Origin: an uncultured Bacillales bacterium
GTDB taxonomy: Bacteria > Bacillota_I > Bacilli_A > RFN20 > CAG-826
Direction of reading: 5' to 3'
Assembly (NCBI GenBank): GCA_937902735.1
Contig: CALELS010000015.1
Location: 154,744 to 218,743 of the forward strand
DNA: 64,000 nucleotides
This document shows, piece after piece, positions 1 to 64,000 of this stretch (within the stretch, counting starts at the first letter, position 1; each line of letters begins with the position of its first letter). Under the pieces are notes generated by a model that did no database searches, was not told the origin of the DNA, and was given only the letters and a program-made list of their open reading frames with translations. Made by a program: the position numbers and the translations under genes.

Positions 1-27
1 TTCCACACTTTTAATAAACAATATGAA

Positions 28-56
28 ACTATAGTTTAAGTGATTATAATATAACT
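28..56 (+). promoter_or_regulatory. Candidate sigma-A promoter (extended -10 TGaTTATAAT) upstream of first gene
   Basis: Sequence 'gtttaagtgattataatataactg' followed by RBS AAGGAG 7 nt before ATG at 71. Confidence 0.35.
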
Positions 57-70
57 GTTAAGGAGTTATT

Positions 71-1003
71 ATGAATAAAAGTATTAAAACTTTATCACTT
101 ATCAATTTAATTTTAAATATAGCAGGCTCTGTTTTTGGAGTAGTCTATATTCTTACATCCTTATTATTTTTAATAATAGGATTTTGTCAGCCAAGAGGCG
201 CGGTTGAATTTACATTCTTGGCTTATAGGTACCTATTTATTTTTGGTGAAACAGTTCCTCTTCAAGATTCAGGTTTTGTTGGAACGTGTTTCTTAATCGG
301 TTTCCTAGGTATTATTCTTGCTCCAGTAATCGTTGGAAGTCTAACACCTATGATTATGTTCAGCGTTCGCCACTATTTAGCTATTAAAAACGCTAACGAA
401 GAGGATGAACCAAACCAAATGGTGCATAACATTTTTGTACCAGGTGTAATTAATCTTGCTTCTTCTAATCAATTAAGAGGAATTATTGGATTAATTGCCT
501 CTATATTGTCTTTCCCTTCATTAAAGAAAGATGATCAATCCTATATAAGAAATAATCGAGTAAAAACTGCTTCTAATATTTGTAGAACAGTTGATGAATT
601 ATCTATTTGGACTACTGGTGGATCAATATTGTTATCTTTAATCACTTTAGTTTTCTCATTCATCGTATTTGGCAATAGAATGTCCTATATAATTCCAAAT
701 GGTTTTAGAGATGGAAGAATGGTTGCCTTATTTGTTATAAATATCTTACTAATTATTGCTAACATCATTGGAATTATTGCTCACTCTATATTAATTGCTT
801 TATATGTTGTTTCAATGAAACAATCCAAAAAACAATTAGCGTTATTTGACTCTGATGAAAAAGCTGCAATCAAATATTCAATGGTACATTCACTCGTTGT
901 ATCGTTAGTTTCATTATTCTTAAGTGGAATATCTTCTTATACATTTATCTTCCATTTAGTGAAAACATTTATTTCTTCCAAAGCCTTAAAAGAAGTTAAA
1001 TAA
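71..1003 (+). CDS. Hypothetical polytopic membrane protein
   Basis: 310-aa ORF with multiple long hydrophobic segments, good RBS (AAGGAG); no recognisable catalytic motif. Confidence 0.5.
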   Translation: MNKSIKTLSLINLILNIAGSVFGVVYILTSLLFLIIGFCQPRGAVEFTFLAYRYLFIFGETVPLQDSGFVGTCFLIGFLGIILAPVIVGSLTPMIMFSVRHYLAIKNANEEDEPNQMVHNIFVPGVINLASSNQLRGIIGLIASILSFPSLKKDDQSYIRNNRVKTASNICRTVDELSIWTTGGSILLSLITLVFSFIVFGNRMSYIIPNGFRDGRMVALFVINILLIIANIIGIIAHSILIALYVVSMKQSKKQLALFDSDEKAAIKYSMVHSLVVSLVSLFLSGISSYTFIFHLVKTFISSKALKEVK

Positions 1004-1006
1004 AAA

Positions 1007-1642
1007 ATGGAATGGTTTATCCTTCTTGAAATATTCTTACTTGGCATCGGCTTATCTGCCGATGCTTTTTCAGTTGCTCTTACAGATGGATTAACCTATA
1101 TAGATATTAATAAAAGAAAGTCTTTCTTTATTGCTTTTGTATTCGGATTTATGCAGGCTCTAATGCCTTTAATAGGTTATTGGCTTGTTGAATTAATCGA
1201 AGTTCTTGCAGGCACTAAAAGTGGGACTACTCTAGGAGATATTGCTTCTACAATTGTTGCTTGGTCAGCTTTTGCTCTCCTTTTGTTTATTGGTGGCAAA
1301 ATGCTTGTTGAATCAATTATTGAATTAAATAAAAAACAAGAAGATAAAAAAGCAAAACGTTTTTCTATTAAAGAAGTATTATTTTACGGCTTTGCTACTG
1401 CGATTGATGCTTTAGCAGCAGGTGTTGCTATGCATGCAGGACTTAGCAATAACATTACTGTTTGGATCCATGTCTCTATAATCTTTGTTTTAACTTTCTC
1501 TTTATCATTAGTAGGTCTTTTCTTAGGTAAACAAATAATGAAATTATTAAAAGGAAAATACGAAATATCTGGAATTATTGGTGGTGTTATATTGATATTG
1601 CTCGCTATATGGGTTGTAGTTTCCCATTACCTTCACATATAA
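1007..1642 (+). CDS. mntP: Putative manganese efflux pump MntP (DUF204 repeats)
   Basis: Two internal repeats each with the D-A-[FL]-[SA]-V/A-[AG] signature (GLSADAFSVAL and ATAIDALAAGVAM); 6-TM-like hydropathy; ~200 aa as for MntP. Confidence 0.6.
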   Translation: MEWFILLEIFLLGIGLSADAFSVALTDGLTYIDINKRKSFFIAFVFGFMQALMPLIGYWLVELIEVLAGTKSGTTLGDIASTIVAWSAFALLLFIGGKMLVESIIELNKKQEDKKAKRFSIKEVLFYGFATAIDALAAGVAMHAGLSNNITVWIHVSIIFVLTFSLSLVGLFLGKQIMKLLKGKYEISGIIGGVILILLAIWVVVSHYLHI

Positions 1643-1647
1643 AAAAA

Positions 1648-1690
1648 TACCAATCTCGAATTTTAGGGGGAACGTGAGATTGGTATTTGC
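1648..1690 (+). other. 10-bp stem hairpin (TACCAATCTC / GAGATTGGTA) with 18-nt loop, A-run before, no T-run after
   Basis: Inverted repeat read directly; weak as a + strand terminator (no U-tract) but the only structure between mntP and the next gene. Confidence 0.3.
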
Positions 1691-1796
1691 CTTATATCTT
1701 AGGCATAAGATTAATAAATGAAATCACATAATTATTTGAAAAATAATATTTTTCTAGAATTATGCATATAAGTTGTTAATATTGATATAGTTATTT

Positions 1797-2480
1797 ATGA
1801 AGAAAGTATTATTTAATTTTTTAAAAGGTATCTTAGCAGGTCTTGCTATTGGACTTGGGGGACTTTTATATATTTTAATGACAGCATTGTTCACAAACGA
1901 TATTGCTGAAATCGGAAAATTATTAGGTTCCATCTTATTTGCAATTGGTTTATTCCTTGTTTGCACTTTTTCTTTGTCGCTATACACAGGAAAAATAGGT
2001 CTAGTTTACGAGAAAAAGCAAGATAAGATATTTTATATATCTCTTCCAGTAATGCTTCTTGGAAACGCTATTGGAGCATTTGCTTTAGGTTATATCTGTT
2101 ATTTCATCTTTAGAAATGTTGAACCTATATATAACACTGCTAAAGCTGCAGCTAATGCTAGACTCATATTTAATGGACCAATTGATTACATTTTAACTTG
2201 TGTAAAATCATTCCTTTGTGGAGTGTGTGTCTATCTTGCAGTTAAAGCATTTAATTCAAATAGATTAAAACCTATTGGAATATTATTACTTGTATTCTTT
2301 GTATTTTTATTTGTTTATTGTGGATTCCAACACTGTATCGCTAATATGTTCTATTTTGGTATGGCAAATTCACTTTGCTGGCAAATGCCTGTCAATTTAG
2401 TATTAGTTATATTATTTAACTCCTTTGGTCCTATCATCGGAGTGTTACTAGTTAAAGTAATTAAAAACGCTAAAAACTAA
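1797..2480 (+). CDS. Formate/nitrite transporter (FNT) family channel protein
   Basis: Polytopic membrane protein with FNT signature motifs: SLSLYTGK (cf. ELFTGN) and GFQHCIANMFYFG (cf. GFEHSVANMF). Confidence 0.55.
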   Translation: MKKVLFNFLKGILAGLAIGLGGLLYILMTALFTNDIAEIGKLLGSILFAIGLFLVCTFSLSLYTGKIGLVYEKKQDKIFYISLPVMLLGNAIGAFALGYICYFIFRNVEPIYNTAKAAANARLIFNGPIDYILTCVKSFLCGVCVYLAVKAFNSNRLKPIGILLLVFFVFLFVYCGFQHCIANMFYFGMANSLCWQMPVNLVLVILFNSFGPIIGVLLVKVIKNAKN

Positions 2481-2989
2481 TCAAATAGTTTAGATAACTT
2501 AAGCAAATAAAGCTCATTATTCTTTTGCTTATGTTTTTTAGAAGTAAATACTTCTTTCCAGAAAATAGATTTATCTGCTAACGTGAGGATACGTGCTTCT
2601 TTTGTATCTGGGAATAAAGTGATGTTAAAAGGCCACATATGTCTTCTTATGATATCTTTTACATCATCTTCAATATTAAAGTCTCTAGAGGCGTTATTTA
2701 TAGATACTTCAGGATGTTTCTTACAATGAGACATCCTTTTATCTTTTTCAATCCTCCAATCATAAAGATAATAGTCATGAAGAATAGATCCTAATAATAA
2801 AGTCTTAAGATTAACATTCTTGTGTCTTAATCCTCTTTTGACTGCAAGTTTAGCAACTTTAAAAGAATGAATATAACAATTAGAACCTCGATGCATTGGA
2901 ATTGTTTGCATTTTTAAAATTCTTTCATCTTTGAATAATGATGAATAGATTTCTTCAAGTTCTAATTTTTCCTTATTATTTATATTCAT
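2477..2989 (-). CDS. HD-domain phosphohydrolase
   Basis: H...HD metal-binding motif (IHSFKVAKLA ... ILHDY) and downstream D; 170 aa. Confidence 0.5.
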   Translation of the reverse strand: MNINNKEKLELEEIYSSLFKDERILKMQTIPMHRGSNCYIHSFKVAKLAVKRGLRHKNVNLKTLLLGSILHDYYLYDWRIEKDKRMSHCKKHPEVSINNASRDFNIEDDVKDIIRRHMWPFNITLFPDTKEARILTLADKSIFWKEVFTSKKHKQKNNELYLLKLSKLFD

Positions 2990-4353
2990 TAATTTAATAT
3001 AGTTGGATCTTTAAACATATATATCTTCCATTGCATATATGTAACTTTGTTATATGTCACTTGATCTTGTTGATAAAGTGAATAGAAGATTGTAACAGTT
3101 TTATTATCGGTAAAATAACTATCATCAATATTTGGCCAATCATAATTATCATTATTAAATCTTGCATAATAACGTGACGCTGCAACTTGATTTGATGAAG
3201 GGGAAGTTGAGTAATATTGATCTCCGCATATTTCCTCATTAGATGAATTATTAATGTAATCAAAATATACAGTACTTTTATATACATATTGGAATGAAGA
3301 TAGATAATCTGGATATCTCCTATAATCCTTATCATCTAATTTAGGACGTTTAATATTAAATGTTTCTTTAATAGTGATATCTTTATAACTTTCATATGGA
3401 TCATCAACACTTACATCACTTTTAAGTTTATAATCAAGCACTCTAAGGGATGGTTTCCATTGATTGGTGGAAGTAAGTCCTGTGATATCATAGACACTTC
3501 CAACTGTAAATGTGGTGTTAGATATAAAGTCATACACTCCCATAATTTTCTTAGTTGAATCGGTAAATATCCAAGAATTGTTATCTGCTTTGCCAATGCA
3601 CTTAAGATCTTCCATTTTATGGATATAACCAATTCCTTGCCCTTTAGCGTTATAATCTGCTTCATTATTTACTACATTGTAGAATGAAGGAATAGAATCG
3701 ATATAACTAGTTGATAATTTATCTAAATCATAGGTGACTTCTAATTTTTCATCCCAAGTGAATGATTCACAAACAACTTCAGGTTGTCCACGATATAATC
3801 CAATTTTTCCTTTAATTATGTACTTTGAATTATGTTTTTGTTTATTATTTGAAAAAGATTGATACAAAGTATTTTGAGACTGGCTACCTGGTTGACTTGC
3901 AACAAAAATATAGCCTGTTTCATCAGCCACTAAAACTTTCATTTGTGGGGTATGATTCGCACTATTAGCTTTAGTATCTATTGAATCTATTGCTTGACCA
4001 ACAAATTCTACTTCAATTTCACTAGTAGTGATTTTAATATCATCAGTAGCAGGTGTTAATTTATTACATAACTCTTTAATCTCTTTAATAGTTTTAATAG
4101 TAGTTACTGGAGTTGGTGGAGTTGGAGGAGGATCTTCATGTGGTGGATCTTCTTCTTCATCTCCTCCTTCATCTGGAGGATTTACATCACCTTCGCCTTC
4201 ACTGCCTTCTCCTTCTCCTTCACTAGGAGTTTGTTCTCCCTCTGATTCACCTTCATCATCTTGATGAGGAATAGGAGTAACATCTTCCTGAGTTGGAAGA
4301 TTACAACCACTAAGGAGTAATGGAATTAGTAAAAACAATATATTTTTCTTCAT
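2989..4353 (-). CDS. Lipoprotein with acidic Gly/Glu-rich and Pro/Thr-rich linker, unknown function
   Basis: Start moved to internal ATG at 4353 (MKKNILFLLIPLLLSGC: lipobox LSGC). Mature protein begins with GESEGE...PPPTPPTP low-complexity linker, then a globular domain. Confidence 0.6.
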   Translation of the reverse strand: MKKNILFLLIPLLLSGCNLPTQEDVTPIPHQDDEGESEGEQTPSEGEGEGSEGEGDVNPPDEGGDEEEDPPHEDPPPTPPTPVTTIKTIKEIKELCNKLTPATDDIKITTSEIEVEFVGQAIDSIDTKANSANHTPQMKVLVADETGYIFVASQPGSQSQNTLYQSFSNNKQKHNSKYIIKGKIGLYRGQPEVVCESFTWDEKLEVTYDLDKLSTSYIDSIPSFYNVVNNEADYNAKGQGIGYIHKMEDLKCIGKADNNSWIFTDSTKKIMGVYDFISNTTFTVGSVYDITGLTSTNQWKPSLRVLDYKLKSDVSVDDPYESYKDITIKETFNIKRPKLDDKDYRRYPDYLSSFQYVYKSTVYFDYINNSSNEEICGDQYYSTSPSSNQVAASRYYARFNNDNYDWPNIDDSYFTDNKTVTIFYSLYQQDQVTYNKVTYMQWKIYMFKDPTILN

Positions 4354-4389
4354 AACATTAATTTTAATATCTTGAAGATATTTTTGAAA

Positions 4390-4436
4390 CAATATTGCAT
4401 AAAAAAGCGACACAATTCAAATTGGTCGCTTAATAT
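4390..4436 (-). terminator. Intrinsic terminator downstream of HIT gene
   Basis: Stem AAGCGAC/GTCGCTT followed by U-run on minus strand. Confidence 0.4.
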
Positions 4437-4455
4437 AAGAAATATAGATACCTAA

Positions 4456-4875
4456 CTACATTCCTTTTCTAACAATTTCGGCTATTAAAGGAAGATTTAA
4501 GTCTTTCTCGTTGTTTTCCTTCATTGTAATTTCAAAGCCTTCTTTTTTGGCGTATCTAGGGATTACATGAACATGGAAGTGATAAACGCTTTGACCTGCT
4601 TCTTTATTAACATTAGTTAAGACATTAACTCCTTTAGCACCTAAAACAGCAATATCAGCCTGACCAATGCGTTGAGCAACATCCATAACCTTATGCATTG
4701 TTTCTTTATCTACTGCTAAGAAGTTATCAAAATGTTCCTTTGGAATAACTAATGCATGACCTTTAGTAGTTTGTGATATATCTAAGAATGCAATCACATC
4801 ATCATCTTCATATATTGTGCTTGAAGGTATCTCATGATTAGCAATCTTACAAAATATGCAATCATCTTTTTTCAT
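4456..4875 (-). CDS. HIT-family (histidine triad) nucleotide hydrolase
   Basis: C-x-F-C N-terminal motif and HFHVHVIP histidine triad; RBS AAGGAG. Confidence 0.85.
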   Translation of the reverse strand: MKKDDCIFCKIANHEIPSSTIYEDDDVIAFLDISQTTKGHALVIPKEHFDNFLAVDKETMHKVMDVAQRIGQADIAVLGAKGVNVLTNVNKEAGQSVYHFHVHVIPRYAKKEGFEITMKENNEKDLNLPLIAEIVRKGM

Positions 4876-4892
4876 AATTAATTTCTCCTTAA

Positions 4893-4918
4893 AAGAAAGG
4901 AGGGCGTAAACCCTCCTA
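4893..4918 (-). terminator. Intrinsic terminator after upstream lipoprotein gene
   Basis: Minus strand AGGAGGG-TTTACG-CCCTCCT followed by TTTCTTTT. Confidence 0.55.
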
Positions 4919-4924
4919 AATCAA

Positions 4925-6763
4925 TTATTCGAATAAATCAGGGAATTGTTCCTTGAAGTAATCAAGAAGTCCTTGATCGTGGTATGTAAGAGTGTACATT
5001 TCAACATATTCAGCATATGCCTTATTGGAATATGAATCTTTATTTGAAAGTTGTCTTACAATTTCGAAAGCCATTCTTTCAGTGAATAATGGGTCGTCTT
5101 TATGTTCGTCCATCTTTGAATAACCATCTTCAATGCTTAGTCTAGCAGTTGATGGAGCTTCGTTAACAATAACCATATAGTAGTTGGTTCCATCAACGAT
5201 AATCATGTTATAAGCAAAGCTTGCTCTTTCATACTTATCAGGAATCAAATAGTAGTTATCGTTAATATTACGAACATATTTCTTTGTTTGATCAAAGTTT
5301 GCAGCATATTGTTCAGTTGGCTTTGTAGTTTCCTTTTCAACTTTATATGTTGATTGAGTGGCTTGTGTATCAAGGTTACGGGAAGTAATGATGTTAAAGA
5401 GACGTCCACGAATTGATTCACTTGGATAGTCACTTAAACCACCATTTTTAACAAACCAACCTTCTTTTCTGAATTCTTCTTCGCTAACCTTAGCGAGTTC
5501 TTTCTTAAATCCAACTTCTTTTGGATAAGAGTTAGAACCAGTAAAGAGGCTTAAAGCACTTGAATATTTACCAGAAGCACCTTCTTCACCGTCTGGGTAA
5601 CGATTACCATCGATTTCATCGTTGTTAACGAGTTGCCATTTATCGAGAAGAATACCTAATTTAGTTTCACTAAAGTATGGAATTGTATCTTCGACTTCAT
5701 CACCACTCTCTTCATCAGTATGAGTGCCAACAACGAAATTTTTCTTAACTAAACCAGCTTTTTCAAGGATTGCAATTTCGTTTTTATCTAACGGAACAAT
5801 ATTTCCATTTTTGCCTAAACCTTTAAATCCTCTCCAAGCATTTTCGAGGTTTTCGAGATTGAGATTAGTAATGTTTGCGACTTCTTTATAGACAGCAAGG
5901 TCAACGTATGCACGCATAACTGCATATGGAACAGTTTGATAAGCAACATCATCGCTTGGTGCACTTAATTTAATTGTTTCAATGTTACGAGCATAGGTTC
6001 TACCTAAAGTTGAATAATAGTTTGTGTAGATATATTCTTCGACAATCTTCTCTTTTAGGATTTCTGGAAGAAGTTTGCGATTAATATAATCTTTGTAATA
6101 TTTCATTGAGATAACGCCAGAAACATCTTCTTTAGTTAAAGGTGTAGCAAGTGCAGTTAGATAACCTTTGAAGAAAGGTGTCTCATTATCTGCACGTGTA
6201 ATAGCGACATCATAGAAGTCAGCATATTTAGCATATGCATATTTGAGTTCAGAGAACTCTGAATCGGTTGAATAAGATGAAGATGTAATTTCGTCATAGA
6301 ATTGTTTGTTAAGACGTTTCATCATGTCATCATACATTTCTTTGACACGAGCAGCTTTGATTTCATCTTCGGTTTTACCAGTGCTAGTAGCAAGAGTAGC
6401 ATCATCTTCGCGGACATAAATTTTCTTATGTTCATTAGCAAATGCAACTTTTTCTTCGGCAGATTTATTGTTTAAAGCGAGGAGTTCATCATAAGATGAG
6501 AAGCCGAATTCTAATTTAGCTGTATGTTCTAAGAATTTTTGTAAAACACGATCATTTTCGCCTTTGGCGATTGCATCGTAGAGTTCACTCATTAAGTTCT
6601 TGTAAACATCAACTTTTTCTTTTGCTTCACCTTCACCAGTGAAAAGGATAGCGTCATCGCTGAACTTTGGAGCAACTTCAATATCGCTACAACCTGCTAA
6701 CATGCCTACGCATGAAAGAGCAAATAAAGCAGTAATAACTTTTTTATTTTTGAGTTGGGACAT
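4925..6763 (-). CDS. Large lipoprotein, unknown function (paralogous C-terminal region with next gene)
   Basis: Start set to ATG 6763 (RBS GAAGGAG 9 nt upstream; track start 6772 is a GTG abutting the RBS). Signal MSQLKNKKVITALFALSCVGMLAGC has a lipobox; overlaps upstream gene by 20 nt. Confidence 0.6.
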   Translation of the reverse strand: MSQLKNKKVITALFALSCVGMLAGCSDIEVAPKFSDDAILFTGEGEAKEKVDVYKNLMSELYDAIAKGENDRVLQKFLEHTAKLEFGFSSYDELLALNNKSAEEKVAFANEHKKIYVREDDATLATSTGKTEDEIKAARVKEMYDDMMKRLNKQFYDEITSSSYSTDSEFSELKYAYAKYADFYDVAITRADNETPFFKGYLTALATPLTKEDVSGVISMKYYKDYINRKLLPEILKEKIVEEYIYTNYYSTLGRTYARNIETIKLSAPSDDVAYQTVPYAVMRAYVDLAVYKEVANITNLNLENLENAWRGFKGLGKNGNIVPLDKNEIAILEKAGLVKKNFVVGTHTDEESGDEVEDTIPYFSETKLGILLDKWQLVNNDEIDGNRYPDGEEGASGKYSSALSLFTGSNSYPKEVGFKKELAKVSEEEFRKEGWFVKNGGLSDYPSESIRGRLFNIITSRNLDTQATQSTYKVEKETTKPTEQYAANFDQTKKYVRNINDNYYLIPDKYERASFAYNMIIVDGTNYYMVIVNEAPSTARLSIEDGYSKMDEHKDDPLFTERMAFEIVRQLSNKDSYSNKAYAEYVEMYTLTYHDQGLLDYFKEQFPDLFE

Positions 6764-8714
6764 AGCAAGCACCTCCTTCTACAGTCCAGTTAGCACCTTT
6801 AGAACTGTTTTTAGTTGTAAAGCCAATAGCGCAAGCTTCAGAAACAAGTTTACGTCTTTCGACTTTTTGTTGATTTAATGTATTAATATAGCTTTCCCAG
6901 GTTTCTTCCCAAGTATTAGCTGTATTAAATAATGAGTTGTTACGGTCTCTTTCAATCCATTCATTGATTTGAGCACCTAAATCATATTCAACCTCTTTTC
7001 CTTCAACAGTCGTGACTTTAATTTTGCCAATGCTAAGTTTTTGTCTTTCAACGTATTTGGAATAGATTAATTTATTAAGATTTGAAGAATCAAAATTTTT
7101 AATCTTTCCTTCAACTGTTTGAGCACGGCTCATTAAGTCTTGTTCTTTTTGGTTAAGGAAGTTGACATAGGAGTTGGCAACGAATTTTGGATCGTCTTTC
7201 TTATAGACAACAGAGTAGTAATCGCTTAATGGATTAGCTTCAGTGTCAACAAGACCACTTCTTTCAACGACCATAAAGTGGACGCCTTTATAATCGCTTG
7301 TACCTGCACGGACAACTAAGATAGGTTTTCCATCTTTTGTGCAGAGAACTTTTTGCTTGATTGGGTCGCCAGATGTTTCATCATAATCAATGATGACATC
7401 TTGGAAACCTTTCATTCCAACAAATGTATCACTTAATTTTCCAACGGTATTTTCTTTAGCAAAATCAAAAGTGTCTTCAGTGACTTCATCATCATTTGCT
7501 GGAATATCGTATGGAGTAATGAATGCGACATTGTGTCTATTTAAATACTTATTATAAATAACGTTTCTTGGATAGAAAGCTGAGTTGTTTTCGTTAACAA
7601 CTTCACCAATAGATGTATTGGTTGTGGTTGCCCATTTGTTCATGGCAATGAATGCACCATAAGGAATAGTAGCAATCTTACCAGCAGCGTCTCCACCTAA
7701 GTCTTTTTTAGCGGCGTTACGTTCGTAGGTAACAGCTTGGGCGTACTTACCAGCAATATCTAAACCTTTTTGACCAACGATATCTTTGTATTTGAAGTTG
7801 GCAGCATGTGTAGCATTGTAATCAATTGAGATTTCACTTGCTTTTGCTTCCTCTTGATTTGCGCCGTATAAGTTTTCGTAAGCGTAGATACCTAACTTAA
7901 ATTCGTTAACGTAGCTTGTATCTTTATCTACGATTTCAAGTTCACCATAGTTAGCGGCTGAACCATCGGAGAATTCACTTGAGTTTTGAGCGATTTGACC
8001 AAAGTCAAGTTGTCCTTCAGCGAGTGATCTAGCAACTGTAAGTAAGTTCTTAGCATCTTTATCGTTAATTGTATCGTTCCAATATGCATCATTAGATGTG
8101 GAACCATCAAACTTAACCAAGATGTGACGAACGTGGTATGGAACTTTTCTTTCAAGATAACCACTGAAATCTTTTGTGCTTTCAGCTTTGTGATCACGAA
8201 GATATTCGATACCTGTCTTATCACCAAAGATGGTTTTGTTATCGTAGAATTGTTTTTCAAATTCTGTTTTTTCTCTGTCGTAAATGAAGTGTTCGAGTAA
8301 TTCTTCTTCATCTTCGCAAGAGTAACTTTCGAGTAATTTATCAAATTCCTCTGAATAGCTCGTCTTATTTGATTCAGCATTCTTCTTTGCAGTGGTACGA
8401 ACACCTTCGACATCGTTTTCAGCGTCCTTTTTGATGTCGGTGTATTTGCTCTTACCAGCATCTTCTACCTTGAAGTAATTGCGGATAATTAATGAGTAGA
8501 CCTTATCAAACATTGAAGCAATGCTTGAAGATTGGGTGAAATAACTACCGAATAATTCTTCAGAAGTATAGTGGAATGTTGTACCGGACGAGTTTGTATA
8601 GGTTAATACATATCCTTCGGAAGAAGCTTTTGGTTTGACTTGGCTACAGCTAGCTAAAGCGGCAACACTTGCAAGACCTGCAACTATTCCGAGGCTAATT
8701 TTAGATTTTTTCAT
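6744..8714 (-). CDS. Large lipoprotein, possible parvulin-like (PpiC) foldase domain
   Basis: Start at internal ATG 8714 with perfect RBS AGGAGG 7 nt upstream. Signal MKKSKISLGIVAGLASVAALASC has a lipobox; motif VPYHVRHILVKF resembles the parvulin PPIase signature; C-terminal region resembles the downstream lipoprotein. Confidence 0.55.
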   Translation of the reverse strand: MKKSKISLGIVAGLASVAALASCSQVKPKASSEGYVLTYTNSSGTTFHYTSEELFGSYFTQSSSIASMFDKVYSLIIRNYFKVEDAGKSKYTDIKKDAENDVEGVRTTAKKNAESNKTSYSEEFDKLLESYSCEDEEELLEHFIYDREKTEFEKQFYDNKTIFGDKTGIEYLRDHKAESTKDFSGYLERKVPYHVRHILVKFDGSTSNDAYWNDTINDKDAKNLLTVARSLAEGQLDFGQIAQNSSEFSDGSAANYGELEIVDKDTSYVNEFKLGIYAYENLYGANQEEAKASEISIDYNATHAANFKYKDIVGQKGLDIAGKYAQAVTYERNAAKKDLGGDAAGKIATIPYGAFIAMNKWATTTNTSIGEVVNENNSAFYPRNVIYNKYLNRHNVAFITPYDIPANDDEVTEDTFDFAKENTVGKLSDTFVGMKGFQDVIIDYDETSGDPIKQKVLCTKDGKPILVVRAGTSDYKGVHFMVVERSGLVDTEANPLSDYYSVVYKKDDPKFVANSYVNFLNQKEQDLMSRAQTVEGKIKNFDSSNLNKLIYSKYVERQKLSIGKIKVTTVEGKEVEYDLGAQINEWIERDRNNSLFNTANTWEETWESYINTLNQQKVERRKLVSEACAIGFTTKNSSKGANWTVEGGACYVPTQK

Positions 8715-8975
8715 ATGAAACCTATTTCCTCCTTTAAACATAACGTTAACAATTCTATTACTTTGCTTGTATAAATACAACAAGAAAATATCAAAGAAAA
8801 TTGAGGCAATGTTTTATTTATAAAAAAGATTATTTATGGAAAATACACCGAAATGATTGGCAAAATGATAGAGTAAAGTTTCTAATCATTTGAAAAATGA
8901 GTAATTTTATAGGTAATATCGTTTGTAAATATTTTTTGTGGTGATTAGAATATTTACGTTTCAAGGAGAAAAGGT

Positions 8976-9794
8976 ATGGCAAAACTCGTTATTAAAAATC
9001 TCCATGTTTCCGTTGGAAATAAAGAAATATTAAAAGGATTAGATTTTGAATTTGAATCAACAGAATCTATCGCTCTTTTAGGTCCAAATGGTAATGGTAA
9101 ATCAACCCTTCTTCAAACAATTATGGGTAATCCAAATTATGTTATTACAGAAGGCACAATTGAATTTGATGGAGTAGATATTACTTCTATAGAAGTAAAT
9201 GAACGTTCAAAACTAGGAATTTTCTTAGGAATGCAAAATCCATCGGAAGTTCCGGGAGTCAATAATAGTGATTTCTTAAAAGCAAGTTTGAACACCCATC
9301 GAGAAAAGCCAATTTCTTTATTTGAATTTTATAAACTTTTAGATAATGCCTACCAAAAAACTCATATTCCTTTTGAAATGTCTAATCGTAATTTGAATGA
9401 AGGTTTTTCTGGTGGAGAAAAAAAGAAAAACGAAATACTACAAATGCTAGTTTTAAATCCAAGACTTGTCATGCTTGATGAAATTGATTCTGGTCTTGAT
9501 GTAGACGCTATTCAAATTGTGGCAAACATAATTAAAGAAAAGCAAAGTGAAGGAAAAGGATTCTTGGTCGTTTCTCACTATGCAAGACTTTATGATCTTA
9601 TTAATATTGACCGTGCAGCAATTCTAATTAATGGAAAAATTGCAACTATTGGTGGTCGTGAATTAATTAAGAAAATCGATGAGCAAGGATATGAATGGAT
9701 CAAAACTGAACTCGGTATTGAAATTGAAAAAGAACAAACTATGTCAAATGTATCTTTAGGTACATGTGCTACAAAGGTCGCTCTTAAAAAATAA
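8976..9794 (+). CDS. sufC: Fe-S cluster assembly ATPase SufC
   Basis: Walker A GPNGNGKST, ABC signature FSGGEKKK, D-loop MLDEIDSGLD; first gene of the suf cluster. Confidence 0.85.
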   Translation: MAKLVIKNLHVSVGNKEILKGLDFEFESTESIALLGPNGNGKSTLLQTIMGNPNYVITEGTIEFDGVDITSIEVNERSKLGIFLGMQNPSEVPGVNNSDFLKASLNTHREKPISLFEFYKLLDNAYQKTHIPFEMSNRNLNEGFSGGEKKKNEILQMLVLNPRLVMLDEIDSGLDVDAIQIVANIIKEKQSEGKGFLVVSHYARLYDLINIDRAAILINGKIATIGGRELIKKIDEQGYEWIKTELGIEIEKEQTMSNVSLGTCATKVALKK

Positions 9795-9796
9795 AT

Positions 9797-10495
9797 ATGG
9801 AAAATAGAATAATTATTCATAACGAAAACAAAGAAATTGAACTAATAGATGTTAGTGAAATTTTTGTTGAAGTTACAAATGGAGAATTATTACTAAAATT
9901 AGCTTATTTTGAACCTATAAACGAATTAAAAATTAAAGGAAATATTAATAATAACGGGCACTTAAATGTCGTATTTGTTGATTATTCTAAAAAGTCTATT
10001 AACTGTGTCGCAAGAATTGATTTAAATGAAATCGAGGCGACTTGTGATTGGAAATTAGCATCTCTTTCATCTTTAAACAACACTAAAAAATTTGATATTT
10101 CATTCATTCATAACAAAGAAAAAACTATCGCAGTTATGAATAATTATGGAGTTAGCAAAGATAAAGCAAATATTATCTTCACTGGTGTTAACCATATAAA
10201 GGAAAAATGCTCTAAATCTATCACTAGACAAAACGCAAAAATTATCTTGTTTGATGAACAATCAAAAGGTAGTGCTTCCCCAATTTTAAAAATAGATGAA
10301 AATGATGTAGTTGCATCACATGGCGCAATTGTAGGTCAAATATCTGATGAACATATGTTTTATTTAATGTCTCGTGGATTGAATGAAAAAGAAGCGCGTG
10401 AATTAATTATAAAAGGATATTTATCACCTTTTACCTCGGTGTATTCTGAAAAAACACAAGAAAGAATTGCTTTAGCAATTAAGGAGGCAATCTAA
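9797..10495 (+). CDS. sufD: Fe-S cluster assembly protein SufD, unusually short (232 aa)
   Basis: C-terminal SufB/SufD signature HGAIVGQISDEHMFYLMSRGLNEKEARELIIKGYL; position between sufC and sufS. Confidence 0.6.
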   Translation: MENRIIIHNENKEIELIDVSEIFVEVTNGELLLKLAYFEPINELKIKGNINNNGHLNVVFVDYSKKSINCVARIDLNEIEATCDWKLASLSSLNNTKKFDISFIHNKEKTIAVMNNYGVSKDKANIIFTGVNHIKEKCSKSITRQNAKIILFDEQSKGSASPILKIDENDVVASHGAIVGQISDEHMFYLMSRGLNEKEARELIIKGYLSPFTSVYSEKTQERIALAIKEAI

Positions 10496-11727
10496 TGTTT
10501 GATGTGTATAAAATTAGAAAAGATTTCCCAATGCTAAATGATGATATAAAAATGCAAAATCACCCATTAGTATTTTTAGATAATGCCTCAACAACTTTTA
10601 AGCCAAGATGTGTTTTAGAAGCAATTCGAACATATTATGAAAAAGAAACATCAAATTCCCATCGTGGCGATTATGATCTTTGTTATAAAGTAGACACTGT
10701 TATTGAAGAAACAAGAAAATTAACTTCTAAATTTTTAAATTCAGAAAAAAACGAAATAGTGTTCACAAGTGGTGCATCAATGTCACTTAATTTTGTTGCT
10801 TATGGTTATGGTGTAACTCATCTAACAGAAGGAGATGAGATTCTTATCAGTGAAGCTGAACACGCATCTAATGTTTTACCTTGGTTTAAAGTTGCCGAAA
10901 TGACAAAAGCAAATATTAAATATATTGAACTTGATAAAGATGGAAGAATAACGCCAGAAAATGTGAAAAAAGCTATCACAAGTCGCACCAAATTAATTTC
11001 GATTGCTCATGTTGGCAACGTTTTAGGCTATGTAAATAATATAAAAGAGATAAATAGAATCGCACACGAAAAAGGAATAATTGTAGTGGTCGATGGCGCT
11101 CAATCAGTACCTCATATGAAGGTTGATGTAAAAGAATTAGATATTGATTTCCTTTGTTTTAGCGGACACAAAATGTGCGGTCCAACAGGTATTGGCGTTT
11201 TATATGGCAAATATAACTTACTTGAAGAATGTGAACCGCTTTTAACTGGTGGTGGTATGAACGTTAAATTTTCAATGTGTGGAGATGTCAAATATTTAAA
11301 TCCTCCACAAAGATTTGAAGCTGGCACTTTGAATATTGAAGGAATTTATGGCTTTAAAGCTGCATTAGAATATTTGATGAATATTGGCGTTGAAAACATT
11401 CAAAAATATGAAGAAGAATTAAGAAAATACGCAATCAATAAACTTAAAGAAGTTAAAGATCTCGTTATTTATAACGAACATGCTGAAGCGGGTATTATCA
11501 CATTTAATATAAAAGGTGTATTTGCTCAAGATGAAGCAACATATTTAAATTCAAAAGGTTTAGCTCTAAGAAGTGGCCAACATTGTGCCAAAATGTTAAA
11601 TGATTTCTTGAAAGAACTAGCTACTGTTCGTGCTTCAATATATTTTTATACAACAAAAGAAGATATTGACTATTTGGTTGAGACACTTAAAAGTGGAGGA
11701 GATTTTTTAGATGCCTATTTCGCTTAA
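10495..11727 (+). CDS. sufS: Cysteine desulfurase SufS (class V aminotransferase)
   Basis: PLP-lysine motif SGHKMCGPTGIGVLYGK; N-terminal FLDNASTT; 410 aa. Confidence 0.85.
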   Translation: MFDVYKIRKDFPMLNDDIKMQNHPLVFLDNASTTFKPRCVLEAIRTYYEKETSNSHRGDYDLCYKVDTVIEETRKLTSKFLNSEKNEIVFTSGASMSLNFVAYGYGVTHLTEGDEILISEAEHASNVLPWFKVAEMTKANIKYIELDKDGRITPENVKKAITSRTKLISIAHVGNVLGYVNNIKEINRIAHEKGIIVVVDGAQSVPHMKVDVKELDIDFLCFSGHKMCGPTGIGVLYGKYNLLEECEPLLTGGGMNVKFSMCGDVKYLNPPQRFEAGTLNIEGIYGFKAALEYLMNIGVENIQKYEEELRKYAINKLKEVKDLVIYNEHAEAGIITFNIKGVFAQDEATYLNSKGLALRSGQHCAKMLNDFLKELATVRASIYFYTTKEDIDYLVETLKSGGDFLDAYFA

Positions 11728-12163
11728 TCCTCAAATGATGAGACAAATTATTATGGATCACTATGACAATCCATCTTTTAAAAGAGAACCAAAAAATGAT
11801 AAATATCTTCAAATGCACATGGATAGTGCTAATTGTATCGATGATATTATTGTTTATGTTTTAGTCGAAAACGACAAAGTCGTTGATGTTTGTTTTACTG
11901 GTGTTGCTTGCACTATTTCAACCGCATCTACTGATATTATGTGTTCATTGATGATGGATAAAACACTAAGTGAAGCAAAATATATTTATGAACAATACAT
12001 TAAGATGATTCATGAAGAAGAATTTGATGAATCAGTCTTAGATGAAGCTATTGTATTTATTAATACATCCAAACAAGCTGCTAGGATTAAATGTGCAACT
12101 ATCGGTTGGGATGCGTTTGATCAAATAATGGATGAATGTGAGGGACATCATCACCATGAATAA
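11711..12163 (+). CDS. sufU: Zinc-dependent sulfurtransferase SufU (IscU/NifU-like)
   Basis: Conserved Cys residues (NCIDDI, GVACTIS), about 150 aa; natural C-terminal HHHH tail. Confidence 0.75.
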
Positions 12164-13556
12164 AAAAGACTTATCTTTTGATAAAGAATATAAATATGGT
12201 TTTAAAGATGAAGATACATCTATTTTAACTACTGGTATTGGTTTATCTGAAGCTGTTGTTCGTCAAATATCAAAACTAAAAAACGAACCTGAATGGATGT
12301 TAGAATTTAGGCTTAAAGCTTATAAAGCTTTTCTTGAACTCCCGATGCCTTCATTTGGTCCTGATTTATCTTTTTTAGATTTCGCATCTTATACATATTT
12401 CACTAGAAACGCTAAAAAGGTCGAAACCGATTGGGAACAAGTTCCAGAAACTATTAAAAACACATTTACTAAACTTGGTATTCCTGAAATTGAACAAAAA
12501 TATTTAGCAGGTGTTACAACACAATATGAATCTGAGGCTGTTTATCATAACATGCTTAAAGAAGTTGAGGATAAAGGTGTCATTTTCTTATCAACTGACC
12601 AAGCACTTCAAATGTGTCCAGAAATAGTAAAAAAATATTTCAACACAGTAGTTCCATATAAAGATAATAAGTTCGCTGCACTTAACGGAGCAGTTTGGTC
12701 TGGTGGCTCATTTATTTATGTTCCAAAAGGAGTCAAATTAGATAAGCCACTTCAATCATATTTTAGAATCAATAATGAGAAGTCTGGACAATTCGAAAGA
12801 ACCCTAATTATTGTCGATGAAGGCGCAGATCTCCACTATGTTGAAGGCTGCACAGCCCCAATATATTCAAAGGATTCTCTTCATGCAGCAGTTGTTGAAA
12901 TTGTTGTTTTGAAAGATGCTAAATGCCGCTATTCAACTGTACAAAACTGGTCAAATAATATCGTTAATCTTGTAACCAAAAGAGCACTTGTTATGGAAAA
13001 CGGGCAAATGGATTGGATTGATGGAAATATTGGTAGTCAAACTAATATGAAATATCCAGCATGCATTCTAGCAGGAGAAGGTGCTCGTGGAAATTGCATT
13101 TCCATTGCTGTTGCTTCAAAAGGTCAATATCAAGATGCCGGTGCAAGAATGATTCATCTTGCCTCAAATACAAAAAGTACAATCATTTCAAAATCAATTT
13201 GCCGTAATGGTGGTGTTGTTAATTACCGTGGTTCTGTCAAACATCTACCGAATGCCAAAAATTGTAAATCACATGTTGAATGCGATACTTTGATTTTGGA
13301 TGATATTTCTAAATCGGACACAATCCCATTAAATCTAGTTCAAAATAATACATCTTATATTGAACACGAGGCCACTGTATCAAAGATAAATGAAGATCAA
13401 TTATTTTATTTAATGTCTCGAGGAATATCTAAAAAAGATGCAACCCAAATGATAATTATGGGATTTATTGAACCATTTTCCAAAGAATTACCAATGGAAT
13501 ATGCTGTTGAGTTAAATCAACTCATTAAGATGGATATGGAAGGTAGTATCGGCTAA
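12156..13556 (+). CDS. sufB: Fe-S cluster assembly protein SufB
   Basis: Start at ATG 12156 (MNKKDLSF); SufB beta-helix core and C-terminal [25 protein letters not shown] signature. Confidence 0.85.
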
Positions 13557-15424
13557 TGCATTATGATGTAATTGTCATTGGTGGTGGACACGCTGGTGTT
13601 GAAGCATGCCTTGCTTCAGCTCATATGGGCCTTAATACTCTTCTTATTACATTAAATGAGAAGATGATTTCAAATATGCCTTGTAATCCGTCTATCGGTG
13701 GATCAGCAAAAGGTATTGTTGTTCGTGAAGTTGATGCTTTAGGAGGGATAATGGGCATTGCAGCTGATCATGAATATTTACAAATGAAAATGCTCAATAC
13801 TGGTAAAGGTCCGGGTGTTCAATGTTTGCGTGCTCAAGAGGATAAACATGGCTATCCAGCTTTTATTCAAAATTACTTAAAAACCACTAAGAACTTAACT
13901 ATTTTAGAAGGAATGGTTACTAAATTAACTTACACAAAAGACAGTGTCACAGGTGTTGTTTTAGAAGATGGAACAACTATTTCTTCTAAAGCAGTTATCA
14001 TTGCTACTGGCACATATATGGAAGCCAAAATCTTACGTGGTCATAAAGCAATTTCTGGTGGACCAGATGGAGAAAAACCTTCTATTGGATTATCTAAATG
14101 TTTAACAGAAATGGGAATAGAAATATTTAGACTTAAAACAGGAACTCCTCCAAGAATTAAGAAGTCCACTATTGATTTTTCAAATGCTGGAATTGAACTT
14201 GGAATGGAAGGTCAATATGCATTCTCATATACCACAAGAACATTTAAACCTTTAAGTGAACAATTACCATGTTATCTTGTTTATACTAACAAGACTACAC
14301 ATGATTTAATTACTTCTAATCTTGATAAAACTGCGACATATAATGGTTTACAAACAGGTGTTGGACCACGTTATTGTCCATCAATTGAATCTAAGGTAAT
14401 GACTTTCAAAGACAAAGAAAGACATCAATTGTTCTTGGAACCAGAATATCGTGATGGCGAATCAATTTATCTACAAGGTTTTTCGACCGCTATGGAAGAA
14501 TCTATTCAAGAGCAGATGGTTCATTCTTTAAAGGGTTTGGAACATGCTGAATTTTTAAAATATGCCTACGCAATTGAATATGATGCAGTTAAACCTACTC
14601 AATTTGATCTAACTTTAAATATTAAAAAATATAAAGGTTTATATGGTGCTGGTCAGATATGTGGAACAAGTGGATATGAAGAAGCTGCTGGTTTAGGTAT
14701 TGTTGCAGGAATTAACGCAGCGCTTTATGTAAAAGGATTACCTCCATTTATTTTAAAAAGAAACGAAGCTTATATAGGCGTAATGATTGATGATATTGTT
14801 ACAAAAGGCACCAATGAACCATATAGATTATTATCTTCCAGAGCAGAATATCGTTTGCTTTTAAGACACGATAATGCAGATCTTAGATTAACAAATTACG
14901 GCTATAAACTCGGTTTAATTGATGAAAAACGTTATCAAGAGTTTGTTAAGAAAAATGGAAATATTAAGAAAGCAATCGAAGTTTTATCCGCTAATTATTT
15001 AGGTAGTTCTAAAGAGGTTAGAGAATATCTAACAAGCAAAGGACTAGAACCATTAAAAAGTGGTGTTAGTGGAATTGAATTCTTACGTAGACCAACTATT
15101 CATTACGAGGATTGCTATGCTCTGATTGATGAATTAAAAGATATTGATTTAGATTTTATTGGCATTGCTCAATTAGAAGTATCCGTTAAATTTGAAGGTT
15201 ATATTAAAAGAGAAGAGGAGGAAGCTAATTCCTTCTCTAAATTTGAAAATTATCTAATACCAAATGATGTAGATTACCTACATATGGATGGTCTTGCTCT
15301 TGAAGCCCGTTCTAAATTAGATACAATTAGACCATTAACAATTGGTCAAGCATCACGTATTAGTGGAGTTAATCCAACTGATATTTCCGTGTTAATCCTT
15401 AATATTAAAAAGAAGTATGGATAA
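13556..15424 (+). CDS. mnmG: tRNA uridine-5-carboxymethylaminomethyl modification enzyme MnmG (GidA)
   Basis: FAD fold VIVIGGGHAGVEA at N-terminus, 622 aa, followed by rsmG as in most bacteria. Confidence 0.9.
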   Translation: MHYDVIVIGGGHAGVEACLASAHMGLNTLLITLNEKMISNMPCNPSIGGSAKGIVVREVDALGGIMGIAADHEYLQMKMLNTGKGPGVQCLRAQEDKHGYPAFIQNYLKTTKNLTILEGMVTKLTYTKDSVTGVVLEDGTTISSKAVIIATGTYMEAKILRGHKAISGGPDGEKPSIGLSKCLTEMGIEIFRLKTGTPPRIKKSTIDFSNAGIELGMEGQYAFSYTTRTFKPLSEQLPCYLVYTNKTTHDLITSNLDKTATYNGLQTGVGPRYCPSIESKVMTFKDKERHQLFLEPEYRDGESIYLQGFSTAMEESIQEQMVHSLKGLEHAEFLKYAYAIEYDAVKPTQFDLTLNIKKYKGLYGAGQICGTSGYEEAAGLGIVAGINAALYVKGLPPFILKRNEAYIGVMIDDIVTKGTNEPYRLLSSRAEYRLLLRHDNADLRLTNYGYKLGLIDEKRYQEFVKKNGNIKKAIEVLSANYLGSSKEVREYLTSKGLEPLKSGVSGIEFLRRPTIHYEDCYALIDELKDIDLDFIGIAQLEVSVKFEGYIKREEEEANSFSKFENYLIPNDVDYLHMDGLALEARSKLDTIRPLTIGQASRISGVNPTDISVLILNIKKKYG

Positions 15425-16124
15425 AAATAAATTAGCTGATTTCATTAAAAATGAACTTCATCTTGAAATAAATGAAGATATTTTAGATTCTTTTGATTTA
15501 TTTGAATCCCTTTTAATTGAATGGAATGAAAAATTTAATTTAACCGCAATAAAAGAAAAAGAAGAAATATTGGAAAAGCATTTTATTGATTCCATCTATC
15601 TAAATAAGTTTGTTTCATTTAAAAAACATGACACAGTACTTGATATAGGAAGTGGTGCAGGTTTTCCTGCTATTGCTTTAGCAATTATTAACACAGATGT
15701 TAATTTTACTTTAGTTGAATCTAATGGTAAGAAAGTTTCTTTTTTAAATGAAGTTAGAAATAAACTTCAACTTAAAAATGTAACTATATTAAATGGAAGA
15801 ATCGAAGATTTAAAAGTTTTAAGATCTTCTTTTGATTATGTGACTGCAAGAGCGGTGACCCAACTAAATATTCTTGTTGAGCTCTCTATTCCTTATTTAA
15901 AAGTTAATGGCACACTTATTGCATATAAAGGTTCAATGGTTGATATTGAGATTAAGCAGGCTAATAGAGCAATTCATTCTCTCGATTCAAAATTTGTTAA
16001 AAAAGAAGTGTTTAATCTTCCATATTCAAATGATGGTAGAAGCTTTGTTTTCATAAAAAAATGTAAGGAGACAAAGAACAAATATCCTCGTTCTTATAGT
16101 CTAATTGTCAATAAACCACTTTAA
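15417..16124 (+). CDS. rsmG: 16S rRNA (guanine527-N7)-methyltransferase RsmG (GidB)
   Basis: SAM-binding motif LDIGSGAGFPAIALAI; gidA-gidB synteny. Confidence 0.85.
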   Translation: MDKNKLADFIKNELHLEINEDILDSFDLFESLLIEWNEKFNLTAIKEKEEILEKHFIDSIYLNKFVSFKKHDTVLDIGSGAGFPAIALAIINTDVNFTLVESNGKKVSFLNEVRNKLQLKNVTILNGRIEDLKVLRSSFDYVTARAVTQLNILVELSIPYLKVNGTLIAYKGSMVDIEIKQANRAIHSLDSKFVKKEVFNLPYSNDGRSFVFIKKCKETKNKYPRSYSLIVNKPL

Positions 16125-16154
16125 GTTTACTTATTAGTTTAACTTTGTTAATAT

Positions 16155-16304
16155 ATTCTTGTTTCAGGGTAAGGTGCAATTCCTAACCGGTGGTATACCC
16201 CACGAGCCAATAGGCAGATCTAGTGTAATTCTAGAGGCGACAGTAAAGTCTGGATGGAAGAAACATTTATGTTATGTTTGTTACCCTGAAATAGGGTATT
16301 TTTT
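16155..16304 (+). promoter_or_regulatory. FMN riboswitch (RFN element) whose terminator hairpin also sequesters the RBS
   Basis: CAGGGTAAGGTGCAATTCCTAACCGGTGGTA ... GCGACAGTAAAGTCTGGATGGAAGAAAC matches the RFN core (B. subtilis ribD: CAGGGUGAAAUUCCCGACCGGCGGUAGUAAAG ... GCCGACAGUGAAAGUCUGGAUGGGAGAAGGA). Followed by hairpin TACCCT-GAAA-AGGGTA plus T6 immediately before the ATG. Confidence 0.75.
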
Positions 16305-17006
16305 ATGATAAATTGGAATCAACTTGTTGGAATTATTGCCTTTCTTATTTGGGCTGTTTTTACTGCATTAATTTACAGAAGAGAACACAAGGATGAAGAA
16401 AAGAATATTGTTACTGTTAAATCTATTGCAAGAATTGGTGTATTTGGCGCAATTTCTACACTGTTATATGTAATCCCAATATTCAATATTCCAATTCCTG
16501 CAATTTTTCCAACATTTTTAAAATTTCACTTTGATGAAATACCTGCTTTAATTGCTGGTTTTGCCTTTGGCCCTTATAGTGCGTTGGGAATTATTTTAAT
16601 AAAAACATTAATCAAAATCCCATTAGGCGGCGCTACAACTATGTATGTTGGAGAAATCTCAGATTTCATTTATTCATGTGCCTTAATCCTCCCGGCAACA
16701 TTTATTTATCGAAAACACCGCAAATTTAAATTTGCTTTATTAGGTTTATCTATTGGCTTTGTAAGTCAAATTGTGGTCGCTTTATTCTTCAATATTTACA
16801 TTATGGTTCCAACATATATGAGATTGTTCTCTATGGACGAAAATGCGATTTTATCAATGATGCCACCATTTATTAAAAACCCAAGATGGTCTTATGGATT
16901 AATATCTGTTCTTCCATTCAATGTAATAAAGAACTTTATAGTTATTGCAATTACTTTAGTGATTTATAAACCACTACGTCGTTTGATTGAGAAAATTAAA
17001 GCATAA
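16305..17006 (+). CDS. ribU: ECF transporter substrate-specific (S) component, predicted riboflavin transporter RibU
   Basis: Small polytopic membrane protein with an S-component-like profile, directly downstream of the FMN riboswitch. Confidence 0.6.
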   Translation: MINWNQLVGIIAFLIWAVFTALIYRREHKDEEKNIVTVKSIARIGVFGAISTLLYVIPIFNIPIPAIFPTFLKFHFDEIPALIAGFAFGPYSALGIILIKTLIKIPLGGATTMYVGEISDFIYSCALILPATFIYRKHRKFKFALLGLSIGFVSQIVVALFFNIYIMVPTYMRLFSMDENAILSMMPPFIKNPRWSYGLISVLPFNVIKNFIVIAITLVIYKPLRRLIEKIKA

Positions 17007-17011
17007 AAAAA

Positions 17012-17026
17012 TCACCATTAAGGTGA
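17012..17026. terminator. Bidirectional intrinsic terminator (TCACC-ATTAA-GGTGA) between ribU and the ferredoxin gene
   Basis: A-run upstream and T-rich downstream of a 5-bp GC-containing stem. Confidence 0.4.
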
Positions 17027-17051
17027 TTCTTATATAGAAAGCGCTGGTGTA

Positions 17052-17222
17052 TTATTCAACATCAATCGCACCAAATGGGCATTCGAATCCGAGTTCATCG
17101 TCGATTTCTTCAACGACGGCTTTGGCATGGCCATCTGCATCGAATTCAAATACTTCTGGGCGACATCCAACGCATAAACCGCAGGAACCGCAAGCATCTG
17201 CATTAACTTTTACTTTTGGCAT
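17052..17222 (-). CDS. fer: Small [4Fe-4S]/[3Fe-4S] ferredoxin (56 aa), absent from the supplied ORF track
   Basis: Minus-strand translation MPKVKVNADACGSCGLCVGCRPEVFEFDADGHAKAVVEEIDDELGFECPFGAIDVE. It has a Cys cluster plus distal CP motif typical of Bacillus-type single-cluster ferredoxins, and RBS GGAGGA 8 nt upstream of the ATG. Confidence 0.75.
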   Translation of the reverse strand: MPKVKVNADACGSCGLCVGCRPEVFEFDADGHAKAVVEEIDDELGFECPFGAIDVE

Positions 17223-17345
17223 ATTTTTTCCTCCGTTGCGTTAATTATAAATTACCTAATAGTTATATTCAATAGTGAAATAGCAATACTTTATCTATTA
17301 AAATTAACGAATTTATATTAGAATATAACGTCGAGGAGAAAAGAG

Positions 17346-17663
17346 ATGGAAACTAGGATTTCTAGATATGCAAAATTACGCAAAGAAATCGAACAAATGA
17401 GTTCTAATGATTTAGTCGAAAAAGAACAATCGAATGGACTTCCTAGTGAAAATTTAATTAATTCATCTCAAAAAAATGCTAAAGATGATTCTTTAGAAAC
17501 TGTACTTAAAAACGTTCGAAATAAAGAGAATGAAAGCAATAAAGAAAAAGAGCATAAATTAACTACCTCACAAAAGAGAATTATTATTTATAGTTCAATT
17601 GCTTCCTTTGTTGTATTAGTATTAGTCATCACAATAATTATTGTTGGTATCATAGTTTTCTAA
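17346..17663 (+). CDS. Hypothetical protein with polar N-terminal region and C-terminal transmembrane anchor
   Basis: RBS GAGGAGAAAAGAG before ATG; C-terminal 25 hydrophobic residues. Confidence 0.45.
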   Translation: METRISRYAKLRKEIEQMSSNDLVEKEQSNGLPSENLINSSQKNAKDDSLETVLKNVRNKENESNKEKEHKLTTSQKRIIIYSSIASFVVLVLVITIIIVGIIVF

Positions 17664-17680
17664 AATAAGGAGAAACAAAA

Positions 17681-18349
17681 ATGGAAAAACGTGTAGTTGT
17701 CGCAATTGATGGTCCAGCTGCTGCTGGTAAATCCACTATTTCAAAACTTGTTGCTAAAAAGTTAGGTTTTACCTATATCGATACAGGTGCAATGTATCGT
17801 GCTTTCACAAGTTATGTTTTAGATAAAGGTGTGGATCCTGAAAATGAAGCAGAATGTGTAAAGCTTATTCCTGAAGTTGATATTGAATTGTTCCCAGATG
17901 GAAGAGTAGTATGTTCTGGAAAAGATGTTACCCGTGTAATCAGAGAACCAAAGGTTAGTGGTAATGTCTCATATATTGCTTCATATAAAGATATCCGTTT
18001 AGCTTTAGTTGAACTCCAAAGAAAACTTGCTAACAAAGTTAGTGTTGTTATGGATGGAAGAGATATTGGTACATATGTCCTTCCAAATGCTGATGTAAAA
18101 ATCTTCATGGTTGCATCTGTTGAAGAAAGAGCCAGAAGAAGATTTAAAGAGAATCAAGAAAAAGGCATCGAATGCACATTTGAAGATATTGTTGCTGATG
18201 TTGAAAAACGTGATCGAATTGATTCAAGCAGAGCCTTTGCTCCATTAAAACCAGCTGAAGATAGTATTCGTTTAGATACTTCAAAATTAAACATAGAAGA
18301 AGTTACCGAAGAAGTTCTTCGTATTATTCACAAAAAAGTAGGTATTTAA
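17681..18349 (+). CDS. cmk: Cytidylate kinase
   Basis: P-loop IDGPAAAGKST and conserved DTGAMYRA motif. Confidence 0.9.
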   Translation: MEKRVVVAIDGPAAAGKSTISKLVAKKLGFTYIDTGAMYRAFTSYVLDKGVDPENEAECVKLIPEVDIELFPDGRVVCSGKDVTRVIREPKVSGNVSYIASYKDIRLALVELQRKLANKVSVVMDGRDIGTYVLPNADVKIFMVASVEERARRRFKENQEKGIECTFEDIVADVEKRDRIDSSRAFAPLKPAEDSIRLDTSKLNIEEVTEEVLRIIHKKVGI

Positions 18350-19659
18350 TGTCTAGACTTGGCGTTGTTGCAATAATTGGAAGTCCAAATGTTGGTAAAT
18401 CAACTATTTTTAATCGTATCGTTGGAAGAAGACGTTCAATTGTTGATGATGAACCTGGTATTACAAGAGATAGACTCTACGAAACCGCTAATTGGTTGAA
18501 TAGAGATTTTAGATTAATTGATACTGGTGGTATTGAAATAGCTGATAGACCATTCCAAGAACAAATAAGAATGCAAGCAGAAATTGCAATCGAAGAAGCT
18601 GATGTTATCTTATTTGTTTGTGATGCTAAAAGAGGTATCTCAAATGATGACCGATTAGTAGCAAAAATGCTGCAAAAGTCCCATAAAAAGGTAGTTTTAG
18701 CCGTTAATAAAGTAGATAACAATGAGATGCAATTTGGTATTTCTGAATTCTATTCTTTGGGACTTGGAAAACCAATTCCTACATCAGGCGAACATGGTAT
18801 TGGTATTGGCGATATTCTTGACGATATAATCAAGCTTCTACCCGATGAAAAAGCTGATGAATATGATGATTCGATTACATTTTCTATTATTGGCAGACCA
18901 AATGTTGGGAAATCGTCACTTGTTAATGCTCTATTAGATAAAAAACGTGTAATTGTTTCTGATATTGTTGGAACAACAAGAGATTCTGTAGATACTCCAT
19001 TTACTAAAGATGGACAAAATTATGTAGTTATTGATACGGCAGGTCTTCGTAAAAGAGGAAAGATTTACGAATCTATTGATAAATATAGTGCTCTCAGAGC
19101 AATATCTGCCATCGATAGAAGCGAAATAGTTTTATTTGTAATTGATGCTGATCATGGAATAGTCGAACAAGATAAACATGTTGTTGGCTATGCAATTGAG
19201 AAAAAGAAAGCAATTATTATTGTTGTAAATAAATGGGATTTAATTAAAAAAGAACAAAACACTCAAAGTGATTTTGAAAAGAAAATTAGGAAAGAATTCC
19301 AATTTTTAAGTTATGCTCCAATCATTTTTGTTTCAGCACTTAATGGCTCAAAAGTTGAAAAAATATTTGATCAAATTAAAAATGTTCATTTAGCTTATGA
19401 TACTCATATTCCAACAAGTGTTTTAAATGATGTTATTCAAGACGCTCAAACCATGAATGAGGCACCTGATTTTAATGGTGGTAGATTAAAAATCTATTTT
19501 GCAAATCAAGCCAATACTTGTCCACCAACTTTTGTGCTTTTTGTTAATAAACCTAAATATGCGCATTTTTCCTATCTTAGATATATTGAAAATAGGCTAA
19601 GAGATGCTTTTAATCTTGATGGAACACCTATTGATATTGTTTTAAGAGAGAGAATTTAA
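18349..19659 (+). CDS. der: Ribosome-associated GTPase Der (EngA), tandem GTPase domains
   Basis: Two G domains (GSPNVGKST and GRPNVGKSS) plus KH-like C-terminus; cmk-der synteny. Confidence 0.9.
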   Translation: MSRLGVVAIIGSPNVGKSTIFNRIVGRRRSIVDDEPGITRDRLYETANWLNRDFRLIDTGGIEIADRPFQEQIRMQAEIAIEEADVILFVCDAKRGISNDDRLVAKMLQKSHKKVVLAVNKVDNNEMQFGISEFYSLGLGKPIPTSGEHGIGIGDILDDIIKLLPDEKADEYDDSITFSIIGRPNVGKSSLVNALLDKKRVIVSDIVGTTRDSVDTPFTKDGQNYVVIDTAGLRKRGKIYESIDKYSALRAISAIDRSEIVLFVIDADHGIVEQDKHVVGYAIEKKKAIIIVVNKWDLIKKEQNTQSDFEKKIRKEFQFLSYAPIIFVSALNGSKVEKIFDQIKNVHLAYDTHIPTSVLNDVIQDAQTMNEAPDFNGGRLKIYFANQANTCPPTFVLFVNKPKYAHFSYLRYIENRLRDAFNLDGTPIDIVLRERI

Positions 19660-19711
19660 TTTACTAAGATTTCATTATCGATATAATAAAGGCAACATTT
19701 GAGGATGAAAA

Positions 19712-19984
19712 ATGAATAAGACAGATTTAGTTTTAGAAGTAGTAGAAAGAGCTGATGTTACAAAAAACGAAGCCGAGACTATTATTAATGAATTTCTTAC
19801 TTTGATTGAAGAAGAACTTATTAAAGGACACGAAGTTAAAATTTCGGGCTTCGGTGTCTTTAATAAAAAGCATAGAGATGCTCGTATTGGAACTTCTCCA
19901 AGTTCACATGAAACAATTACAATCCCAGCAAACGCTACTGTGACTTTTAAACCTTCTAAATTGCTTAAAGAAAAGCTGAACTAA
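19712..19984 (+). CDS. hup: Nucleoid protein HU (DNA-binding protein HU/IHF family)
   Basis: 90 aa; GFGVFNKKHRDARIGTSP ... TITIPA arm motif. Confidence 0.85.
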   Translation: MNKTDLVLEVVERADVTKNEAETIINEFLTLIEEELIKGHEVKISGFGVFNKKHRDARIGTSPSSHETITIPANATVTFKPSKLLKEKLN

Positions 19985-20013
19985 GTTAGAACTAATAAGT
20001 TTTATAAATAAAG

Positions 20014-20038
20014 ATTCTCGATTTTTCGAGAATTTTTT
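20014..20038 (+). terminator. Intrinsic terminator downstream of hup
   Basis: ATTCTCGA-TTTTT-TCGAGAAT stem followed by TTTTTT. Confidence 0.6.
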
Positions 20039-20049
20039 ATAATGTAAAT

Positions 20050-20658
20050 ATGCCTGTTAAAGCTTTTGATGAATTAAAAAGAGTATTCAACGAAAATAGA
20101 TTTCGTTTATTTATGATTGGTGGAACATCTCGTGACTATCTATTAAAAATAGATGTGCTAGATTTTGATTTTGTAACTGATGCGACTCCTAATGATATGA
20201 AAAAATTTCTACCAGAGGCAAATTATCGATTTGAAAAATATGGTAGCGTTCGTCTGAAAATGAATGGAGTTCATGTGGATATAACAACTCTTAGAAAAGA
20301 ATCGAAATACTTGGATAATAGACATCCTAGCGAAGTTATATTTACAAAAAAACTTGAAGAGGATTATATTAGACGCGATTTTACAATCAATGCTATATAT
20401 ATTGATGAAAATTACAAAATAGTGGACTTCTGCAGTGGAATTTCAGACTTAAATAACAAAATCATTCGCTTTATTGGTAATCCAGAAGAAAGGATTAAAG
20501 AAGATCCCCTTCGAATCTTAAGAGGTGAAAGATTTGCCAAACGACTTGCTTTTCTAATTGAAGAAAATACATTAAAAGCAATGGAAAAATATCGATATCT
20601 TCTTGATTATTTGAATCAAGAAAAAATTCGAGAAGAAAATGCTAAATCTTTTAAATAA
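20050..20658 (+). CDS. Minimal polymerase-beta-type nucleotidyltransferase of the CCA-adding/poly(A) polymerase family (head domain only, 202 aa)
   Basis: Class II tRNA-NT head motifs GGTSRDYLL ... DFDFVTDATP ... RRDFTINAIY; no body/tail domain, and the next gene (dnaD) starts 24 nt later. Confidence 0.55.
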   Translation: MPVKAFDELKRVFNENRFRLFMIGGTSRDYLLKIDVLDFDFVTDATPNDMKKFLPEANYRFEKYGSVRLKMNGVHVDITTLRKESKYLDNRHPSEVIFTKKLEEDYIRRDFTINAIYIDENYKIVDFCSGISDLNNKIIRFIGNPEERIKEDPLRILRGERFAKRLAFLIEENTLKAMEKYRYLLDYLNQEKIREENAKSFK

Positions 20659-20681
20659 TATTTGTTAATATATTAACCAAT

Positions 20682-21332
20682 ATGTCACCTGTACAAATGG
20701 AAGCTCTCGACTTCCGCTATCTATTACTTGAATATTATAAAAAGCTAAGGCTAAGTGAAAATGAATTAGCTGTAATTTTGATGATTGATCATCTTTTAGA
20801 GCAAAAAAATGTTTTAATTACACCTGATCTTTTATCTATTCGAATGAATCTTAAGATTAATGAAATTGACAAAATTATGGTTTCGTTGATTGATAAAGGT
20901 TTTCTTGACTATGATTTTTCAAAAAAAGTAAAAGTTTCTTTAAAACCTTTAAAAAAGGAATTGTATAAATATTTCCAAAACTCATTAGTTAAGGAACACG
21001 AAAATAGTTTCAATGAGAATAAAGCGGCGTTCTTAAAGAATATTTATGATGTCTTCGAAAAAGAACTTTCAAGATCTCTTTCTCCGCTTGAGATTTCGTT
21101 AATTGGAGAATGGGTTGATCAAGGATATACTGATGAAACTATTATAAATGCTTTAAAAGAAGCTCTTTCGAAAGGAAAGAAATCATTAAAATCTGTTGAT
21201 AAAATTTTGCTTCAATGGCAAGCAAGAGATGATTTAGAAAAGAATGGTTATACAACTATCTCTGAAAAATGGGATAAGAATATGGATGAAACCTTAAAAA
21301 TCATCAAAACTAAATGGGTTGATAATGACTAG
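20682..21332 (+). CDS. dnaD: DnaD-domain replication initiation/membrane attachment protein
   Basis: N-terminal winged-helix-like segment and C-terminal DDBH2-like region (LSPLEISLIGEWVDQGY ... KILLQWQARD); dnaD-nth adjacency as in B. subtilis. Confidence 0.55.
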   Translation: MSPVQMEALDFRYLLLEYYKKLRLSENELAVILMIDHLLEQKNVLITPDLLSIRMNLKINEIDKIMVSLIDKGFLDYDFSKKVKVSLKPLKKELYKYFQNSLVKEHENSFNENKAAFLKNIYDVFEKELSRSLSPLEISLIGEWVDQGYTDETIINALKEALSKGKKSLKSVDKILLQWQARDDLEKNGYTTISEKWDKNMDETLKIIKTKWVDND

Positions 21333-21942
21333 AAAATTAGAAGATATTTTTTCTTTTTTAGATAAAGAATATCCAAACGCTAAATGTGCTCTTAATTACA
21401 CGAAAGATTATGAGTTTTTAATTGCGGTTATGTTAAGCGCCCAAACAACAGATAACGCAGTGAACAAAGCAACTGCAGTTTTGTTTAAAAAATATCCAAC
21501 TATTGAATCACTTGCTAATGCAGATTTAAAGGATGTAACAAGAATCATTTCCTTCCTTGGAATGTACCAAAAGAAGGCAGAAAATGTTATCAGTATTTCA
21601 AAACTTTTAATTAGGGATTTTGATGGAAAAGTACCCAACAACCCCGCTTATTTGGTCACTTTACCTGGTGTTGGAAACAAAACTAAAAATTGTGTATTAG
21701 GTGAATTATATAATGTTCCTTTATTAGCTGTTGACACCCATGTTCAACGTATCTCAAAACGATTAAAACTTGTTGATGAAAATGATAGTGTGGAAACAAT
21801 CGAAAGAAAGCTGACAAAATTAATTCCGCAACAAAGATTAATTAAAACGAATCATCAAATTATTTGGTTTGGAAGATCCAGATGTAAAGCAATGCACCCA
21901 TTGTGTAAAGACTGCCCACTAGCAGAATACTGCAAATATTAA
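21319..21942 (+). CDS. nth: Endonuclease III (DNA glycosylase/AP lyase) with 4Fe-4S cluster
   Basis: HhH-GPD motif LPGVGNKTKNCVL and C-terminal CKAMHPLCKDCPLAEYC cluster. Confidence 0.85.
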   Translation: MIMTRKLEDIFSFLDKEYPNAKCALNYTKDYEFLIAVMLSAQTTDNAVNKATAVLFKKYPTIESLANADLKDVTRIISFLGMYQKKAENVISISKLLIRDFDGKVPNNPAYLVTLPGVGNKTKNCVLGELYNVPLLAVDTHVQRISKRLKLVDENDSVETIERKLTKLIPQQRLIKTNHQIIWFGRSRCKAMHPLCKDCPLAEYCKY

Positions 21943-22541
21943 AAATATTTTCTCTTAATTATAGGAAGATAATCTAAACGAGGTGAATAACCTCTTTTTA
22001 TTAATTCACCATTAAGTTTTATATCTTTATATGGAATTGATGCTCGTGGTTTACTCTCATAAAAATCAATTACATATTGAGCATCAATCAAATATGTTTC
22101 CTCATTGTTTTTGACAAATTCAATAATGAAAAATGCTATTCCTTTATGAGCAAGCACACCTTTTAAATGATTTATCTGTTGAAGAGGGATATTACTTAAT
22201 GAAAATGATGTTTTTGAATGAGTCGATTTGGCCTCAAAATCTATGTATTTTCCCATATATACTCCGTTATAATCTGTTGTAGATTGTTTTTCGAAATAAG
22301 CATTTGTGATAATTGCTCCTTTCGAATAATCAACCTTAACAACATTAATTGGAGTGGGTCTTTTTGTAACTAAGCATAAATTATTTTCTTTGTAATATTC
22401 GTTGGTTAAATTAATGTCATTTTCTAAATCCATTCCACGGTTACGTGTTGAAAGATGAAGTTTTGCACTAACTTCTTTTTTATTGTTTGTTTCATTTTTG
22501 ATAGCTTTTGTAGCTATTTTTCCGTTTGGGTAATTAATCAT
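21939..22541 (-). CDS. recU: Holliday junction resolvase RecU
   Basis: Close to B. subtilis RecU along the whole length (MINYPNGK ... NRGMDLENDIN ... KRPTP ... TTDYNGVYMGKYIDFEAK ... YSPRLDY). Confidence 0.85.
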   Translation of the reverse strand: MINYPNGKIATKAIKNETNNKKEVSAKLHLSTRNRGMDLENDINLTNEYYKENNLCLVTKRPTPINVVKVDYSKGAIITNAYFEKQSTTDYNGVYMGKYIDFEAKSTHSKTSFSLSNIPLQQINHLKGVLAHKGIAFFIIEFVKNNEETYLIDAQYVIDFYESKPRASIPYKDIKLNGELIKRGYSPRLDYLPIIKRKYF

Positions 22542-23269
22542 TATTCGACAGCCTTTTTAATAAGTTCATCAAATTCTTCAACTGTGATTGCTCGTTTCTC
22601 TTTGATGATTATCTCAAGCATGTCGTGTAGCGGAAGAGGGAGATGTCTTTGTTTTAGTAAAACATTGCGGTACTCTCTATCCAAAATATCTTTTCTCTCT
22701 ATAACTTTCTCGAATAAATAAACAAGATTATATGTATCTGCCAACGCATTATGTTGTTGGCCTTTAAAATCAAATTCAAAAACTTTTAATAAATTTGCTA
22801 GCGAATAATTATTTCCGTTTTCATCTAAAACATATCGAGAAATAAATTCTGCAAAATCAAAATTATGTTTAATCATTAAATGAACATCTTCTTTTGGAGC
22901 GTCCAAATTATACGCTAGAGATTGGGCTAAAATTCTTAAATCATGATTACCAAATGTAACAAATAAAACTTTAGAGAACTCTCTACCAAGATATTTTTTA
23001 AGTTCTTGGATAACTACTCTAAGTCTTTTACCTTTTTCTTTTAGATCAACTTCAGTAATTCCTGTTAAATCAGTAACAACTTTACCAATCTTGTTTTTTG
23101 CAATAACAAGTGAGTAATATCCTTTATGAATCTTTTTAATTGAACCATCTTTTTTTAAATCAACTTTAACTGCCCCAATAGCAATCATTTCATGAGAAAA
23201 TTGGGTTCCCTCTAAATCGAGGAAACATAATTTTTTGCGATTGTTGATTACTTTATTTAAGTCATTCAT
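22541..23269 (-). CDS. DEDDh 3'-5' exonuclease (DnaQ-like)
   Basis: Exo motifs FLDLEGT (I) and HNALADTYN (III); start placed at internal ATG 23269 (MNDLNK); stop overlaps recU start. Confidence 0.65.
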   Translation of the reverse strand: MNDLNKVINNRKKLCFLDLEGTQFSHEMIAIGAVKVDLKKDGSIKKIHKGYYSLVIAKNKIGKVVTDLTGITEVDLKEKGKRLRVVIQELKKYLGREFSKVLFVTFGNHDLRILAQSLAYNLDAPKEDVHLMIKHNFDFAEFISRYVLDENGNNYSLANLLKVFEFDFKGQQHNALADTYNLVYLFEKVIERKDILDREYRNVLLKQRHLPLPLHDMLEIIIKEKRAITVEEFDELIKKAVE

Positions 23270-23304
23270 AAATGCGAAAAATATAATATAGGAAAAAACA
23301 GACA

Positions 23305-23323
23305 AATACAAAATATTTGTATT
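23305..23323. promoter_or_regulatory. 19-bp palindrome AATACAAA-ata-TTTGTATT in the exo/recU versus gpsB divergent promoter region
   Basis: Perfect 8-bp arms read directly from sequence. Confidence 0.35.
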
Positions 23324-23351
23324 CTAAAATATATGCTTTATAATCATTTTC

Positions 23352-23714
23352 ATGGCGCACAAGTTGAACTTTACATCCAAGACTTTGCTCGAATATACAT
23401 TTGAAAAAAATGTAAGGGGCTATAATGCTTACCAAGTTGATAGCGTTCTTGATAAGGTAATCGAAGACCTACTATATTACGAAAATAGTGTCCAAGATTT
23501 AGAAAAAAAGAACGATAGACTTATTGCAAGATGTTCAACTCTTGAAGTCGAAGTTAAACAAAGAGATCTTAGGATTGCTGAGTTAACTAATAAACTTCCA
23601 TCTTTGAAGAACGATAAAAACATTTCGAGGGAAAATGTTAATCTTCTTAAAAGAATTGATGCCTTAGAAAAAGCCCTTTATCAAAAGGGTGTAGATCCCT
23701 CAAGAATTAAATAA
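23352..23714 (+). CDS. gpsB: DivIVA-domain cell-cycle protein GpsB
   Basis: DivIVA/GpsB N-terminal motif FEKNVRGYNAYQVDSVLDKVIED and coiled-coil; gpsB-rnpB adjacency as in B. subtilis. Confidence 0.65.
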   Translation: MAHKLNFTSKTLLEYTFEKNVRGYNAYQVDSVLDKVIEDLLYYENSVQDLEKKNDRLIARCSTLEVEVKQRDLRIAELTNKLPSLKNDKNISRENVNLLKRIDALEKALYQKGVDPSRIK

Positions 23715-24047
23715 TCTCCGACCTGGATAATTGCTTCGAAAGAAGAGGAAAGTCCATGCTCGCACTAACCTGTGATGGTAGTAGTGATTGTGCTAGCGGA
23801 AAAAATAACGCTAGGTATATGGGAGCATATAACGGCGAAACTAGTCTAAAACTTCGGTCATGATGATGTTTCTGAAAGTGCCACAGTGACGATATTGATA
23901 GAAATATCAATGTGGAACGGGTAAACCCCGCAAGCGAGAAACCCAAATTTGGTAGGGGAGGTTAGGAAAGAGAATCGAATCAATCCTAGCACACGTAAGT
24001 GTAGATAAATTATTATCCTAGACAAAACATGGCTTACAGGGTCGGAA
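23715..24047 (+). ncRNA. rnpB: RNase P RNA (type B, Bacillus-like, compact)
   Basis: GAGGAAAGTCCATGCTCGCAC, GAAAGTGCCACAGTGACGA, GGAACGGGTAAACCCCGCAAGCGAGAAACCCAAATTTGGTAGGGGA and ACATGGCTTACAGGG match B. subtilis rnpB almost base for base. P1 pairs TCCGACC with GGTCGGA. Confidence 0.9.
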
Positions 24048-24062
24048 CTCAAAAAGGAAACT

Positions 24063-24713
24063 ATGAACACACCAACTAAAATTACCGTTTCAAGAATTGC
24101 TCTAATTATCTTAATGTTATTAGGCTTATTTGTTTTGTCGTTCTTCCAAGGGTTTGAAATTTATGAAATCCCTTTAGGAAGTGTAAAGATTTCTGTTGTT
24201 TATTTAGTCTGTACAGTCATTTTTCTAGTAGCTGCTTTCACTGATTTTCTTGATGGTTACTTAGCTCGTAAAAATAATCAAGTTACTGATTTAGGAAAAT
24301 TCCTTGATCCTATTGCAGATAAACTTCTTGTTGATGGAATGATGATTTTCCTTTTAATCCCACAAGGATACGCTCCAAGTCATCAACGTGATTCTCTCTC
24401 AATTACTATATTAGCTTTCTGTGTAATCATTATGATTGCTAGAGATCTTATTGTTGATGCATTAAGATTAATTGCAGTTACTAAAAATCAAGTAATTGCA
24501 GCTAATATCTTTGGAAAAATGAAGACTGTTTTCCAAATGATTGCTATTCCTTTCTTATTATTAAATGATTTTCCATTTGCTTATTTTGATTCTTCTTGGC
24601 CTGATGCCTTAAGAATTAGTAATTTTATGTTCTATATTGCTACCATTATGAGTTTAGTCTCTGGCATAATTTATGTAGTACAAAACCATAAGGTTTTGAA
24701 AATGAAAAAATAA
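24063..24713 (+). CDS. pgsA: CDP-diacylglycerol--glycerol-3-phosphate 3-phosphatidyltransferase
   Basis: CDP-alcohol phosphatidyltransferase motif DFLDGYLARKNNQVTDLGKFLDPIADK; pgsA-cinA-recA synteny. Confidence 0.8.
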   Translation: MNTPTKITVSRIALIILMLLGLFVLSFFQGFEIYEIPLGSVKISVVYLVCTVIFLVAAFTDFLDGYLARKNNQVTDLGKFLDPIADKLLVDGMMIFLLIPQGYAPSHQRDSLSITILAFCVIIMIARDLIVDALRLIAVTKNQVIAANIFGKMKTVFQMIAIPFLLLNDFPFAYFDSSWPDALRISNFMFYIATIMSLVSGIIYVVQNHKVLKMKK

Positions 24714-24715
24714 AC

Positions 24716-25174
24716 ATGGATAAACTTCTTGAATTATTAAAAGAAAAGCACCTAACATTAGGTTCAATTGAATCAATGACTGGTGGTCTTTTTTCCGCCA
24801 CTTTTTGTGATGTTCCAGGCGCATCAAAAGTGTTCAAGGGTAGTATTGTTACTTATGCAACAAGCGAGAAAACAAGACTACTTGGAATGAATCCTCTAAC
24901 AATTGAAAAAGAAGGAGTTGTTTCAGAGGAAGTCGCTAAAGAAATGGCTCAAAAAGGAAAAGAAGTTTTAGATGTTGATGTTTGTGTATCAATCACTGGT
25001 AATGCCGGTCCAAGTGTTGAACCTGGAGGTAAACCAGTTGGTAGAGCATATGTTGGAATCTTTTATGCAGGTTTCACTAAAGTTTTTGAACTTAACTTAA
25101 AAGGCTCAAGAAATGAAATTAGAAAAGAAGCCATTTTTAAAATGGCTGATTTAGTAATTGAGACGATAAGATAA
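24716..25174 (+). CDS. cinA: CinA C-terminal domain protein (NMN deamidase PncC-like)
   Basis: LGSIESMTGGLF ... SITGNAGP motifs of the CinA C-terminal domain; 152 aa, so the N-terminal MocF domain is absent. Confidence 0.7.
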   Translation: MDKLLELLKEKHLTLGSIESMTGGLFSATFCDVPGASKVFKGSIVTYATSEKTRLLGMNPLTIEKEGVVSEEVAKEMAQKGKEVLDVDVCVSITGNAGPSVEPGGKPVGRAYVGIFYAGFTKVFELNLKGSRNEIRKEAIFKMADLVIETIR

Positions 25175-25237
25175 AGAATTTTTCACACTTTTTCTAAAAA
25201 ATCCGCTGATAGTATAAGTGTAGGAGAAAAAACGAAA
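25175..25237 (+). repeat. Copy A of a ~55-nt conserved 5' leader element (TTTTTCACAC-TTTTTCTAAAAA-TCC..CTGATAGTATAAGTGTAGG) ending in the recA RBS
   Basis: Near-identical to the element upstream of the ABC transporter at 34012-34068; palindromic core TTTTT(CT/AG)AAAAA. Confidence 0.5.
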
Positions 25238-26242
25238 ATGAATAAAAAAGTAACAAACTGCGAAAACATAGACGCTCTTGAGAGTGTTTTGAAAGACATT
25301 GAAAAAACATTCGGCAAGGGTTCTGTCATGAAATTAGGTCAAAGACCTACTGTTGATGTTAACGCTATTCCTTCTGGTTCACTTTTGGTTGATCAAGCTC
25401 TTGGTATTGGCGGATACCCACGTGGACGTATTGTTGAGATTTATGGTCCAGAGTCATCCGGAAAAACTACTCTTGCTTTGACTGCAATTGCAGAATGTCA
25501 GAAAAAGGGCGGAAAAGCCGCTTTTATTGATGCTGAACATTCTATTGATCCGGTGTATGCAAAGAATCTTGGCGTTAATATCAATGAATTAATTTTGTCA
25601 CAACCAGATTGTGGTGAGGAAGCTCTTGAAATAGTAAATATGTTAGCAAGTAGCACTGCTATTGATTTAATTATTGTTGATTCAGTTGCAGCATTAGTAC
25701 CACAAGCCGAAATTGAAGGTGAAATGACCGATAATACCGTCGGAGGACAAGCTAGACTTATGTCTAAAGCTTTACGAAAACTCGCCAGTGTATTAAACAC
25801 AAACCAATGCACGATTATCTTTATTAATCAATTACGTGAAAAAGTAGGCGTTGTCTATGGAAATCCAGAAACAACCACTGGTGGACGTGCATTAAAGTTT
25901 TATGCTTCAGTTAGAATTGATATTCGTAGAGCAGATGCCATCAAAGATGGTTCTGAGGTTGTCGGAAATACAGTCAATGTTAGAATTGTAAAAAATAAAG
26001 TTGCACCACCATTCAAAAATGCGCAAATCGAAATCATTTATGGCAAGGGTATTTGTAAGAATTCCGAAATACTTAGTCTAGGTGTTGATCTTGGCATTAT
26101 CAAAAGATTTGGAAGCTGGTACGAATATAACGGCAACAGATTTGCGAATGGCAAAGAAGCTGGAAAACGTTATCTAGATGAACATCCAGAATTAGCGGAA
26201 GAATTAATTAAACTAATAACTACTGGCGAAATCCAAAAGTAA
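25238..26242 (+). CDS. recA: Recombinase RecA
   Basis: Walker [11 protein letters not shown]1/L2 loops, 334 aa. Confidence 0.95.
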
Positions 26243-26489
26243 GATTTGTAAGAACTCTCGTAAGGGAGTTTTTATTTTATAATTTTGTTTTAAAACAACG
26301 TTCGTATTGTTATAATACTTTCGTATCTCTTGAAGATACTTATTCATAGATTATCTGATAAATTCCATTATTCGATAAATTCTATATTCATCTTAATATA
26401 TGTCGATTTTTTGATATTCTTTTGAATAATAAGATGATTTTTTTGAAACTTATCTATTTATAGATAATCTCATTAAAAGGAGGACAAAA
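26243..26489 (+). promoter_or_regulatory. rny promoter and long structured leader (extended -10 TGTTATAAT, hairpin GTATCT/AGATAC, direct repeats GATAAATTC x2, palindrome TATCTAT-TT-ATAGATA before the RBS)
   Basis: All elements read directly; 247-nt AT-rich intergenic region. Confidence 0.4.
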
Positions 26490-28103
26490 ATGAACTTTTT
26501 AGAAAACATTGTTTTTGCGTCCATTGTCGATCTTGATGCATTAGGTATCTTATTCATCATCATCCTTTCAGTTCTCACTTTAATTATCGGAGCAGGTGTT
26601 ACTGCTCTAATCTTCATTTTTCTTCCTATTATTAAAGGAAAGAAAGCAGAAAAGAAATCTGAAAAGATTATTCGTGATGCTGAAATTAAAGCCGAACAAA
26701 TACGTAAAAACGCTCAACTTGATGGTAAACAAACCGTTCAAGAACTCAAAGCCGAAGCTGAGAAAGATATTCGTGAAAGAAAACAAGAATATGCTCAACT
26801 CGAAAACAAACTCAATCAACGCGAACAAAACATTGATCGTCGTGATGCTAACTTAACAAACAAAGAACAAGCAATTGAATCCAAAAATGAACTTCTTAAT
26901 CACAGACTCAAAGAATGTGATAAGAAAGAAGCAATTCTTCAAGAGAAGATTGATTCAATCATTGTCGAACTTGAAAAAGTTGCCCAACTTTCAGTTAATG
27001 AAGCAAAAACTGAAATCTTTAATCGTGTTGAATCAAAAATGTCTCGTGAAATTGCTCTTTATATGAAAAACAAAGAAGAAGAGGCTGAAAGAACAGCCGA
27101 AGAAAAGGCTAAAAATATTTTAGGACAAGCTATTTCTAAATTCTCACAAGACGAAGTCAGTGAACGTACAGTAAGTGTAATCCCATTACCAAGCGACGAA
27201 ATGAAAGGTCGTATCATTGGTCGTGAAGGAAGAAACATTCGCTCATTTGAACAATTATTAGGAGTTGACTTAATTATTGATGATACTCCAGAAGTTATTA
27301 CTGTTAGCTGCTTTAATCCAATCCGTCGTGAAATGGCAAGACGAGTCCTCGATATTTTAATTAAGGATGGTCGTATTCAACCAGGACGCATTGAAGAAGT
27401 TGTTGCTAAAGTACAAGCTGATATGGATGCTCAAATCCAAAAAGCTGGTGAAGATGCAGCCTTTAAACTTGGCTTACCTAAGATTAATCGTGAACTTTTA
27501 ACATATGTTGGAAGACTAAAATACCGTACTTCCTATGGTCAAAATGCTTATGATCACTCGATGGAAGTCGCCTATCTTGCTGGCATTATGGCAGCAGAAC
27601 TTGGTCTTGATCAAAATCTCGCTAAACGTGCCGGTTTATTACACGATATTGGTAAATCCGTTGATTTCGAACAAGAAGGAAGTCACGTTGAACTTGGCGC
27701 TCACCTTGCAAAGAAATATGGTGAACCAGATGTTGTTATTAACTCCATTGAATCTCACCATGGTGATGTTCCAGCCAAATCAGTAATTGCTAACTTAGTC
27801 CAAGCTGCTGATACTTTAAGTGCTGCTCGTCCTGGCGCTAGAAGTGAAACGCTTGAAAACTATGTTAGAAGAATTGAACAACTTGAAGACATTTGTAAAT
27901 CTTATGAAGGTGTTTATCAATGCTTTGCTATGCAATCTGGTCGCGAAGTCCGTGTTATGGTTCTTCCAGATAAGATTGATGATGTTCAAGCATTTAAGAT
28001 GGCTCACGATATAAAAGAGCGCATTGAAAATGAAATGACATATCCAGGTCAAATTAAAGTCTCCGTTATTCGTGAATATCGTGCTATAGAAACTGCTAAA
28101 TAA
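26490..28103 (+). CDS. rny: Ribonuclease Y
   Basis: N-terminal TM anchor, coiled-coil, KH domain ([15 protein letters not shown]) and HD domain (LLHDIGK); recA-rny-ymdB synteny. Confidence 0.9.
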
Positions 28104-28105
28104 TT

Positions 28106-28888
28106 ATGAGAATCCTTTTCTTTGGTGATATTGTTGGTCGTGTTGGTCGACGTGCGATAAAAACATATATCGATAAACTTGTGGAAAAATACCACATTGA
28201 TTTTGTTATTGCTAATGGCGAAAACGCAACACATGGAAAAGGATTAATTGAAAAACATTACAACGAATTAATTGATGCCGGCGTTGATTGCATTACCCTA
28301 GGTAATCATTATTTATCTAAGTCAGATATTAATAATTACATTGATGATGCAACTTGTCTTGTTAGACCAGCCAATTTATTAAATAGCTTTGGTGGCGTCG
28401 GCTCAATTATATTCGATGTAGGAGGCACAAAGGTCAGGGTTAGTAACATTCTTGGTTCGGCTTTTATGAAAGAAGAAGTTAGTAATCCTTATCTTTCATT
28501 GAAAGAAATTATTTCTGAAAGTGACCCTTGTATTCATATTGTTGATTTTCATGCTGAAGCAACTGGTGAAAAAATGTGTTTTGCATATGCTTTTGATGGA
28601 CAAGTTTCAGCTGTTTTAGGTACACATACTCACGTTCAAACTAATGATGCAAGAATACTAGATAATGGAACTGCATTTATTAGCGATGTTGGAATGTGTG
28701 GTGCATACAATGGCGTTCTTGGTTTTGATAAAGAAAGTGTAATGAACAAAACATTATTTGGTAGTGAAACAAGATTTTCAATTAATGAAAATGACACACC
28801 ACTTATAAGTGCAGTTGTTTTAGATATTGATGAACTTACATTTAAAACTAAAGAATTTTTCTCGCTTTATATTAAAGGAGAGAATTAA
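28106..28888 (+). CDS. ymdB: 2',3'-cyclic-nucleotide phosphodiesterase YmdB (metallophosphoesterase)
   Basis: MRILFFGDIVGRVGRRA ... VIANGENATHGKG ... LGNH calcineurin-like motifs; YmdB family. Confidence 0.8.
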   Translation: MRILFFGDIVGRVGRRAIKTYIDKLVEKYHIDFVIANGENATHGKGLIEKHYNELIDAGVDCITLGNHYLSKSDINNYIDDATCLVRPANLLNSFGGVGSIIFDVGGTKVRVSNILGSAFMKEEVSNPYLSLKEIISESDPCIHIVDFHAEATGEKMCFAYAFDGQVSAVLGTHTHVQTNDARILDNGTAFISDVGMCGAYNGVLGFDKESVMNKTLFGSETRFSINENDTPLISAVVLDIDELTFKTKEFFSLYIKGEN

Positions 28889-30330
28889 TGGCAAATAAAT
28901 GCGAATATAAATCTCTTCCTGATGCAAAAATGGCTAGAAATCGCACTAGTCATTTTGATTTTGATTATTCATCAATCGAGATTGATCAAAGAGTTAAAGA
29001 ATTTGCCAAAGGAAAAACATATTTTATTCATACATATGGTTGTCAGGCTAACTATCGTGATGAAGAAACCCTCTCTGGTTTATTAGAAGAGATGGGTTAT
29101 AAGAAAGCCAAAAGCATTGAAGAAGCAGATTTCATCTTGCTTAATACATGTGCTGTTAGAGAAAATGCTGAACAAAAAGTTTATGGTCAAATTGGTAATC
29201 TAAAAGCGCTTAAACAATCCAATATAGATAAGATTATTGCTATATGTGGATGTATGGTTCAACAAGAACACATCATCAAATTTATTATGGATACATACAA
29301 GCATGTTGATCTTATTTTTGGCACTCATAATATTGAAGAATTACCTAACATGATTTTAGAGGTAATTACTAAAAAGGTGCGACTTGTTAATGTAAAATCG
29401 CTTCCTGAAAAGATAAAAGAAGAACTTCCAAGTGTAAGACTTTCTTCCTTTAAAGCATTTGTAAACATCTCTTATGGTTGTGATAAATTCTGTACATATT
29501 GCATTGTTCCATACACAAGAGGAAAAGAACGTTCTCGCAAGATGGATGATATTCTTAAAGAATGCCAAGAATTGAAAGACTTAGGATATAAGGAAGTCAC
29601 CTTGTTAGGTCAAAACGTTAACGCTTATGGAAAAGACTTCAATGATGGAACAACTTTTGCAAAACTTCTTGATGAAGTAGCAAAAATTGGAATGCCTCGC
29701 GTTAGATTCTTAACTTCTCATCCATGGGATTTTAAAGATGAGATGATTGATGTAATTGCAAAACATAAAAATATCATGAAATACATTCATCTTCCTGTTC
29801 AATCTGGTAATGATGAAATTTTAAAAAGGATGAATAGACGTTATACGTCAAAAGAATATTTAGAAATTGTCCGTAAAATAAGAGAAAGAATTCCTGATGT
29901 GTATTTGTCCACAGATATTATTGTTGGATTTCCAAATGAAACTTATGAACAATTCTTGGATACTGTAAAAATTGTTGAGCTTGCAAAATATGACTCTGCA
30001 TTTACTTTTATTTATTCGCCTAGAAAGAACACGCCTGCTGCTACTATGCCAGATAATGTCTCTAGCAAGGAAAAATCTGCCAGATTTAAAGAACTTGTAA
30101 CTGCCTTAGAAAAAACAATTAAAGTCTCTTCGGATAAGATGGTTGGAAACACCTATGATGTTTTAGTGGAAACTGTCTCTGAAAAAGATCCATCTATGAT
30201 GTCTGGATACACTGAAGGTAACAAATTAGTTCATTTTAAAGGTGATTCCTCCTACATTGGAAAGATTGTTAAAATCAAAATAAATGAATCTCATCTTTAT
30301 TCGTTAATAGGAGATCTTGTTAATGAATAA
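28888..30330 (+). CDS. miaB: tRNA-i6A37 methylthiotransferase MiaB (radical SAM)
   Basis: UPF0004 N-domain (TYGCQAN), radical-SAM CxxxCxxC (CDKFCTYC), TRAM C-terminus. Confidence 0.85.
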   Translation: MANKCEYKSLPDAKMARNRTSHFDFDYSSIEIDQRVKEFAKGKTYFIHTYGCQANYRDEETLSGLLEEMGYKKAKSIEEADFILLNTCAVRENAEQKVYGQIGNLKALKQSNIDKIIAICGCMVQQEHIIKFIMDTYKHVDLIFGTHNIEELPNMILEVITKKVRLVNVKSLPEKIKEELPSVRLSSFKAFVNISYGCDKFCTYCIVPYTRGKERSRKMDDILKECQELKDLGYKEVTLLGQNVNAYGKDFNDGTTFAKLLDEVAKIGMPRVRFLTSHPWDFKDEMIDVIAKHKNIMKYIHLPVQSGNDEILKRMNRRYTSKEYLEIVRKIRERIPDVYLSTDIIVGFPNETYEQFLDTVKIVELAKYDSAFTFIYSPRKNTPAATMPDNVSSKEKSARFKELVTALEKTIKVSSDKMVGNTYDVLVETVSEKDPSMMSGYTEGNKLVHFKGDSSYIGKIVKIKINESHLYSLIGDLVNE

Positions 30331-30634
30331 TTTAGAAAAAAACATACAAGAAGTCTCTTCAATTATTGATAATCACCCACTTGTGAAGGAATATTTATCT
30401 TTAAAAAAGCAAATATGTTCTAGTGAAGAAATAAGCCTATTAGAAAAAGAAATAGTAATTCATCAAAAAGAGATGACTAAGAATTTGAATAATGATGAAA
30501 TCTATTTTAAAGAAAAAGAGATATATGATTCTTTAAAAAAGAAATATGATTCTAACCCTTTGATAATAAATTTTAATGCTGTAAGTGAGGAACTTTATTC
30601 GTTTCTAAACGAAATTAAAGAAGCAATTGAATAA
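30317..30634 (+). CDS. ymcA: YmcA/YlbF-family protein (RicA-like)
   Basis: Helical 105-aa protein immediately after miaB (ymcB-ymcA synteny in B. subtilis). Confidence 0.4.
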   Translation: MLMNNLEKNIQEVSSIIDNHPLVKEYLSLKKQICSSEEISLLEKEIVIHQKEMTKNLNNDEIYFKEKEIYDSLKKKYDSNPLIINFNAVSEELYSFLNEIKEAIE

Positions 30635-31508
30635 TATGATAGTTGTAATTGTAGGTCCTACTGGTGTTGGGAAGTCAAAATTTGCTCTAGAGTTAGCTCC
30701 TTTAATCAACGCTGAAATTGTCAATGGTGATGCTTTTCAAATTTATAAAGAAATGAATATTGGAGTGGCAAAACCACCAAAAGAATATTTTGAGAAGGTT
30801 CCTCATCATTTATATAGTTTTGTTTCAATTGACACCCCATATTCTATTAAGGAATATCAAAGTGATGCTAGAAAAGTGATTGATGAAATTCTTTCTAAAA
30901 AGAAAAATGTCATTATTGTTGGAGGAAGTGGATTATATATCCGTTCAGCCTTATATGATTATGAATTTCAAAATTCAACTTTTGTTGATATGTCCAAATA
31001 TGAAAAAATGAATAATTTAGCTCTTCATCATGAGCTTGAAATGATAGATCCTATTGATGCCGCTAAAATTCATCCTAATAATAGGAGAAGAGTTTTAAGA
31101 AGCATACAAATTTATTTAGAAAATGGAGAAAGTAAATCGAGTCTTATTTCTAAGCAAAAACATGAGCCTATTTATGAAAATACCTTATTTGTGATGCCAA
31201 ATTTTGATAAAGAAGAGTTATATAATAACATTAACTCTCGAGTAGATATAATGATAAAAGAAGGCTTACTTGATGAGGTGGCTCAACTTTATAAAACATA
31301 CAAAGATAATCAAGCAATGGAAGCAATTGGATATAAAGAATTTGTTCCATATTTTAATAATGAAATTTCATTAGAAGATGTAATCGATAAAATAAAACAG
31401 GACACTAGAAATTACGCTAAACGTCAAATCACTTTTTTCAAATATCAGTTTGAACTAAAAAGATTTGATAACTTAAATGAATTATTGGAGATAGTTAAAA
31501 ATGTCTGA
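30627..31508 (+). CDS. miaA: tRNA dimethylallyltransferase MiaA
   Basis: P-loop VGPTGVGKS and conserved NGDAFQIYK; 293 aa. Confidence 0.85.
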   Translation: MNNMIVVIVGPTGVGKSKFALELAPLINAEIVNGDAFQIYKEMNIGVAKPPKEYFEKVPHHLYSFVSIDTPYSIKEYQSDARKVIDEILSKKKNVIIVGGSGLYIRSALYDYEFQNSTFVDMSKYEKMNNLALHHELEMIDPIDAAKIHPNNRRRVLRSIQIYLENGESKSSLISKQKHEPIYENTLFVMPNFDKEELYNNINSRVDIMIKEGLLDEVAQLYKTYKDNQAMEAIGYKEFVPYFNNEISLEDVIDKIKQDTRNYAKRQITFFKYQFELKRFDNLNELLEIVKNV

Positions 31509-32190
31509 TTATTTGAGTAGAACTAAAACGTTATTAGGTGATAGTGTCGTTGAATCTTTCAAAGATAAAGCAATTATGATTTTTGGCTTAGGTGGTGTCG
31601 GTGGTACTGCTTTTGAATGTCTTGTAAGAAGTGGTTTTAAATCATTTATCATTGTTGATTTCGACAAAGTCGATGTTACAAATTTGAATAGACAAATCCT
31701 ATATACATCAAAGGATATTGGTAAAAACAAAGTCGACATCGCTAAACAAAAAGCGTTATCCATTAATCCTGATTTAAAGATAGAAATTTATAATGAATTT
31801 GTTGATAACCAAACCATACAAAAATTCAAAAATTCAAAAATATATTATATTGTTGATGCAATTGATAAAATTCCTAGTAAAATAGCAATAGTAAAATTTG
31901 CACAAGAGAACAATATCAAAATGATAATGTCTCTTGGAATGGGCAATAGAGTTGATCCTGAAAAGGTTACTTTGACTCGACTTGATAAGACTTCAAATGA
32001 CGCTCTTGCAAAGAAAATAAGAAGCGAACTAAGAAAGGAAAACATCGACCTTAAAACTATTAATGTTGTTTTCTCAAAAGAAGAACCATTAGTTAAATCA
32101 AATGTTGTATCTTCGATGATGATGGTTCCTTCAGAAGCTGGTTTATTAATCGCTAAACAAATTATTAATGACTTATCAAAAGGAGAATAG
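31501..32190 (+). CDS. tcdA: ThiF/MoeB-family tRNA threonylcarbamoyladenosine dehydratase TcdA-like
   Basis: Rossmann GLGGVGG plus the E1-like DFDKVDVTNLNRQ motif; ~230 aa and no Cys-rich C-terminus, as in TcdA/CsdL. Confidence 0.55.
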   Translation: MSDYLSRTKTLLGDSVVESFKDKAIMIFGLGGVGGTAFECLVRSGFKSFIIVDFDKVDVTNLNRQILYTSKDIGKNKVDIAKQKALSINPDLKIEIYNEFVDNQTIQKFKNSKIYYIVDAIDKIPSKIAIVKFAQENNIKMIMSLGMGNRVDPEKVTLTRLDKTSNDALAKKIRSELRKENIDLKTINVVFSKEEPLVKSNVVSSMMMVPSEAGLLIAKQIINDLSKGE

Positions 32191-32194
32191 AAAT

Positions 32195-33802
32195 ATGATG
32201 ATGAACATTAAAGACATTGCAAAAAAAGCTCATATCAATGAGAAATACGTTGAATGTTATGGAAATGATAAAGCCAAAATTAACTTATCCATCATGGATG
32301 AATTTAAAAATAAAAAGGATGGTAAGCTAGTTTTAGTTACCGCTATTACACCAACCAAAGCTGGTGAAGGTAAAACCACAATGTCAATCGCTCTTACCGA
32401 AGGTATGGCCAAGATTAATCAAAATGTTATGCTTGCTCTTCGTGAACCAAGCCTTGGACCAGTATTTGGTTTAAAAGGCGGCGCAACTGGTGGGGGTCTT
32501 GCCTCAATCGAACCTGCTGAAGATATTAATCTTCACTTTACAGGTGATATGCATGCTTTAACATCATCTATCAATTTAATTGCCGCAATTATTGATAACC
32601 ATCTTTTCCAAGGCAATGAACTCAACATTAATCCTGAAAGAATTGTCTGGAAAAGAGCAATGGATATGAACGACCGTGCCTTAAGACAAATTCAAGTCGG
32701 TTTAGGTAAAAATAACGGTACTATTCATGAAAATGGTTTTATGATCACTGTTGCAAGTGAAATGATGGCTATCATGTGTCTAGCTAAAGATGAAGAAGAC
32801 TTTAGAAATCGTGTAAATAAAATCATCGTTGCTTATACATACGATGAAAAACCAGTCACAGTTAAAGATCTCAAGATTTCAAACGCTATCATGAAACTCA
32901 TGAGACAAGCTCTTAAACCAAATCTTGTTCAAACAACAGAGAATAATCCAACATTAGTCCATGGTGGACCATTCGCAAATATTGCTCATGGTTGTAACTC
33001 AATTATTGCCTTAAAACTTGCTTTAAAACTTGGCGATATCGTCGTTACAGAAGCTGGATTCGGTGCTGATCTTGGCGCTGAAAAATTCATGGATATTTGT
33101 ATGAGAGCAGCCGAACTTAAACCTGATGGTGTAGTTATGGTTGCTACTATTCGTGCTTTAAAACTTCATGGTGGTGTTCCATATGAAGAACTAGACAAAG
33201 AAAATGTTGATGCTGTTTTAAAAGGTATTCCTAATCTTGAAGTTCATCTTGAAAACATCAAGAAATATGGTTGTCCAGTTGTTGTAGCAATTAACCATTT
33301 TGAAAATGATTTTGAAAAAGAAGTTGAAGCATTATCCAATTGGTGCAAATCAAAAGGATATGTTGTTAGCTTTGTTGATAGTTTCTTAAAAGGTGGGGAA
33401 GGATCTATTGATCTTGCTCATAAAGTAGTTCATATGCTTGAAACTGAAGAATCATATTATCATCCTTTATATGATGTTAATGCTTCAATTAAAGAAAAAA
33501 TTGAAAAAATTTGTAAAGAAATATACCGCGCTAAAGAAGTTGAATATAGCGAACTTGCTAATGAACAAATCAAGATGTTTGAGGCAAATGGATATGGTCA
33601 CACACCAATCTGTATGGCTAAAACTCCATTATCTTTAACTGATAATGCAAAAGTTCAAGGTGCTCCAAAAGATCATACAGTTCATGTTAAATCACTTAAC
33701 TTATCTGCTGGTGCCGGTTTCTTAGTAGCTTTAACAGGAAGTATTATGACTATGCCAGGTCTTCCAAAAGTTCCAGCGGCAGTCAAAATGGAAAACGAAT
33801 AA
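32195..33802 (+). CDS. fhs: Formate--tetrahydrofolate ligase
   Basis: Start at ATG 32195 (RBS AAGGAG 7 nt upstream); FTHFS signature VTAITPTKAGEGKTT. Confidence 0.9.
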   Translation: MMMNIKDIAKKAHINEKYVECYGNDKAKINLSIMDEFKNKKDGKLVLVTAITPTKAGEGKTTMSIALTEGMAKINQNVMLALREPSLGPVFGLKGGATGGGLASIEPAEDINLHFTGDMHALTSSINLIAAIIDNHLFQGNELNINPERIVWKRAMDMNDRALRQIQVGLGKNNGTIHENGFMITVASEMMAIMCLAKDEEDFRNRVNKIIVAYTYDEKPVTVKDLKISNAIMKLMRQALKPNLVQTTENNPTLVHGGPFANIAHGCNSIIALKLALKLGDIVVTEAGFGADLGAEKFMDICMRAAELKPDGVVMVATIRALKLHGGVPYEELDKENVDAVLKGIPNLEVHLENIKKYGCPVVVAINHFENDFEKEVEALSNWCKSKGYVVSFVDSFLKGGEGSIDLAHKVVHMLETEESYYHPLYDVNASIKEKIEKICKEIYRAKEVEYSELANEQIKMFEANGYGHTPICMAKTPLSLTDNAKVQGAPKDHTVHVKSLNLSAGAGFLVALTGSIMTMPGLPKVPAAVKMENE

Positions 33803-34005
33803 TGAAAGATTTAAATTACCAGCTCTTTGACATTGTTGAAATGAAAAAACCTCACCCATGTGAGAAAAGATCAAAACAATTTCAGATAGTTCGCGTAGGT
33901 GCGGATATAAAAATCAAATGCCTTGGATGTGGTAATGTTATTATGATGAGTCGAGACACATTTAATATGCGTTTCAAAAAAGTTATTGAAAATAAAAAAG
34001 CATAA
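33802..34005 (+). CDS. DUF951-family small zinc-ribbon protein (YyzM-like)
   Basis: 67 aa; DIVEMKKPHPC ... VRVGADIKIKCLGCGNVIMM matches the DUF951 pattern. Confidence 0.55.
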   Translation: MKDLNYQLFDIVEMKKPHPCEKRSKQFQIVRVGADIKIKCLGCGNVIMMSRDTFNMRFKKVIENKKA

Positions 34006-34011
34006 ATATAA

Positions 34012-34068
34012 AAATTTTTCACACATTTTTAGAAAAAGTCCCTATAGAAGTAATGTAGGGATTTTTTC
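34012..34068 (+). repeat. Copy B of the ~55-nt conserved 5' leader element; contains hairpin CCCTA/TAGGG plus T6 and ends in the RBS of the ABC transporter gene
   Basis: AATTTTTCACACATTTTTAGAAAAAGTCCCTATAGAAGTAATGTAGGG aligns with 25175-25237. Confidence 0.5.
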
Positions 34069-36177
34069 ATGATAACTTACCGTCTTGATAACGTATCCAA
34101 ATCGTTTGGAAGTGATAAATCCAAATTTTATGCGTTAAGAAACATAAATATTCTTTTTCCTTCAAAAGGACTAGTTGTAATAGCAGGTAAATCGGGCAGT
34201 GGGAAATCAACTCTTCTAAACATTCTCATGGGAATTGAAAAAATTAGTGAAGGAAATATCTATTTTGAGAATAAAAAGATTAATAAACAAAATGATAAAG
34301 AGCTTTCTCACTTCCACTTGAATAAAGTATCGATGATATATCAACATTACAATTTGTTGGATGAACTAACGTCAATTGAAAATGTTTGTCTTCCATTGAT
34401 GATGAAAGGCTATTCACTAAATGAAGCAAAAAAAGAGGCAAAGACATTTTTTCAAGATTTAGATATTGAACCTTTAGAAAATAGAAGGGTTTCAACTTTA
34501 AGTGGAGGAGAGAAACAAAGAATAGCTATCATTAGAGCAATTATTTCAAAACCACAAGTTCTATTATGCGATGAACCTACTGGTGCACTTGATACTAAAA
34601 ACGGTAACGAAATTATGAAAATATTAAAAAAGTTATCAAAAAGTATTCTTGTTATCATGGTTTCACACAATGAGAACCAGATTAAAAAATATGCTGATAG
34701 AAAAATCTATTTAAAAGATGGAATGATTGAAAAAGATGATGGTAAGAATAACGTTAATCTAGATTATAGTGTTACAAAGCACAAATACAAATATTCATCA
34801 CTTTGGAAAAGGTTTGTTTTAAAGATTCATCTAAAAGAGAATCTAAAAAAGAACATATTTTCCTTTATTGTTTTGACTTTTGGATTAGTTGTTTCGTTTT
34901 TATCAATTGGTTTTGTAACTTCTTCATCGAAGTCTTTTGATAATTTGTTATATCAATCAGTTAGCTCGTGCTCTGGGAAAATTAGCGATGAAACAGTAGT
35001 TAAAATAAACAACTCTCCACTCAATTTTATCAAGGTTGTGCGGCCAAATTTGAATGAAATAGAAGATAATCTTGATGATATTAACTCTCTAAAAATAATG
35101 AATAATTATGAGTTTCTATTTTTAAATTATCCAGAAACAACATTTAATAAGAAACTAGTAGATCCACCAACCTTGATACCTGTGTATTCGTTCAATAATA
35201 ATCAAATAATAGAATCTCTTTTGGTCGAGGGTACCATTCCATTAGTAGACACAATAGAAGAGGTGATTATAAATGAAGAATTTGTTAAGTCTTTAAAACT
35301 TACGAATAAAGAAGCAATAAATAAAGAGATTGTTATTTCATCAATTAGAGAAATTAGTATATCTACTGGAGATAGTTCGAATCCTTTTATTAAAGATAAT
35401 TTTTCATACAACATAACGTTAATAATAAGAGGAGTAGTTAAAGAGTTTGGCTTTTTAAATAGCCCGAAAGTCTATTATTCTAACATCGGTCTTGAACGTT
35501 ATTTATCCAATCAGATAATGTTAAATTATTCTAAATATTGTCAACAAAGAATTTCCTATAAAACCTACTTTGAAACACTAGATAACAATAACCAAATTAC
35601 ATCCTATTCATATTTATTATTTGTAGATAACAATCAAGATATTAATAAACTATATTCAAATTTTAAAAATCTAAAAAATGCAGAAATTTCATTAACGATC
35701 GATTCTTCGTTTTTCGAGTCGTATTCTTCGTATAGAAGTTTAATAGATACCTTCTCGTATGCTCTTTTGGCTTTTTCAGTTATTTGTTTTTTAGGAATTA
35801 ACCTAATTTTGGGTATGCTTTCTTTATCTTCTTTTATTAAAAAGAAAAAAGAATCTGCAATTCTGACCTGTATAGGAGCCACAAATAGTTCAATTAAAAC
35901 GTTATTTCTTAATGAAATACATTTAGTCTTAATCTTTGCTTTTATTAGTTCTATTGGACTTTCGTTGTTGTTTGAAAGACTTTTAAATCCATTATTTGAA
36001 AAGTCATATGGATTAGAAAATCTCTTTTATATTCCGTTTTTAAATTTTAACGGAGTCCCTTTTCTACTACCTATTGGTTTATTAATTCTTTTTCTAGTAA
36101 TTTCATCATTATTTATTTTGATACCAATTTCAATTTATAAATCTAAATCAATTAGTGAAGAGTTGAGGGATGAATAA
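34069..36177 (+). CDS. Fused ABC transporter ATPase + FtsX-like permease (MacB family)
   Basis: N-terminal Walker A GKSGSGKST, signature LSGGEKQR, Walker B LLCDEPTGALD; C-terminal 4-TM FtsX-like domain. Confidence 0.8.
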   Translation: MITYRLDNVSKSFGSDKSKFYALRNINILFPSKGLVVIAGKSGSGKSTLLNILMGIEKISEGNIYFENKKINKQNDKELSHFHLNKVSMIYQHYNLLDELTSIENVCLPLMMKGYSLNEAKKEAKTFFQDLDIEPLENRRVSTLSGGEKQRIAIIRAIISKPQVLLCDEPTGALDTKNGNEIMKILKKLSKSILVIMVSHNENQIKKYADRKIYLKDGMIEKDDGKNNVNLDYSVTKHKYKYSSLWKRFVLKIHLKENLKKNIFSFIVLTFGLVVSFLSIGFVTSSSKSFDNLLYQSVSSCSGKISDETVVKINNSPLNFIKVVRPNLNEIEDNLDDINSLKIMNNYEFLFLNYPETTFNKKLVDPPTLIPVYSFNNNQIIESLLVEGTIPLVDTIEEVIINEEFVKSLKLTNKEAINKEIVISSIREISISTGDSSNPFIKDNFSYNITLIIRGVVKEFGFLNSPKVYYSNIGLERYLSNQIMLNYSKYCQQRISYKTYFETLDNNNQITSYSYLLFVDNNQDINKLYSNFKNLKNAEISLTIDSSFFESYSSYRSLIDTFSYALLAFSVICFLGINLILGMLSLSSFIKKKKESAILTCIGATNSSIKTLFLNEIHLVLIFAFISSIGLSLLFERLLNPLFEKSYGLENLFYIPFLNFNGVPFLLPIGLLILFLVISSLFILIPISIYKSKSISEELRDE

Positions 36178-38984
36178 TGATTGAAATCAAGAATATAAGA
36201 AAATCATATAATGAAAATTATGTTTTAAAAAACATTGATTTAACGCTACCTAATAAAGGACTTTTAATTATTGAAGGCGAATCAGGAAGCGGAAAAACAA
36301 CATTATTAAACATTATTGGCGGAATAATAAAACCAAGTGATGGAATAGTATCAATTGATGGAATAAATATAAACGAGCTATCCGATAAGGATTTAGATAC
36401 TTTTAGAATTAAAAATATCGGTTATGTATTTCAATCGTTTAATCTTTTGGAACTCGAAACTGTATTTGATAATGTACGAATGCCATTAGAATCAATTTCT
36501 AATTCACCTAGTTATATTATTAATAAAAGAGTAGAAGATTTACTCCAAGAATTATCAATAAAAAAATTAAGAAAAAAGCAAATTAACAGGCTTTCTGGTG
36601 GAGAAAAACAAAGAGTTGCAATCGCAAAAGCACTAATAAATAATCCAAAAATAATTCTTTGTGATGAGCCTACAGGTGCTCTTGATATAAACAACACAAA
36701 GAATATATGTGAGATCCTTAAACAAGTATCCATTCATTCTTTAGTAATAGTTGTCACACATGATGTTCAATCTTTTAAAGATTATGCTGATCGAATTATT
36801 TCAATTAAAGATGGACATGTTACGAAGGACATAGAATTAAACAATAAATATAATAAGCACAGATCACTCTTAGTGGTAGGAACGTCTAAACTACAAAAAA
36901 AGTCATATCTTCCTTTAAGTTTTAAGATTAAACATGCTTTTCATAAAATCTCATCAAAAAAGTGGAGATTTATGATTTCGAATTTTATGTTATCTCTTTC
37001 AATAACTGGCATAGGATTATCTTTTCTAGTTTCCTTTAGTCTTGCTGATAAGATACAAACAGCATTTTCTTCATTATTGAATGGCAACCAAATATTGGTT
37101 ACATCCCGAAATCAAGCTATGAACGATTTTGGCGCTGTTTATTCAATAAATGAAAATGATATTAAAGATATATACGAAAGATATATTTCATATCTTAATG
37201 GAGCAGGAGTTTCTTATTTAATAAACTTCGAAGATTTCTTTAAGGATGGAAATAATGTTTATATAAATGATGATAAATATTCAAATCTTATTCCTTCTTT
37301 ATCTGCCAGATCATTTAATGATTACACTTGGATTGATGAAAACATTAGAAGACAAATATCTCCTTCAATTAATGATGAATTAGATAAAGATGAAGTTGTT
37401 TTGGCCCTAACCTATGTTGACATGATTAACATAACTTACAATTTAAAAATTCAAAGGAATTTTGAGTCTTTAGCAAACTATATTTATCATAATGATCTAA
37501 CATTAACTTTAAGTGTTTCAAATTCATCGTGGCAGTATTCAGATGAACAGATATTCAATATTGTAGGTGTATATGAAGATGAAAATACACATCTTAGTCA
37601 AACAAGAAAATTGTGGAATCAAGAAATCTTTGAAGAAGAGATGCGGTTTCCTTCAAATGATGGGAGTCAATCATATTTTCCTTGGGAAATGTACAAAATA
37701 CATTATTTAAATACTAAGGGTAATTCATCTTCTTTTTTAGATGCCATAATGAATGATGATTTACTTTATGACTATGTATTTGAAAGAACAAGTTATGATA
37801 TTCATCCTTCAATATGTCCTATCAACGAACCATGTAAAGCGAATCGTGTAATTGTATATTCAGTTGATAAAAATACAATTCGAACTGGAGTATTACTAGA
37901 TATATTAAGAAGAAATGATAATTTTAAAAACTATTTTTTCATGTCTAATGGCGGGTATGTAAGTTATGGTTCAATGATACTCGATGGATTTGCTAATCAA
38001 ACTTTTTTCTCTATTTCTCTAGAAAAAAATGAAACTGCAATAGATGCTGATTTATCAAGAGGTGACGATGAAACCTTATCTTTAGATTTACCAAAAGGTG
38101 TTCTTAAAGGATATTTTATGGAGGCTATGAACGATGGGGTTAAATTCTCAACAAAATATGATAATTTAGTTTCTGGAAGAGAAGCTTTAAACAACAAAGA
38201 AATAGTAATTTCAAAAGCAATGGCAGATAAACTTGATAATGGATTTGATGTATTAAATTCTTATTTATTCATCTCCTCATTAGTGCCTTCTGTGAATGGC
38301 GATTTAACGAAAAACTACCGCACAAGTCGTGTAAAAATTGTTGGAATAGCAGATTCAAATAAAAATGTCATATATCACAATTCAAACTGGACAATTTCAT
38401 TTTTTAGAGATGAATTGGGAATGTCATCGTTTCTTCTTTGCCCAAACGCTTTAGTAATTGAACTTGACAAAAGTATTGATCCCTTGCCTTATATTAATCG
38501 GTTAAATAAAACGTATTACGATTTTAAATTTTCAAGCCCATTAGAGGATATAAAGAATAGTATTAACTCAACATTAGATTTTATAAAACTAATAGTTATC
38601 TTATTTTCTATTTTGGCAGGTTCAATTTCTTTACTTCTTTTATCAACATTGTTGTTACTAAATTTTTTAGAGAATGAGCATGAGGTAAAAATTTTTAAAT
38701 ATAGTGGGATCTCATATAGTGATATTAATTCTCAATTTATAGTTGATTCATTGCTACAAACATTTATAGCTTTTGTAATTTCAATGATTGAATTAATTGT
38801 TGTTGATGTCGTTAGTGGCCAAGCAATAAACGAAATGTTGGGAATAAGTGGGAGTTTCTCGCTCGATTTCCTCCCATTGTTACTAACGTTTGTAATAACA
38901 ATATCTACTTCTTATCTATTATCTAAAGCAATTGTTTTAGTGAAGATATTAACCGAGAAAAAGCAAAAGATGAAAAAGACATGA
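36177..38984 (+). CDS. Fused ABC transporter ATPase + FtsX-like permease with ~500-aa extracytoplasmic domain (MacB family)
   Basis: Walker A GESGSGKTT, LSGGEKQR, ILCDEPTGALD; TM1, then a long extracytoplasmic region, then C-terminal FtsX-like TM bundle. Confidence 0.8.
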   Translation: MIEIKNIRKSYNENYVLKNIDLTLPNKGLLIIEGESGSGKTTLLNIIGGIIKPSDGIVSIDGININELSDKDLDTFRIKNIGYVFQSFNLLELETVFDNVRMPLESISNSPSYIINKRVEDLLQELSIKKLRKKQINRLSGGEKQRVAIAKALINNPKIILCDEPTGALDINNTKNICEILKQVSIHSLVIVVTHDVQSFKDYADRIISIKDGHVTKDIELNNKYNKHRSLLVVGTSKLQKKSYLPLSFKIKHAFHKISSKKWRFMISNFMLSLSITGIGLSFLVSFSLADKIQTAFSSLLNGNQILVTSRNQAMNDFGAVYSINENDIKDIYERYISYLNGAGVSYLINFEDFFKDGNNVYINDDKYSNLIPSLSARSFNDYTWIDENIRRQISPSINDELDKDEVVLALTYVDMINITYNLKIQRNFESLANYIYHNDLTLTLSVSNSSWQYSDEQIFNIVGVYEDENTHLSQTRKLWNQEIFEEEMRFPSNDGSQSYFPWEMYKIHYLNTKGNSSSFLDAIMNDDLLYDYVFERTSYDIHPSICPINEPCKANRVIVYSVDKNTIRTGVLLDILRRNDNFKNYFFMSNGGYVSYGSMILDGFANQTFFSISLEKNETAIDADLSRGDDETLSLDLPKGVLKGYFMEAMNDGVKFSTKYDNLVSGREALNNKEIVISKAMADKLDNGFDVLNSYLFISSLVPSVNGDLTKNYRTSRVKIVGIADSNKNVIYHNSNWTISFFRDELGMSSFLLCPNALVIELDKSIDPLPYINRLNKTYYDFKFSSPLEDIKNSINSTLDFIKLIVILFSILAGSISLLLLSTLLLLNFLENEHEVKIFKYSGISYSDINSQFIVDSLLQTFIAFVISMIELIVVDVVSGQAINEMLGISGSFSLDFLPLLLTFVITISTSYLLSKAIVLVKILTEKKQKMKKT

Positions 38985-39073
38985 TTATTTATATAAATAA
39001 AGTATTTAAAAATATTGTTGCTTTTATTTTATAAACATATAAACTTTCTTGTGTTTAGATTAGAGGATTACTT

Positions 39074-39286
39074 ATGACAGGGAAAGTTGTTATGTTCAAC
39101 ACAAATAAAGGATATGGTTTTATATCCGACGAAAATGGACATGATATTTTCTTTCATTGTTCCCAATTAATTGTTCCTGGACAAGATTACAAGACAATTG
39201 AAGTTGGCGCTAGAGTAACTTTTGACGTCGAAGAATCTGATCGTGGATTTCATGCCACAAATATCAAAGAAGTGGAGGAAAAATAG
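39074..39286 (+). CDS. csp: Cold-shock protein (CspA family)
   Basis: RNP1 motif KGYGFI and CSD fold GKVVMFNTNKGYGFISDENGHDIFFH. Confidence 0.85.
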   Translation: MTGKVVMFNTNKGYGFISDENGHDIFFHCSQLIVPGQDYKTIEVGARVTFDVEESDRGFHATNIKEVEEK

Positions 39287-40393
39287 ATGCCACTTAAGGC
39301 AGGTATTGTTGGACTTCCTAACGTTGGCAAATCGACACTTTTTAATGCTATTACAAATTCTAAAGTTGAAGCAGCCAATTATCCTTTTGCAACAATTAAT
39401 CCAAATACAGGTGTTGTTAATGTGCCTGATGAAAGACTAAATTTTCTCTCCTCTTTATTTAATCCAAAGAAAACTATTGCAGCTACTTTTGAATTCTACG
39501 ATATTGCAGGTCTAGTTAGAGGAGCTTCCAAAGGCGAAGGACTTGGTAACCAATTCCTTGGTCATATTAGAGAATGTGACGCTATTGTTGAAGTTGTTCG
39601 CTGCTTTGATTCAAACGATATCATTCACGTTGAAGAAAGCGTTGATCCAAAAAGAGATATTGAAACCATTAATCTTGAACTTGCTATGGCAGATTTAACT
39701 ACTGTCACCAAGAGACTACTTGCTGTTGAAAACAAAGCAAGAGTCAACAAAGACAAAGAATCAATGCTTGAAGTTTCAATTTTGAATTTAATTAAGCCTT
39801 TGTTAGAGCAAGGAGAGCCAGCTAGAAAAGCAGAACTTTCTAAAGAACAATTTGATTTTGCATTTAAGAATTACCATCTTTTAACTTTAAAACCTATTAT
39901 CTACGTTGCTAACGTTTCTGACTCGGATTATATGGACTTAGATGGTTGTAAATATTTAAATATTGTTAAAGAAATTGCAAGTAAGGAAAATGCTCAAGTT
40001 ATTCCTATCTCTTGTGAAATAGAATATGAATTATCATCTCTTCCAAACGAAGAAAGAAAAGAATTCTTAGCATCTTTAGGTGCTTCCGAATCTGGTTTAG
40101 ATAAGATTATTAAAGCTACTTATGCCCTATTAGATTTATCTACATTCTTTACTGTAGGTCCAGATGAATGTCGTGCTTGGACATTTAAAAACGGCATGCT
40201 TGCCCCTCAATGTGCAGGCATTATCCATTCAGATTTTGAAAAAGGATTTATTAAAGCCGAAGTATACTCTTACGAAGATATGTTAAATTATCGTTCTGAA
40301 GTTGCTCTTAAAGAGGCGGGTAAAATCAGAATGGAAGGTAAATCATATGTCATGAAAGATGGAGACATTGTCTTCTTTAGATTTAATGTTTAG
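39287..40393 (+). CDS. ychF: Ribosome-binding ATPase YchF
   Basis: G1 GLPNVGKST, TGS C-terminal domain; 368 aa. Confidence 0.9.
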   Translation: MPLKAGIVGLPNVGKSTLFNAITNSKVEAANYPFATINPNTGVVNVPDERLNFLSSLFNPKKTIAATFEFYDIAGLVRGASKGEGLGNQFLGHIRECDAIVEVVRCFDSNDIIHVEESVDPKRDIETINLELAMADLTTVTKRLLAVENKARVNKDKESMLEVSILNLIKPLLEQGEPARKAELSKEQFDFAFKNYHLLTLKPIIYVANVSDSDYMDLDGCKYLNIVKEIASKENAQVIPISCEIEYELSSLPNEERKEFLASLGASESGLDKIIKATYALLDLSTFFTVGPDECRAWTFKNGMLAPQCAGIIHSDFEKGFIKAEVYSYEDMLNYRSEVALKEAGKIRMEGKSYVMKDGDIVFFRFNV

Positions 40394-40402
40394 GAGAAAA
40401 AT

Positions 40403-40882
40403 ATGTATCGTATAGGTTATAGCGAAGATATCCATCAAGTTGTAAAAGGTCGTAAACTCGTATTAGCAGGCCTACCTTTTGATGTCGATTTTGGACTTGA
40501 TGGCCATAGTGATGCTGATGTTGTTCTTCATGCAGTAACTGAAGCAATCTTTGGAGCATTAGCTTTAGGTGATCTAGGAGATCATTTTCCTGATAATGAT
40601 CCAAAATATAAAGATGCAAATTCTTCAATATTTGTTAAGGAAGCAGTTCATTTTATGAAGCAAGAAGGCTATCATCTTTCAAATGTTGATGTTCAACTTG
40701 CTTTAGCAAAACCTCGTTTAAATGATTATAAATGTGAAATGATTAGATCGCTTGCAAATCTTCTTGAAGTTGAGGTAAACCAAGTCTCGATTAAAGCGAT
40801 GTCATTTAATAAAGTAGGACCAATTGGTGAAGGAAAAGCTATTAAAGCATCTGCAATCGTCCTATTAGAAAAGAACAAATAA
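40403..40882 (+). CDS. ispF: 2-C-methyl-D-erythritol 2,4-cyclodiphosphate synthase
   Basis: IspF motifs SEDIHQ, GHSDADVVLHA, GDLGDHFPDND. Confidence 0.9.
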   Translation: MYRIGYSEDIHQVVKGRKLVLAGLPFDVDFGLDGHSDADVVLHAVTEAIFGALALGDLGDHFPDNDPKYKDANSSIFVKEAVHFMKQEGYHLSNVDVQLALAKPRLNDYKCEMIRSLANLLEVEVNQVSIKAMSFNKVGPIGEGKAIKASAIVLLEKNK

Positions 40883-40937
40883 TTAAAATTATTATTGTGA
40901 TAATTTCTCTAAAAATATAATATATTGCATACGAATT

Positions 40938-42569
40938 ATGAATATCGAAGAAAATCTAAAACAAAAAATAGTCGATGCCTTAGCAAAACTAGGACAAAAT
41001 TTTTCAATTAATGACATAGTCATTGAAAAGACAAAAAATGAAGCACATGGAGATTATGCCTCTAATGTGGCTTTAAAATTTGCATCAAGATTTTCTAAAG
41101 CCCCTCGTGTTTTCGCTGAAGAATTAATAAACGCTATCGACAAAGAAAATATCGAAAAGATTGAAATTGCTGGTCCTGGTTTCATTAATTTCTTTATGAA
41201 AAAAGGAACACTTAATCAATTAGTGAATAAAATCATTAGCGAAGGCGAAAATTTTGGTAAAGGTTTAGATAAAAATAAATCAATAAATGTTGAATTCGTA
41301 AGCGCAAATCCAACTGGTGATCTTCATTTAGGTCATGCAAGATGTGCTGCTGTTGGTGATACAATCTGTCGTTTATATGAATTTGCTGGATATAAAGTTA
41401 CACGCGAATTCTATGTTAATAATGCTGGAAACCAAATTAAAACTTTGGGTTTATCATTACAAACAAGATATAAACAAGCTTTTGGTGAGAAAATTGAATT
41501 ACCAGAAGATTCGTATCATGGACACGATATCATTGATATCGCAAACGAGCTTAAAGCAGAGTTTGGAGATAAATATCTAAAAGATACAGAAGAAAACCTC
41601 GCTTTCATTACCAAATATGGAATGGACAAGGAACTCGCTAAAATTGAAAAAGACTTAGACTTATTTAGAGTTAAGTTTGATATTTATTCTTTTGAAACTG
41701 ATGTAAGAAAGAACAATCATGTTCAAGATGTTCTCGTAAATAAGTTTGCTAAATATTCTTATGTTGATAATGGAGCAACATTCTTAAGAACAACTGATTT
41801 CTTAGATGATAAAGATAGAGCAGTTGTTAAATCAGATGGCTCATTTACATATTTAATGCCTGATATTGCATACCACTTAATGAAATTAAGTCGTGGTTAT
41901 GATTTATTAGTTGATGTTTTAGGTGCAGATCATCATGGTTATATCAACAGAATGAAATCTGCTCTTATGATGCAAGGATATTCAAAAGAAACACTCGAAG
42001 TGGAACTTGTTCAAGTTGTGCGTTTAATCAAAGATGGCGAAGAAGTCAAAATGTCAAAACGAACAGGCGCAGGTGTATCATTACGTGAACTCTGTGAAGA
42101 AGTTGGTGTTGATGCAGTAAGATATTTCTTTGTTTCTCGAGCCGCTTCATCTCATTTAGATTTCAATTTGAACCTTGCTCTTGAACAATCTAGTTCTAAC
42201 CCAGTTTATTACGCCCAATATGCTCACGCTAGATTATCAAAAGTTCTCGATCTTGCTAAAGAAAAAGGGATTGAAGTTCCATCAAATGCTTCAACCTTAA
42301 ATGAAAAAAGCGAGATTGAATTACTTAAATGTTTGAACGAATTCCCTCAAATGGTAGAATCCGCAGCTTTAAAACGTGAACCATATATGATGGCTAATTA
42401 TATTCAATCATTAGCGGCGAACATACATGCATTTTATAGTGAATGCAAGATGATTGATGAAAATAATTTAGAAATTACAAAATCTCGTTTAGCATTAGCT
42501 AAAGCGAGCAAGATAGTTATGAAAAACGCTCTTGGAATAATTGGAGTAGACGCTCCTAGTAAGATGTAG
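40938..42569 (+). CDS. argS: Arginyl-tRNA synthetase
   Basis: Class I HIGH variant PTGDLHLGHAR and KMSKR; 543 aa. Confidence 0.9.
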   Translation: MNIEENLKQKIVDALAKLGQNFSINDIVIEKTKNEAHGDYASNVALKFASRFSKAPRVFAEELINAIDKENIEKIEIAGPGFINFFMKKGTLNQLVNKIISEGENFGKGLDKNKSINVEFVSANPTGDLHLGHARCAAVGDTICRLYEFAGYKVTREFYVNNAGNQIKTLGLSLQTRYKQAFGEKIELPEDSYHGHDIIDIANELKAEFGDKYLKDTEENLAFITKYGMDKELAKIEKDLDLFRVKFDIYSFETDVRKNNHVQDVLVNKFAKYSYVDNGATFLRTTDFLDDKDRAVVKSDGSFTYLMPDIAYHLMKLSRGYDLLVDVLGADHHGYINRMKSALMMQGYSKETLEVELVQVVRLIKDGEEVKMSKRTGAGVSLRELCEEVGVDAVRYFFVSRAASSHLDFNLNLALEQSSSNPVYYAQYAHARLSKVLDLAKEKGIEVPSNASTLNEKSEIELLKCLNEFPQMVESAALKREPYMMANYIQSLAANIHAFYSECKMIDENNLEITKSRLALAKASKIVMKNALGIIGVDAPSKM

Positions 42570-42585
42570 AAAGAAGGATATAGTT

Positions 42586-42993
42586 ATGGTGGAAAAGTCA
42601 TTTCTAGAAATTGCAGTTGGAATTATTAAAGAAAGCAAAGAACCAATTGCTTTTAAAGAATTATTTGAAAAGACTCTTGAAAAGAGTGGTGAAGTTTTAT
42701 CTGAAAATGATAAACGTAAACATATGTCCAATCTTTATACTCAGTTAACATTTGATGGACGTTTATTCACTGTTGATAACAAATGGGATCTTAAAGAGAG
42801 AAATAAATTTGAACAATACTATCGTGATGTTTCTGAACTTGATGATACCGATGATGAGAGTGATGATGAAGAAGAAAAAGAACTCTTAAAACAAGAATCG
42901 GGTGAATTAGGATCATATGATGAAGCTACTGAAGAAAGTGATTCATTAAGTGATTTTGAAAATAAAAAATCCCCAGAAGATGAGGACTTTTAA
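42586..42993 (+). CDS. rpoE: RNA polymerase delta subunit
   Basis: N-terminal HARE-HTH domain (FLEIAVGIIKE ... YTQLTFDGRLFTVDNKWDLKER) followed by poly-acidic C-terminal tail. Confidence 0.75.
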   Translation: MVEKSFLEIAVGIIKESKEPIAFKELFEKTLEKSGEVLSENDKRKHMSNLYTQLTFDGRLFTVDNKWDLKERNKFEQYYRDVSELDDTDDESDDEEEKELLKQESGELGSYDEATEESDSLSDFENKKSPEDEDF

Positions 42994-43946
42994 TGGATAA
43001 AAAATTATTAAAGAAATTTCTAAAAAAGATTAAACAATTTGATATCATCACAATTTATGGACATGTTAATCCTGATTGTGACTGCTATGGGGCAAGTATT
43101 GGTCTTAGAGAAATCCTGAGGGATAATTTTAAAAATAAAAAAATATATGCTTTAGGCTTTGGACCTACTGTTATGTTTGATCGTCTTGCTCGATATGATG
43201 AAGTTGATGATGAAACAATTAAGAATTCTTTAGGTATTGTTGTTGATGTTTCTGAAACTTCACGTATTTCTGAACCTCGTGTCACAATGTGTAAGGAACT
43301 CATTAAGATTGATCACCATATTGAATCAGTTCCGTTTGATGGCTTGAAATGGGTTGATACAGGAAGTATTGCTGCTGCTCAAATGGTTGCAGAATTTGCA
43401 CTTACATTCCATCTAAAAATCTCAAAATTAGCCGCAGAAGCCCTATATCTTGGCATCTGCACTGACTCTGGAAGATTTAGATATACCCCAACAAACGCAA
43501 AGACACATTTAATTGTTTCAAAATTGTATGATTTAGGTATTGAACCAAAATCAATGTTTGATATCTTGTATCAATCAGAAGCAAGATTTGTTAAATACCA
43601 AGCTCTTATTGTTTCTAAATTTAAAACAACAAAACATAATGTTATTTATTGCTTTATTGATCCAAAAGATTATGAACAATTTGATCTTAAATATGATCAA
43701 GTTTCCAAAAACGTTAATGTAATGGGAAATATCATAGGCTCTAAGGCTTGGACTTTGTTTACAAGATCTCCTGAAGGAGTAATTCGTGTTGAATTTAGAA
43801 GTAATGGAATGAACATTCAACCAATTGCAGTTAAATATGGCGGTGGTGGACACAAATGCGCTGCTGGAGCTAGACTAGAAAACTGGTCTTGGGATGAATG
43901 CATGAAAATCATTAATGATTTAGATGAACTAGCATCAAAAGAATAA
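42993..43946 (+). CDS. nrnA: DHH/DHHA1 nanoRNase / pAp phosphatase NrnA
   Basis: DHH motifs (GHVNPDCDCYGAS, DHH) and DHHA1 GGGGH. Confidence 0.8.
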   Translation: MDKKLLKKFLKKIKQFDIITIYGHVNPDCDCYGASIGLREILRDNFKNKKIYALGFGPTVMFDRLARYDEVDDETIKNSLGIVVDVSETSRISEPRVTMCKELIKIDHHIESVPFDGLKWVDTGSIAAAQMVAEFALTFHLKISKLAAEALYLGICTDSGRFRYTPTNAKTHLIVSKLYDLGIEPKSMFDILYQSEARFVKYQALIVSKFKTTKHNVIYCFIDPKDYEQFDLKYDQVSKNVNVMGNIIGSKAWTLFTRSPEGVIRVEFRSNGMNIQPIAVKYGGGGHKCAAGARLENWSWDECMKIINDLDELASKE

Positions 43947-43947
43947 A

Positions 43948-44736
43948 ATGGCTTACGAATTAGAATTATCAACAGTCATTAGACTATGTAAAGAAATCTC
44001 TCCAAAAATTCTAGAGATTTATAATTCAAATAATCTTGGTGTTGAAATTAAAGATGATAATTCGCCTGTCACAATTGCTGATAAATTAGTCGATAAATAT
44101 CTTCGTGATAATTTAGCGGCTATTTTTCCTAATATTGGTTTTTTAACAGAAGAATCAGTTGATGATTTATCAAGATTAAATAAAGAATATATCTGGATAA
44201 TAGATCCAATTGATGGGACAAAAGATTTTATCGCTCATGATGATCAGTTTTCAATCAATGTTGCCCTTTGTCATCGTCATGAAATAGTTCTTGGAGTAAT
44301 ACATGCTCCAGTATCAGGAAATTTATATTACGCTATAAAAGACGAGGGTTCCTATAGTGAAATTGACAATATTAAGAGAAAACTATCGGTTTCTAAAAGA
44401 AGAAAAAACCTTCGTGTAATCACATCAAAATTTCACTTAAATGATTTTGAAAAATCAATGATAGAAAAATATAAGAATCAATTTGAAACAGTTTATGCTT
44501 ATGGTTCATCTTTAAAAGGATGTTTAATTGCTAGAGGAGATGCTGAGCTTTCTTATCGCTTTTCAAGCGGAACTAAAGAATGGGATACAGCCGCAATGAA
44601 TATCATTTTGAATGAAGCCGGTGGATTAATCTTAAAACCTGATGGTAGTAAGATAATCTACAATAAAAGCGATGTATATAATCATGGTGGATACATAATT
44701 TGTAATAATTATGAAAATTTCTTAGAATATAAATAA
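43948..44736 (+). CDS. Inositol monophosphatase-family phosphatase (CysQ/SuhB-like)
   Basis: IMPase signature WIIDPIDGTKDFI and the C-terminal metal-binding region. Confidence 0.7.
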   Translation: MAYELELSTVIRLCKEISPKILEIYNSNNLGVEIKDDNSPVTIADKLVDKYLRDNLAAIFPNIGFLTEESVDDLSRLNKEYIWIIDPIDGTKDFIAHDDQFSINVALCHRHEIVLGVIHAPVSGNLYYAIKDEGSYSEIDNIKRKLSVSKRRKNLRVITSKFHLNDFEKSMIEKYKNQFETVYAYGSSLKGCLIARGDAELSYRFSSGTKEWDTAAMNIILNEAGGLILKPDGSKIIYNKSDVYNHGGYIICNNYENFLEYK

Positions 44737-44750
44737 TTAAGGAGAAAATT

Positions 44751-46313
44751 ATGAAGAATAGGTTTTTAACAACATTATTATTAATTCCTTTGCTTGCTGG
44801 TTGTCCTGGTACTCCTGCTAGTGATGAACCACAATCAATGCCTGATGATTATGTTCCTGCTAACTTACCCGATTACTACGAAGATAAGAATACAGGTGCA
44901 ATTAAAAGTGATGAAGACTATGTCTATTTCGACATTTATGGCATAAGCGACTTCCATGGAGCAGTTAATTATAACAAAGATAATAAAGAACTTGGTCTTG
45001 CAAGACTCTCCTCATATTATGACAAGAAAAGAGAAGATAACCCTGGTGGAACTCTTCTTCTTTCTAGTGGTGATATGTGGCAAGGTAGTGCAGACTCAAA
45101 TTTAACAAGAGGAACCATGGTTACATATTCTATGAATTTAATGGACTTTGATTCTATGGCTCTTGGTAATCACGAATTTGACTGGACTATTGATTGGATT
45201 AAGAACAACAAAGAACGTGCAAACTTCCCATTAGTATGTGCAAACTTAATTAATAAAGATACTCATGAAATTGCTGATTTTGTAACCCCGTCCACCATTA
45301 TTGAACGTGGCCAAGGTGAAGAAAAATACAAAATTGGTGTTGTTGGCACAATTGGAGACAACATCAAAAATACAATCATTGCTTCGGCAGTTGCTGAATA
45401 TGAATTTGCTGATGAAATCCAAACGGTTAAGTCCGAAACTCAAAAATTACGTGAACAAGGCTGTGATATCGTTGTCTGGACATCTCATAATGACGCCAAA
45501 ACTTTAAAAGAAAGAGTTGGTAGAGATAATCCAGGTGTTGACCTCGTTATCGGTGGTCATAGCCATGTTACTTATGTTGATCAATTAGGTGAAGTTGCTT
45601 TTATGCAATCAAAAGCTTATGGTCATTCTTTAACACATGCAACTCTTAGACTTAATAAGGATACTCGTTCTGTAAGTCTTGAAGCAATTAATGCTGATGA
45701 CAACCCAACTGAAAATGAAATTGAAGAAGATGCACAAGTTGCTGCTTTAGTTAATGAATATCAAGAAAAATTCATTAATCCAGTTAAGAATAGGGTTGTA
45801 GGTAGTGTTGATGCCGATTTAACAATTAAAGAAACACTTTCCAATCTTTGCGTTTATTCAATGGCAGAAGAATTAAAAAGAAATGAACAATTCTCTTCAT
45901 ACGAAGTTAGAGCAGCATTCCATAACGTTAATGGTGGTGTTCGTAAAGATATCCTTGCTGGTGAAATTAGCTATGGTAATGTATATGAATCGTTCCCATT
46001 TGATAATGAAATCGTTATTTTGAAACTTAATGGTTATTATCTCTATTACGATTTCTATTCAAAAAAGAATAACACTGCTATTTGGCATAGTTTTGAAACA
46101 GCTGATGATATCAAAGATGACGAAGAATATTACATCATCACGACTGATTTCTTACTCACAAACAATGATTACTATGCTCCAACTCAAAAGAATATCAAGG
46201 AAGTAATCTATACAAACATCATGGTTCGTGATGCTGTTGCAAATCAAATCAAATTATCCTCGCCTCTTGTTAGTGAAGATTATTCAATGTATAGATCTTG
46301 CTTCAAACGTTAA
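44751..46313 (+). CDS. Lipoprotein 5'-nucleotidase / 2',3'-cyclic phosphodiesterase (UshA/YfkN family)
   Basis: Lipobox LLAGC; metallophosphatase motifs DFHG, GDMWQG, GNHEFDW, plus a 5'-nucleotidase C-terminal domain. Confidence 0.75.
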   Translation: MKNRFLTTLLLIPLLAGCPGTPASDEPQSMPDDYVPANLPDYYEDKNTGAIKSDEDYVYFDIYGISDFHGAVNYNKDNKELGLARLSSYYDKKREDNPGGTLLLSSGDMWQGSADSNLTRGTMVTYSMNLMDFDSMALGNHEFDWTIDWIKNNKERANFPLVCANLINKDTHEIADFVTPSTIIERGQGEEKYKIGVVGTIGDNIKNTIIASAVAEYEFADEIQTVKSETQKLREQGCDIVVWTSHNDAKTLKERVGRDNPGVDLVIGGHSHVTYVDQLGEVAFMQSKAYGHSLTHATLRLNKDTRSVSLEAINADDNPTENEIEEDAQVAALVNEYQEKFINPVKNRVVGSVDADLTIKETLSNLCVYSMAEELKRNEQFSSYEVRAAFHNVNGGVRKDILAGEISYGNVYESFPFDNEIVILKLNGYYLYYDFYSKKNNTAIWHSFETADDIKDDEEYYIITTDFLLTNNDYYAPTQKNIKEVIYTNIMVRDAVANQIKLSSPLVSEDYSMYRSCFKR

Positions 46314-46328
46314 TCTCTAGATTAAACA

Positions 46329-46356
46329 AAAACAACTCGGTTCAATCGAGTTGTTT
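46329..46356. terminator. Bidirectional intrinsic terminator between convergent genes
   Basis: AAACAACTCG-gttcaa-TCGAGTTGTTT flanked by A/T runs. Confidence 0.65.
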
Positions 46357-46362
46357 TTATGT

Positions 46363-46620
46363 CTATTGTTTCTTTGGCATTTCGGAAGCTAGTTTAACTC
46401 CGATAACACCAGGAACTTCTTCTTGAAGAATGATTTCAATTCCTTCACCTAATGTATCGTTTACAAGAGCGCAGCCTTCGCATGCACCGAGTAAATCAAC
46501 ATAAACAATGCCATCAATAAAATCGACAAATTTAACATCGCCACCATCACGATTGATAAATGGTCTTATCTTGTCTAATGTCCTTTCAATTAATTGAATT
46601 GTAGAATCTTTCTCATTCAT
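46363..46620 (-). CDS. nfu: NifU-like domain Fe-S scaffold/carrier protein (Nfu)
   Basis: Start placed at ATG 46620 (MNEKDST); C-terminal NifU domain motif LLGACEGCAL; no SD detected, so the start is uncertain. Confidence 0.6.
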   Translation of the reverse strand: MNEKDSTIQLIERTLDKIRPFINRDGGDVKFVDFIDGIVYVDLLGACEGCALVNDTLGEGIEIILQEEVPGVIGVKLASEMPKKQ

Positions 46621-46680
46621 AACGGAGATAATTATATATCTTTGATATGTTTTAGCAAGAAATGTGCTAATATTTTTGAG

Positions 46681-47079
46681 ATGAAAACAAGAAGTAGAAA
46701 AACAACTTTTAAGCTCACTGTCTCTCATTATAAGATTCTAGAAACAATTAAATCTTTAAATGATAGAAATCTTTACCCAACTGCAAAAGGTGTAAATAAT
46801 ATATTAAAAGGTGAAATTGATGATGAAACAATCCTTTATAAAGACATTTCTACTTACGCTACATTAATATCTTTTCCTGGTAGAAAGTTATGTTCTTATA
46901 TTCTCAATATGGTAAGAAGAGAATACATTACATATATTTATGATGAAAATAGTGATGGAATGTATCTTAAGATAACTGAAAAAGGTGATATGGCGCTATT
47001 CTCATATCTTAGGAAACATCAATATTCTCACAAAAAGAAACAAGCTGTTACTCACAAAGAAATTGTTGAAATAAAATAA
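46681..47079 (+). CDS. Hypothetical protein, possible winged-helix (HTH) fold
   Basis: Start at internal ATG 46681 to avoid overlap with the nfu start; 132 aa, basic, no enzyme motif. Confidence 0.4.
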   Translation: MKTRSRKTTFKLTVSHYKILETIKSLNDRNLYPTAKGVNNILKGEIDDETILYKDISTYATLISFPGRKLCSYILNMVRREYITYIYDENSDGMYLKITEKGDMALFSYLRKHQYSHKKKQAVTHKEIVEIK

Positions 47080-47080
47080 A

Positions 47081-47100
47081 AGACTTCCATAAGGAAGTCA
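47081..47100. terminator. Bidirectional terminator hairpin GACTTCC-ATAA-GGAAGTC
   Basis: Perfect 7-bp stem between convergent genes. Confidence 0.5.
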
Positions 47101-47117
47101 TTATTTTTAATTTAGAA

Positions 47118-47627
47118 TTATTTCTTTAAATAAGAATAAGATTTGTTACCAGTAACTGGTGTATTCTTTTCTTCAATGAGCCATTCAATAGCCGCCCAGA
47201 TTGTAAGTCCACCAGCAACAAGAGTGAATGCTCCAGTAACATATGGAGCCCATAAAACAATTGGGTTATGACCACCATATTGAATCCACATCCAAAGTTG
47301 CATAGAAAGAAGCATTAAACCAACTGAAGCAGTTAAGATTCCACCAAGAAGTTTTAATACGCTTTGTTTATTGGCAAACACATTGGCAGCAATAGCAAGA
47401 ATCATTAACGAAACAGTGACAATACCAGCTGGCATTACACTTGTTTGAATTTCTTGTAATTTTAAGTATTCGTGTAAGTAGAAGAAAATTTCGAATCCAC
47501 TTGCTCCAAATAAGGCGAAATTTGATTCGAAAGTAACGAATGATTTAGGAATAAATAAAAAACCAAAAGCAAGTACAACGACTGCAATTGAAACGAATGG
47601 AATAATCTTGAATAATTTTTTCTTCAT
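47118..47627 (-). CDS. Hypothetical membrane protein
   Basis: Start at ATG 47627 (MKKKLFKI, RBS AAAGGAAAT); the track's longer ORF runs into tRNA-Gln; 4-5 TM helices. Confidence 0.5.
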   Translation of the reverse strand: MKKKLFKIIPFVSIAVVVLAFGFLFIPKSFVTFESNFALFGASGFEIFFYLHEYLKLQEIQTSVMPAGIVTVSLMILAIAANVFANKQSVLKLLGGILTASVGLMLLSMQLWMWIQYGGHNPIVLWAPYVTGAFTLVAGGLTIWAAIEWLIEEKNTPVTGNKSYSYLKK

Positions 47628-47650
47628 CTTCGTTATTTCCTTTCTACAAG

Positions 47651-47725
47651 TGGCTGGGGCGACTGGGATCGAACCAGTGAATGGTGAGTTCAGAGCCCAC
47701 TGCCTTACCGCTTGGCTACACCCCA
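47651..47725 (-). tRNA. tRNA-Gln (anticodon CUG)
   Basis: Cloverleaf folded by hand: acceptor UGGGGUG/CGCCCCA, U1-A72, discriminator G73, loop CUCUGAA, TUCGAUC T-loop, CCA encoded. Confidence 0.8.
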
Positions 47726-47743
47726 AATATAAAAGGTGGCGTA

Positions 47744-47831
47744 TGGTGCCCGGGACCGGACTTGAACCGGTATGAGTTATTCACTCGAGGGATTTTAAGT
47801 CCCTTGCGTCTACCAATTTCGCCACCTGGGC
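47744..47831 (-). tRNA. tRNA-Leu (anticodon UAA), class II long variable arm
   Basis: Acceptor GCCCAGG with one A5-C68 mismatch, D-stem GCG/CGC, anticodon loop CUUAAAA, variable arm GAGUgaauaaACUC, CCA encoded. Confidence 0.75.
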
Positions 47832-47839
47832 ATTTTAAG

Positions 47840-47916
47840 TGGTCTCCCGTAGACGATTTGAACGTCCGACCCCTTGATTAAAAGTCGAGTGCTCTAGCCA
47901 ACTGAGCTAACGGGAG
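47840..47916 (-). tRNA. tRNA-Lys (anticodon UUU)
   Basis: TAGCTCAGTTGGCTAGAGC D-arm, anticodon loop CUUUUAA, T-loop TTCAAAT, acceptor CTCCCGT/ACGGGAG (C1-G72), discriminator A, CCA encoded. Confidence 0.8.
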
Positions 47917-48059
47917 ACATGCGACTTAAGAAAAATCGCTTTGATATTATTACACATTAAAAAAATATATTCCATAATTTTTTATAAAATAATAGCGAGT
48001 CTATGTAAAAAGACCATTTATTATTAAATAATATTCGATTTATTTGCTTATTATAAATA

Positions 48060-48088
48060 AAAAAATGATACAAAGTATCATCTGAATC
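48060..48088 (-). terminator. Intrinsic terminator after the Val-Tyr-Gln tRNA cluster
   Basis: Minus-strand hairpin ATGATAC-TTT-GTATCAT followed by T7. Confidence 0.5.
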
Positions 48089-48163
48089 TGGTTGGGGTGG
48101 CTGGATTCGGACCAGCGCATGATGGAGTCAAAGTCCATTGCCTTACCACTTGGCTACACCCCA
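48089..48163 (-). tRNA. tRNA-Gln (anticodon UUG)
   Basis: Same scaffold as the CUG isoacceptor; anticodon stem AUGGA/UCCAU, loop CUUUGAC. Confidence 0.8.
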
Positions 48164-48170
48164 ATAAGAG

Positions 48171-48254
48171 TGGTGGAGGAAGGTGGATTTGAACCACCGA
48201 ACCCGAAGGAATTGATTTACAGTCAACCGCGTTTGGCCGCTTCGCTATTCCTCC
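48171..48254 (-). tRNA. tRNA-Tyr (anticodon GUA), long variable arm
   Basis: Acceptor GGAGGAA/TTCCTCC, anticodon loop CUGUAAA, variable arm TTCCTTCGGGTTCGG, CCA encoded. Confidence 0.8.
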
Positions 48255-48268
48255 ACGATACGCTAAGA

Positions 48269-48344
48269 TGGTGGATGTTGAGGGGCTCGAACCCCCGACC
48301 CCCGCCGTGTAAAGGCGATGCTCTCCCAGCTGAGCTAAACATCC
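48269..48344 (-). tRNA. tRNA-Val (anticodon UAC)
   Basis: GGATGTTTAGCTCAGCTGGGAGAGCATCGCCTTTACACGGCGG... closely matches the bacterial tRNA-Val(UAC) consensus. Confidence 0.85.
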
Positions 48345-48432
48345 GCTTCTACACCTTTCTTAAAGCGTGCCTAAATAATATATCATTACTAATAAATAGT
48401 AGTCAAAACAATTTTATAAAAAATTAATATAA

Positions 48433-49713
48433 TTAATAGCCTTTTTTACCAAGAAGGTGAAACATATTCTTCTTATATACTTCAACACCAGGTTGATTAA
48501 ATGGGTTTACCTCAAGAAGATATGCTGACATAGAACAAGTCTTCATGAAGAAATAGAAGAGATAGCCGAGGTTATAGGCATCTAATTTATCAAGTTCTAA
48601 AACAACATTTGGAACCTTACCAGTAACTTCATGAGCCTCAAGCGTTCCCATAAATGCTTTTTCATTTACAAAGTCTAAAGTTTTACCTTCTAGATAATTT
48701 AATCCGTCAAGATCAAGTTCATCATGTGGGATAATAACCTTGTTCATCGGTTCTTTTATAAAAAGAACAGTTTCAAACATAAGTGGTGATCCATCTTGTA
48801 TATATTGTCCTAATGAGTGAAGATCTGTGGAGAATGTTGCACTATCAGGAAGAAGAGCTTTGTGTTCTTTTCCTTCGCTTTCACCAAATAATTGTTTAAA
48901 CCATTCACCAAGTTGAACTAATCTTGGTTCATATGTAACAAACATTTCAACACCACGGTTGTGACGATAGAAATAGTCTCTGATTACTGCATATTGATAT
49001 GCTTTATTTTCTTCAAGATTTGGATTATCAAATTCAACCATTGCATCATATGCACCTTTGAGGAGAGCATCAACATCAACTCCAGCAACTGCAAGTGGAA
49101 GTAAACCAACTGCGGTAAAGACCGAGAATCTACCACCTACATCTCCTGGAAGAACAAATGTTTCATATCCTTCTTTGGTTGATAAAGTACGAAGAGCGCC
49201 TTTTTCTTTATCTGTTGTAGCAAAAATTGCTTTTTGAGCATTTGCTTTACCAATTTTCTTTTCTAATAATTCCTTAACAAGTCTAAAAGAAATAGCGGTT
49301 TCTGTTGTAGTGCCACTCTTCGAAATGACGTTGATAGCAAACTTCTTATCTTTTAAATACTCTAGAGTTTCGTAAACATAATCACTTGAGAATGTTTGAC
49401 CAAAGAAAATAATTTCTGGTTTCTTTTGATTATGGAGTCCACACATTGCTTCAATACCAGCACGTGCACCAAGATAGGAACCACCAATTCCGCAAACTAC
49501 TAATACATCAAAATTTTCACGGATATATTTTGCAGCTTTTTTGATTCTACCAAGTTCTTCTTTATCATAAGTTTCTGGGTACTTATACCATCCTAAATAA
49601 TCGTTACCTGGACCATTTCTTTTAACAATCATATCAGAGATAGATGCTACTTTTTCCCTATAGGGAGTCCAGTCAATTTGTTCAACTAAGTGTTCTTTGT
49701 TTAGTTTAAGCAT
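48433..49713 (-). CDS. pgi: Glucose-6-phosphate isomerase
   Basis: Start at ATG 49713 (MLKLNKEHL, RBS AAGGAG); N-terminus aligns with Firmicute Pgi (DYLGWYKYPE), 426 aa. Confidence 0.85.
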   Translation of the reverse strand: MLKLNKEHLVEQIDWTPYREKVASISDMIVKRNGPGNDYLGWYKYPETYDKEELGRIKKAAKYIRENFDVLVVCGIGGSYLGARAGIEAMCGLHNQKKPEIIFFGQTFSSDYVYETLEYLKDKKFAINVISKSGTTTETAISFRLVKELLEKKIGKANAQKAIFATTDKEKGALRTLSTKEGYETFVLPGDVGGRFSVFTAVGLLPLAVAGVDVDALLKGAYDAMVEFDNPNLEENKAYQYAVIRDYFYRHNRGVEMFVTYEPRLVQLGEWFKQLFGESEGKEHKALLPDSATFSTDLHSLGQYIQDGSPLMFETVLFIKEPMNKVIIPHDELDLDGLNYLEGKTLDFVNEKAFMGTLEAHEVTGKVPNVVLELDKLDAYNLGYLFYFFMKTCSMSAYLLEVNPFNQPGVEVYKKNMFHLLGKKGY

Positions 49714-49726
49714 ATTTATATACTCC

Positions 49727-50071
49727 TTATTTCGTCCATTCTTTAAGATGCTCTTCAAGAGCAGTAAAATCGATAAATTCTTTATCTATCGGTGTACGTC
49801 TTGAAGCATTGCTATGATACATTTCTTTATCTTCTTGAGAAATTTTTGACATAGAAACTTTTAAGAAACCATCATCAGCTTTTTCTAAAACTTTTACTTG
49901 ATAGGTTTTACCAATTTTTAGATATCTTTTGATGTTTCGAATATATGTATCTGCAATTTCTGATATATGAAGAAGACCTTTGACATTATTATCAAAAATC
50001 ATAATCGCTCCGAATTGACGGATGTTGATTACTGTTCCTTCGATAATATCTCCAACTTTAATCTCATTCAT
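49727..50071 (-). CDS. S1 RNA-binding domain protein (YugI / general stress protein 13-like)
   Basis: S1 fold GDIIEGTVINIRQFGAIMIF ... GLLHISEIA; pgi-yugI neighbourhood as in B. subtilis; start at ATG 50071 with AGGTGA RBS. Confidence 0.7.
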   Translation of the reverse strand: MNEIKVGDIIEGTVINIRQFGAIMIFDNNVKGLLHISEIADTYIRNIKRYLKIGKTYQVKVLEKADDGFLKVSMSKISQEDKEMYHSNASRRTPIDKEFIDFTALEEHLKEWTK

Positions 50072-50756
50072 CTTCTTCACCTAAAATCAATTTCAAATAT
50101 TTTATATCACTGAGTCTAGTAATTTTTATAAGATTTTCATCACCATCAATTATTTTAATTGGATAAACTCCTTGGAGTAATTGAGTGTCATCAGTGACAT
50201 TTTTACCTTTATATAATTTATGAGCTTCGAAAATTGTTTTAAATCTAAAAGCTTGAGGAGTTTGAATGCGATATACTTCTTCGCGATTAAGGACTCCAAC
50301 CATTTCTTTATGTTTGTTATCAACAAGAGCAATTGTATCTGTTGATTTCAATGCAACGGTTGCCCCTTCATGATCTCTTAAAGCAAGAATTAAATCTCCA
50401 ATAATCTTTTTAGAAACAATTGGTCTTGCTCCATCATGAATTAAAACTATATCATCATCTTTTGCGTCATCACTCAAAAGTGCTAGTCCATTAAATGCAC
50501 TTTCTTGACGTGATGAACCTCCAGCAGCAATTCCAATAATTTTTCTAAATTGGTATTCAAAACAATATGAAGCAACCTTTTCGATATATTCTTTTTTAGT
50601 CACTAAAATAATCCCATCAACAAGAGGAGAATCCATAAATGATTTAATTGTGTAATAAATTAATGGTTTGTCGTTTATTTCATAAAATTGTTTTGGAGTT
50701 TCACAACCAAAACGTGATGAATCACCACTAAAAAGAATTACAGCGTATTTTTTCAT
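50064..50756 (-). CDS. ispD: 2-C-methyl-D-erythritol 4-phosphate cytidylyltransferase (IspD; TarI-like alternative not excluded)
   Basis: N-terminal AVILFSGDSSRFG ... PKQF motif of IspD/TarI cytidylyltransferases; ispF is present elsewhere in the window. Confidence 0.65.
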   Translation of the reverse strand: MKKYAVILFSGDSSRFGCETPKQFYEINDKPLIYYTIKSFMDSPLVDGIILVTKKEYIEKVASYCFEYQFRKIIGIAAGGSSRQESAFNGLALLSDDAKDDDIVLIHDGARPIVSKKIIGDLILALRDHEGATVALKSTDTIALVDNKHKEMVGVLNREEVYRIQTPQAFRFKTIFEAHKLYKGKNVTDDTQLLQGVYPIKIIDGDENLIKITRLSDIKYLKLILGEEDE

Positions 50757-51619
50757 TTGATTTCTTTAGCTTCTTTACTAACTTTCTTAATAAGAGCTTC
50801 TTCTTTGGACTTTAGTTCAGCATGAATAGCAATACGGTCAATGATTAATTTCATTGTTCTTTCAATATCGCTACCTTCGCTATAATCGGCAAGGCAAGCA
50901 AAATTTACACGACCTTCACGAGTTAAATTGGCCATGTTTTTGGTGTCTTTTCTTTGATGAATAGCAATCGATTTGCCACCATTTTGTTTAACCAAAACCA
51001 TGCAAGGAACATCAGTCATTCCATCCCCAAGATAAACAATGTTTTCATAAGGAATACGACGTTTTTTGGTTTTACTATTAACAGTGTTATCATCTTTCAA
51101 ATTGTAAACACCTTTAGAAATTCTAAAGAAGTATTGTGTTTTTTGAGTATAGTTAATTGCAAGTTTTGGCCAAATTGGATGACCTTCTTCATCATATAAG
51201 AATTCACAACCGTAAATTTGTTTGAATTCTTTTGCAATTGATGTGCCTTCAACAATTTCTTTTGTGCCACTTGAACAAAGATAATGTTCAACCTTAACAC
51301 CCTTCTCTTCGCCATATTTATTTATACGCGAGAACCAGGTTTTAACACCTGGGAAATAAATAACATCTTTTCCTAAGCTATTAAGCCATTTTCTAGTTAT
51401 TTCAACATTCTTTTCCTTTGCGAGTTTAATCATCATAAACATATAGGAAAGAATCCTTTCACAACCAGTTTTTTCACTAAATTGTCCTGTAGCACCCCAA
51501 AACTGATCTGGTGTCATTCCTAAAGCAGGAATAAAACCATAGTTTTGCATATCGGTAGTACAAAGCGTTTTATCGAAGTCATACATGATTGCCATGATTG
51601 CTTTTTTTGTTTTTGCCAT
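50753..51619 (-). CDS. HAD-superfamily (subfamily IB-like) phosphatase
   Basis: HAD motif I MYDFDKTL and motif IV YLGDGMTD; 288 aa; co-operonic with ispD. Confidence 0.55.
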   Translation of the reverse strand: MAKTKKAIMAIMYDFDKTLCTTDMQNYGFIPALGMTPDQFWGATGQFSEKTGCERILSYMFMMIKLAKEKNVEITRKWLNSLGKDVIYFPGVKTWFSRINKYGEEKGVKVEHYLCSSGTKEIVEGTSIAKEFKQIYGCEFLYDEEGHPIWPKLAINYTQKTQYFFRISKGVYNLKDDNTVNSKTKKRRIPYENIVYLGDGMTDVPCMVLVKQNGGKSIAIHQRKDTKNMANLTREGRVNFACLADYSEGSDIERTMKLIIDRIAIHAELKSKEEALIKKVSKEAKEIK

Positions 51620-51747
51620 AGAAGAATCCTCCTCAAAAGATTAGCATAATAATAATTATTATGTCAATTTTGCAGACTTTAGATGGAAACTTAGTTAGTT
51701 TCTTGATAAGTCAATTTCAGTGAATTAATATACTTAAAGAGAAAACT

Positions 51748-52317
51748 ATGATGTTATTTATAAGTGTTCAAGAATGGTTTGGCTCATATTGGTTTGTAAT
51801 TCCTATTGGAATTCTTATTTTAGTCTTAGTCTTATTCATTGGATGGAACATCTTTGCTTTAATCTTTGCTTTAACTTTTAAAAAGAAACTTCGTAAGCAA
51901 TCAAATTCAATTAATTTGTTGCTCGCTCAAAGAAGGGAAACAGTTCTTGAAATTGTTAAATTAGCACTTTCTCATGATCTTGAACTTTCTCGTGATGACA
52001 TTAAAGGAATTAATCGTTTAGAAAGAATTGAAGATTTCCAATCATTAAAAAAAGAAGAACGTGATGAAAGAATCTTTGCATTCATCCGTTCCTCATATAA
52101 TGTCATTCATCTTTGTGATTCATCAAGGAAAGTATCTAATGACAAAAAATATGAACCATTATTAGATCTTTACAATGGTGTAGAGACTGCATATCGTCAA
52201 AAAGTTGCTAGATATAATAGTGATATTCTTGGCTACAATTACTGGATTAGAGTTACTGGCACAAAACTATTTTTTAAATATATTCTTCGTTTCAAGAATA
52301 AAGACTTATTGGTCTAA
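51748..52317 (+). CDS. lemA: LemA-family membrane protein
   Basis: N-terminal TM helix; [13 protein letters not shown] and the C-terminal [10 protein letters not shown] pattern resemble the LemA family. Confidence 0.4.
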
Positions 52318-52336
52318 TATTTATTAAAAATAAAAA

Positions 52337-52358
52337 ATCCCATTTTTGGGATATTTTT
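52337..52358. terminator. Bidirectional terminator ATCCCA-TTTT-TGGGAT flanked by A6 and T6
   Basis: Perfect hairpin between lemA (+) and tRNA-Leu (-). Confidence 0.6.
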
Positions 52359-52364
52359 TCTATC

Positions 52365-52449
<85 letters not shown>

Positions 52450-52500
52450 AGATAACGCTAAATAATATACACAATTACATATGCGTTAACAAGTAGATTT

Positions 52501-53961
52501 TTATGGAATTACTTGGAAAGCAATTGTTGCAATTCCTAAATATGCAAGTAACGCTAAAACATCAACAAATGTAGTAAGAAGTGGTTGAGCAACAATAGCA
52601 GGATCTTTCTTAATTGCAGCAACACCAATTGGGAGGCAGACTGCAATAATTTTGGCAATAAATGAACCTGCGAATAAGGCAATTGATACAGTTCCTGCTA
52701 CCTTTAATGCTTGAAAGAAGAAGTCAAGATTCCATACATTCCCATGCCAAATAGTTTGAGCAACCATCTTTCCATCAACTAAAGTTTCATGCAAAACAAT
52801 ACCAGTATATTGTTCCATCATGAACCATAAGAATGAGAATGCTAAAATTGCGCTTGAAACCATAAGAGCACTAAGTGCTTCTTTACCAATAACTTTAAAG
52901 AAATCTTTTGGAGTAAACTCTTTAGTAGCAAGTCCTCTAATCATTAAAGCAATAGTTTGACCACCAGCATTTCCGCCTGTATCCATAAGTGTTGGAACAA
53001 AGGCAATTAAAATTGGCATTCCAACAAACACTTTTGATCCTGAAATTTTATCAAGAGCCATTGTTGTAAATGTACCTAGAATTAATAAGACAATAATCCA
53101 TGGAATACATTTAAGTGCCATTCTCCAAGCTGGAGTGTCAAGATAACTATCTTCTAAAGGGGTAACGTGAGATAAAGCAGCAACGTCTTCTGTTGCCTCT
53201 TCTTCGATAACGTCAACGATATCATCAATAGTAATAAGACCAATTAGTCTATTTTCATTATTTAAAACCGCAACAGCGTTTAAGTCATATCTTTGAACAA
53301 TATTGGCAACTTCTTCTTGGTCAGTATTAACATTAACAGTGACAAAGTCTTTGTTCATAATTTCTTTTAAGACTTCGTCTCCTTTGGCGAAGATTAAATC
53401 ATCAAGACCAAGAGTACCAACTAAGTTTCTTCTCTTATCAATAATAAATAAGGTATAAACAGTTTCCTTATCTTTACCAAATTTACGAATATTTTGAATA
53501 GCTTCGTCGACAGTTAATTCATCTAATAAAGTAAAGAACTCAGTGGTCATAATTGAACCAGCTGTATTTTCTTTATAATTAAGAAGACGATTAATCGTAG
53601 CTCTTCTTTCTTTAGGCACGTTTCTTAAAATACGAGTAACTAAATTAGCGGGCATATCTTCAAGATCATCGACTAAGTCATCGGTGAATTGTTCTTCAAG
53701 AATTTCTGCTAATTGGGCATCAGAAATCGTATTAATTAATTTTTCTTTAACATCACCATCAAGTTCAGTGAATAAATCAGCAGTGTATTCACTCTTAACA
53801 GTTTTAAAAATAAAAACTAACTTTTTGATGTCTTCAATTTCATTACAAACATCAGCAATATCGATGGTAGGAACGACTTCAAAAATACGTCGAATTTCTT
53901 TGACGTTCTTTTTGGTGATTAGTTCTTCTAATCTCTCAACAGTTAAGACTTCGTTCTCCAT
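52501..53961 (-). CDS. mgtE: Magnesium transporter MgtE
   Basis: MgtE N-domain, tandem CBS pair, C-terminal 5-TM MgtE domain; 486 aa. Confidence 0.85.
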   Translation of the reverse strand: MENEVLTVERLEELITKKNVKEIRRIFEVVPTIDIADVCNEIEDIKKLVFIFKTVKSEYTADLFTELDGDVKEKLINTISDAQLAEILEEQFTDDLVDDLEDMPANLVTRILRNVPKERRATINRLLNYKENTAGSIMTTEFFTLLDELTVDEAIQNIRKFGKDKETVYTLFIIDKRRNLVGTLGLDDLIFAKGDEVLKEIMNKDFVTVNVNTDQEEVANIVQRYDLNAVAVLNNENRLIGLITIDDIVDVIEEEATEDVAALSHVTPLEDSYLDTPAWRMALKCIPWIIVLLILGTFTTMALDKISGSKVFVGMPILIAFVPTLMDTGGNAGGQTIALMIRGLATKEFTPKDFFKVIGKEALSALMVSSAILAFSFLWFMMEQYTGIVLHETLVDGKMVAQTIWHGNVWNLDFFFQALKVAGTVSIALFAGSFIAKIIAVCLPIGVAAIKKDPAIVAQPLLTTFVDVLALLAYLGIATIAFQVIP

Positions 53962-54070
53962 AGTGCCTAGATTTTACAACTTTATTTAATATAAAGAAAC
54001 CCAAAAAAGCAAAAAATATAAGAAAAATCCTTTATTGTGATAAAATCTAAATGCATTAAAGGAGAAAATT

Positions 54071-54667
54071 ATGCGTAAAATTCTTGTTGAAACAAGTGCA
54101 AGACATGTACATGTCACTAAAGAAGCACTAGAGGTATTATTTGGTAAAGGATACGAACTTCAGGTCCGTAAAATGTTATCTCAACCAGGTCAATATGTTT
54201 CTACCGATAGAGTAGAAGTTGTTGGATATAATTTAAAGGATCCAGAAGGTCCACGCCCAAGCGCAAAACTTTCAATTCTTGGTCCAGTTAGAAAAGAAAA
54301 CCAAGTGGAAGTTTCATTTACTGATGCTAGAACTCTTGGTTTAACTGCTCCAGTTAGAGAAAGTGGCTTCATCGAAGGTAGTGGAAAATGCACTCTTCGT
54401 GGTCCAGCTGGCGAAGTTGAACTTAATGAAGGTGTTATCGTTGCAAAAAGACATATTCATATGACACCAGAAGATGCCAAACAATTTGGTGTTGAAAATG
54501 GTCAAATTGTTAAAGTCTTAGTTGATACTGGAAAGGGCCGTAAAACAATCTTTGATGATACAGTTATCAGAGTAAGTGAAAAGTATGCTTTAGCAATGCA
54601 CATTGATACAGATGAAAGTAATGCATCTTGTGCTGCTGGTGAAATATTTGGAGAAATCGTTAAATAA
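54071..54667 (+). CDS. pduL: Phosphate propanoyltransferase/phosphotransacetylase PduL
   Basis: Two PduL repeats with S/A-x-RH-x-H motifs (SARHVHVT, AKRHIHMT); ~200 aa. Confidence 0.7.
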   Translation: MRKILVETSARHVHVTKEALEVLFGKGYELQVRKMLSQPGQYVSTDRVEVVGYNLKDPEGPRPSAKLSILGPVRKENQVEVSFTDARTLGLTAPVRESGFIEGSGKCTLRGPAGEVELNEGVIVAKRHIHMTPEDAKQFGVENGQIVKVLVDTGKGRKTIFDDTVIRVSEKYALAMHIDTDESNASCAAGEIFGEIVK

Positions 54668-54921
54668 TGAAAGTAATTGAATATTTTCCTAAAAACGTTT
54701 GTTCTAGAAAAATGATCATCGAAGTTGATGGAGACACTGTTGTATCCCTAAAAGTTGAAGGTGGTTGTAATGGAAATCTTCAAGGTATTTCTTCACTAGT
54801 TAAAGGAATGAAAGTTGAAGAAGTAATTAAAAGACTCGAAGGTATTAAATGTCGAGGTAGCCGTACTGGATTAACTTCATGTCCTGATCAATTAGTAGAA
54901 GCTTTAAAAGAGAATATATAA
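54667..54921 (+). CDS. TSCPD-domain small Cys protein
   Basis: Literal TSCPD motif (GLTSCPDQL) plus upstream GGCNGN; 84 aa; translationally coupled to pduL. Confidence 0.6.
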   Translation: MKVIEYFPKNVCSRKMIIEVDGDTVVSLKVEGGCNGNLQGISSLVKGMKVEEVIKRLEGIKCRGSRTGLTSCPDQLVEALKENI

Positions 54922-54961
54922 TATTCTTTACATTATTTAATATTGATATATAATAAATTTG

Positions 54962-55115
54962 CATTTATCAAGAATCGCGTTACAAAGGATGAAAAAGCGC
55001 GATGGCAACTCTAAATGTAGTAAGTGCCTTCCTTAGCGGAGCCCACACTCCGAACGATAAAAGCGGATTTGCTAATCATTTGGCTTTCCATAGTGTGGGA
55101 AGCCATTTTATTTTG
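54962..55115 (+). promoter_or_regulatory. SAM riboswitch (S-box/SAM-I clan, apparently lacking the P2 kink-turn) with intrinsic terminator, upstream of metK
   Basis: P1 TTTATCAAG/CGATAAAAG; internal GATGAAAAAGCGCGATGGCAAC and GTGCCTTCCTTAGCGGAG match the SAM-I core. Terminator GGCTTTCC-atagtgt-GGGAAGCC plus T-run; antiterminator CCCACACT pairs with AGTGTGGG. Confidence 0.65.
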
Positions 55116-55126
55116 GGAGGCTAGTT

Positions 55127-56290
55127 ATGGAAGAAAAGATTTTATTCACAAGTGAGTCGGTTTCAGAAGGGCATCCAGATAAAGTCTGTGATCAAATCGC
55201 TGATGCTATTTTAGATGCTTGTTTGAAACAAGATAAAAATGCGAAAGTTGCGTGTGAAGTTTTTGTTACTTCAAACTATGTTTTAGTGGGTGGAGAAATC
55301 ACTCCTCGTCCAAATTTCGATGTTGAATCATTAGTTAGAAAGGTTATTAGAGAAATTGGATATGATAAACCTGAATATAATTTCTCAGATAAGACTGTAA
55401 AAGTTGAATTAAAAATTAAAAACCAATCCCAAAATATTGCTCAAGCTGTTATTAAACCTTCTGATGAAGAAATTGGCGCTGGTGATCAAGGCATTATGTT
55501 TGGTTTTGCCTCAAACGAAACCAAAGGATATATGCCATTAGCAATTTCTATTGCTCATAAATTAATGAGAGTAGCTTCAGAAAAGAGAAAATCAGGTGAA
55601 TTTAAATATGCTCGACCAGATATGAAGGCTCAAGTTACCATAGATTACACTGATAGAAAACATCCAAGAATTGACACTATTTTGATGTCTATTTCTCATG
55701 ATGATAACTATGACAAAGAAGCGTTTGTTTCGTACATTAGAAACGTGATTATGGCGCAAGTAGTCCATTCTTTTGGTCTAAATGATGATTTTAAAGCAGT
55801 CATAAATCCTAGTGGAATTTTCGTGATTTGCGGTCCTGATAGTGACACTGGTGTAACAGGAAGAAAAATCATTTGTGACACTTATGGTGGAAGTGGAAGA
55901 CATGGTGGTGGAGCTTTCTCGGGCAAAGACCCAACTAAAGTCGATAGAAGTGGCGCTTACATGGCAAGATATATTGCTAAGAATTTAGTTGCAGCAAACG
56001 TTGCAGATAGACTAGAAGTCCAAATTGGTTATGCAATAGGAAAGTCAGAACCAGTTTCAATTGGAATATTTACATTTGGAACTGCTCATTATGATGATAA
56101 AAAGATACTTGATGTAATAAGACAAGTCTTTGACTTAAGACCAGGAATGATAATAAAAAATTTCTCACTCACTGAACCATCATTTAAATATCAAACAATT
56201 TCAAATTATGGTCATTTTGGCAGAACTGATTTAAATCTTCCTTGGGAAAAACTTGATAAAGTTGAACAAATCAAATCTCTTCTTAAATAA
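55127..56290 (+). CDS. metK: S-adenosylmethionine synthetase
   Basis: MAT signatures GHPDKVCDQ, GAGDQG, GGGAFSGKD. Confidence 0.95.
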   Translation: MEEKILFTSESVSEGHPDKVCDQIADAILDACLKQDKNAKVACEVFVTSNYVLVGGEITPRPNFDVESLVRKVIREIGYDKPEYNFSDKTVKVELKIKNQSQNIAQAVIKPSDEEIGAGDQGIMFGFASNETKGYMPLAISIAHKLMRVASEKRKSGEFKYARPDMKAQVTIDYTDRKHPRIDTILMSISHDDNYDKEAFVSYIRNVIMAQVVHSFGLNDDFKAVINPSGIFVICGPDSDTGVTGRKIICDTYGGSGRHGGGAFSGKDPTKVDRSGAYMARYIAKNLVAANVADRLEVQIGYAIGKSEPVSIGIFTFGTAHYDDKKILDVIRQVFDLRPGMIIKNFSLTEPSFKYQTISNYGHFGRTDLNLPWEKLDKVEQIKSLLK

Positions 56291-56388
56291 ATAAAATTTT
56301 CTCATGTTTTTTCTATAAATTTAGAAGGATTCATGCGATAATAAAATTGTAAAAATCCTCATAGGATAATTTGGAAAGGAGACAAAAG

Positions 56389-56946
56389 ATGAAATACCAA
56401 ATTATTGGTAAGAACATCGAAGTCACCGAAGGTATTCGTGCAGCTGTCGAAAAGAAGCTTTCACGCATGGATAAATACTTCGTTATTAATGACGATGTTT
56501 CTTGCCGCGTTGTTGTCAGATCTTACAAGGTCGGAGCGAAAGTTGAGATTACTATTTTTACCTCTCAAATGGACTTCCGTGCAGAAGTCAGTGATTCTGA
56601 TTTATATGCTGCAGTGGATATGGCCATTGATAAACTCGAAGGACAAATGCGCAAACTCAAAACCAAAATGGATCGTTCAAAAGGCGATAAACTTGGTTTA
56701 GGCAAAGCCTTAGCGTTTGAAAATATTGAACCAATTGTTGATGAAGAAGAAGATGTCGAAACAGTAGTTCGTGTCAAAAATATTGATCTCGAACCTATGA
56801 GTATCGATGAGGCTATTACCAGAATGGAAGGTCTTGGCCACCCATTCTTCCTCTATCTTGATGAAGAAGATAACAAGATTTCTGTTGTCTACACCCGTGA
56901 AGATGGTGGTTATGGTATTATTCAAGCTGAAAACGATCTTAAATAA
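56389..56946 (+). CDS. hpf: Ribosome hibernation promoting factor (long HPF)
   Basis: Start at ATG 56389 (RBS AAAGGAG); N-terminal RaiA/YfiA fold IEVTEGIRAAVEKKLSRMDKY and a C-terminal dimerisation domain. Confidence 0.85.
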   Translation: MKYQIIGKNIEVTEGIRAAVEKKLSRMDKYFVINDDVSCRVVVRSYKVGAKVEITIFTSQMDFRAEVSDSDLYAAVDMAIDKLEGQMRKLKTKMDRSKGDKLGLGKALAFENIEPIVDEEEDVETVVRVKNIDLEPMSIDEAITRMEGLGHPFFLYLDEEDNKISVVYTREDGGYGIIQAENDLK

Positions 56947-56966
56947 TTATCATCAAATCGATTAGA

Positions 56967-56992
56967 GCCTTCTTGGCTCTTTTCTTTTTAGA
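56967..56992 (+). terminator. Intrinsic terminator after hpf
   Basis: AGAGCC-TTCTT-GGCTCT followed by TTTCTTTTT. Confidence 0.6.
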
Positions 56993-57015
56993 AAAGTTGT
57001 TATAAAATACACTCT

Positions 57016-57855
57016 ATGGCTAAGCTTATCGCTACTGATTTAGACGGAACTCTCTTTTATCCAAAGAAGAGAATTAGAATGATTTCACCAAAATCTTTAA
57101 AATTCATTCATAAGTTTATTGATGAAGGAAATCAACTCTGTTTAGTTAGTGGTCGTAATTTAAGATATTGTCTTAAAGTTGAAAAAAGAATTAAACGTCG
57201 TGTTGATTTTGTTGGTTGTAATTCTTCTTTTATCTATGTTGATGGAAAAGTTGTTAAAGAATCTTATTTTAATAATGAAGAAATCACTAGAATATTAGAA
57301 GAAATCAAAGAAACATACGATCCAAAATCAATAATGATTATGACTAGAGATGGAAACTTCGCTCCACGTAGTGGCGCAGGATTTTTCTACTACATTGGTT
57401 ATAAACTATGGTATTTCTTTCAAGGAACATATCGCGAAATATTCACACTTGATGATAAGAAATTCGCTAAATCATTTATTGATGGCAAAATCTACAAAAT
57501 CATGTTGATGTTTGGTGTATCAAATAAGCAAATCTTAAGGGCTAAAGAAGTCAATAAAGAAATTCGTGAGAAGTATAAAGAATATCTTGAAGCAAGTTGG
57601 TCTGACCAAGTTATTGAACTTTCACCAGCTGGCTGCTCTAAAGCAGAAGGGTTGAAATATTACTCTGATTATCTTAAGATTAATCACGACGATGTATACG
57701 TTGTAGGCGATTCAGGCAATGATATATCGATGTTTATTGAATTCCACAAGAACAGTTTCTGTATGTCGAGAAGTTCGCTATCGGTCTCGAAGCACGCAAG
57801 ACATGTTGTGAAACATTTCTGGGAAATCGAGAAATATATTGATGAAAGGAAGTAA
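57016..57855 (+). CDS. Cof-type HAD-IIB sugar-phosphatase
   Basis: LIATDLDGTL motif I, GDSGNDISM motif IV. Confidence 0.75.
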   Translation: MAKLIATDLDGTLFYPKKRIRMISPKSLKFIHKFIDEGNQLCLVSGRNLRYCLKVEKRIKRRVDFVGCNSSFIYVDGKVVKESYFNNEEITRILEEIKETYDPKSIMIMTRDGNFAPRSGAGFFYYIGYKLWYFFQGTYREIFTLDDKKFAKSFIDGKIYKIMLMFGVSNKQILRAKEVNKEIREKYKEYLEASWSDQVIELSPAGCSKAEGLKYYSDYLKINHDDVYVVGDSGNDISMFIEFHKNSFCMSRSSLSVSKHARHVVKHFWEIEKYIDERK

Positions 57856-57860
57856 TTAAA

Positions 57861-58727
57861 ATGAATAATTACACAGTCGCTATTTCTTCTTTCTTACGTT
57901 TTAACGTAGTGGTTTTAAATACCTTAGAATACGTTATGAAAAAAGATGCCTATGATGTCAAGGCATATAACGCTAGAAAAGAAATCTTAAATAACGAAAT
58001 TACCAACAACACACCACTTAAAAATTGTTGTGAAAACAGTGGTGAAGCTGGTCAAAAACTCGTTAAAGCTATCAAAGATTTGATTGAACTTGCCTACTCA
58101 CCAGCATCCACAATTGTTAAAGTTGCAGGAGATGGTAATGAATTACGTATCGATCATGCTCAACACCTCGCTTTATTTGAAGCTGTCTTACCAGTTTATG
58201 ATGAAATCAGAAACGTCATAAACGCTCATATTCAAGCAGCTCGCAAAGAAAACAAATATGATGATCAATTATTAGACAAGGCACTTCATGAGACAGAATA
58301 TTTCTATCGTGGACTTGTTAATATGCTTTTACTTGATGAGCTTGATCATTTATTTGCTGAATATAATAAAGCACGTCAAGAAGCAAAAGGTGGAATTACT
58401 CCACAATCTAACTTCATCCAAAACGATATCCAAAAAGTTGTTACCTTAATTAATCGTTCACGTCAAACATGTCCAATTATTACTACAGATTATTATGAAA
58501 TGATTGACCCATTATTTGCTTTGATGGAAATGACAAGTGGACGCCGTGAACTCCCAAGTGGCTCCAATTTTGGTGAACAATTCACTAAAGTGAAAAAGAT
58601 TGTTAGAGAAAAGACACAAAAATGGGAAACTGCATGGAAGCCGACTTACGATGCATTTATCAAAGGATTTGATGAACAAATTCGTGAAATGCAAAAGAAT
58701 GCTCCAAAAGCAGAACCAGAAGCTTAA
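57861..58727 (+). CDS. Hypothetical cytoplasmic protein (possibly starting at the internal ATG near 57936)
   Basis: 288-aa ORF with good coding bias and no recognisable domain. Confidence 0.45.
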   Translation: MNNYTVAISSFLRFNVVVLNTLEYVMKKDAYDVKAYNARKEILNNEITNNTPLKNCCENSGEAGQKLVKAIKDLIELAYSPASTIVKVAGDGNELRIDHAQHLALFEAVLPVYDEIRNVINAHIQAARKENKYDDQLLDKALHETEYFYRGLVNMLLLDELDHLFAEYNKARQEAKGGITPQSNFIQNDIQKVVTLINRSRQTCPIITTDYYEMIDPLFALMEMTSGRRELPSGSNFGEQFTKVKKIVREKTQKWETAWKPTYDAFIKGFDEQIREMQKNAPKAEPEA

Positions 58728-58746
58728 TAGAAATCAGGATTAGATT

Positions 58747-59136
58747 ATGAGAAAAAGTAAAGGAAATACGAAACGCATCCATGTTGCTGAATTAATTTTA
58801 TATATTGTTTCAGCCGTTGCTTTAGTTGTTGGTTTAACATCCCTTACCTTTGGTATTGTTGGGCATCATATCAATGTTCCACTTGAAGATAATTGGATTA
58901 TTAAAGCCGAAACTAGCATTGTTTTAGATTTTAGAATTTGGGGAATTATCATTATTTCTAGTGCAGCACTTGTAAGCGTTGTTACTTTAGTAGCATTTGC
59001 TAGTGGCGCTGATAGACAATACGAAAAATCACTTCGTCGTCAACAAAGACTTTCAAGTTCTGCTATTAACGAAATGGAAATTAAACCTGCTGTTGAAACC
59101 ATCGAAGTCGAATCTAATCCAGTTAAAAACGAATAA
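58747..59136 (+). CDS. Hypothetical small membrane protein (2 TM)
   Basis: Two hydrophobic helices, charged termini; follows the previous ORF by 19 nt. Confidence 0.45.
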   Translation: MRKSKGNTKRIHVAELILYIVSAVALVVGLTSLTFGIVGHHINVPLEDNWIIKAETSIVLDFRIWGIIIISSAALVSVVTLVAFASGADRQYEKSLRRQQRLSSSAINEMEIKPAVETIEVESNPVKNE

Positions 59137-59165
59137 AGATTTATTAAACGATATTTACGATCTAG

Positions 59166-59200
59166 TTATCTAGGTCGTTTTTATTTACTTTTTTAATTTT
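59166..59200 (+). terminator. Intrinsic terminator ACGATCTAG-TTAT-CTAGGTCGT plus T-run
   Basis: 9-bp stem (one G-U) followed by TTTTTATTT. Confidence 0.6.
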
Positions 59201-59249
59201 ATTATTAAAATATAGTTAAACTAATGCGATAGAGAAAAACTATTGATTT

Positions 59250-59432
59250 CTATATAGAGAATCTAGGATGGTGGAAGCTAGATTAGAATAAATAGATAAT
59301 ATGGACTATCAAAGGCGAGGCGAATTAAGTAGCTGAGACGTTACTCGCGTTAAGAGTTAAAGTGCGTATCGATTGATACGAAATAAGGTGGCACCACGGT
59401 AATTCGTCCTTATACGGACGTTTTTTATTTAA
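59250..59432 (+). promoter_or_regulatory. T-box riboswitch leader (tRNA-Trp responsive) with terminator, upstream of trpS
   Basis: T-box sequence AATAAGGTGGCACCACGG at 59382-59399; terminator CGTCC-TTATA-CGGACG plus T6; candidate UGG specifier triplets in the stem I region. Confidence 0.7.
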
Positions 59433-59447
59433 ATGGAGGAAACGAAA

Positions 59448-60443
59448 ATGGAACAAAAACAAAAAGTAATGCTTAGTGGCATTAAACCAACAGGGAAACT
59501 TACTCTTGGTAATTATATTGGTGCGATAAAACAATTTGTCACATATCAAGATGATTATAAGATGTATGTTTTTATTGCTGATTTACATTCTTTAACTTTG
59601 CCAATTGATCCAAATGAATTAAGAGAAAATACGAGAGACTTAATTGCTATTTATTTAGCAGCAGGCATTGATCCTAACAAAGTTGTTTTGTTTAAACAAA
59701 GTGATGTTCCTCCACACGCTGAACTAGGTTATGTCATGGCTTGTAATTCAAACATGGGAGAACTAAAAAGAATGACCCAGTTCAAAGATAAAACTGCCAA
59801 ATTAAAAGAAAATGACCATATTCCAACAGGAATCTATATTTATCCAACATTAATGGCAGCAGATATTCTTCTTTATGATGCTGATTATGTTCCAGTTGGA
59901 ATTGACCAAAAACAACATGTTGAATTAACTCGCGATTTAGCTATTAGATTTAACCATGCCTATGGTGATACATTTAAAATTCCTGAGCCAGTCGTTGCAA
60001 GAAGCGGAGCAAAGATAAATTCTTTAAGTGATCCAACTAAAAAGATGTCTAAATCCGAGTCTGATAAAGGAACAATTTATTTATTAGAAGATTTAGCAAT
60101 TACAAGAAAGAAAATTATGTCTGCTGTAACAGATATGGAAAATAGAGTCATCTTTAATCTTGAAAAACAACCTGGCATTGCAAATCTTTTAACAATTATG
60201 TCTTCTATTACTGGAAGAGATATAAACGAAATTGCAAAAGAATATGAGAATGGTGGATATGGTAATTTCAAGCGTGCTGTTGCGGATGTTGTTTGTGAAG
60301 AATTAGAAAAACTTCAAGCAAGAGTTAATGAGATTAAATCCAGTGGCAAAATTGAAAAGATTTTAGAAAAAGGAGCGATTTCTGCTATGGAAATTGCTTC
60401 CAAGAAGCTTGATGAAGTATATAAGAAAGTTGGTATTAGATAA
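59448..60443 (+). CDS. trpS: Tryptophanyl-tRNA synthetase
   Basis: Start at second ATG 59448 (the first ATG overlaps the GGAGG SD); class I motifs, KMSKS variant KKMSKS; 331 aa. Confidence 0.9.
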   Translation: MEQKQKVMLSGIKPTGKLTLGNYIGAIKQFVTYQDDYKMYVFIADLHSLTLPIDPNELRENTRDLIAIYLAAGIDPNKVVLFKQSDVPPHAELGYVMACNSNMGELKRMTQFKDKTAKLKENDHIPTGIYIYPTLMAADILLYDADYVPVGIDQKQHVELTRDLAIRFNHAYGDTFKIPEPVVARSGAKINSLSDPTKKMSKSESDKGTIYLLEDLAITRKKIMSAVTDMENRVIFNLEKQPGIANLLTIMSSITGRDINEIAKEYENGGYGNFKRAVADVVCEELEKLQARVNEIKSSGKIEKILEKGAISAMEIASKKLDEVYKKVGIR

Positions 60444-61015
60444 TGAAAAAGATTCTATACATTGATGCTTGTATTAGAGATGAATCTCGTACAAGAGAAT
60501 TAGCTGACTATTTAGTTTCAAAACTCCATGGAGAAGTAACTAGATTAGAATTATCAAAGCTCAATTTGAAACCTTTAACTAAAGAAGAACTGGATTTAAG
60601 AACCAAGTTACTTGAAAAAGGTGATTATTCTCATCCAATGTTTGACGAAGCAAAAAGATTTAAGGATGCTGACTTAATTGTTCTTGCCACTCCTTATTAT
60701 GATTTTTCATTTTCTTCTTTAGTAAAAGTCTATATCGAACATATTAACTGCAACGGAATTACTTTCGGTTTTACTGAAAAGGGTGAATATATTAAGCATT
60801 GTAAAGCAAACACTTTATTTTATATAACAACAAGCGGTGGCGAACTTCTTGCTGACTATGGTTTTAATTATATTAAAGCTCTAAATGAAGTGTTCTATGG
60901 AATTAAGAATACTCACTTAATTGCAGCTGAAAATTTAGATATTGTTGGAGTTGATGTTAGTTATCAAGTTAACGAAGCAAAATTAGACATTGATTTCATG
61001 TTAGAAAATATTTAA
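60443..61015 (+). CDS. Flavodoxin-like fold NAD(P)H-dependent FMN oxidoreductase (azoreductase/ACP phosphodiesterase family)
   Basis: MKKILYIDAC ... ADLIVLATPYYDFSFSSLVKVYIEH pattern of the Flavodoxin_2/AzoR family. Confidence 0.5.
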   Translation: MKKILYIDACIRDESRTRELADYLVSKLHGEVTRLELSKLNLKPLTKEELDLRTKLLEKGDYSHPMFDEAKRFKDADLIVLATPYYDFSFSSLVKVYIEHINCNGITFGFTEKGEYIKHCKANTLFYITTSGGELLADYGFNYIKALNEVFYGIKNTHLIAAENLDIVGVDVSYQVNEAKLDIDFMLENI

Positions 61016-61016
61016 A

Positions 61017-61040
61017 AAGACACACGAAGTGTCTTATTAA
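61017..61040. terminator. Bidirectional terminator AAGACAC-acgaa-GTGTCTT
   Basis: Perfect 7-bp hairpin between convergent features. Confidence 0.55.
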
Positions 61041-61046
61041 TCATAG

Positions 61047-61135
61047 TGGCGGAAGATAAGAGATTTGAACTCTTGCGCCCCTTTCGGAACCTATGAGCTT
61101 TCCAAGCCCACCCCTTCAGCCTCTTGGGTAATCTT
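61047..61135 (-). tRNA. tRNA-Ser (anticodon GGA), long variable arm
   Basis: GGAAGATTACCCAAGAGGCTGAAGGG ... anticodon loop UUGGAAA, variable arm TAGGTTCCGAAAGGGGCGC, discriminator G73, CCA encoded. Confidence 0.8.
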
Positions 61136-61199
61136 CCGGCTGCGAATTATTATATGTTTTCTTTTACTTAAAAACAACAAACATTTAAACTTAAATATT

Positions 61200-62165
61200 A
61201 TGAAAGAAATTATTATTTCTAGACTCGACGAAAATCAAAGAATTGATAAATACGTTAGAAAGTATCTTAGTGATGCTCCTTTAAGTTTTATTTATAAATT
61301 ATTTAGAAAAAAGGATGTCAAGATTAACGGACATTGGGTTAAAGAAAACTATATTGTTAAAGCTGGTGAAACATTAACTATTTATGTTACAGATGAACAA
61401 TTAAAAGAATTTGTAAAGGAAAAAGAAGTTAATAAGAAGCCATTATCTTTTCCAATTGTTTATGAAGATGAGAATATTCTTATTGTAAATAAACCACGTG
61501 GAATTTTAGTTCACGGAGATAATAAAGAAAAAAGATTAACTCTCTCAAATGAAGTGTTGAATTATCTTTACTATAAAGGTGAATTTGATCCAAAGATTAA
61601 TAATGGGTTCACACCTGCTCCTGCTCATAGACTAGATAGAAATACATCTGGTTTAGTTTTATTTGGAAAAAATCTTAAATCCCTCCAACAACTTGAGGAA
61701 ATGTTTAAAGAAAAAAAAGATATTGAAAAGCATTATTATGCTTTGGTCAAAGGAAAAGTTGATGGAATATTAGAAATTGATGCCCCTCTTAAAAAGGATC
61801 CTAATAGTGGTCTTGTAAAAGTTGCCTCTTTAAAAGAAGGTGGTTTAGAAGCTAAATCGATTGTTAAACCTGTTAAGTTATATAAAGCCTTCTCATTAGT
61901 TGATGTTAATCTTGTTACTGGTAGAACTCATCAAATAAGAGTTCATCTTTCTTATGAGGGTTTTCCTATCATTGGCGATTCAAAATATGGTGATTTTTCT
62001 CTTAATAAAGAATTTAAAAATAAATACGGTTTTGAGAACCAATTCTTACATGCGTATTCGATAAAATTTAAAAAAATAGAAGGAATTCTTTCCTATCTAT
62101 CTAATAAGAATTTCACGTCAGAACTCCCTTTAAATATGAAAAAAGTTCTCGAAGAACTTAATTAA
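61200..62165 (+). CDS. rluD: RluA/RluD-family 23S rRNA pseudouridine synthase with S4 domain
   Basis: Start at ATG 61200 (the track ORF began inside tRNA-Ser); S4 domain RLDKYVRKYL; catalytic HRLDRNTSGLVLF motif. Confidence 0.8.
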   Translation: MKEIIISRLDENQRIDKYVRKYLSDAPLSFIYKLFRKKDVKINGHWVKENYIVKAGETLTIYVTDEQLKEFVKEKEVNKKPLSFPIVYEDENILIVNKPRGILVHGDNKEKRLTLSNEVLNYLYYKGEFDPKINNGFTPAPAHRLDRNTSGLVLFGKNLKSLQQLEEMFKEKKDIEKHYYALVKGKVDGILEIDAPLKKDPNSGLVKVASLKEGGLEAKSIVKPVKLYKAFSLVDVNLVTGRTHQIRVHLSYEGFPIIGDSKYGDFSLNKEFKNKYGFENQFLHAYSIKFKKIEGILSYLSNKNFTSELPLNMKKVLEELN

Positions 62166-62986
62166 TTATTTAAATACTTACCTTCTAAAATATCTTTTAA
62201 AGTGTAATATATACCGTCTTCTTCATTGGTATATTTTGTTACAATATCTGCTTTTAATCTAAATGATTCTTTACCATTTAACATGGCAACTCCATAACCA
62301 GCTTGTTTAAGCATCTCTAAATCATTTTCAGCATCTCCAAAAACAATAATGTGTTCTTTTGGGATGTTGTAGTATTTAGCAATACGCTTTACACACGCTC
62401 CTTTAGTTGCACTCTTATAAAATAGTTCAAAATATGGAGAGCCAGTCCAATATCTTAAAGATAAATCATCATCTTCTTTAAAATTATTAAGAATATTTTT
62501 CTTGTCATCTTTTGTAATGTTTTCTTTTAATTTAGCAATGCATGTCATTGGATCATCATTCAAAATATCTTTTAATTCTCCAACATTCATCTTCATACCT
62601 TTATAAAAGAAGAAAGTATTTAAGTATGCATCTTCCTTATCAATGTATACATCATTTTCAGTTTCACACATTACATTATCAATATAAGGTTTTAGTGTAT
62701 TTAATATTTCAATTACTTTTTCTTTAGGGAAAGAATAGAGATGTGATGGGAAATTTGCATCATTTGGATCATAAACATATGCTCCGTTATAGCAAATTAG
62801 AGGACTACTTAAATTTAATTCATTGTAATAAGGAAGAAGAGTTCTTGATGGTCTTCCACTTGCAAGGACAATAATGTGGCCTTCTTTTGTGAGTTCTTTA
62901 AGATAATCTCGCGTTTTCAAAGTAATCTTCTTTTCTTTATTAAGAAGAGTGCCATCCATGTCTAACGCTATAAGGTATCGTTCCAT
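62162..62986 (-). CDS. Cof-type HAD-IIB phosphatase
   Basis: LIALDMDGTLL motif I and GDAENDLEM motif IV. Confidence 0.75.
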   Translation of the reverse strand: MERYLIALDMDGTLLNKEKKITLKTRDYLKELTKEGHIIVLASGRPSRTLLPYYNELNLSSPLICYNGAYVYDPNDANFPSHLYSFPKEKVIEILNTLKPYIDNVMCETENDVYIDKEDAYLNTFFFYKGMKMNVGELKDILNDDPMTCIAKLKENITKDDKKNILNNFKEDDDLSLRYWTGSPYFELFYKSATKGACVKRIAKYYNIPKEHIIVFGDAENDLEMLKQAGYGVAMLNGKESFRLKADIVTKYTNEEDGIYYTLKDILEGKYLNN

Positions 62987-63051
62987 CTTTTAAATTATAT
63001 ATTAATTTATTGATTGTTGAGTTAAAAAATACAATTTATAATAATTATCGT

Positions 63052-63474
63052 ATGATTACGATTTATACATCACCATCTTGTTCTAGTTGTAGAAAAGTAA
63101 AAAAGTGGTTCGAAGAACAAAATATCCCATTCCGTGAAAAGAATATTTTTGCATCTAAATTAACCGAAGAAGAACTCAAAGATATGTTAATTAAGGCCGA
63201 AAACGGCACTGATGACATTGTTTCAAATCGTTCTAAAATCATTAAAGAACAACACGTAGATATTGAATCAATGAAAATATCTGAACTTGTTCAGTTCATT
63301 CGTGAAAATCCTTCAGTTTTAAAACGACCAATCATGCTAGATGATCGACGCATGCAAGTTGGATACAATTCAGAAGAAATTAGGACATTTATACCTCGCG
63401 CGAGAAGAATTGCTGAACTTGCATGTCCAAACCTAGATTGTTGTGATGATAATTGTGATGCAGAGACTAAATAA
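63052..63474 (+). CDS. spx: Spx/ArsC-family redox-sensing transcriptional regulator with Cys-rich C-terminal extension
   Basis: MITIYTSPSCSSCRKVKKWFEEQNIPF CxxC motif typical of Spx; start at ATG 63052; tail CPNLDCCDDNCD. Confidence 0.75.
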   Translation: MITIYTSPSCSSCRKVKKWFEEQNIPFREKNIFASKLTEEELKDMLIKAENGTDDIVSNRSKIIKEQHVDIESMKISELVQFIRENPSVLKRPIMLDDRRMQVGYNSEEIRTFIPRARRIAELACPNLDCCDDNCDAETK

Positions 63475-64000
63475 GTTTCTCTTTCACTCTTTTTAATTTA
63501 GATTTTGTGTTCCTTAGGTAAGGAACACTTTCTTTTTCTAAGAACTCTTTTAAATATTTTGTTGCCGTTTCCATTGATGAAGATTCACATTCAATTTCAT
63601 AATCGGTAGTGCCCAAATAATCGCTTTTATCGATACTTAAAAGGTAATCATCTCCTTTAATATCGAATCTAATAGTTTTTAAGATGGCAAAAACTTTTAA
63701 ATGATTTATGTTGGCGAGTTTATTTTTATTTATCTCACTAATTACCTCGCCATCAGGTAATTTTCCTTCTTTTAAAAAATGAGATAAATCTTGTTCACTT
63801 AATTGTTGATTGATTTCGAGTTTACCCTCATCTAAATCAATCTTTAAAGTAAATTCACCTTTCCCCTTTTTAATTCTAATTCTAAGAGCTAATCTTGAGT
63901 CTTTTAAAGAAACTGATTCATCATAAAATAAGTAATTTGTTTGACTATATGGGGGATATTTGGTCGAATACTTAGAATATAAACGATTATAATCAGACTC
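63468..64000 (-). CDS. CYTH-domain (triphosphate tunnel metalloenzyme, YjbK-like) protein, 5'-truncated by window edge
   Basis: Minus-strand translation by hand: ...RLALRIRIKKGKGEFTLKIDLDEGKLEINQQ... (CYTH beta-barrel pattern). Stop codon TAG at 63468-63470 overlaps the spx 3' end by 7 nt; not in the supplied ORF track. Confidence 0.45.

Follow-up and report, generated by a model that had tools for sequence, protein, structure and literature searches.

Overlapping genes for two lipoproteins, one with a split PrsA-like parvulin domain and one predicted to be PrsA-like, conserved in an uncultured lineage of Bacilli

Two large lipoprotein genes overlap next to the suf genes of an uncultured Bacillales bacterium, and the question that this locus raises is what such a pair does outside the membrane and how its two products are related. 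In the 64,000-nucleotide stretch of DNA that we analyzed (the window), positions 4925..8714 hold two long open reading frames on the minus strand, here called gene A and gene B. From its ATG at 8714, gene A encodes MKKSKISLGIVAGLASVAALASC, and gene B, from its ATG at 6763, MSQLKNKKVITALFALSCVGMLAGC. The TAA stop of gene A ends at 6744, so that the 20-nt overlap reported in an earlier, sequence-only reading is exact. That reading also described the pair as divergent from suf, and sufC indeed begins at 8976 on the opposite strand.

6744..8714, minus strand: gene A, a 656-aa PrsA-like lipoprotein with a split parvulin PPIase domain
8646..8714, minus strand: signal peptide and L-A-S-C lipobox of A (residues 1-23), Cys23 invariant in 107 sequences
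4925..6763, minus strand: gene B, a 612-aa lipoprotein, predicted PrsA/SurA/PpiD-like chaperone with a parvulin-fold domain lacking the catalytic residues
6744..6763, minus strand: 20 nt shared by the 3' end of A and the 5' end of B, read from the sequence and suggestive of translational coupling
6772..6776, minus strand: Shine-Dalgarno GGAGG of gene B, in the codons for the near-invariant Gly647-Gly648 of A
8865..8894, minus strand: promoter-like site 5' of gene A, 9 of 12 matches in a consensus scan (weak evidence)
4898..4917, minus strand: terminator-like hairpin AGGAGGGTTTACGCCCTCCT followed by a T-run, 8 nt past the stop of B, from a consensus scan

The lipoprotein assignment made for both proteins holds, with a lipobox (L-A-G-C in B) whose cysteine, Cys25 in the case of B, is invariant. 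The GGAGG lies 8 nt 5' of the ATG of gene B, and the two glycines of A that it encodes, G647 and G648, show conservation of 90% or more in the family alignment. Genes A and sufC share a common divergent spacer of 261 bp, which holds the promoter-like site at 8865..8894; the consensus scan found fewer such sites in this divergent region than in shuffled sequence.

This arrangement is not a product of chance, given that the order sufC, A, B, HIT gene is kept in 82 of 84 related loci and that the start of B overlaps the stop of A, by 1 to 23 nt, in every one of the 80 scorable loci. B follows A in 82 of the 84 loci, the remaining two of which end at or just past A. A GGAGG-like site precedes the start of B in all 80 scored loci, always within the codons for the conserved C terminus of A, and both the overlap and the internal Shine-Dalgarno site persist among proteins down to 23-33% identity. 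The lipobox is present in every orthologue of B. The pair is single copy, syntenic, and vertically conserved throughout the lineage, which goes against the proposal that it arose by duplication for the sake of variation. No fused A-B protein was seen among the homologues, the longest of which has 752 aa. Further downstream in the window lie a gene for a third lipoprotein (4353..2989) and a small HD gene (2989..2477). Both were considered as counterparts of the OB+HD gene that follows the HIT gene in relatives, and both were rejected, the former showing no similarity to it and the latter weak similarity in the HD domain alone (E 0.002).

Protein A had been singled out for a PrsA/PpiC-like motif, and this motif, VPYHVRHILVKF, is present at residues 191-202 (window 8144..8109), on the first predicted strand of what appears to be a split parvulin domain.

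7869..8144, minus strand: N-terminal part of the A parvulin domain (residues 191-282) with H194, H197, and D250, from profile alignment to PrsA and Pin1
7326..7868, minus strand: insertion of about 180 residues in the A parvulin domain (residues 283-463), from model secondary structure and conservation
7257..7325, minus strand: C-terminal part of the A parvulin domain (residues 464-486), PILVVRAGTSDYKGVHFMVVERS, with predicted strands 3 and 4 and H479

The PrsA/PpiC-type domain anticipated from the motif emerges at the level of the family rather than through a Pfam match of A itself. Full-length A does not match the Pfam Rotamase models at E values up to 1, scans against Pfam and NCBIfam assign neither A nor B to a family, and phmmer searches with both proteins against the PDB gave no matches. 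When the insertion is removed in silico (residues 186-284 joined to 459-492), the Rotamase score is 15.4 bits (E 0.038; cut-off, 21.7), and the spliced domain has no match in the PDB. PF00639/PF13616 domains are found in full-length homologues of A, some of which go by the name of peptidylprolyl isomerase; Rotamase_3 (PF13616) is matched by 47 of the 63 full-length family members, with a best E value of 1.4e-9. The A-family profile further matches Staphylococcus aureus PrsA (2jzv; E 2.8e-7), as well as the parvulin domains of Pin1 and SurA. Judged from these matches, A belongs to a parvulin-containing family with conserved catalytic residues.

The alignment of the profile to PrsA and Pin1 spans profile positions 188-254, and the match to the PDB profiles ends ahead of the insertion. 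H197 and D250 are placed as catalytic residues by this alignment. The best Pin1 match has an aligned Asp where other Pin1 entries have Cys or Ser, a position that we take to be Pin1 Cys113. H479 is probably the remaining catalytic histidine, as its position in the last predicted strand suggests. All four residues, H194, H197, D250, and H479, are 100% conserved in the 107 sequences. The insertion has an invariant motif of its own, Y-P-R-N-x-x-x-N-x-x-x-N-x-H (P382, R383, N384, N388, N392, and H394), and might alter or even abolish the isomerase activity of A.

Structure prediction, which had been suggested as a check, points in the same direction, with a parvulin fold predicted for A and a parvulin-like fold for B. 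In the AF2 model of A (pLDDT, 87.7; pTM, 0.84), the predicted parvulin fold consists of a four-stranded sheet with helices and appears to be flanked by helical N- and C-terminal regions, as in the NC chaperone domain. The insertion falls between the helix at 270-282 and the strand at 464-471, and an extra C-terminal tail carries a conserved pair of cysteines. In Foldseek searches with this model, the top seven hits are all full-length PrsA or PrsA-type PPIase chains, with a best probability of 0.96, and PrsA and Mycoplasma pneumoniae Mpn444 are its best matches among solved structures.

Protein B belongs to a family with 337 clusters at 50% identity, which so far have a hypothetical annotation or none; further members of the family came from an exhaustive representative search with the B profile. 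Searches by sequence did not connect B with Rotamase or SurA-type models, nor with any solved parvulin. The HMM search put forward earlier divides the pair, in that the A family has Rotamase matches even though A itself has none, whereas none of the 34 B-family members does. The AF2 model of B (pLDDT, 79.9), for which the input alignment comprised exclusively B-family sequences, predicts a SurA-like helical domain and a parvulin fold, and it retrieves the PrsA proteins of Enterococcus faecium, Bacillus, and Streptococcus pneumoniae.

5156..6001, minus strand: predicted parvulin-like fold region of B, approximate (residues about 255-536)

The first predicted strand of this region is YARNIETIKL, with the invariant R259, and the last predicted strands are MIIV and NYYMVIVNEA, with the invariant A536; a long insertion separates the former from the latter. 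The residues invariant across 139 sequences are C25, E172, R259, W436, and A536, and no His or Asp in residues 113-594 is at least 80% conserved in this set. On the strength of the model, B is predicted to be a PrsA/SurA/PpiD-like chaperone whose parvulin fold lacks the catalytic residues.

Taken with the conserved gene arrangement, these observations favor the view that A and B probably make up an extracellular foldase whose two subunits, one active and the other inactive, are translationally coupled, and which is a variant of PrsA and of the Mycoplasma Sec-dome proteins. A surface foldase, one of two functions proposed from the sequence, is accordingly the best functional reading of the pair. 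The two genes would form an operon for a membrane-anchored extracytoplasmic protein-folding device, in which A would be a greatly enlarged PrsA-type lipoprotein whose parvulin domain retains a putative His/Asp/His set (H197, D250, and H479). B would be a second PrsA/SurA/PpiD-like lipoprotein that holds or binds clients without isomerizing them, because the catalytic residues have been lost from its predicted parvulin-fold domain. Since the final codons of A contain both the ribosome-binding site and the start codon of B, the two proteins are likely to be made by coupled translation in a fixed proportion. Most likely, the two would combine at the outer surface of the membrane to give a hetero-oligomer with a single active site, a heteromeric counterpart of the PrsA homodimer that might take over unfolded proteins emerging from the Sec channel.

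It is possible, if on balance unlikely, that A and B instead act as separate extracytoplasmic chaperones, with A as a PrsA-type foldase and B as an independent tethered holdase of the PpiD/SurA kind with its own clients, and that the overlap serves coexpression only. Cotranscription and coupling are also found where the encoded proteins do not interact, which counts against a complex of A and B. However, an overlap with an internal Shine-Dalgarno site in 80 of 80 loci, at identities as low as 23-33%, fits a fixed stoichiometry better, and in the closest solved relative, the M. pneumoniae dome, such paralogues do assemble: cross-links among all three Mdps (Mpn444, Mpn436, and Mpn489) indicate a heterotrimer (bioRxiv 10.1101/2025.04.25.650208).

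Among the closest known systems are the PrsA proteins of Bacillus, Listeria, Streptococcus, and Staphylococcus, lipoprotein foldases which share with A an N-terminal lipobox and extracytoplasmic location, a parvulin domain flanked by helical chaperone regions at both termini, and a His/Asp/His active site in which the Asp aligns with the active-site Cys of Pin1. They differ from A in size, the solved chains having 258-275 residues, so that A with its 656 aa is about twice as large, in having an uninterrupted parvulin domain where that of A is split by the conserved insertion, and in lacking the C-terminal tail with the Cys pair. The gene for PrsA stands alone, and PrsA forms homodimers, as Jakob et al. 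reportedly described in 2015; A, in contrast, is always coupled in translation to a second PrsA-like protein, which is apparently inactive. B, for its part, has neither sequence similarity to PrsA nor its catalytic residues. PpiD and SurA, chaperones of the Gram-negative periplasm, have parvulin domains that are catalytically inactive and in this respect resemble what is predicted for B. In contrast to them, B is anchored by a lipid rather than a transmembrane helix, contains large insertions specific to its lineage, lacks detectable similarity to them in sequence, and is always coupled to a putatively active parvulin partner.

A precedent is the Sec-associated dome of M. pneumoniae, which consists of three PrsA-like lipoproteins; the catalytic residues are retained in Mdp444 alone (bioRxiv 10.1101/2025.04.25.650208). 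PPIase activity has been measured for Mpn444 and Mpn436, both of which also bind unfolded protein, and the PPIase domain of Mpn444 has an insertion at aa 353-470 (bioRxiv 10.1101/2024.09.05.611430), which lies at the same point of the domain as that of A. The Mdps are about 1000-1300 aa long, with two PrsA-like units (SurA-like plus PPIC) per chain (bioRxiv 10.1101/2025.04.25.650208, 10.1101/2024.09.05.611430), whereas A and B, of about 600 aa each, are made separately from overlapping genes and apparently have one such unit apiece, according to the order of their secondary structure elements. Mdp444 also has Arg in place of the first catalytic His, which A retains. The sole annotated domain of the Mdps is InterPro IPR022186, of unknown function, and their homologues have been reported from Mycoplasmoidaceae only (bioRxiv 10.1101/2025.04.25.650208). 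Homology to the Mdps was not recovered by sequence, as neither A nor B has a Pfam match and their profiles miss the Mpn444 and Mpn436 chains at E values up to 10; the likeness of both proteins to Mpn444 is one of predicted structure, without a sequence-level relationship.

The role of B could be questioned more radically, in that it might be no chaperone at all but a surface lipoprotein for ligand or nutrient binding or adhesion that is cotranscribed with A, its resemblance to PrsA and SurA being spurious or vestigial. We consider this very unlikely. Nutrient binding, the other function proposed from the sequence, is not supported, as the pair lacks a solute-binding-protein signature, has no permease for a neighbor, and matches chaperones in fold.

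A and B had further been described as paralogues with related C-terminal regions, of which the latter point is not borne out. The pairwise alignment recommended as a check yields no significant similarity (BLASTP E 0.26), reciprocal searches of each family with the hmmsearch profile of the other give scores no better than those of shuffled sequences, and hhalign of the two profiles with the signal peptides trimmed gives E values of 0.1 or worse, with no improvement upon addition of model secondary structure to both. An hhalign E value of 1.9e-5, obtained with the first alignments and displayed with a C-terminal alignment, was an artifact of the signal peptide. With deeper alignments the match shifted to the N terminus, and with the option -norealign the significant score came from A 24-182 against B 9-162, spanning the signal peptide and lipobox; the C-terminal alignment displayed had arisen from the realignment step of the program, in a region different from the one scored. 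The paralogy itself fails in the sequence tests. Because both models independently retrieve PrsA, SurA, PpiD, and Mpn444, down to the same chains (9ibn_B, 5tvl_A, 6vj6_B, 4g2p_B, 3gpk_B, 9qgq_A, and 9gn0_A), an ancient common origin of A and B is plausible. Their hhalign alignments are weak and collinear. A recent tandem duplication that yielded two paralogous lipoproteins for antigenic variation or specialization would account for tandem lipoproteins of similar size with PrsA-like predicted folds, but it is extremely improbable, as mature A and B have no detectable sequence similarity, the window holds neither further copies of A or B nor repeats, and separate orthologues of the two occur in all related genomes examined, so that any duplication predates the whole lineage.

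This lineage comprises uncultured Bacilli from gut, rumen, and freshwater, and the relatives include "Candidatus Enteromonas," a member of the family CAG-826 in the order RFN20 (PMC8035907). CAG-826 is predicted to be peptidoglycan deficient (PMC10868615), and a wall-less state of the organism behind the window is no more than plausible. How proteins fold at the Sec exit without a wall or periplasm was largely obscure until the work of 2024-2026 on Mpn444 and the Mdp dome, and Mdp-type proteins have so far been traced within Mycoplasmoidaceae only. What is new here is a strictly conserved, translationally coupled pair of apparently PrsA-like lipoproteins, one catalytically equipped and the other degenerate, through which the B family gains a testable function. 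The pair also offers a simpler two-component system for the study of heteromeric extracellular foldases and an outgroup for the origin of the Mycoplasma dome.

A more speculative idea, which we regard as unlikely, is that the pair corresponds to the Mycoplasma Sec-dome proteins in an unfused form, possibly that of their evolutionary precursor, and that overlapping genes of a common ancestor, one A-like and active and the other B-like and inactive, became fused. Compatible with this idea are the insertion at a common point of the parvulin domain and the ranking of Mpn444 as the best structural match of A. If it were true, Sec-bound multisubunit folding chambers derived from PrsA would not have been invented by the Mycoplasmoidaceae but would be ancestral to the RFN20 and Mycoplasmatales radiation and tied to the disappearance of the wall. 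In the Mdps, an N-terminal PrsA-like unit, with the catalytic residues kept in Mdp444, is followed by a second PrsA-like unit. The RFN20 family CAG-826 adjoins the Mycoplasmatales. The window is read with genetic code 11, unlike Mycoplasma DNA.

Two long ORFs (genetic code 11) lie on the minus strand between positions 4925 and 8783. Both products, of the upstream gene A and the downstream gene B, begin with classical lipoprotein signals, and the lipobox cysteine is invariant in each of the two families.

Features of the A-B locus
8894..8865: weak promoter-like site preceding A
8714..6744, minus strand: gene A, most plausible start ATG at 8714 with AGGAGG upstream; product of 656 aa, N terminus MKKSKISLGIVAGLASVAALASC
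A residues 191-202: motif VPYHVRHILVKF
7530..7571, minus strand: invariant motif P-R-N-x-x-x-N-x-x-x-N-x-H, A residues 382-395
6776..6772, minus strand: Shine-Dalgarno sequence of B, GGAGG, 8 nt 5' of the B ATG
6763..4925, minus strand: gene B, most plausible start ATG at 6763; product of 612 aa, N terminus MSQLKNKKVITALFALSCVGMLAGC
4917..4898: terminator-like hairpin directly after the B stop
4875..4456: gene for a HIT family protein, next downstream of B

The TAA stop of A ends at 6744, giving an overlap with B of exactly 20 nt. Gene positions, lipoprotein signals, overlap, and motif all agree with the sequence-only reading. Given the hairpin after B and the weak promoter-like site before A, the pair looks like a bicistronic unit. 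Upstream of A, at a distance of 261 bp, the opposite strand has the start of sufC, which is followed by sufD, sufS, sufU, sufB, and mnmG. The GGAGG of B coincides with the codons of Gly647-Gly648 of A, which are near-invariant and part of a conserved C-terminal GGxCY motif; the same bases (6772..6776) thus serve two purposes and, as read from the sequence, are constrained by both protein conservation and a translation signal. The C-terminal tail of A (residues 628-650; 6765..6833, minus strand) also bears a cysteine pair (SEACAIGF…GGACY), with C628 in 96% and C650 in 100% of 107 sequences, which suggests that this extracytoplasmic protein, from a lineage associated with anaerobes, may contain a disulfide or bind a metal there.

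The prediction that A is parvulin-like found no support in searches with its own sequence, which retrieved no Pfam or NCBIfam match at E values up to 1 and no PDB match by phmmer, but it held at the level of the family. Among 680 database homologues, full-length relatives with 35 to 47% identity bear PF00639/PF13616, a few of them under the name "peptidylprolyl isomerase [Bacilli bacterium]." Rotamase_3 matches 47 of the 63 members of the A family alignment (best E value, 1.4e-9), and the family profile retrieves from the PDB the parvulin domain of Staphylococcus aureus PrsA (2jzv; E value, 2.8e-7), along with many Pin1 entries and SurA. The best Pin1 match, 2rud, has an Asp where other Pin1 entries show Cys or Ser, at what we take to be the position of the active-site Cys113 of Pin1, and this Asp aligns with the invariant Asp of the A family. 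H194, H197, D250, and H479 are kept in 107/107 sequences, and the parvulin site of A is predicted to be probably active. With its insertion deleted in silico, the A protein of the window scores only 15.4 bits against Rotamase, below the cutoff of 21.7; it is a divergent member within its family.

The profile match spans only the first two-thirds of the parvulin domain (roughly residues 194-262) and is followed by about 180 residues that correspond to nothing in parvulins. The AlphaFold2 model (pLDDT, 87.7; pTM, 0.84) accounts for this by placing an inserted region before the last two parvulin strands.

Elements of the AlphaFold2 model of A (residues)
193-201: strand 1, followed by three helices
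258-262: strand 2
270-282: helix
283-463: inserted region
464-471 and 476-485: last two strands, carrying PILVVRAGTSDYKGVHFMVVERS, including H479

In Foldseek searches of the PDB with this model, the seven best matches are full-length PrsA or PrsA-type PPIase chains, led by Listeria monocytogenes PrsA1 (probability, 0.96) and then those of Streptococcus pneumoniae and Enterococcus faecium. The insertion contains the invariant motif Y-P-R-N…N…N-x-H (P382, R383, N384, N388, N392, and H394) and, judging from its sequence, is clearly functional. A is predicted to act like PrsA and passes the parvulin tests at the family level, but differs from a typical PrsA in its doubled size, its split catalytic domain, and its obligatory partner gene. 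Taken alone, A is a divergent but otherwise ordinary protein of a known kind; PPIase annotations already exist for some of its relatives.

That partnership extends well beyond the window. Scanning GTDB with one genome for each species recovered 386 A relatives; the 80 listed all come from uncultured-type assemblies, mostly labeled Bacilli or Erysipelotrichaceae (rumen, gut, feces, and some freshwater), and include Candidatus Enteromonas, Alloenteromonas, Onthovivens, and Fiminaster. The closest GTDB species match to the window A among those listed has 54% identity, and the closest metagenomic match has 72% and the same synteny. A B orthologue lies directly 3' of A in 82 of the 84 loci fetched, the other 2 ending at or just after A; divergent sufC is upstream in 80 and the HIT gene comes next in 78. 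In all 80 loci with an assignable B start, that start overlaps the end of A by 1 to 23 nt (mostly 11, 14, or 20) and B has a lipobox, with a GGAGG-like site inside A upstream of the start. In nearly all pairs, conservation is lower for B than for A (e.g., 63 versus 72%, 46 versus 54%, and 23 versus 33%). Such strict coupling despite divergence to 23 to 33% identity argues for required coproduction of the two proteins in a fixed ratio.

The B family (33 close homologues; 337 clusters at 50% identity) yielded no matches in a Pfam scan of 34 members and none by sequence in the PDB. An AlphaFold2 model built on an alignment of B family sequences only (pLDDT, 79.9; pTM, 0.76) resembles the following structures.

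Solved chains matching the B model, with the two values of each comparison
E. faecium PrsA: 6.2; 192
PpiD-YfgM: 6.1; 160
SurA PPIase II: 5.4; 99 of 108
Borrelia BB0108 PPIase: 5.4; 97
SurA PPIase I: 5.3; 84
PpiC-type domain (3gpk): 5.2; 97
Bacillus PrsA: 5.2; 176
LIC12922 (termed SurA-like in a cited source): 5.2; 173

In the B model, the element resembling strand 1 is YARNIETIKL, which contains invariant R259, and the terminal strands (…NYYMVIVNEA) include invariant A536. The parvulin-like region of B shows neither a conserved His nor a conserved Asp among 139 sequences, indicating that the catalytic set is gone. From its model, the most fitting description of B is a new family, so far unannotated, of predicted PrsA/PpiD-like pseudoisomerase lipoproteins. 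A motif R-x-R-L-F-N in B (R454, L455, and F456), at a comparable position, loosely resembles that of the A insertion, without statistical support.

A and B had also been proposed to be paralogues with related C-terminal regions. BLASTP gives an E value of 0.26 between them, and a first profile-profile comparison (hhalign) gave a probability of 78% and an E value of 1.9e-5 while the alignment that it displayed covered 218 columns in the C-terminal halves. With deeper alignments the match shifted to the N terminus, and in the original comparison run without realignment, the significant score belonged to A 24-182 and B 9-162, which hold both signal peptides and lipoboxes. The program had paired the score and E value of the initial match with a realigned alignment of another region, which rules out the value of 1.9e-5 as proof of related C termini. 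With signal peptides trimmed, as those of lipoproteins should be ahead of such comparisons, the E value was 0.1 or worse at every setting, and reciprocal hmmsearch of each profile against the other family scored no better than against shuffled sequences. Sequence gives no support to paralogy or to related C termini; what survives of the proposal comes from the predicted folds: the elements of B appear collinear with those of A (N-terminal helices, strand-1-like element, helices, long insertion, terminal strands, and C-terminal helices), and from this order we infer a shared topological position for the insertion in the two proteins. By fold, A and B probably share a common origin, but an ancient one. 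The accompanying suggestions of variation and nutrient binding are unlikely.

We propose that A is a PrsA-type extracytoplasmic foldase, lipid anchored on the outer side of the membrane and probably with an active parvulin site, and that B would provide a second PrsA/PpiD-like chaperone scaffold, a holdase without catalysis, the two being delivered together by coupled translation. In work from 2015, Jakob et al. reportedly found that PrsA acts as a homodimer, with a cradle for clients built from its chaperone domains. By this precedent, the simplest model has A and B in a hetero-oligomer that contains a single active site and would take up unfolded chains emerging from the Sec translocon.

Among systems studied by experiment, the nearest parallel is the dome of Mycoplasma pneumoniae, in which three PrsA-like lipoproteins, Mdp436, Mdp444, and Mdp489, sit over the Sec translocon, with only Mdp444 retaining the catalytic residues (bioRxiv 10.1101/2025.04.25.650208). 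The PPIase domain of Mpn444 (aa 230-237, 279-352, and 471-504) is split at the point where that of A is split (bioRxiv 10.1101/2024.09.05.611430). However, the Mdps have two PrsA-like units per chain, whereas A and B apparently have one each; Mdp homologues are reported in Mycoplasmoidaceae only, and neither Pfam nor family profiles compared with the Mpn444 and Mpn436 chains detected A or B as members of that family. It is rather improbable that A and B together preserve an ancestral, still unfused state of the two-unit Mdp proteins. The A-B finding holds up, in a sharper form than the sequence-only reading could give it; its interest lies in a universally coupled PrsA-like partner, predicted to be catalytically dead, and in the connection by structure with the recently described folding dome of Mycoplasma.

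The genes examined in the window (GC content, ~28 to 36%) are all open under translation table 11 with no recoding of TGA as Trp, unlike those of Mycoplasmatales; the genome is therefore not of the Mycoplasma type. Candidatus Enteromonas belongs to order RFN20, family CAG-826 (PMC8035907), and a wall-less organism is plausible. Further genes in the window are as follows.

2989..4353, minus strand: third lipoprotein, 454 aa, N terminus MKKNILFLLIPLLLSGC, then a low-complexity linker that is acidic and rich in Pro (EGEGEG…PPTPPTP)
34069..38984, plus strand: neighboring pair of large proteins, of 702 and 935 aa, each with an N-terminal ABC ATPase domain
44751..46313, plus strand: protein with lipoprotein-type signal MKNRFLTTLLLIPLLAGC and metallophosphatase and 5'-nucleotidase C-terminal domains

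Neither Pfam nor NCBIfam gave a family match for the third lipoprotein. Where its gene comes after the HIT gene in the window, relatives have an OB+HD (YhaM-like) gene, recX, and a gene for a GT4 glycosyltransferase, and this break in synteny makes the third lipoprotein gene look like a lineage-specific addition. One relative's locus has a ParE toxin-DUF6290 antitoxin pair between the HIT and OB+HD genes (9116..9597 of L002). The first protein of the 34069..38984 pair combines its ATPase with an FtsX-like permease domain and is thus a predicted fused MacB-type ABC transporter, and the 44751..46313 product probably scavenges nucleotides as a surface nucleotidase.

Follow-up and report, generated by a model that had tools for sequence, protein, structure and literature searches.

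A conserved 202-residue class II nucleotidyltransferase lacking body and tail in uncultured Bacilli, and its relationship to dipeptidase-domain fusions

Introduction

Class II CCA-adding enzymes are textbook template-independent polymerases. Their body and tail have been described as the tRNA-binding site (PMC8563995; PMC3925840). The locus analyzed here encodes a member of this family that ends after 202 residues, and the question it raises is whether this is a damaged gene, one half of a divided enzyme, or a complete protein with a function of its own. A natural version without the tRNA-holding half, conserved in uncultured Bacilli of gut and rumen, would test the core alone in substrate binding, in the switch from C to A, and in termination. 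In what follows, "the window" is the whole 64-kb stretch of DNA that was analyzed.

Results

Extent of the ORF and family matches

The ORF and its immediate surroundings are as follows.

20014 to 20033, no strand assigned: terminator-like G+C-poor hairpin, ATTCTCGA, 4 nt, TCGAGAAT, then a T run, between hup and the ORF (from the sequence)
20050 to 20658, + strand: coding sequence of a 202-aa minimal class II nucleotidyltransferase, head and truncated neck (ORF, Pfam and NCBIfam matches, AlphaFold, Foldseek)
20682 to 21942, + strand: dnaD (DnaD_N and DnaB_2 domains, 20682 to 21332) and nth (21319 to 21942), from Pfam and synteny

The reading frame comprises 202 codons on the + strand, from an ATG at 20050 to a TAA at 20656–20658. 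TATAAT occurs at 20036–20041, 8 nt upstream of the ATG, and no Shine-Dalgarno sequence is present upstream of the ORF. Between the stop codon and the dnaD start at 20682 lie 23 intergenic nt, which leave no space for a shifted continuation, as the initial annotation had argued. In relatives that end in TGA, read-through gains at most 22 codons, so the short length is independent of the genetic code. Both a frameshift and an alternative genetic code are thereby ruled out.

Residues 20–140 match the PolyA_pol head model of Pfam (E 1.7e-31, 109.6 bits), and the top NCBIfam match is the Bacilli CCA equivalog PRK13299, at 189.1 bits over profile positions 16–202 of 396. The score lies under the PRK13299 equivalog cut-off of 290 bits because half of the profile is absent. 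Two pcnB models scored lower, TIGR01942 at 120.5 bits (cut-off 305.65) and PRK11623 at 90.5 bits (cut-off 702). The protein is not placed in PcnB, since it falls below both of these cut-offs, lacks the C-terminal domain and has a loop region of the CCA type. PF12627 (PolyA_pol_RNAbd) aligned over positions 2–34 of 64 only, with a sub-threshold 13.1 bits, and a match that stops at position 34 means that the protein ends within the neck; PF13735 was not found in the Pfam scan. The 202-aa protein thus consists of the head and the first two thirds of the neck, and it terminates 3 residues past the motif E region.

The initial annotation had assigned the ORF to the class II CCA/poly(A)-polymerase family from three strings, which we located at residues 24–32 (GGTSRDYLL), 38–47 (DFDFVTDATP) and 108–117 (RRDFTINAIY), and the Pfam and PRK13299 matches bear that assignment out. 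Its suggested comparison with the PolyA_pol and PolyA_pol_RNAbd models gave the head match and the partial neck match described above. It had also called the product a stand-alone head. The absence of body and tail stood, with the profile alignment ending at 202 of 396, PF12627 partial and PF13735 absent. The bare head did not, as most of the neck, motifs A–D, the motif E region, the B/A motif and the flexible loop are all present.

Catalytic core and predicted fold

Structure prediction, another of its suggestions, returned the head-neck fold of CCA-adding enzymes with high confidence (AlphaFold pLDDT 92.5, pTM 0.87). Foldseek superposed 194–195 columns of the model on 6qxn and 1miv with a query-normalized TM of 0.86–0.87 and an rmsd of 1.7–2.4 Å. 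The targets, CCA-adding enzymes of Planococcus and Geobacillus with 370–400 residues, are covered by this overlap in their head and neck. The elements of the core are listed below.

20119 to 20169, + strand: motif A, residues 24–40, GGTSRD...DFD, with catalytic aspartates D38 and D40 (from invariance)
20230 to 20289, + strand: head beta-hairpin, residues 61–80, strands 66–71 and 74–80, turn N72-G73 (AlphaFold secondary structure)
20293 to 20328, + strand: B/A motif (R82, E84) and flexible loop (Y87, D89, R91, H92, P93), from family invariance
20371 to 20394, + strand: motif B, RRDFTINA, residues 108–115, ribose recognition (R108, R109, D110 and N114 invariant)
20425 to 20478, + strand: motif C region, residues 126–143 (D126, G130, D133 ... 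IRFIG), from family invariance
20500 to 20535, + strand: motif D, residues 151–162, EDPLRILRGERF, the EDxxR template for CTP and ATP (from invariance)
20614 to 20646, + strand: motif E region, residues 189–199 (N189, K192, E196, K199), from family invariance

Sixty-one columns are invariant among 43 family members, every catalytic residue included. In motif A these are G24, G25, R28, D29, D38 and D40, which are also invariant in comparison with the E. coli CCA, E. coli PAP and Listeria CCA enzymes; the third carboxylate, D77 in the head beta-hairpin, is invariant in the family. The motif C region contributes D126, G130, D133, L134, F141, I142 and G143. In motif D, residues E151, D152, R155, R158 and R161 are unchanged across all compared enzymes, with the pattern EDPLRILRxxRF. 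The motif E region is present from N189 to K199, with K192 at a position where 97% of 90 canonical enzymes have Arg.

The flexible loop aligns without gaps and has the same length as the loops of the Listeria and Planococcus CCA enzymes, whereas E. coli PAP and E. coli CCA carry insertions in this region. CC-adding enzymes are recognized by a deleted flexible loop (PMC7014341), and the 202-aa protein, with a full-length and invariant loop, does not belong with them. Motifs A–D, a motif E region with Lys at the position of the usual Arg, the B/A motif and a Bacilli-type flexible loop are retained, and with them the catalytic core.

Conservation of the short form

A protein half as long as canonical enzymes, with an NCBIfam score under the equivalog cut-off, might be taken for an artefact of sequencing or assembly, or for the fragment of a decaying cca pseudogene. 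We give this explanation practically no chance. More than 120 homologues were found in databases, and the best 120 have 181–214 aa (nearly all of them 199–214 aa) and 60–74% identity. Thirty-four syntenic loci carry a gene, here X, of 184–238 aa in the hup-X-dnaD-nth-recU slot. Fifteen of these come from species-representative genomes, all of them metagenome-assembled genomes of uncultured Bacilli, "Mollicutes" or "Erysipelotrichaceae", with an orthologue of 202–214 aa, a GC content of 25–36% and the gene order cmk-der-(gpsA)-hup-X-dnaD-nth-recU(-)-exonuclease(-). The other 19 are metagenome loci with the same arrangement, in which X has 184–238 aa and GC is 30–60%.

The same length thus recurs in more than 120 independent sequences and at 34 loci, from many samples and assemblers. 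Compared with the orthologue at locus L037 (74% identity), the ORF has a dN/dS of 0.13, against 0.12 for the neighboring nth, with dS near saturation. Together with the 61 invariant columns, the confident fold prediction and the start of dnaD so close downstream, this speaks against an artefact or a pseudogene, and the conservation data exclude both. The initial annotation had held that a canonical full-length cca elsewhere, combined with poor conservation of the ORF in relatives, would count against it; the ORF is conserved.

A search of 1.8 billion cluster representatives extended the family, and recovered many proteins of 201–234 aa with 40–52% identity beside canonical enzymes of 380–470 aa. 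Members of the short-protein clusters have consistent lengths and lie on long contigs, and therefore the short proteins are not fragments.

A dnaD-linked group that includes dipeptidase-domain fusions

The co-directional pair dnaD-nth always lies directly downstream of the gene family (15 + 19 + 8 loci). In a neighbor-joining tree of the head-neck region, a crude one without support values, 25 of 27 short forms fell into one clade of 43 members. Canonical CCA enzymes are a minority among the ten long members of this clade: in six of them, a Peptidase_M19 (membrane dipeptidase) domain comes after head and neck. A seventh, P0147, can be aligned with these fusions, although Pfam detected no M19 domain in it. 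P0168, P0217 and P0160 have an intact M19 domain, with the motifs HCDT, EEG, SHLSD, ASHSN and DFDG; in P0208, P0146, P0198 and P0147 its metal ligands are degenerate, with loss of HxD. Two proteins were set aside: P0121 (612 aa), which reflects an assembly duplication, and P0132, a single fusion of head and neck to a GT2 domain.

A search with P0217 returned at least 85 clusters of fusions of 537–566 aa, on contigs of up to 2.0 Mb. Where named, the fusions are annotated as "membrane dipeptidase" and the short forms as "CCA tRNA nucleotidyltransferase", and these names hide the relationship between the core and the M19 dipeptidase. The fusion genes directly precede dnaD-nth-ponA(-)-recU(-)-exonuclease(-), in the slot that the ORF takes in the window. 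The fusions, among them P0217, P0325 and P0337, share with the window protein this slot, 41–47% head-neck identity and a joint neighbor-joining cluster; they differ from it by a linker helix and the M19 domain, both of which it lacks. All residues invariant in the core motifs are invariant in the M19 fusions as well.

Short forms and fusions have in common Y117, P153, K192 and L9, residues that set them apart from canonical enzymes. Among 90 of the latter, Ala occupies position 117 in 69% and position 153 in 69%, and Arg occupies position 192 in 97%. The window protein shows both marks of the group, being encoded directly upstream of dnaD-nth and carrying L9, Y117, P153 and K192.

Intermediates of 220–234, 324–364 and 456–505 aa link the short and the fused extremes. 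Alignment to an HMM of 83 fusions showed that forms of 359–364 aa keep remnants of the M19 N-terminus and that forms of 220–234 aa keep the linker helix only. The window protein aligns to positions 5–199 of this 549-position model and has no M19 domain. These lengths suggest an erosion series, from about 550 aa through 456–505, 324–364 and 220–234 aa to about 202 aa, in which the direction would be the one indicated by the degenerate intermediates.

By the evidence of sequence and gene order, then, the 202-aa protein belongs to a distinct and old orthologous group and is not simply a shortened cca. The view of the initial annotation, that of a minimal CCA-type enzyme without body and tail, was in this respect insufficient, because longer members of the group have a Peptidase_M19 domain in place of these parts. 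The group occurs in uncultured Mollicutes-like Bacilli of low to intermediate GC content. It probably lost the tRNA-binding body and tail long ago, and in the lineage of the window the M19 appendage would have been wholly eroded. In the literature that we searched, no description was found of a natural head-neck-only class II enzyme or of an M19-CCA fusion. The combination of PolyA_pol with M19 in sister lineages, and its apparent stepwise decay, were unexpected.

tRNA genes of the window

Eight tRNA genes were identified in the window.

47651 to 48344, - strand: six clustered tRNA genes, each encoding its 3' CCA (ARAGORN; 3' ends read)
52365 to 52449 and 61047 to 61137: two further tRNA genes, CCA encoded (ARAGORN; 3' ends read)

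CCA is encoded in 8/8 tRNA genes of the window and in 4/4 independent ones in related loci, from both short-form and fusion lineages. Since these genes encode their own CCA, its de novo synthesis is unnecessary. Mollicutes, whose tRNA genes likewise encode CCA, have lost the CCA enzyme altogether (PMC4014445). The tRNAs of the window appear to be canonical cloverleaves. The window also holds an RNase P RNA of Firmicute class B and several housekeeping genes related to tRNA or rRNA, namely mnmG, rsmG, miaA, miaB, argS and rny.

Discussion

Repair of tRNA 3' ends

Our preferred reading, to which we assign a probability of about 0.45, is that the 202-aa protein is a minimal, catalytically complete class II nucleotidyltransferase that acts as a low-affinity tRNA 3'-end repair enzyme and works without an anchor at the tRNA elbow. 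As judged from its conserved residues, it would be an active nucleotidyltransferase using the EDxxR pocket for CTP and ATP. The carboxylates, motif B, EDxxR, B/A motif and loop that it retains are known to determine the addition of C and then A. The enzyme might rebuild tRNA 3' ends that have been trimmed, replacing mainly A76, the last nucleotide, and perhaps C75-A76. Only the acceptor end would be bound, through the cleft between head and neck and the primer-binding beta-hairpin, with low affinity and distributive action. From this we infer tRNA as the substrate, CCA repair as the product, and a compensating role for extra basic residues.

Several properties of known enzymes bear on this scheme. 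Modern class II enzymes have a weak affinity for tRNA and act distributively (PMC9728577), and they accept mini- and microhelices, at lower efficiency (PMC7730189). In the Romanomermis enzyme, basic residues around the beta-turn substitute for the contact between T-arm and C-terminus (PMC7730189). K or R occurs at position 68 with a frequency of 0.56 in the short forms and of 0.07 in 90 canonical enzymes, and at position 70 with frequencies of 0.76 and 0.13; both positions sit on the strand leading into the primer-binding beta-turn. Local K/R enrichment of the short forms is confined to positions 68, 70 and 83. It is a modest signal on the whole, and the M19 fusions do not show it at position 70. 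Since the pI of the orthologues ranges from 5.4 to 8.9, a general electrostatic substitute for the missing domains is ruled out.

Some considerations weigh against repair. Binding of tRNA by a head-neck fragment may be too weak to matter, and it is not obvious how an ancestral fusion to a dipeptidase would relate to tRNA repair. The presence of Y117, as in E. coli poly(A) polymerase, together with Lys in place of the near-invariant Arg of motif E, could indicate an altered specificity. Should a canonical cca also be present in the same genomes, repair by the short protein would be redundant. If the repair enzyme is real, head and neck would be sufficient in vivo, and the protein would be the only CCA-family enzyme of a large clade of gut bacteria. 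The group might then mark an intermediate stage of reductive evolution, between the full enzyme of Bacilli and the complete absence in Mollicutes.

The closest known relatives are the Bacilli CCA-adding enzymes of Geobacillus stearothermophilus (1MIV) and Planococcus halocryophilus (6QXN/6IBP), with 31–36% identity over about 195 residues. They have in common with the 202-aa protein the head-neck fold, motifs A–D, a motif E region, the B/A motif, a loop of equal length and the EDxxR pocket. About 175–200 of their C-terminal residues have no counterpart here; these make up the last part of the neck together with body and tail, and form the binding site for the acceptor/T-arm of tRNA. The genomic context differs too, the gene lying upstream of dnaD here and beside birA in the case of Listeria cca. 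The CCA enzymes of Romanomermis culicivorax and Ascaris suum add CCA without contact between T-arm and C-terminus, with basic beta-turn residues compensating (PMC7730189, PMC12013499). In those nematodes, however, the tRNAs lost their arms and the enzyme is full length, whereas here the enzyme lost its tRNA-binding half. A repair limited to A76 would resemble the activity of A-adding enzymes, although in these the restriction comes from the C-terminal part, and the 202-aa protein has no such part; CC-adding enzymes, in turn, lack the flexible loop that it has (PMC7014341).

Other possible roles

The protein might instead tail RNAs other than tRNA, adding A, or C and A, to accessible 3' ends and serving RNA turnover in the manner of a poly(A) or poly(C,A) polymerase in a lineage without PcnB. 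The elements that measure and hold tRNA are indeed missing. E. coli PcnB (3AQL) belongs to the same superfamily, with a head-neck TM of about 0.8, and has in common with our protein the Tyr after motif B and the Pro of motif D. The context of Y117, INAxY, resembles E. coli PAP (INSLYY) and not Bacilli CCA (INAIA), and P153 occurs in both E. coli PAP and E. coli CCA. Betat et al. reportedly found in 2004, by swapping domains between PAP and CCA enzymes, that product type is governed by the C-terminal part, which we count in favor of tailing. We nevertheless consider this role unlikely. By overall similarity the protein is clearly closer to Bacilli CCA, with 189 bits, than to pcnB, with 120 bits, and the flexible loop has the type and length found in CCA enzymes, while the insert of E. 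coli PAP is longer and different. The residues of the C-to-A switch, in the B/A motif and the loop, are invariant, and a plain poly(A) polymerase would need none of them. PcnB binds RNA through body and leg domains; the 202-aa protein has neither these nor a basic RNA-binding extension.

The initial annotation had suggested either a non-tRNA nucleotidyltransferase or a protein that acts in trans with another. In the latter case, a separately encoded partner could supply tRNA binding, so that canonical CCA addition would take place in trans. One hint in this direction is that degenerate M19 domains without their HxD ligands are still kept, as if an appended or associated domain had a structural role. 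We looked for such a partner with an HMM built from 19 body-tail regions, and neither the 64-kb window nor any of 15 related loci gave a match; HMMs of C-terminal halves and full-length enzymes revealed no body/tail-like ORF and no second CCA gene in the window or in L001–L015. The only conserved neighbors of the family are the housekeeping genes hup, dnaD, nth and recU, and neither the window nor the surroundings of the short forms contained a stand-alone M19 gene. That the protein has been eroded step by step to 201–208 aa in many lineages speaks for a core that works on its own. A split enzyme is for us quite improbable.

The fusions raise the further possibility of a function unrelated to RNA ends and inherited from a fused ancestor, such as the dipeptidase-coupled nucleotidylation of an acceptor that is peptide-like or otherwise small, with the 202-aa protein retaining only the transferase half of the pathway. 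The many clusters of intact PolyA_pol-M19 fusions (at least 85) in the same slot are in its favor, as are the intact M19 catalytic motifs of P0217, P0160 and P0168 and a domain pairing that lacks an explanation, no paper having been found that links both domains. Set against this, the residues with which CCA enzymes recognize NTP base, ribose and RNA primer are all conserved. M19 has been degraded or lost repeatedly while the transferase stayed under purifying selection, and the transferase is therefore independent of the dipeptidase. It may also be that adjacent genes were joined neutrally in the fusion. Such a function appears very improbable to us.

Short forms and M19 fusions could also be viewed jointly as a new functional class of class II nucleotidyltransferases that makes no use of the tRNA elbow. 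It would comprise either the smallest natural CCA-repair enzyme or a transferase for another acceptor in a pathway once coupled to a dipeptidase. This broader proposal we hold to be doubtful, with tRNA 3'-end repair by the 202-aa protein remaining our preferred reading.

The loci differ in one further gene. Between nth and recU, ponA is absent from the window and from L001–L015 and present in fusion loci. A dependence of M19 loss on the loss of peptidoglycan (ponA) is made less likely by locus L063, where a 232-aa short form and ponA occur together.

Fusion to a dipeptidase and its proposed decay

The head-neck core of the 202-aa PolyA_pol-family protein (window 20050-20658, plus strand) also occurs joined to an intact Peptidase_M19 dipeptidase domain, in a widespread and uncharacterised fusion of 537-566 aa that comprises at least 85 clusters and is known in databases only as 'membrane dipeptidase'. 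In related loci, the following fusion genes lie in the slot equivalent to that of the 202-aa gene:

L041:6001-7683, head-neck::M19 fusion
L043:6001-7650, head-neck::M19 fusion
L044:1434-3083, head-neck::M19 fusion

Relatives of intermediate length carry an M19 domain that lacks the HxD metal ligands or is reduced to an N-terminal remnant:

P0208, P0146, P0198 and P0147, proteins of 456-505 aa
P0135, P0136 and P0130, proteins of 332-364 aa
L075:2637-3701, gene in a related locus

These intermediate forms suggest that the M19 domain decayed stepwise, ending in the 202-aa form.

Three homologues have other architectures. P0125 (1312 aa) contains two CCA-like modules followed by unrelated C-terminal sequence, and P0132 (478 aa) is a single case of a head-neck::glycosyltransferase-2 fusion. 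The exact internal duplication in P0121 (612 aa) is probably an assembly artefact.

Gene order and upstream region

Directly downstream of the fusion gene there is always dnaD-nth-ponA-recU, with ponA (encoding a class A PBP) and recU on the minus strand. In the window, nth directly adjoins recU (junction 21942-21939) and ponA is not between them, while it is present at this position in fusion-type relatives and in the related locus L063. The correspondence between ponA loss and M19 domain loss is not strict. The absence of ponA at nth/recU is consistent with a wall-less lineage, without proving one.

Ahead of the 202-aa ORF, hup is followed by a hairpin and T run (window 20014-20049), and TATAAT lies 8 nt upstream of the ATG. 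No Shine-Dalgarno sequence was found upstream of this ORF or of dnaD. The mRNA may be leaderless or Shine-Dalgarno-independent.

Encoded CCA in tRNA genes

The 3' CCA is gene-encoded in all tRNA genes seen for the clade (8/8 in the window and 4/4 independent ones in related loci), as is reported for Mollicutes (PMC4014445):

47651-48344, 52365-52449 and 61047-61137, minus strand, window
L041:5931-6006, L043:5762-5837, L063:4256-4332 and L069:3926-4001, related loci

Other features of the window

About 3 kb downstream of the 202-aa gene lies a class B bacterial RNase P RNA (23719-24041, plus strand, 269 bits); the mechanical ORFs 23707-23946 and 23858-24070 (both minus strand) overlap it and were rejected as spurious. 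An FMN riboswitch (16156-16269, plus strand, 107 bits) stands directly 5' of the gene at 16305-17006, whose 233-aa membrane protein product resembles a riboflavin ECF S component. Between this ribU-like gene and cmk, on the opposite strand, is a 56-aa ferredoxin-like ORF (CxxCxxC...CP; 17052-17222, minus strand), kept in relatives L037 and L038, where it is called Fer4_15. Three adjoining large ORFs gave no Pfam match at E <= 1e-5:

2989-4413, minus strand, 474 aa
4925-6772, minus strand, 615 aa
6744-8783, minus strand, 679 aa

Next to them are a gene of the HIT family (4456-4875) and one for a 170-aa HD-domain protein (2477-2989).

Follow-up and report, generated by a model that had tools for sequence, protein, structure and literature searches.

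In S. aureus, S. pneumoniae and B. subtilis, recU has been kept in one operon with a PBP gene (PMC3584850). GpsB, for its part, binds FtsZ via the same groove as its PBP clients, and in the FtsZ tail this groove reads (S/T/N)-R-x-x-R-(R/K) or R-x-x-R (PMC11062636; bioRxiv 2024.05.11.593517). The protein has been reported to work as an accessory Z-ring anchor even when PBP1 is absent, and in S. aureus PBP4 is the only PBP bound. In the wall-less minimal Mycoplasma mycoides JCVI-syn3.0, the GpsB/DivIVA gene MMSYN1_0353 adjoins the genes for DnaD (MMSYN1_0352) and HU (MMSYN1_0350) (PMC4993169). Wall loss among uncultured Bacilli has been surveyed by Field, Bowerman and Hugenholtz in 2024 (PMC10868615), who found that most species of CAG-826 and CAG-288, but not all of them, “encode none” of the peptidoglycan genes, that RFN20 pairs with Mycoplasmatales and not with Acholeplasmatales, and that most Bacillus PBPs are missing even from walled Erysipelotrichales. 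The text of that survey makes no mention of gpsB or DivIVA, and local synteny scars are likewise undiscussed therein. Moreover, Wang et al. (2020) detected mraY in 14% of RFN20 genomes and murG in 5%, most genomes of this order having neither gene (PMC7301438).

The DNA analyzed here is a 64-kb stretch (64,000 nucleotides; hereafter, the window), whose closest relatives are MAGs from rumen and gut, with RNase Y identities of 74-82%. Among these is UBA3207, the genus-naming MAG, which carries the label o__RFN20;f__CAG-826 in the supplement of Field et al.; 'Ca. Enteromonas', more distant at 62% RNase Y identity, is likewise assigned to CAG-826, and relatives from this family thus bracket the window at 80% and 62% identity. 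Based on similarity to these labelled MAGs, the source is best explained as an uncultured bacterium from gut or rumen, belonging to class Bacilli, GTDB order RFN20, family CAG-826, and with a probably reduced genome. The CAG-826 of Field et al. comprises the same kind of MAGs, UBA3207 and Enteromonas included, and its signs of a small, reduced genome and its absence of wall genes match the sequence seen here. The 10 largest membrane proteins and lipoproteins of the window gave no match to a Transpeptidase, Transglycosylase or any other wall domain, and neither did its remaining scanned ORFs. That PBP, SEDS, Mur and MraY genes are lacking genome-wide is a family-level statement from the literature, our own sequence covering 64 kb, and that CAG-826 makes no peptidoglycan is a prediction from gene content and the published surveys. 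The first-pass annotation had proposed a wall-less, Acholeplasma-like descendant of a Bacillus-like ancestor. The wall-less part is in line with the predicted peptidoglycan deficiency of CAG-826 (PMC10868615, PMC7301438). The likeness to Acholeplasma does not hold, given that the nearest relatives are RFN20/CAG-826 MAGs and that RFN20 is placed with Mycoplasmatales; what the window does share with Acholeplasma is the standard genetic code with TGA as a stop, whereas Mycoplasma reads UGA as Trp.

Gene calls were made with NCBIfam, Pfam and Rfam profiles (Table 1), and they agree with all the gene identities and positions named previously. The dnaD-nth pair is followed by recU and the exonuclease gene on the opposite strand, and then by the run from gpsB through miaA. 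The same order was seen again in some 25 independent MAG loci, with RNase Y identities of 61-82% and GC contents of 30-54%, and is therefore not due to chance. The exonuclease gene, which precedes recU in the same orientation, is kept in all loci, and the product of the shortened cinA aligns to positions 262-410 of the full-length CinA model, which has 414 positions. Overall, gene identities and order support the block being a reduced Bacilli housekeeping synteny, the conserved block of Firmicutes having probably been compacted by deletions.

Table 1. Features of the housekeeping block and of one additional membrane protein gene, in window coordinates.
Feature	Position	Strand	Profile match or remark
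Small tail-anchored membrane protein, 105 aa	17346-17663	+	
dnaD	20682-21332	+	Pfam DnaB_2 4.4e-15, DnaD_N 2.1e-12
nth (endonuclease III)	21319-21942	+	TIGR01083, 225 bits, cutoff 211.7
recU (Holliday junction resolvase)	21939-22541	-	PF03838 1.7e-54, NF002584 5.9e-64
DEDD/RNase T-family exonuclease	22541-23311	-	PF00929 7.2e-13
gpsB orthologue, 120 aa	23352-23714	+	NF010725 5.4e-17
rnpB (RNase P RNA, class B)	23719-24041	+	RF00011, 269 bits, 2.3e-78
pgsA	24063-24713	+	TIGR00560, 160 bits, cutoff 109
cinA, C-terminal PncC/CinA domain only, 152 aa	24716-25174	+	PF02464 1.3e-45
recA	25238-26242	+	TIGR02012, 505 bits
recA-rny intergenic spacer, 247 nt	26243-26489		
rny (RNase Y)	26490-28103	+	TIGR03319, 673 bits
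ymdB-type metallophosphoesterase	28106-28888	+	TIGR00282, 289 bits
miaB (ymcB)	28888-30330	+	Pfam UPF0004, Radical_SAM, TRAM domains
ymcA (Com_YlbF family)	30317-30634	+	PF06133 2.3e-07
miaA	30627-31508		directly after ymcA; adjacency kept across loci

The clearest departure from walled Firmicutes is found at the recU-nth junction. In Solobacterium, the walled comparator, a class A PBP gene (Transgly 1e-54, Transpeptidase 1.6e-25) comes directly after recU, its start codon overlapping the recU stop codon. In the window, no PBP gene lies downstream of recU and nth occupies the position that ponA has in walled relatives; the two genes are convergent and their 3' ends overlap by 4 nt (21939-21942), leaving therefore no room for a ponA remnant. 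The orientation of recU relative to dnaD-nth is the same as in the recU-ponA (recU-pbp2) operon of walled Firmicutes, but the PBP gene is missing from the window and from about 25 CAG-826 loci, in which nth abuts recU with zero gap. Hence, the class A PBP after recU has been lost relative to the walled relative, probably by a traceless excision of the gene co-transcribed with recU that would have brought nth to overlap it. This confirms the absence of ponA pointed out by the first-pass annotation; the wider claim that every PBP gene was deleted is borne out at this site and otherwise overstated, as only one ancestral PBP site can be examined here. Being common to all sampled RFN20-type loci, the loss alone has no diagnostic value.

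That pbpX is missing between recA and rny had also been regarded as a deletion, an idea that finds no support here. The walled Solobacterium locus equally lacks pbpX there, the pgsA-cinA-recA order ahead of rny is reported to be conserved among Gram-positives in general (PMC3328962), and a pbpX gene next to recA has been documented in B. subtilis 168 alone (PMC4374399). The spacer itself holds only a terminator-like hairpin (26248-26275) and a promoter-like site (26289-26316), and no PBP remnant was found in its 247 nt.

We then focused our attention on gpsB, which is present, with an intact reading frame, in 27 of the 28 loci spanning the site. The protein matches NF010725 over profile positions 4-105 of 111 with 62 bits, below the equivalog cutoff of 91, and GpsB N-terminal domains in the PDB at 7e-6. 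It consists of a DivIVA-like N-terminal domain (PF05103), which includes the membrane loop (V21-R22) and the groove (Y24, D30 and D34), followed by a variable coiled coil, a GpsB-type C-terminal helix and a lineage-specific tail. Across loci, the pattern F..(K/R)GY..(E/Q)VD..LD..DY, corresponding to Y25, D31 and D35 of B. subtilis GpsB, is conserved, as is the C-terminal N-x-x-LL-x-R-I-x-x-LE-x-x-LY. The RGY loop, the groove, the coiled coil and the helix signature N-x-x-LLKR-x-x-LE-x-x-φ are shared with GpsB from B. subtilis and L. monocytogenes (PDB 4UG3, 4UG1, 6GP7, 6GPZ); the window protein differs in its length (120 versus about 98 aa), in its central coiled coil, which is longer and variable, and in the additional invariant tail, GVDPSKIK in the lineage and GVDPSRIK in the window. 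An AF2 model (pLDDT 82) predicts the N-terminal hairpin-helix of GpsB/DivIVA proteins and a separate C-terminal helix, and its best Foldseek match in the PDB is GpsB 6gpz, with Wag31 also among the matches. For unsaturated pairs, gpsB dN/dS was 0.08-0.12, similar to recU, pgsA and recA, these values being approximate because dS (0.85-1.3) is near saturation. Altogether, gpsB is a true orthologue maintained by purifying selection, as had been noted for its retention. The gene also adjoins rnpB, as it does in B. subtilis.

The reading that we favor, to which we give a probability of roughly 0.6, is that of a reduced RFN20/CAG-826 genome, predicted to be peptidoglycan-free, from which ponA was excised and in which gpsB is maintained with non-PBP clients. 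As the lineage is predicted to be devoid of PBPs, the canonical GpsB clients would be missing. With its membrane-binding loop, arginine-binding groove and C-terminal oligomerisation helix all intact, GpsB may still work as a membrane-associated oligomeric adaptor. By analogy with S. aureus and B. subtilis, where the same groove has a PBP-independent task, its most likely client would be the C-terminal tail of FtsZ, and a role as a PBP-independent membrane adaptor, e.g., an accessory Z-ring anchor, seems likely. There are precedents for the predicted wall loss (Field et al., 2024) and for the gene, namely the GpsB/DivIVA gene of JCVI-syn3.0. MMSYN1_0353, too, persists in a genome that is wall-less, reduced and derived from Bacilli, and in the same neighbourhood, the likeness being one of position and of an annotation made in silico only. 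Calling GpsB function without PBPs unclear was thus an overstatement, since FtsZ binding and Z-ring anchoring are published.

Alternatively, only the recU-linked PBP was lost, and a minimal peptidoglycan machine encoded elsewhere (e.g., a SEDS-bPBP pair or a low-molecular-weight PBP) still docks GpsB. In favor of this reading, the perfectly conserved PBP-binding groove is equally expected if some PBP survived, a single PBP client can suffice, as PBP4 does in S. aureus, wall genes are absent from most rather than all CAG-826 species, even walled Erysipelotrichales manage without most Bacillus PBPs, mraY is found in 14% of RFN20 genomes, and the ponA loss is common to every sampled RFN20-type locus. 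We nevertheless regard this as unlikely, considering the family-level prediction, the CAG-826 relatives on both sides of the window and the window's lack of wall domains. It is rather improbable that GpsB serves as a general DivIVA-type scaffold (in curvature or septum sensing, chromosome segregation or division-site selection) with its arginine-binding groove unused, so that groove conservation would represent structural constraint. The DivIVA-like N-terminal domain, the Wag31 fold match, the tie of the JCVI-syn3.0 homologue to division and DNA functions, and the invariant tail, which points to a new surface for interactions outside the groove, would fit; against it, D30 and D34 are invariant across this lineage's GpsB, and the C-terminal helix fits the GpsB model, not DivIVA. 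These two groove residues are GpsB-specific and are not known to be conserved in DivIVA. Finally, a functionless, decaying gpsB kept for read-through from its promoter into rnpB, which starts only 4 nt past the gpsB stop codon, is already disfavoured and hardly credible: GpsB does evolve faster (30-45% identity versus 60-80% in neighbouring genes), but its frame is intact, its dN/dS is about 0.1, and invariant residues occupy both terminal domains, only the coiled-coil linker being variable.

If GpsB does serve non-PBP clients, small membrane proteins with an N-terminal arginine helix may be found among them, e.g., the product of 17346-17663, with a cytoplasmic N-terminal part and a C-terminal TM. 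In 9 loci, a positional orthologue is encoded upstream of cmk, and the family comprises 37 protein clusters, all of 93-120 aa, none with a Pfam match. Its N-terminal motif, [ST]R-x-x-[KR]-[YF]-x-x-[YL]-R, with R4 and R12 invariant, resembles the validated GpsB motifs SRxxR(R/K) and TRxxYR, yet, in the form [ST]RxxK[YF]xxYR, differs from them. The B. subtilis GpsB clients YpbE and YrrS, with N-terminal SRxxR(R/K), are likewise single-pass proteins with a cytoplasmic N-terminus. No homology to either was detected, and the window protein, as it ends at the TM, is without their extracellular LysM or DUF1510 domain. The [ST]R-x-x-[KR] start reads TRISRY in the window, SRVEKY or TRVERF in relatives and SRVERR in YpbE, the sixth position being aromatic here and R/K in YpbE and YrrS. 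From this motif, we propose the lineage-specific protein as a putative GpsB client.

Each of the genes named in the first-pass annotation was matched by profile searches, and their coordinates are collected in the table below. The order cmk-der-hup-cca-dnaD-nth-recU(-)-exo(-)-gpsB-rnpB-pgsA-cinA-recA-rny-ymdB-miaB-ymcA-miaA-tcdA-fhs was found in approximately 25 independent loci and, as it is also kept in a subgroup of loci with 51-54% GC, the arrangement is strongly conserved and not due to chance. The window itself has a low GC content, of about 30-35%. Loci with the same synteny fall into two groups, one of approximately 30-33% GC (L001-L023) and one of 51-54% (L024, L025, L026, L028 and L039), 'Ca. 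Enteromonas' (L026) being a member of the high-GC group; for a single block of genes, this difference in composition is large.

Genes of the conserved block and their positions in the window
Feature	Position	Strand	Identified by
dnaD	20682-21332	+	profile searches
nth	21319-21942	+	profile searches
recU	21939-22541	-	profile searches
DEDD/RNase T exonuclease	22541-23311	-	profile searches
GpsB-like gene	23352-23714	+	profile searches
rnpB class B	23719-24041	+	profile searches
pgsA	24063-24713	+	profile searches
CinA, C-terminal domain only	24716-25174	+	profile searches
recA	25238-26242	+	profile searches
rny	26490-28103	+	profile searches
ymdB-type phosphoesterase	28106-28888	+	profile searches
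miaB	28888-30330	+	profile searches
ymcA	30317-30634	+	profile searches
miaA	30627-31508	+	profile searches

Two further observations concern the composition of the block. The cinA product, a 152-aa protein with a PncC/CinA domain, aligns with the full-length model of 414 positions only from 262 to 410 and thus lacks the N-terminal MoCF-type domain. Moreover, miaA directly follows miaB-ymcA (30317-31508) in this window as in every related locus. In B. subtilis, ymcA and miaA are separated by cotE-mutS-mutL, and mismatch-repair genes therefore appear to have been removed from the block; the B. subtilis map also has the arrangements gpsB-rnpB, ymcB-ymcA-cotE-mutSL and ribU...ypbE...cmk.

To place the window taxonomically, GTDB species representatives were scanned with RNase Y, which returned 42 loci. 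The best matches, with 74-82% identity, came from rumen, horse and human gut MAGs carrying loose labels ('Bacilli', 'Bacillales UBA...', 'Erysipelotrichaceae'); Acholeplasma is not among these close matches. MAG UBA3207 (L011) has an RNase Y 80% identical to that of the window and identical synteny, and the supplement of Field et al. 2024 (PMC10868615) places its genus under o__RFN20;f__CAG-826. 'Ca. Enteromonas', which is farther off (62% identity), has also been assigned to RFN20/CAG-826 (PMC8035907). As both belong to CAG-826, the window is bracketed by members of this family and appears to cluster with it, in a placement by similarity rather than by formal phylogeny. The Acholeplasma-like descent proposed earlier thus finds no backing, as the close matches are all RFN20/CAG-826-type MAGs and Field et al. 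2024 grouped RFN20 with Mycoplasmatales, not with Acholeplasmatales. The genetic code is standard: TGA is the stop codon of 5 of the 72 ORFs in the window, and with table 11 the conserved genes read through to their full length. Use of UGA as a stop is common to the window and Acholeplasmatales, but it is not specific to them.

Two sites had been reported to lack PBP genes. The genes nth and recU are convergent and overlap by 4 nt, and no PBP fragment was found either at their junction or in the 247-nt recA-rny spacer, the sole features of which are a hairpin resembling a terminator and a promoter-like site. In the Solobacterium sp. locus (L029), a comparator from the walled order Erysipelotrichales, a 690-aa ORF with Transglycosylase (1e-54) and Transpeptidase (1.6e-25) domains comes next after recU, its start codon overlapping the recU stop codon; gpsB, pgsA and recA come downstream of this PBP gene in the usual order. 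S. aureus, S. pneumoniae and B. subtilis are likewise known to have recU and a PBP gene in one operon (PMC3584850). Since Solobacterium retains a class A PBP at this site, and the operon exists in three walled species, the missing PBP after recU in RFN20-type loci is a genuine loss, in agreement with the earlier observation of recU without ponA. With ponA cut out so cleanly, the recU operon bears a synteny scar of what is probably one of the independent losses of the wall among Bacilli.

The same cannot be said of pbpX, the deletion of which between recA and rny had also been claimed. Although recA has pbpX as a neighbour in B. subtilis 168 (PMC4374399), the gene is not present at recA-rny in the walled Solobacterium locus either, and the pgsA-cinA-recA order upstream of rny has been described as generally conserved in Gram-positives (PMC3328962). 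Inserts found in relatives between recA and rny or beside recU were also considered as possible PBP genes, and none appears to be a PBP by content. Those at recA-rny, present in a few relatives, encode a phosphofructokinase, a multi-pass membrane protein (as read by eye), and proteins without a Pfam match whose signal sequences, also read by eye, look like those of lipoproteins; at one or other of the two sites there is also an AAA/DUF4143 protein and what appears to be a large surface protein.

In the 64 kb of the window, no wall-synthesis domains were detected in the ten largest membrane proteins and lipoproteins, nor in the other ORFs scanned. This is in line with the published record of wall loss in RFN20/CAG-826 (Field et al. 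2024; Wang et al. 2020, PMC7301438): at the family level, peptidoglycan genes are absent in most CAG-826 species according to the former, and in the latter mraY occurred in 14% of RFN20 genomes and murG in 5%.

An intact gpsB is nonetheless maintained in this lineage, which is predicted to lack PBPs and is not known to have any. GpsB has been studied as an adaptor that positions penicillin-binding proteins, and has been considered as an antibiotic target. Retention of the gene, as first noted in the window alone, extends to 27 of the 28 loci spanning the site, with the rearranged locus L023 as the exception; in three loci (L009, L025 and L026), its presence was established by translation and tblastn. 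The 120-aa product matches NCBIfam NF010725 (5.4e-17, profile positions 4-105 of 111) with 62.2 bits, below the equivalog cutoff of 91, and is a divergent member rather than a curated equivalog. TIGR03544 is matched above its cutoff (28.7 versus 22 bits), while PF05103 gives 4e-06 and 27.3 bits against a cutoff of 28, with a positive precomputed Pfam call; solved N-terminal domains of GpsB in the PDB match at 7e-6. The protein has a DivIVA-like N-terminal domain, made up of a short helix, a crossed loop whose tip is hydrophobic and basic, and a long coiled-coil helix, and a short GpsB-type C-terminal oligomerisation helix instead of the long C-terminal domain of DivIVA. In the AF2 model (pLDDT 82), helices span residues 9-14 and 26-86, with a hairpin at 19-24 and a separate C-terminal helix at 93-111. 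The top PDB matches of this model in Foldseek, GpsB 6gpz and then Wag31, are weak (E = 0.25); they agree with the sequence evidence and add nothing to it.

Conservation of GpsB among orthologues is concentrated in two places, namely the N-terminal domain and the C-terminal helix with its tail, while the central coiled coil is variable. From PDB alignments, V21-R22, Y24, D30 and D34 correspond to membrane-loop and client-groove residues of B. subtilis GpsB (Y25, D31 and D35 in the groove), and Y24, D30 and D34 are invariant in 13 close and approximately 22 distant orthologues. The helix motif N-x-x-LLKRI-x-x-LE-x-x-LY aligns with the corresponding B. subtilis sequence, NFDILKRLSNLEKHVF. It is followed by a tail, G-V-D-P-S-K/R-I-K (23685-23714), which is invariant and lineage-specific, occurring in both low-GC and high-GC CAG-826 genera; unlike the window protein, the GpsB proteins of Solobacterium and B. 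subtilis lack it. Pairwise dN/dS for gpsB was 0.08-0.12 in unsaturated pairs, similar to recU, pgsA and recA, these values being approximate owing to high dS. Together with the pattern of conservation, they rule out a relic, and the gene is best read as encoding a functional, divergent GpsB. A promoter-like site (TTGTAT-17-TATAAT) ends 6 nt before the gpsB ATG (23317-23354) and no Shine-Dalgarno sequence is present, which points to a possibly leaderless mRNA. Just 4 nt separate the gpsB stop from the start of rnpB (23712-23719), suggesting co-transcription or an internal promoter.

Purifying selection on a GpsB with an unchanged groove, in a lineage predicted to have given up peptidoglycan synthesis, argues for a conserved function beyond PBPs. 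The protein would then remain a membrane-bound oligomeric adaptor, with clients other than PBPs. By analogy, the published PBP-independent role in FtsZ binding and Z-ring anchoring would fit best here: S. aureus FtsZ binds the GpsB groove via a C-terminal (S/T/N)RxxR(R/K) motif (PMC11062636), and B. subtilis GpsB is an accessory Z-ring anchor even without PBP1 (bioRxiv 2024.05.11.593517). A more far-reaching reading, to which we give a probability of roughly one in five, is that GpsB in a peptidoglycan-free CAG-826, with its intact groove and invariant GVDPSKIK tail, has a PBP-independent core function and tethers FtsZ and/or tail-anchored proteins such as the one encoded at 17346-17663 to the membrane. 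It is because the core function would be PBP-independent that GpsB would have been retained with its groove and have gained the tail. If true, CAG-826 would represent a natural 'PBP-free' background for defining the ancestral GpsB interactome.

The protein encoded at 17346-17663 (+), just upstream of cmk, is a tail-anchored protein of 105 aa. A profile search gathered its family into 37 clusters of 93-120 aa, all Pfam-less and lineage-restricted, in which conservation is highest at the very N-terminal end. The motif there is [ST]R-x-x-[KR]-[YF]-x-x-[YL]-R, and its R4 and R12 never vary. It is reminiscent of SRVERR, found in YpbE, a GpsB client of B. subtilis, and of TRxxYR from Listeria (PMC6335420), but is identical to neither; the strict motif [STN]RxxR[RK] had no match in any ORF of the window. 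We propose the protein purely as a hypothetical candidate client of GpsB, suggested by this likeness. The family might be the remnant of a YpbE/YrrS-type client that lost the ectodomain with which it bound the wall; the profile search, which returned only the 37 short Pfam-less clusters, found no LysM-bearing homologue.

As wall loss in CAG-826 and GpsB-like genes in wall-less Mycoplasma had already been published, what is added here is incremental. The annotation of JCVI-syn3.0, a minimal cell without a wall, includes a GpsB/DivIVA gene adjoining dnaD and HU (PMC4993169), and Field et al. 2024 make no mention of GpsB or DivIVA. New in this work are the ponA excision scar, the family-wide purifying selection on a GpsB with unchanged groove, its C-terminal tail and the candidate client. 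A CAG-826-type lineage, predicted to have discarded peptidoglycan synthesis while keeping GpsB, offers a clean system for finding GpsB clients.

Several other features of the window were also observed. A CCA-adding/poly(A)-polymerase family protein of 202 aa (20050-20658, +) consists of the head domain alone (PF01743, residues 20-140); dnaD starts 24 nt after this ORF, which leaves no space for body and tail domains. The protein is 201-204 aa long in all RFN20-type loci (46-62% identity), and could represent a minimal nucleotidyltransferase. At 2989-8783 (-), three large ORFs (474, 615 and 679 aa) carry lipoprotein-like signal sequences (by eye) but match nothing significantly in Pfam or NCBIfam; in the 474-aa ORF, an acidic low-complexity linker follows the lipobox. 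The segment 16156-17006 contains an FMN riboswitch (RF00050, 107 bits) and, downstream of it, the gene for a 233-aa membrane protein that has no NCBIfam match and, by its position, is presumably a RibU-type riboflavin transporter. Finally, tandem proteins of 702 and 935 aa (34069-38984, +) each have an ABC ATPase domain fused to an FtsX-like permease domain, a Mollicutes-like type of fusion, and related loci keep the first of these two proteins with 29-46% identity.
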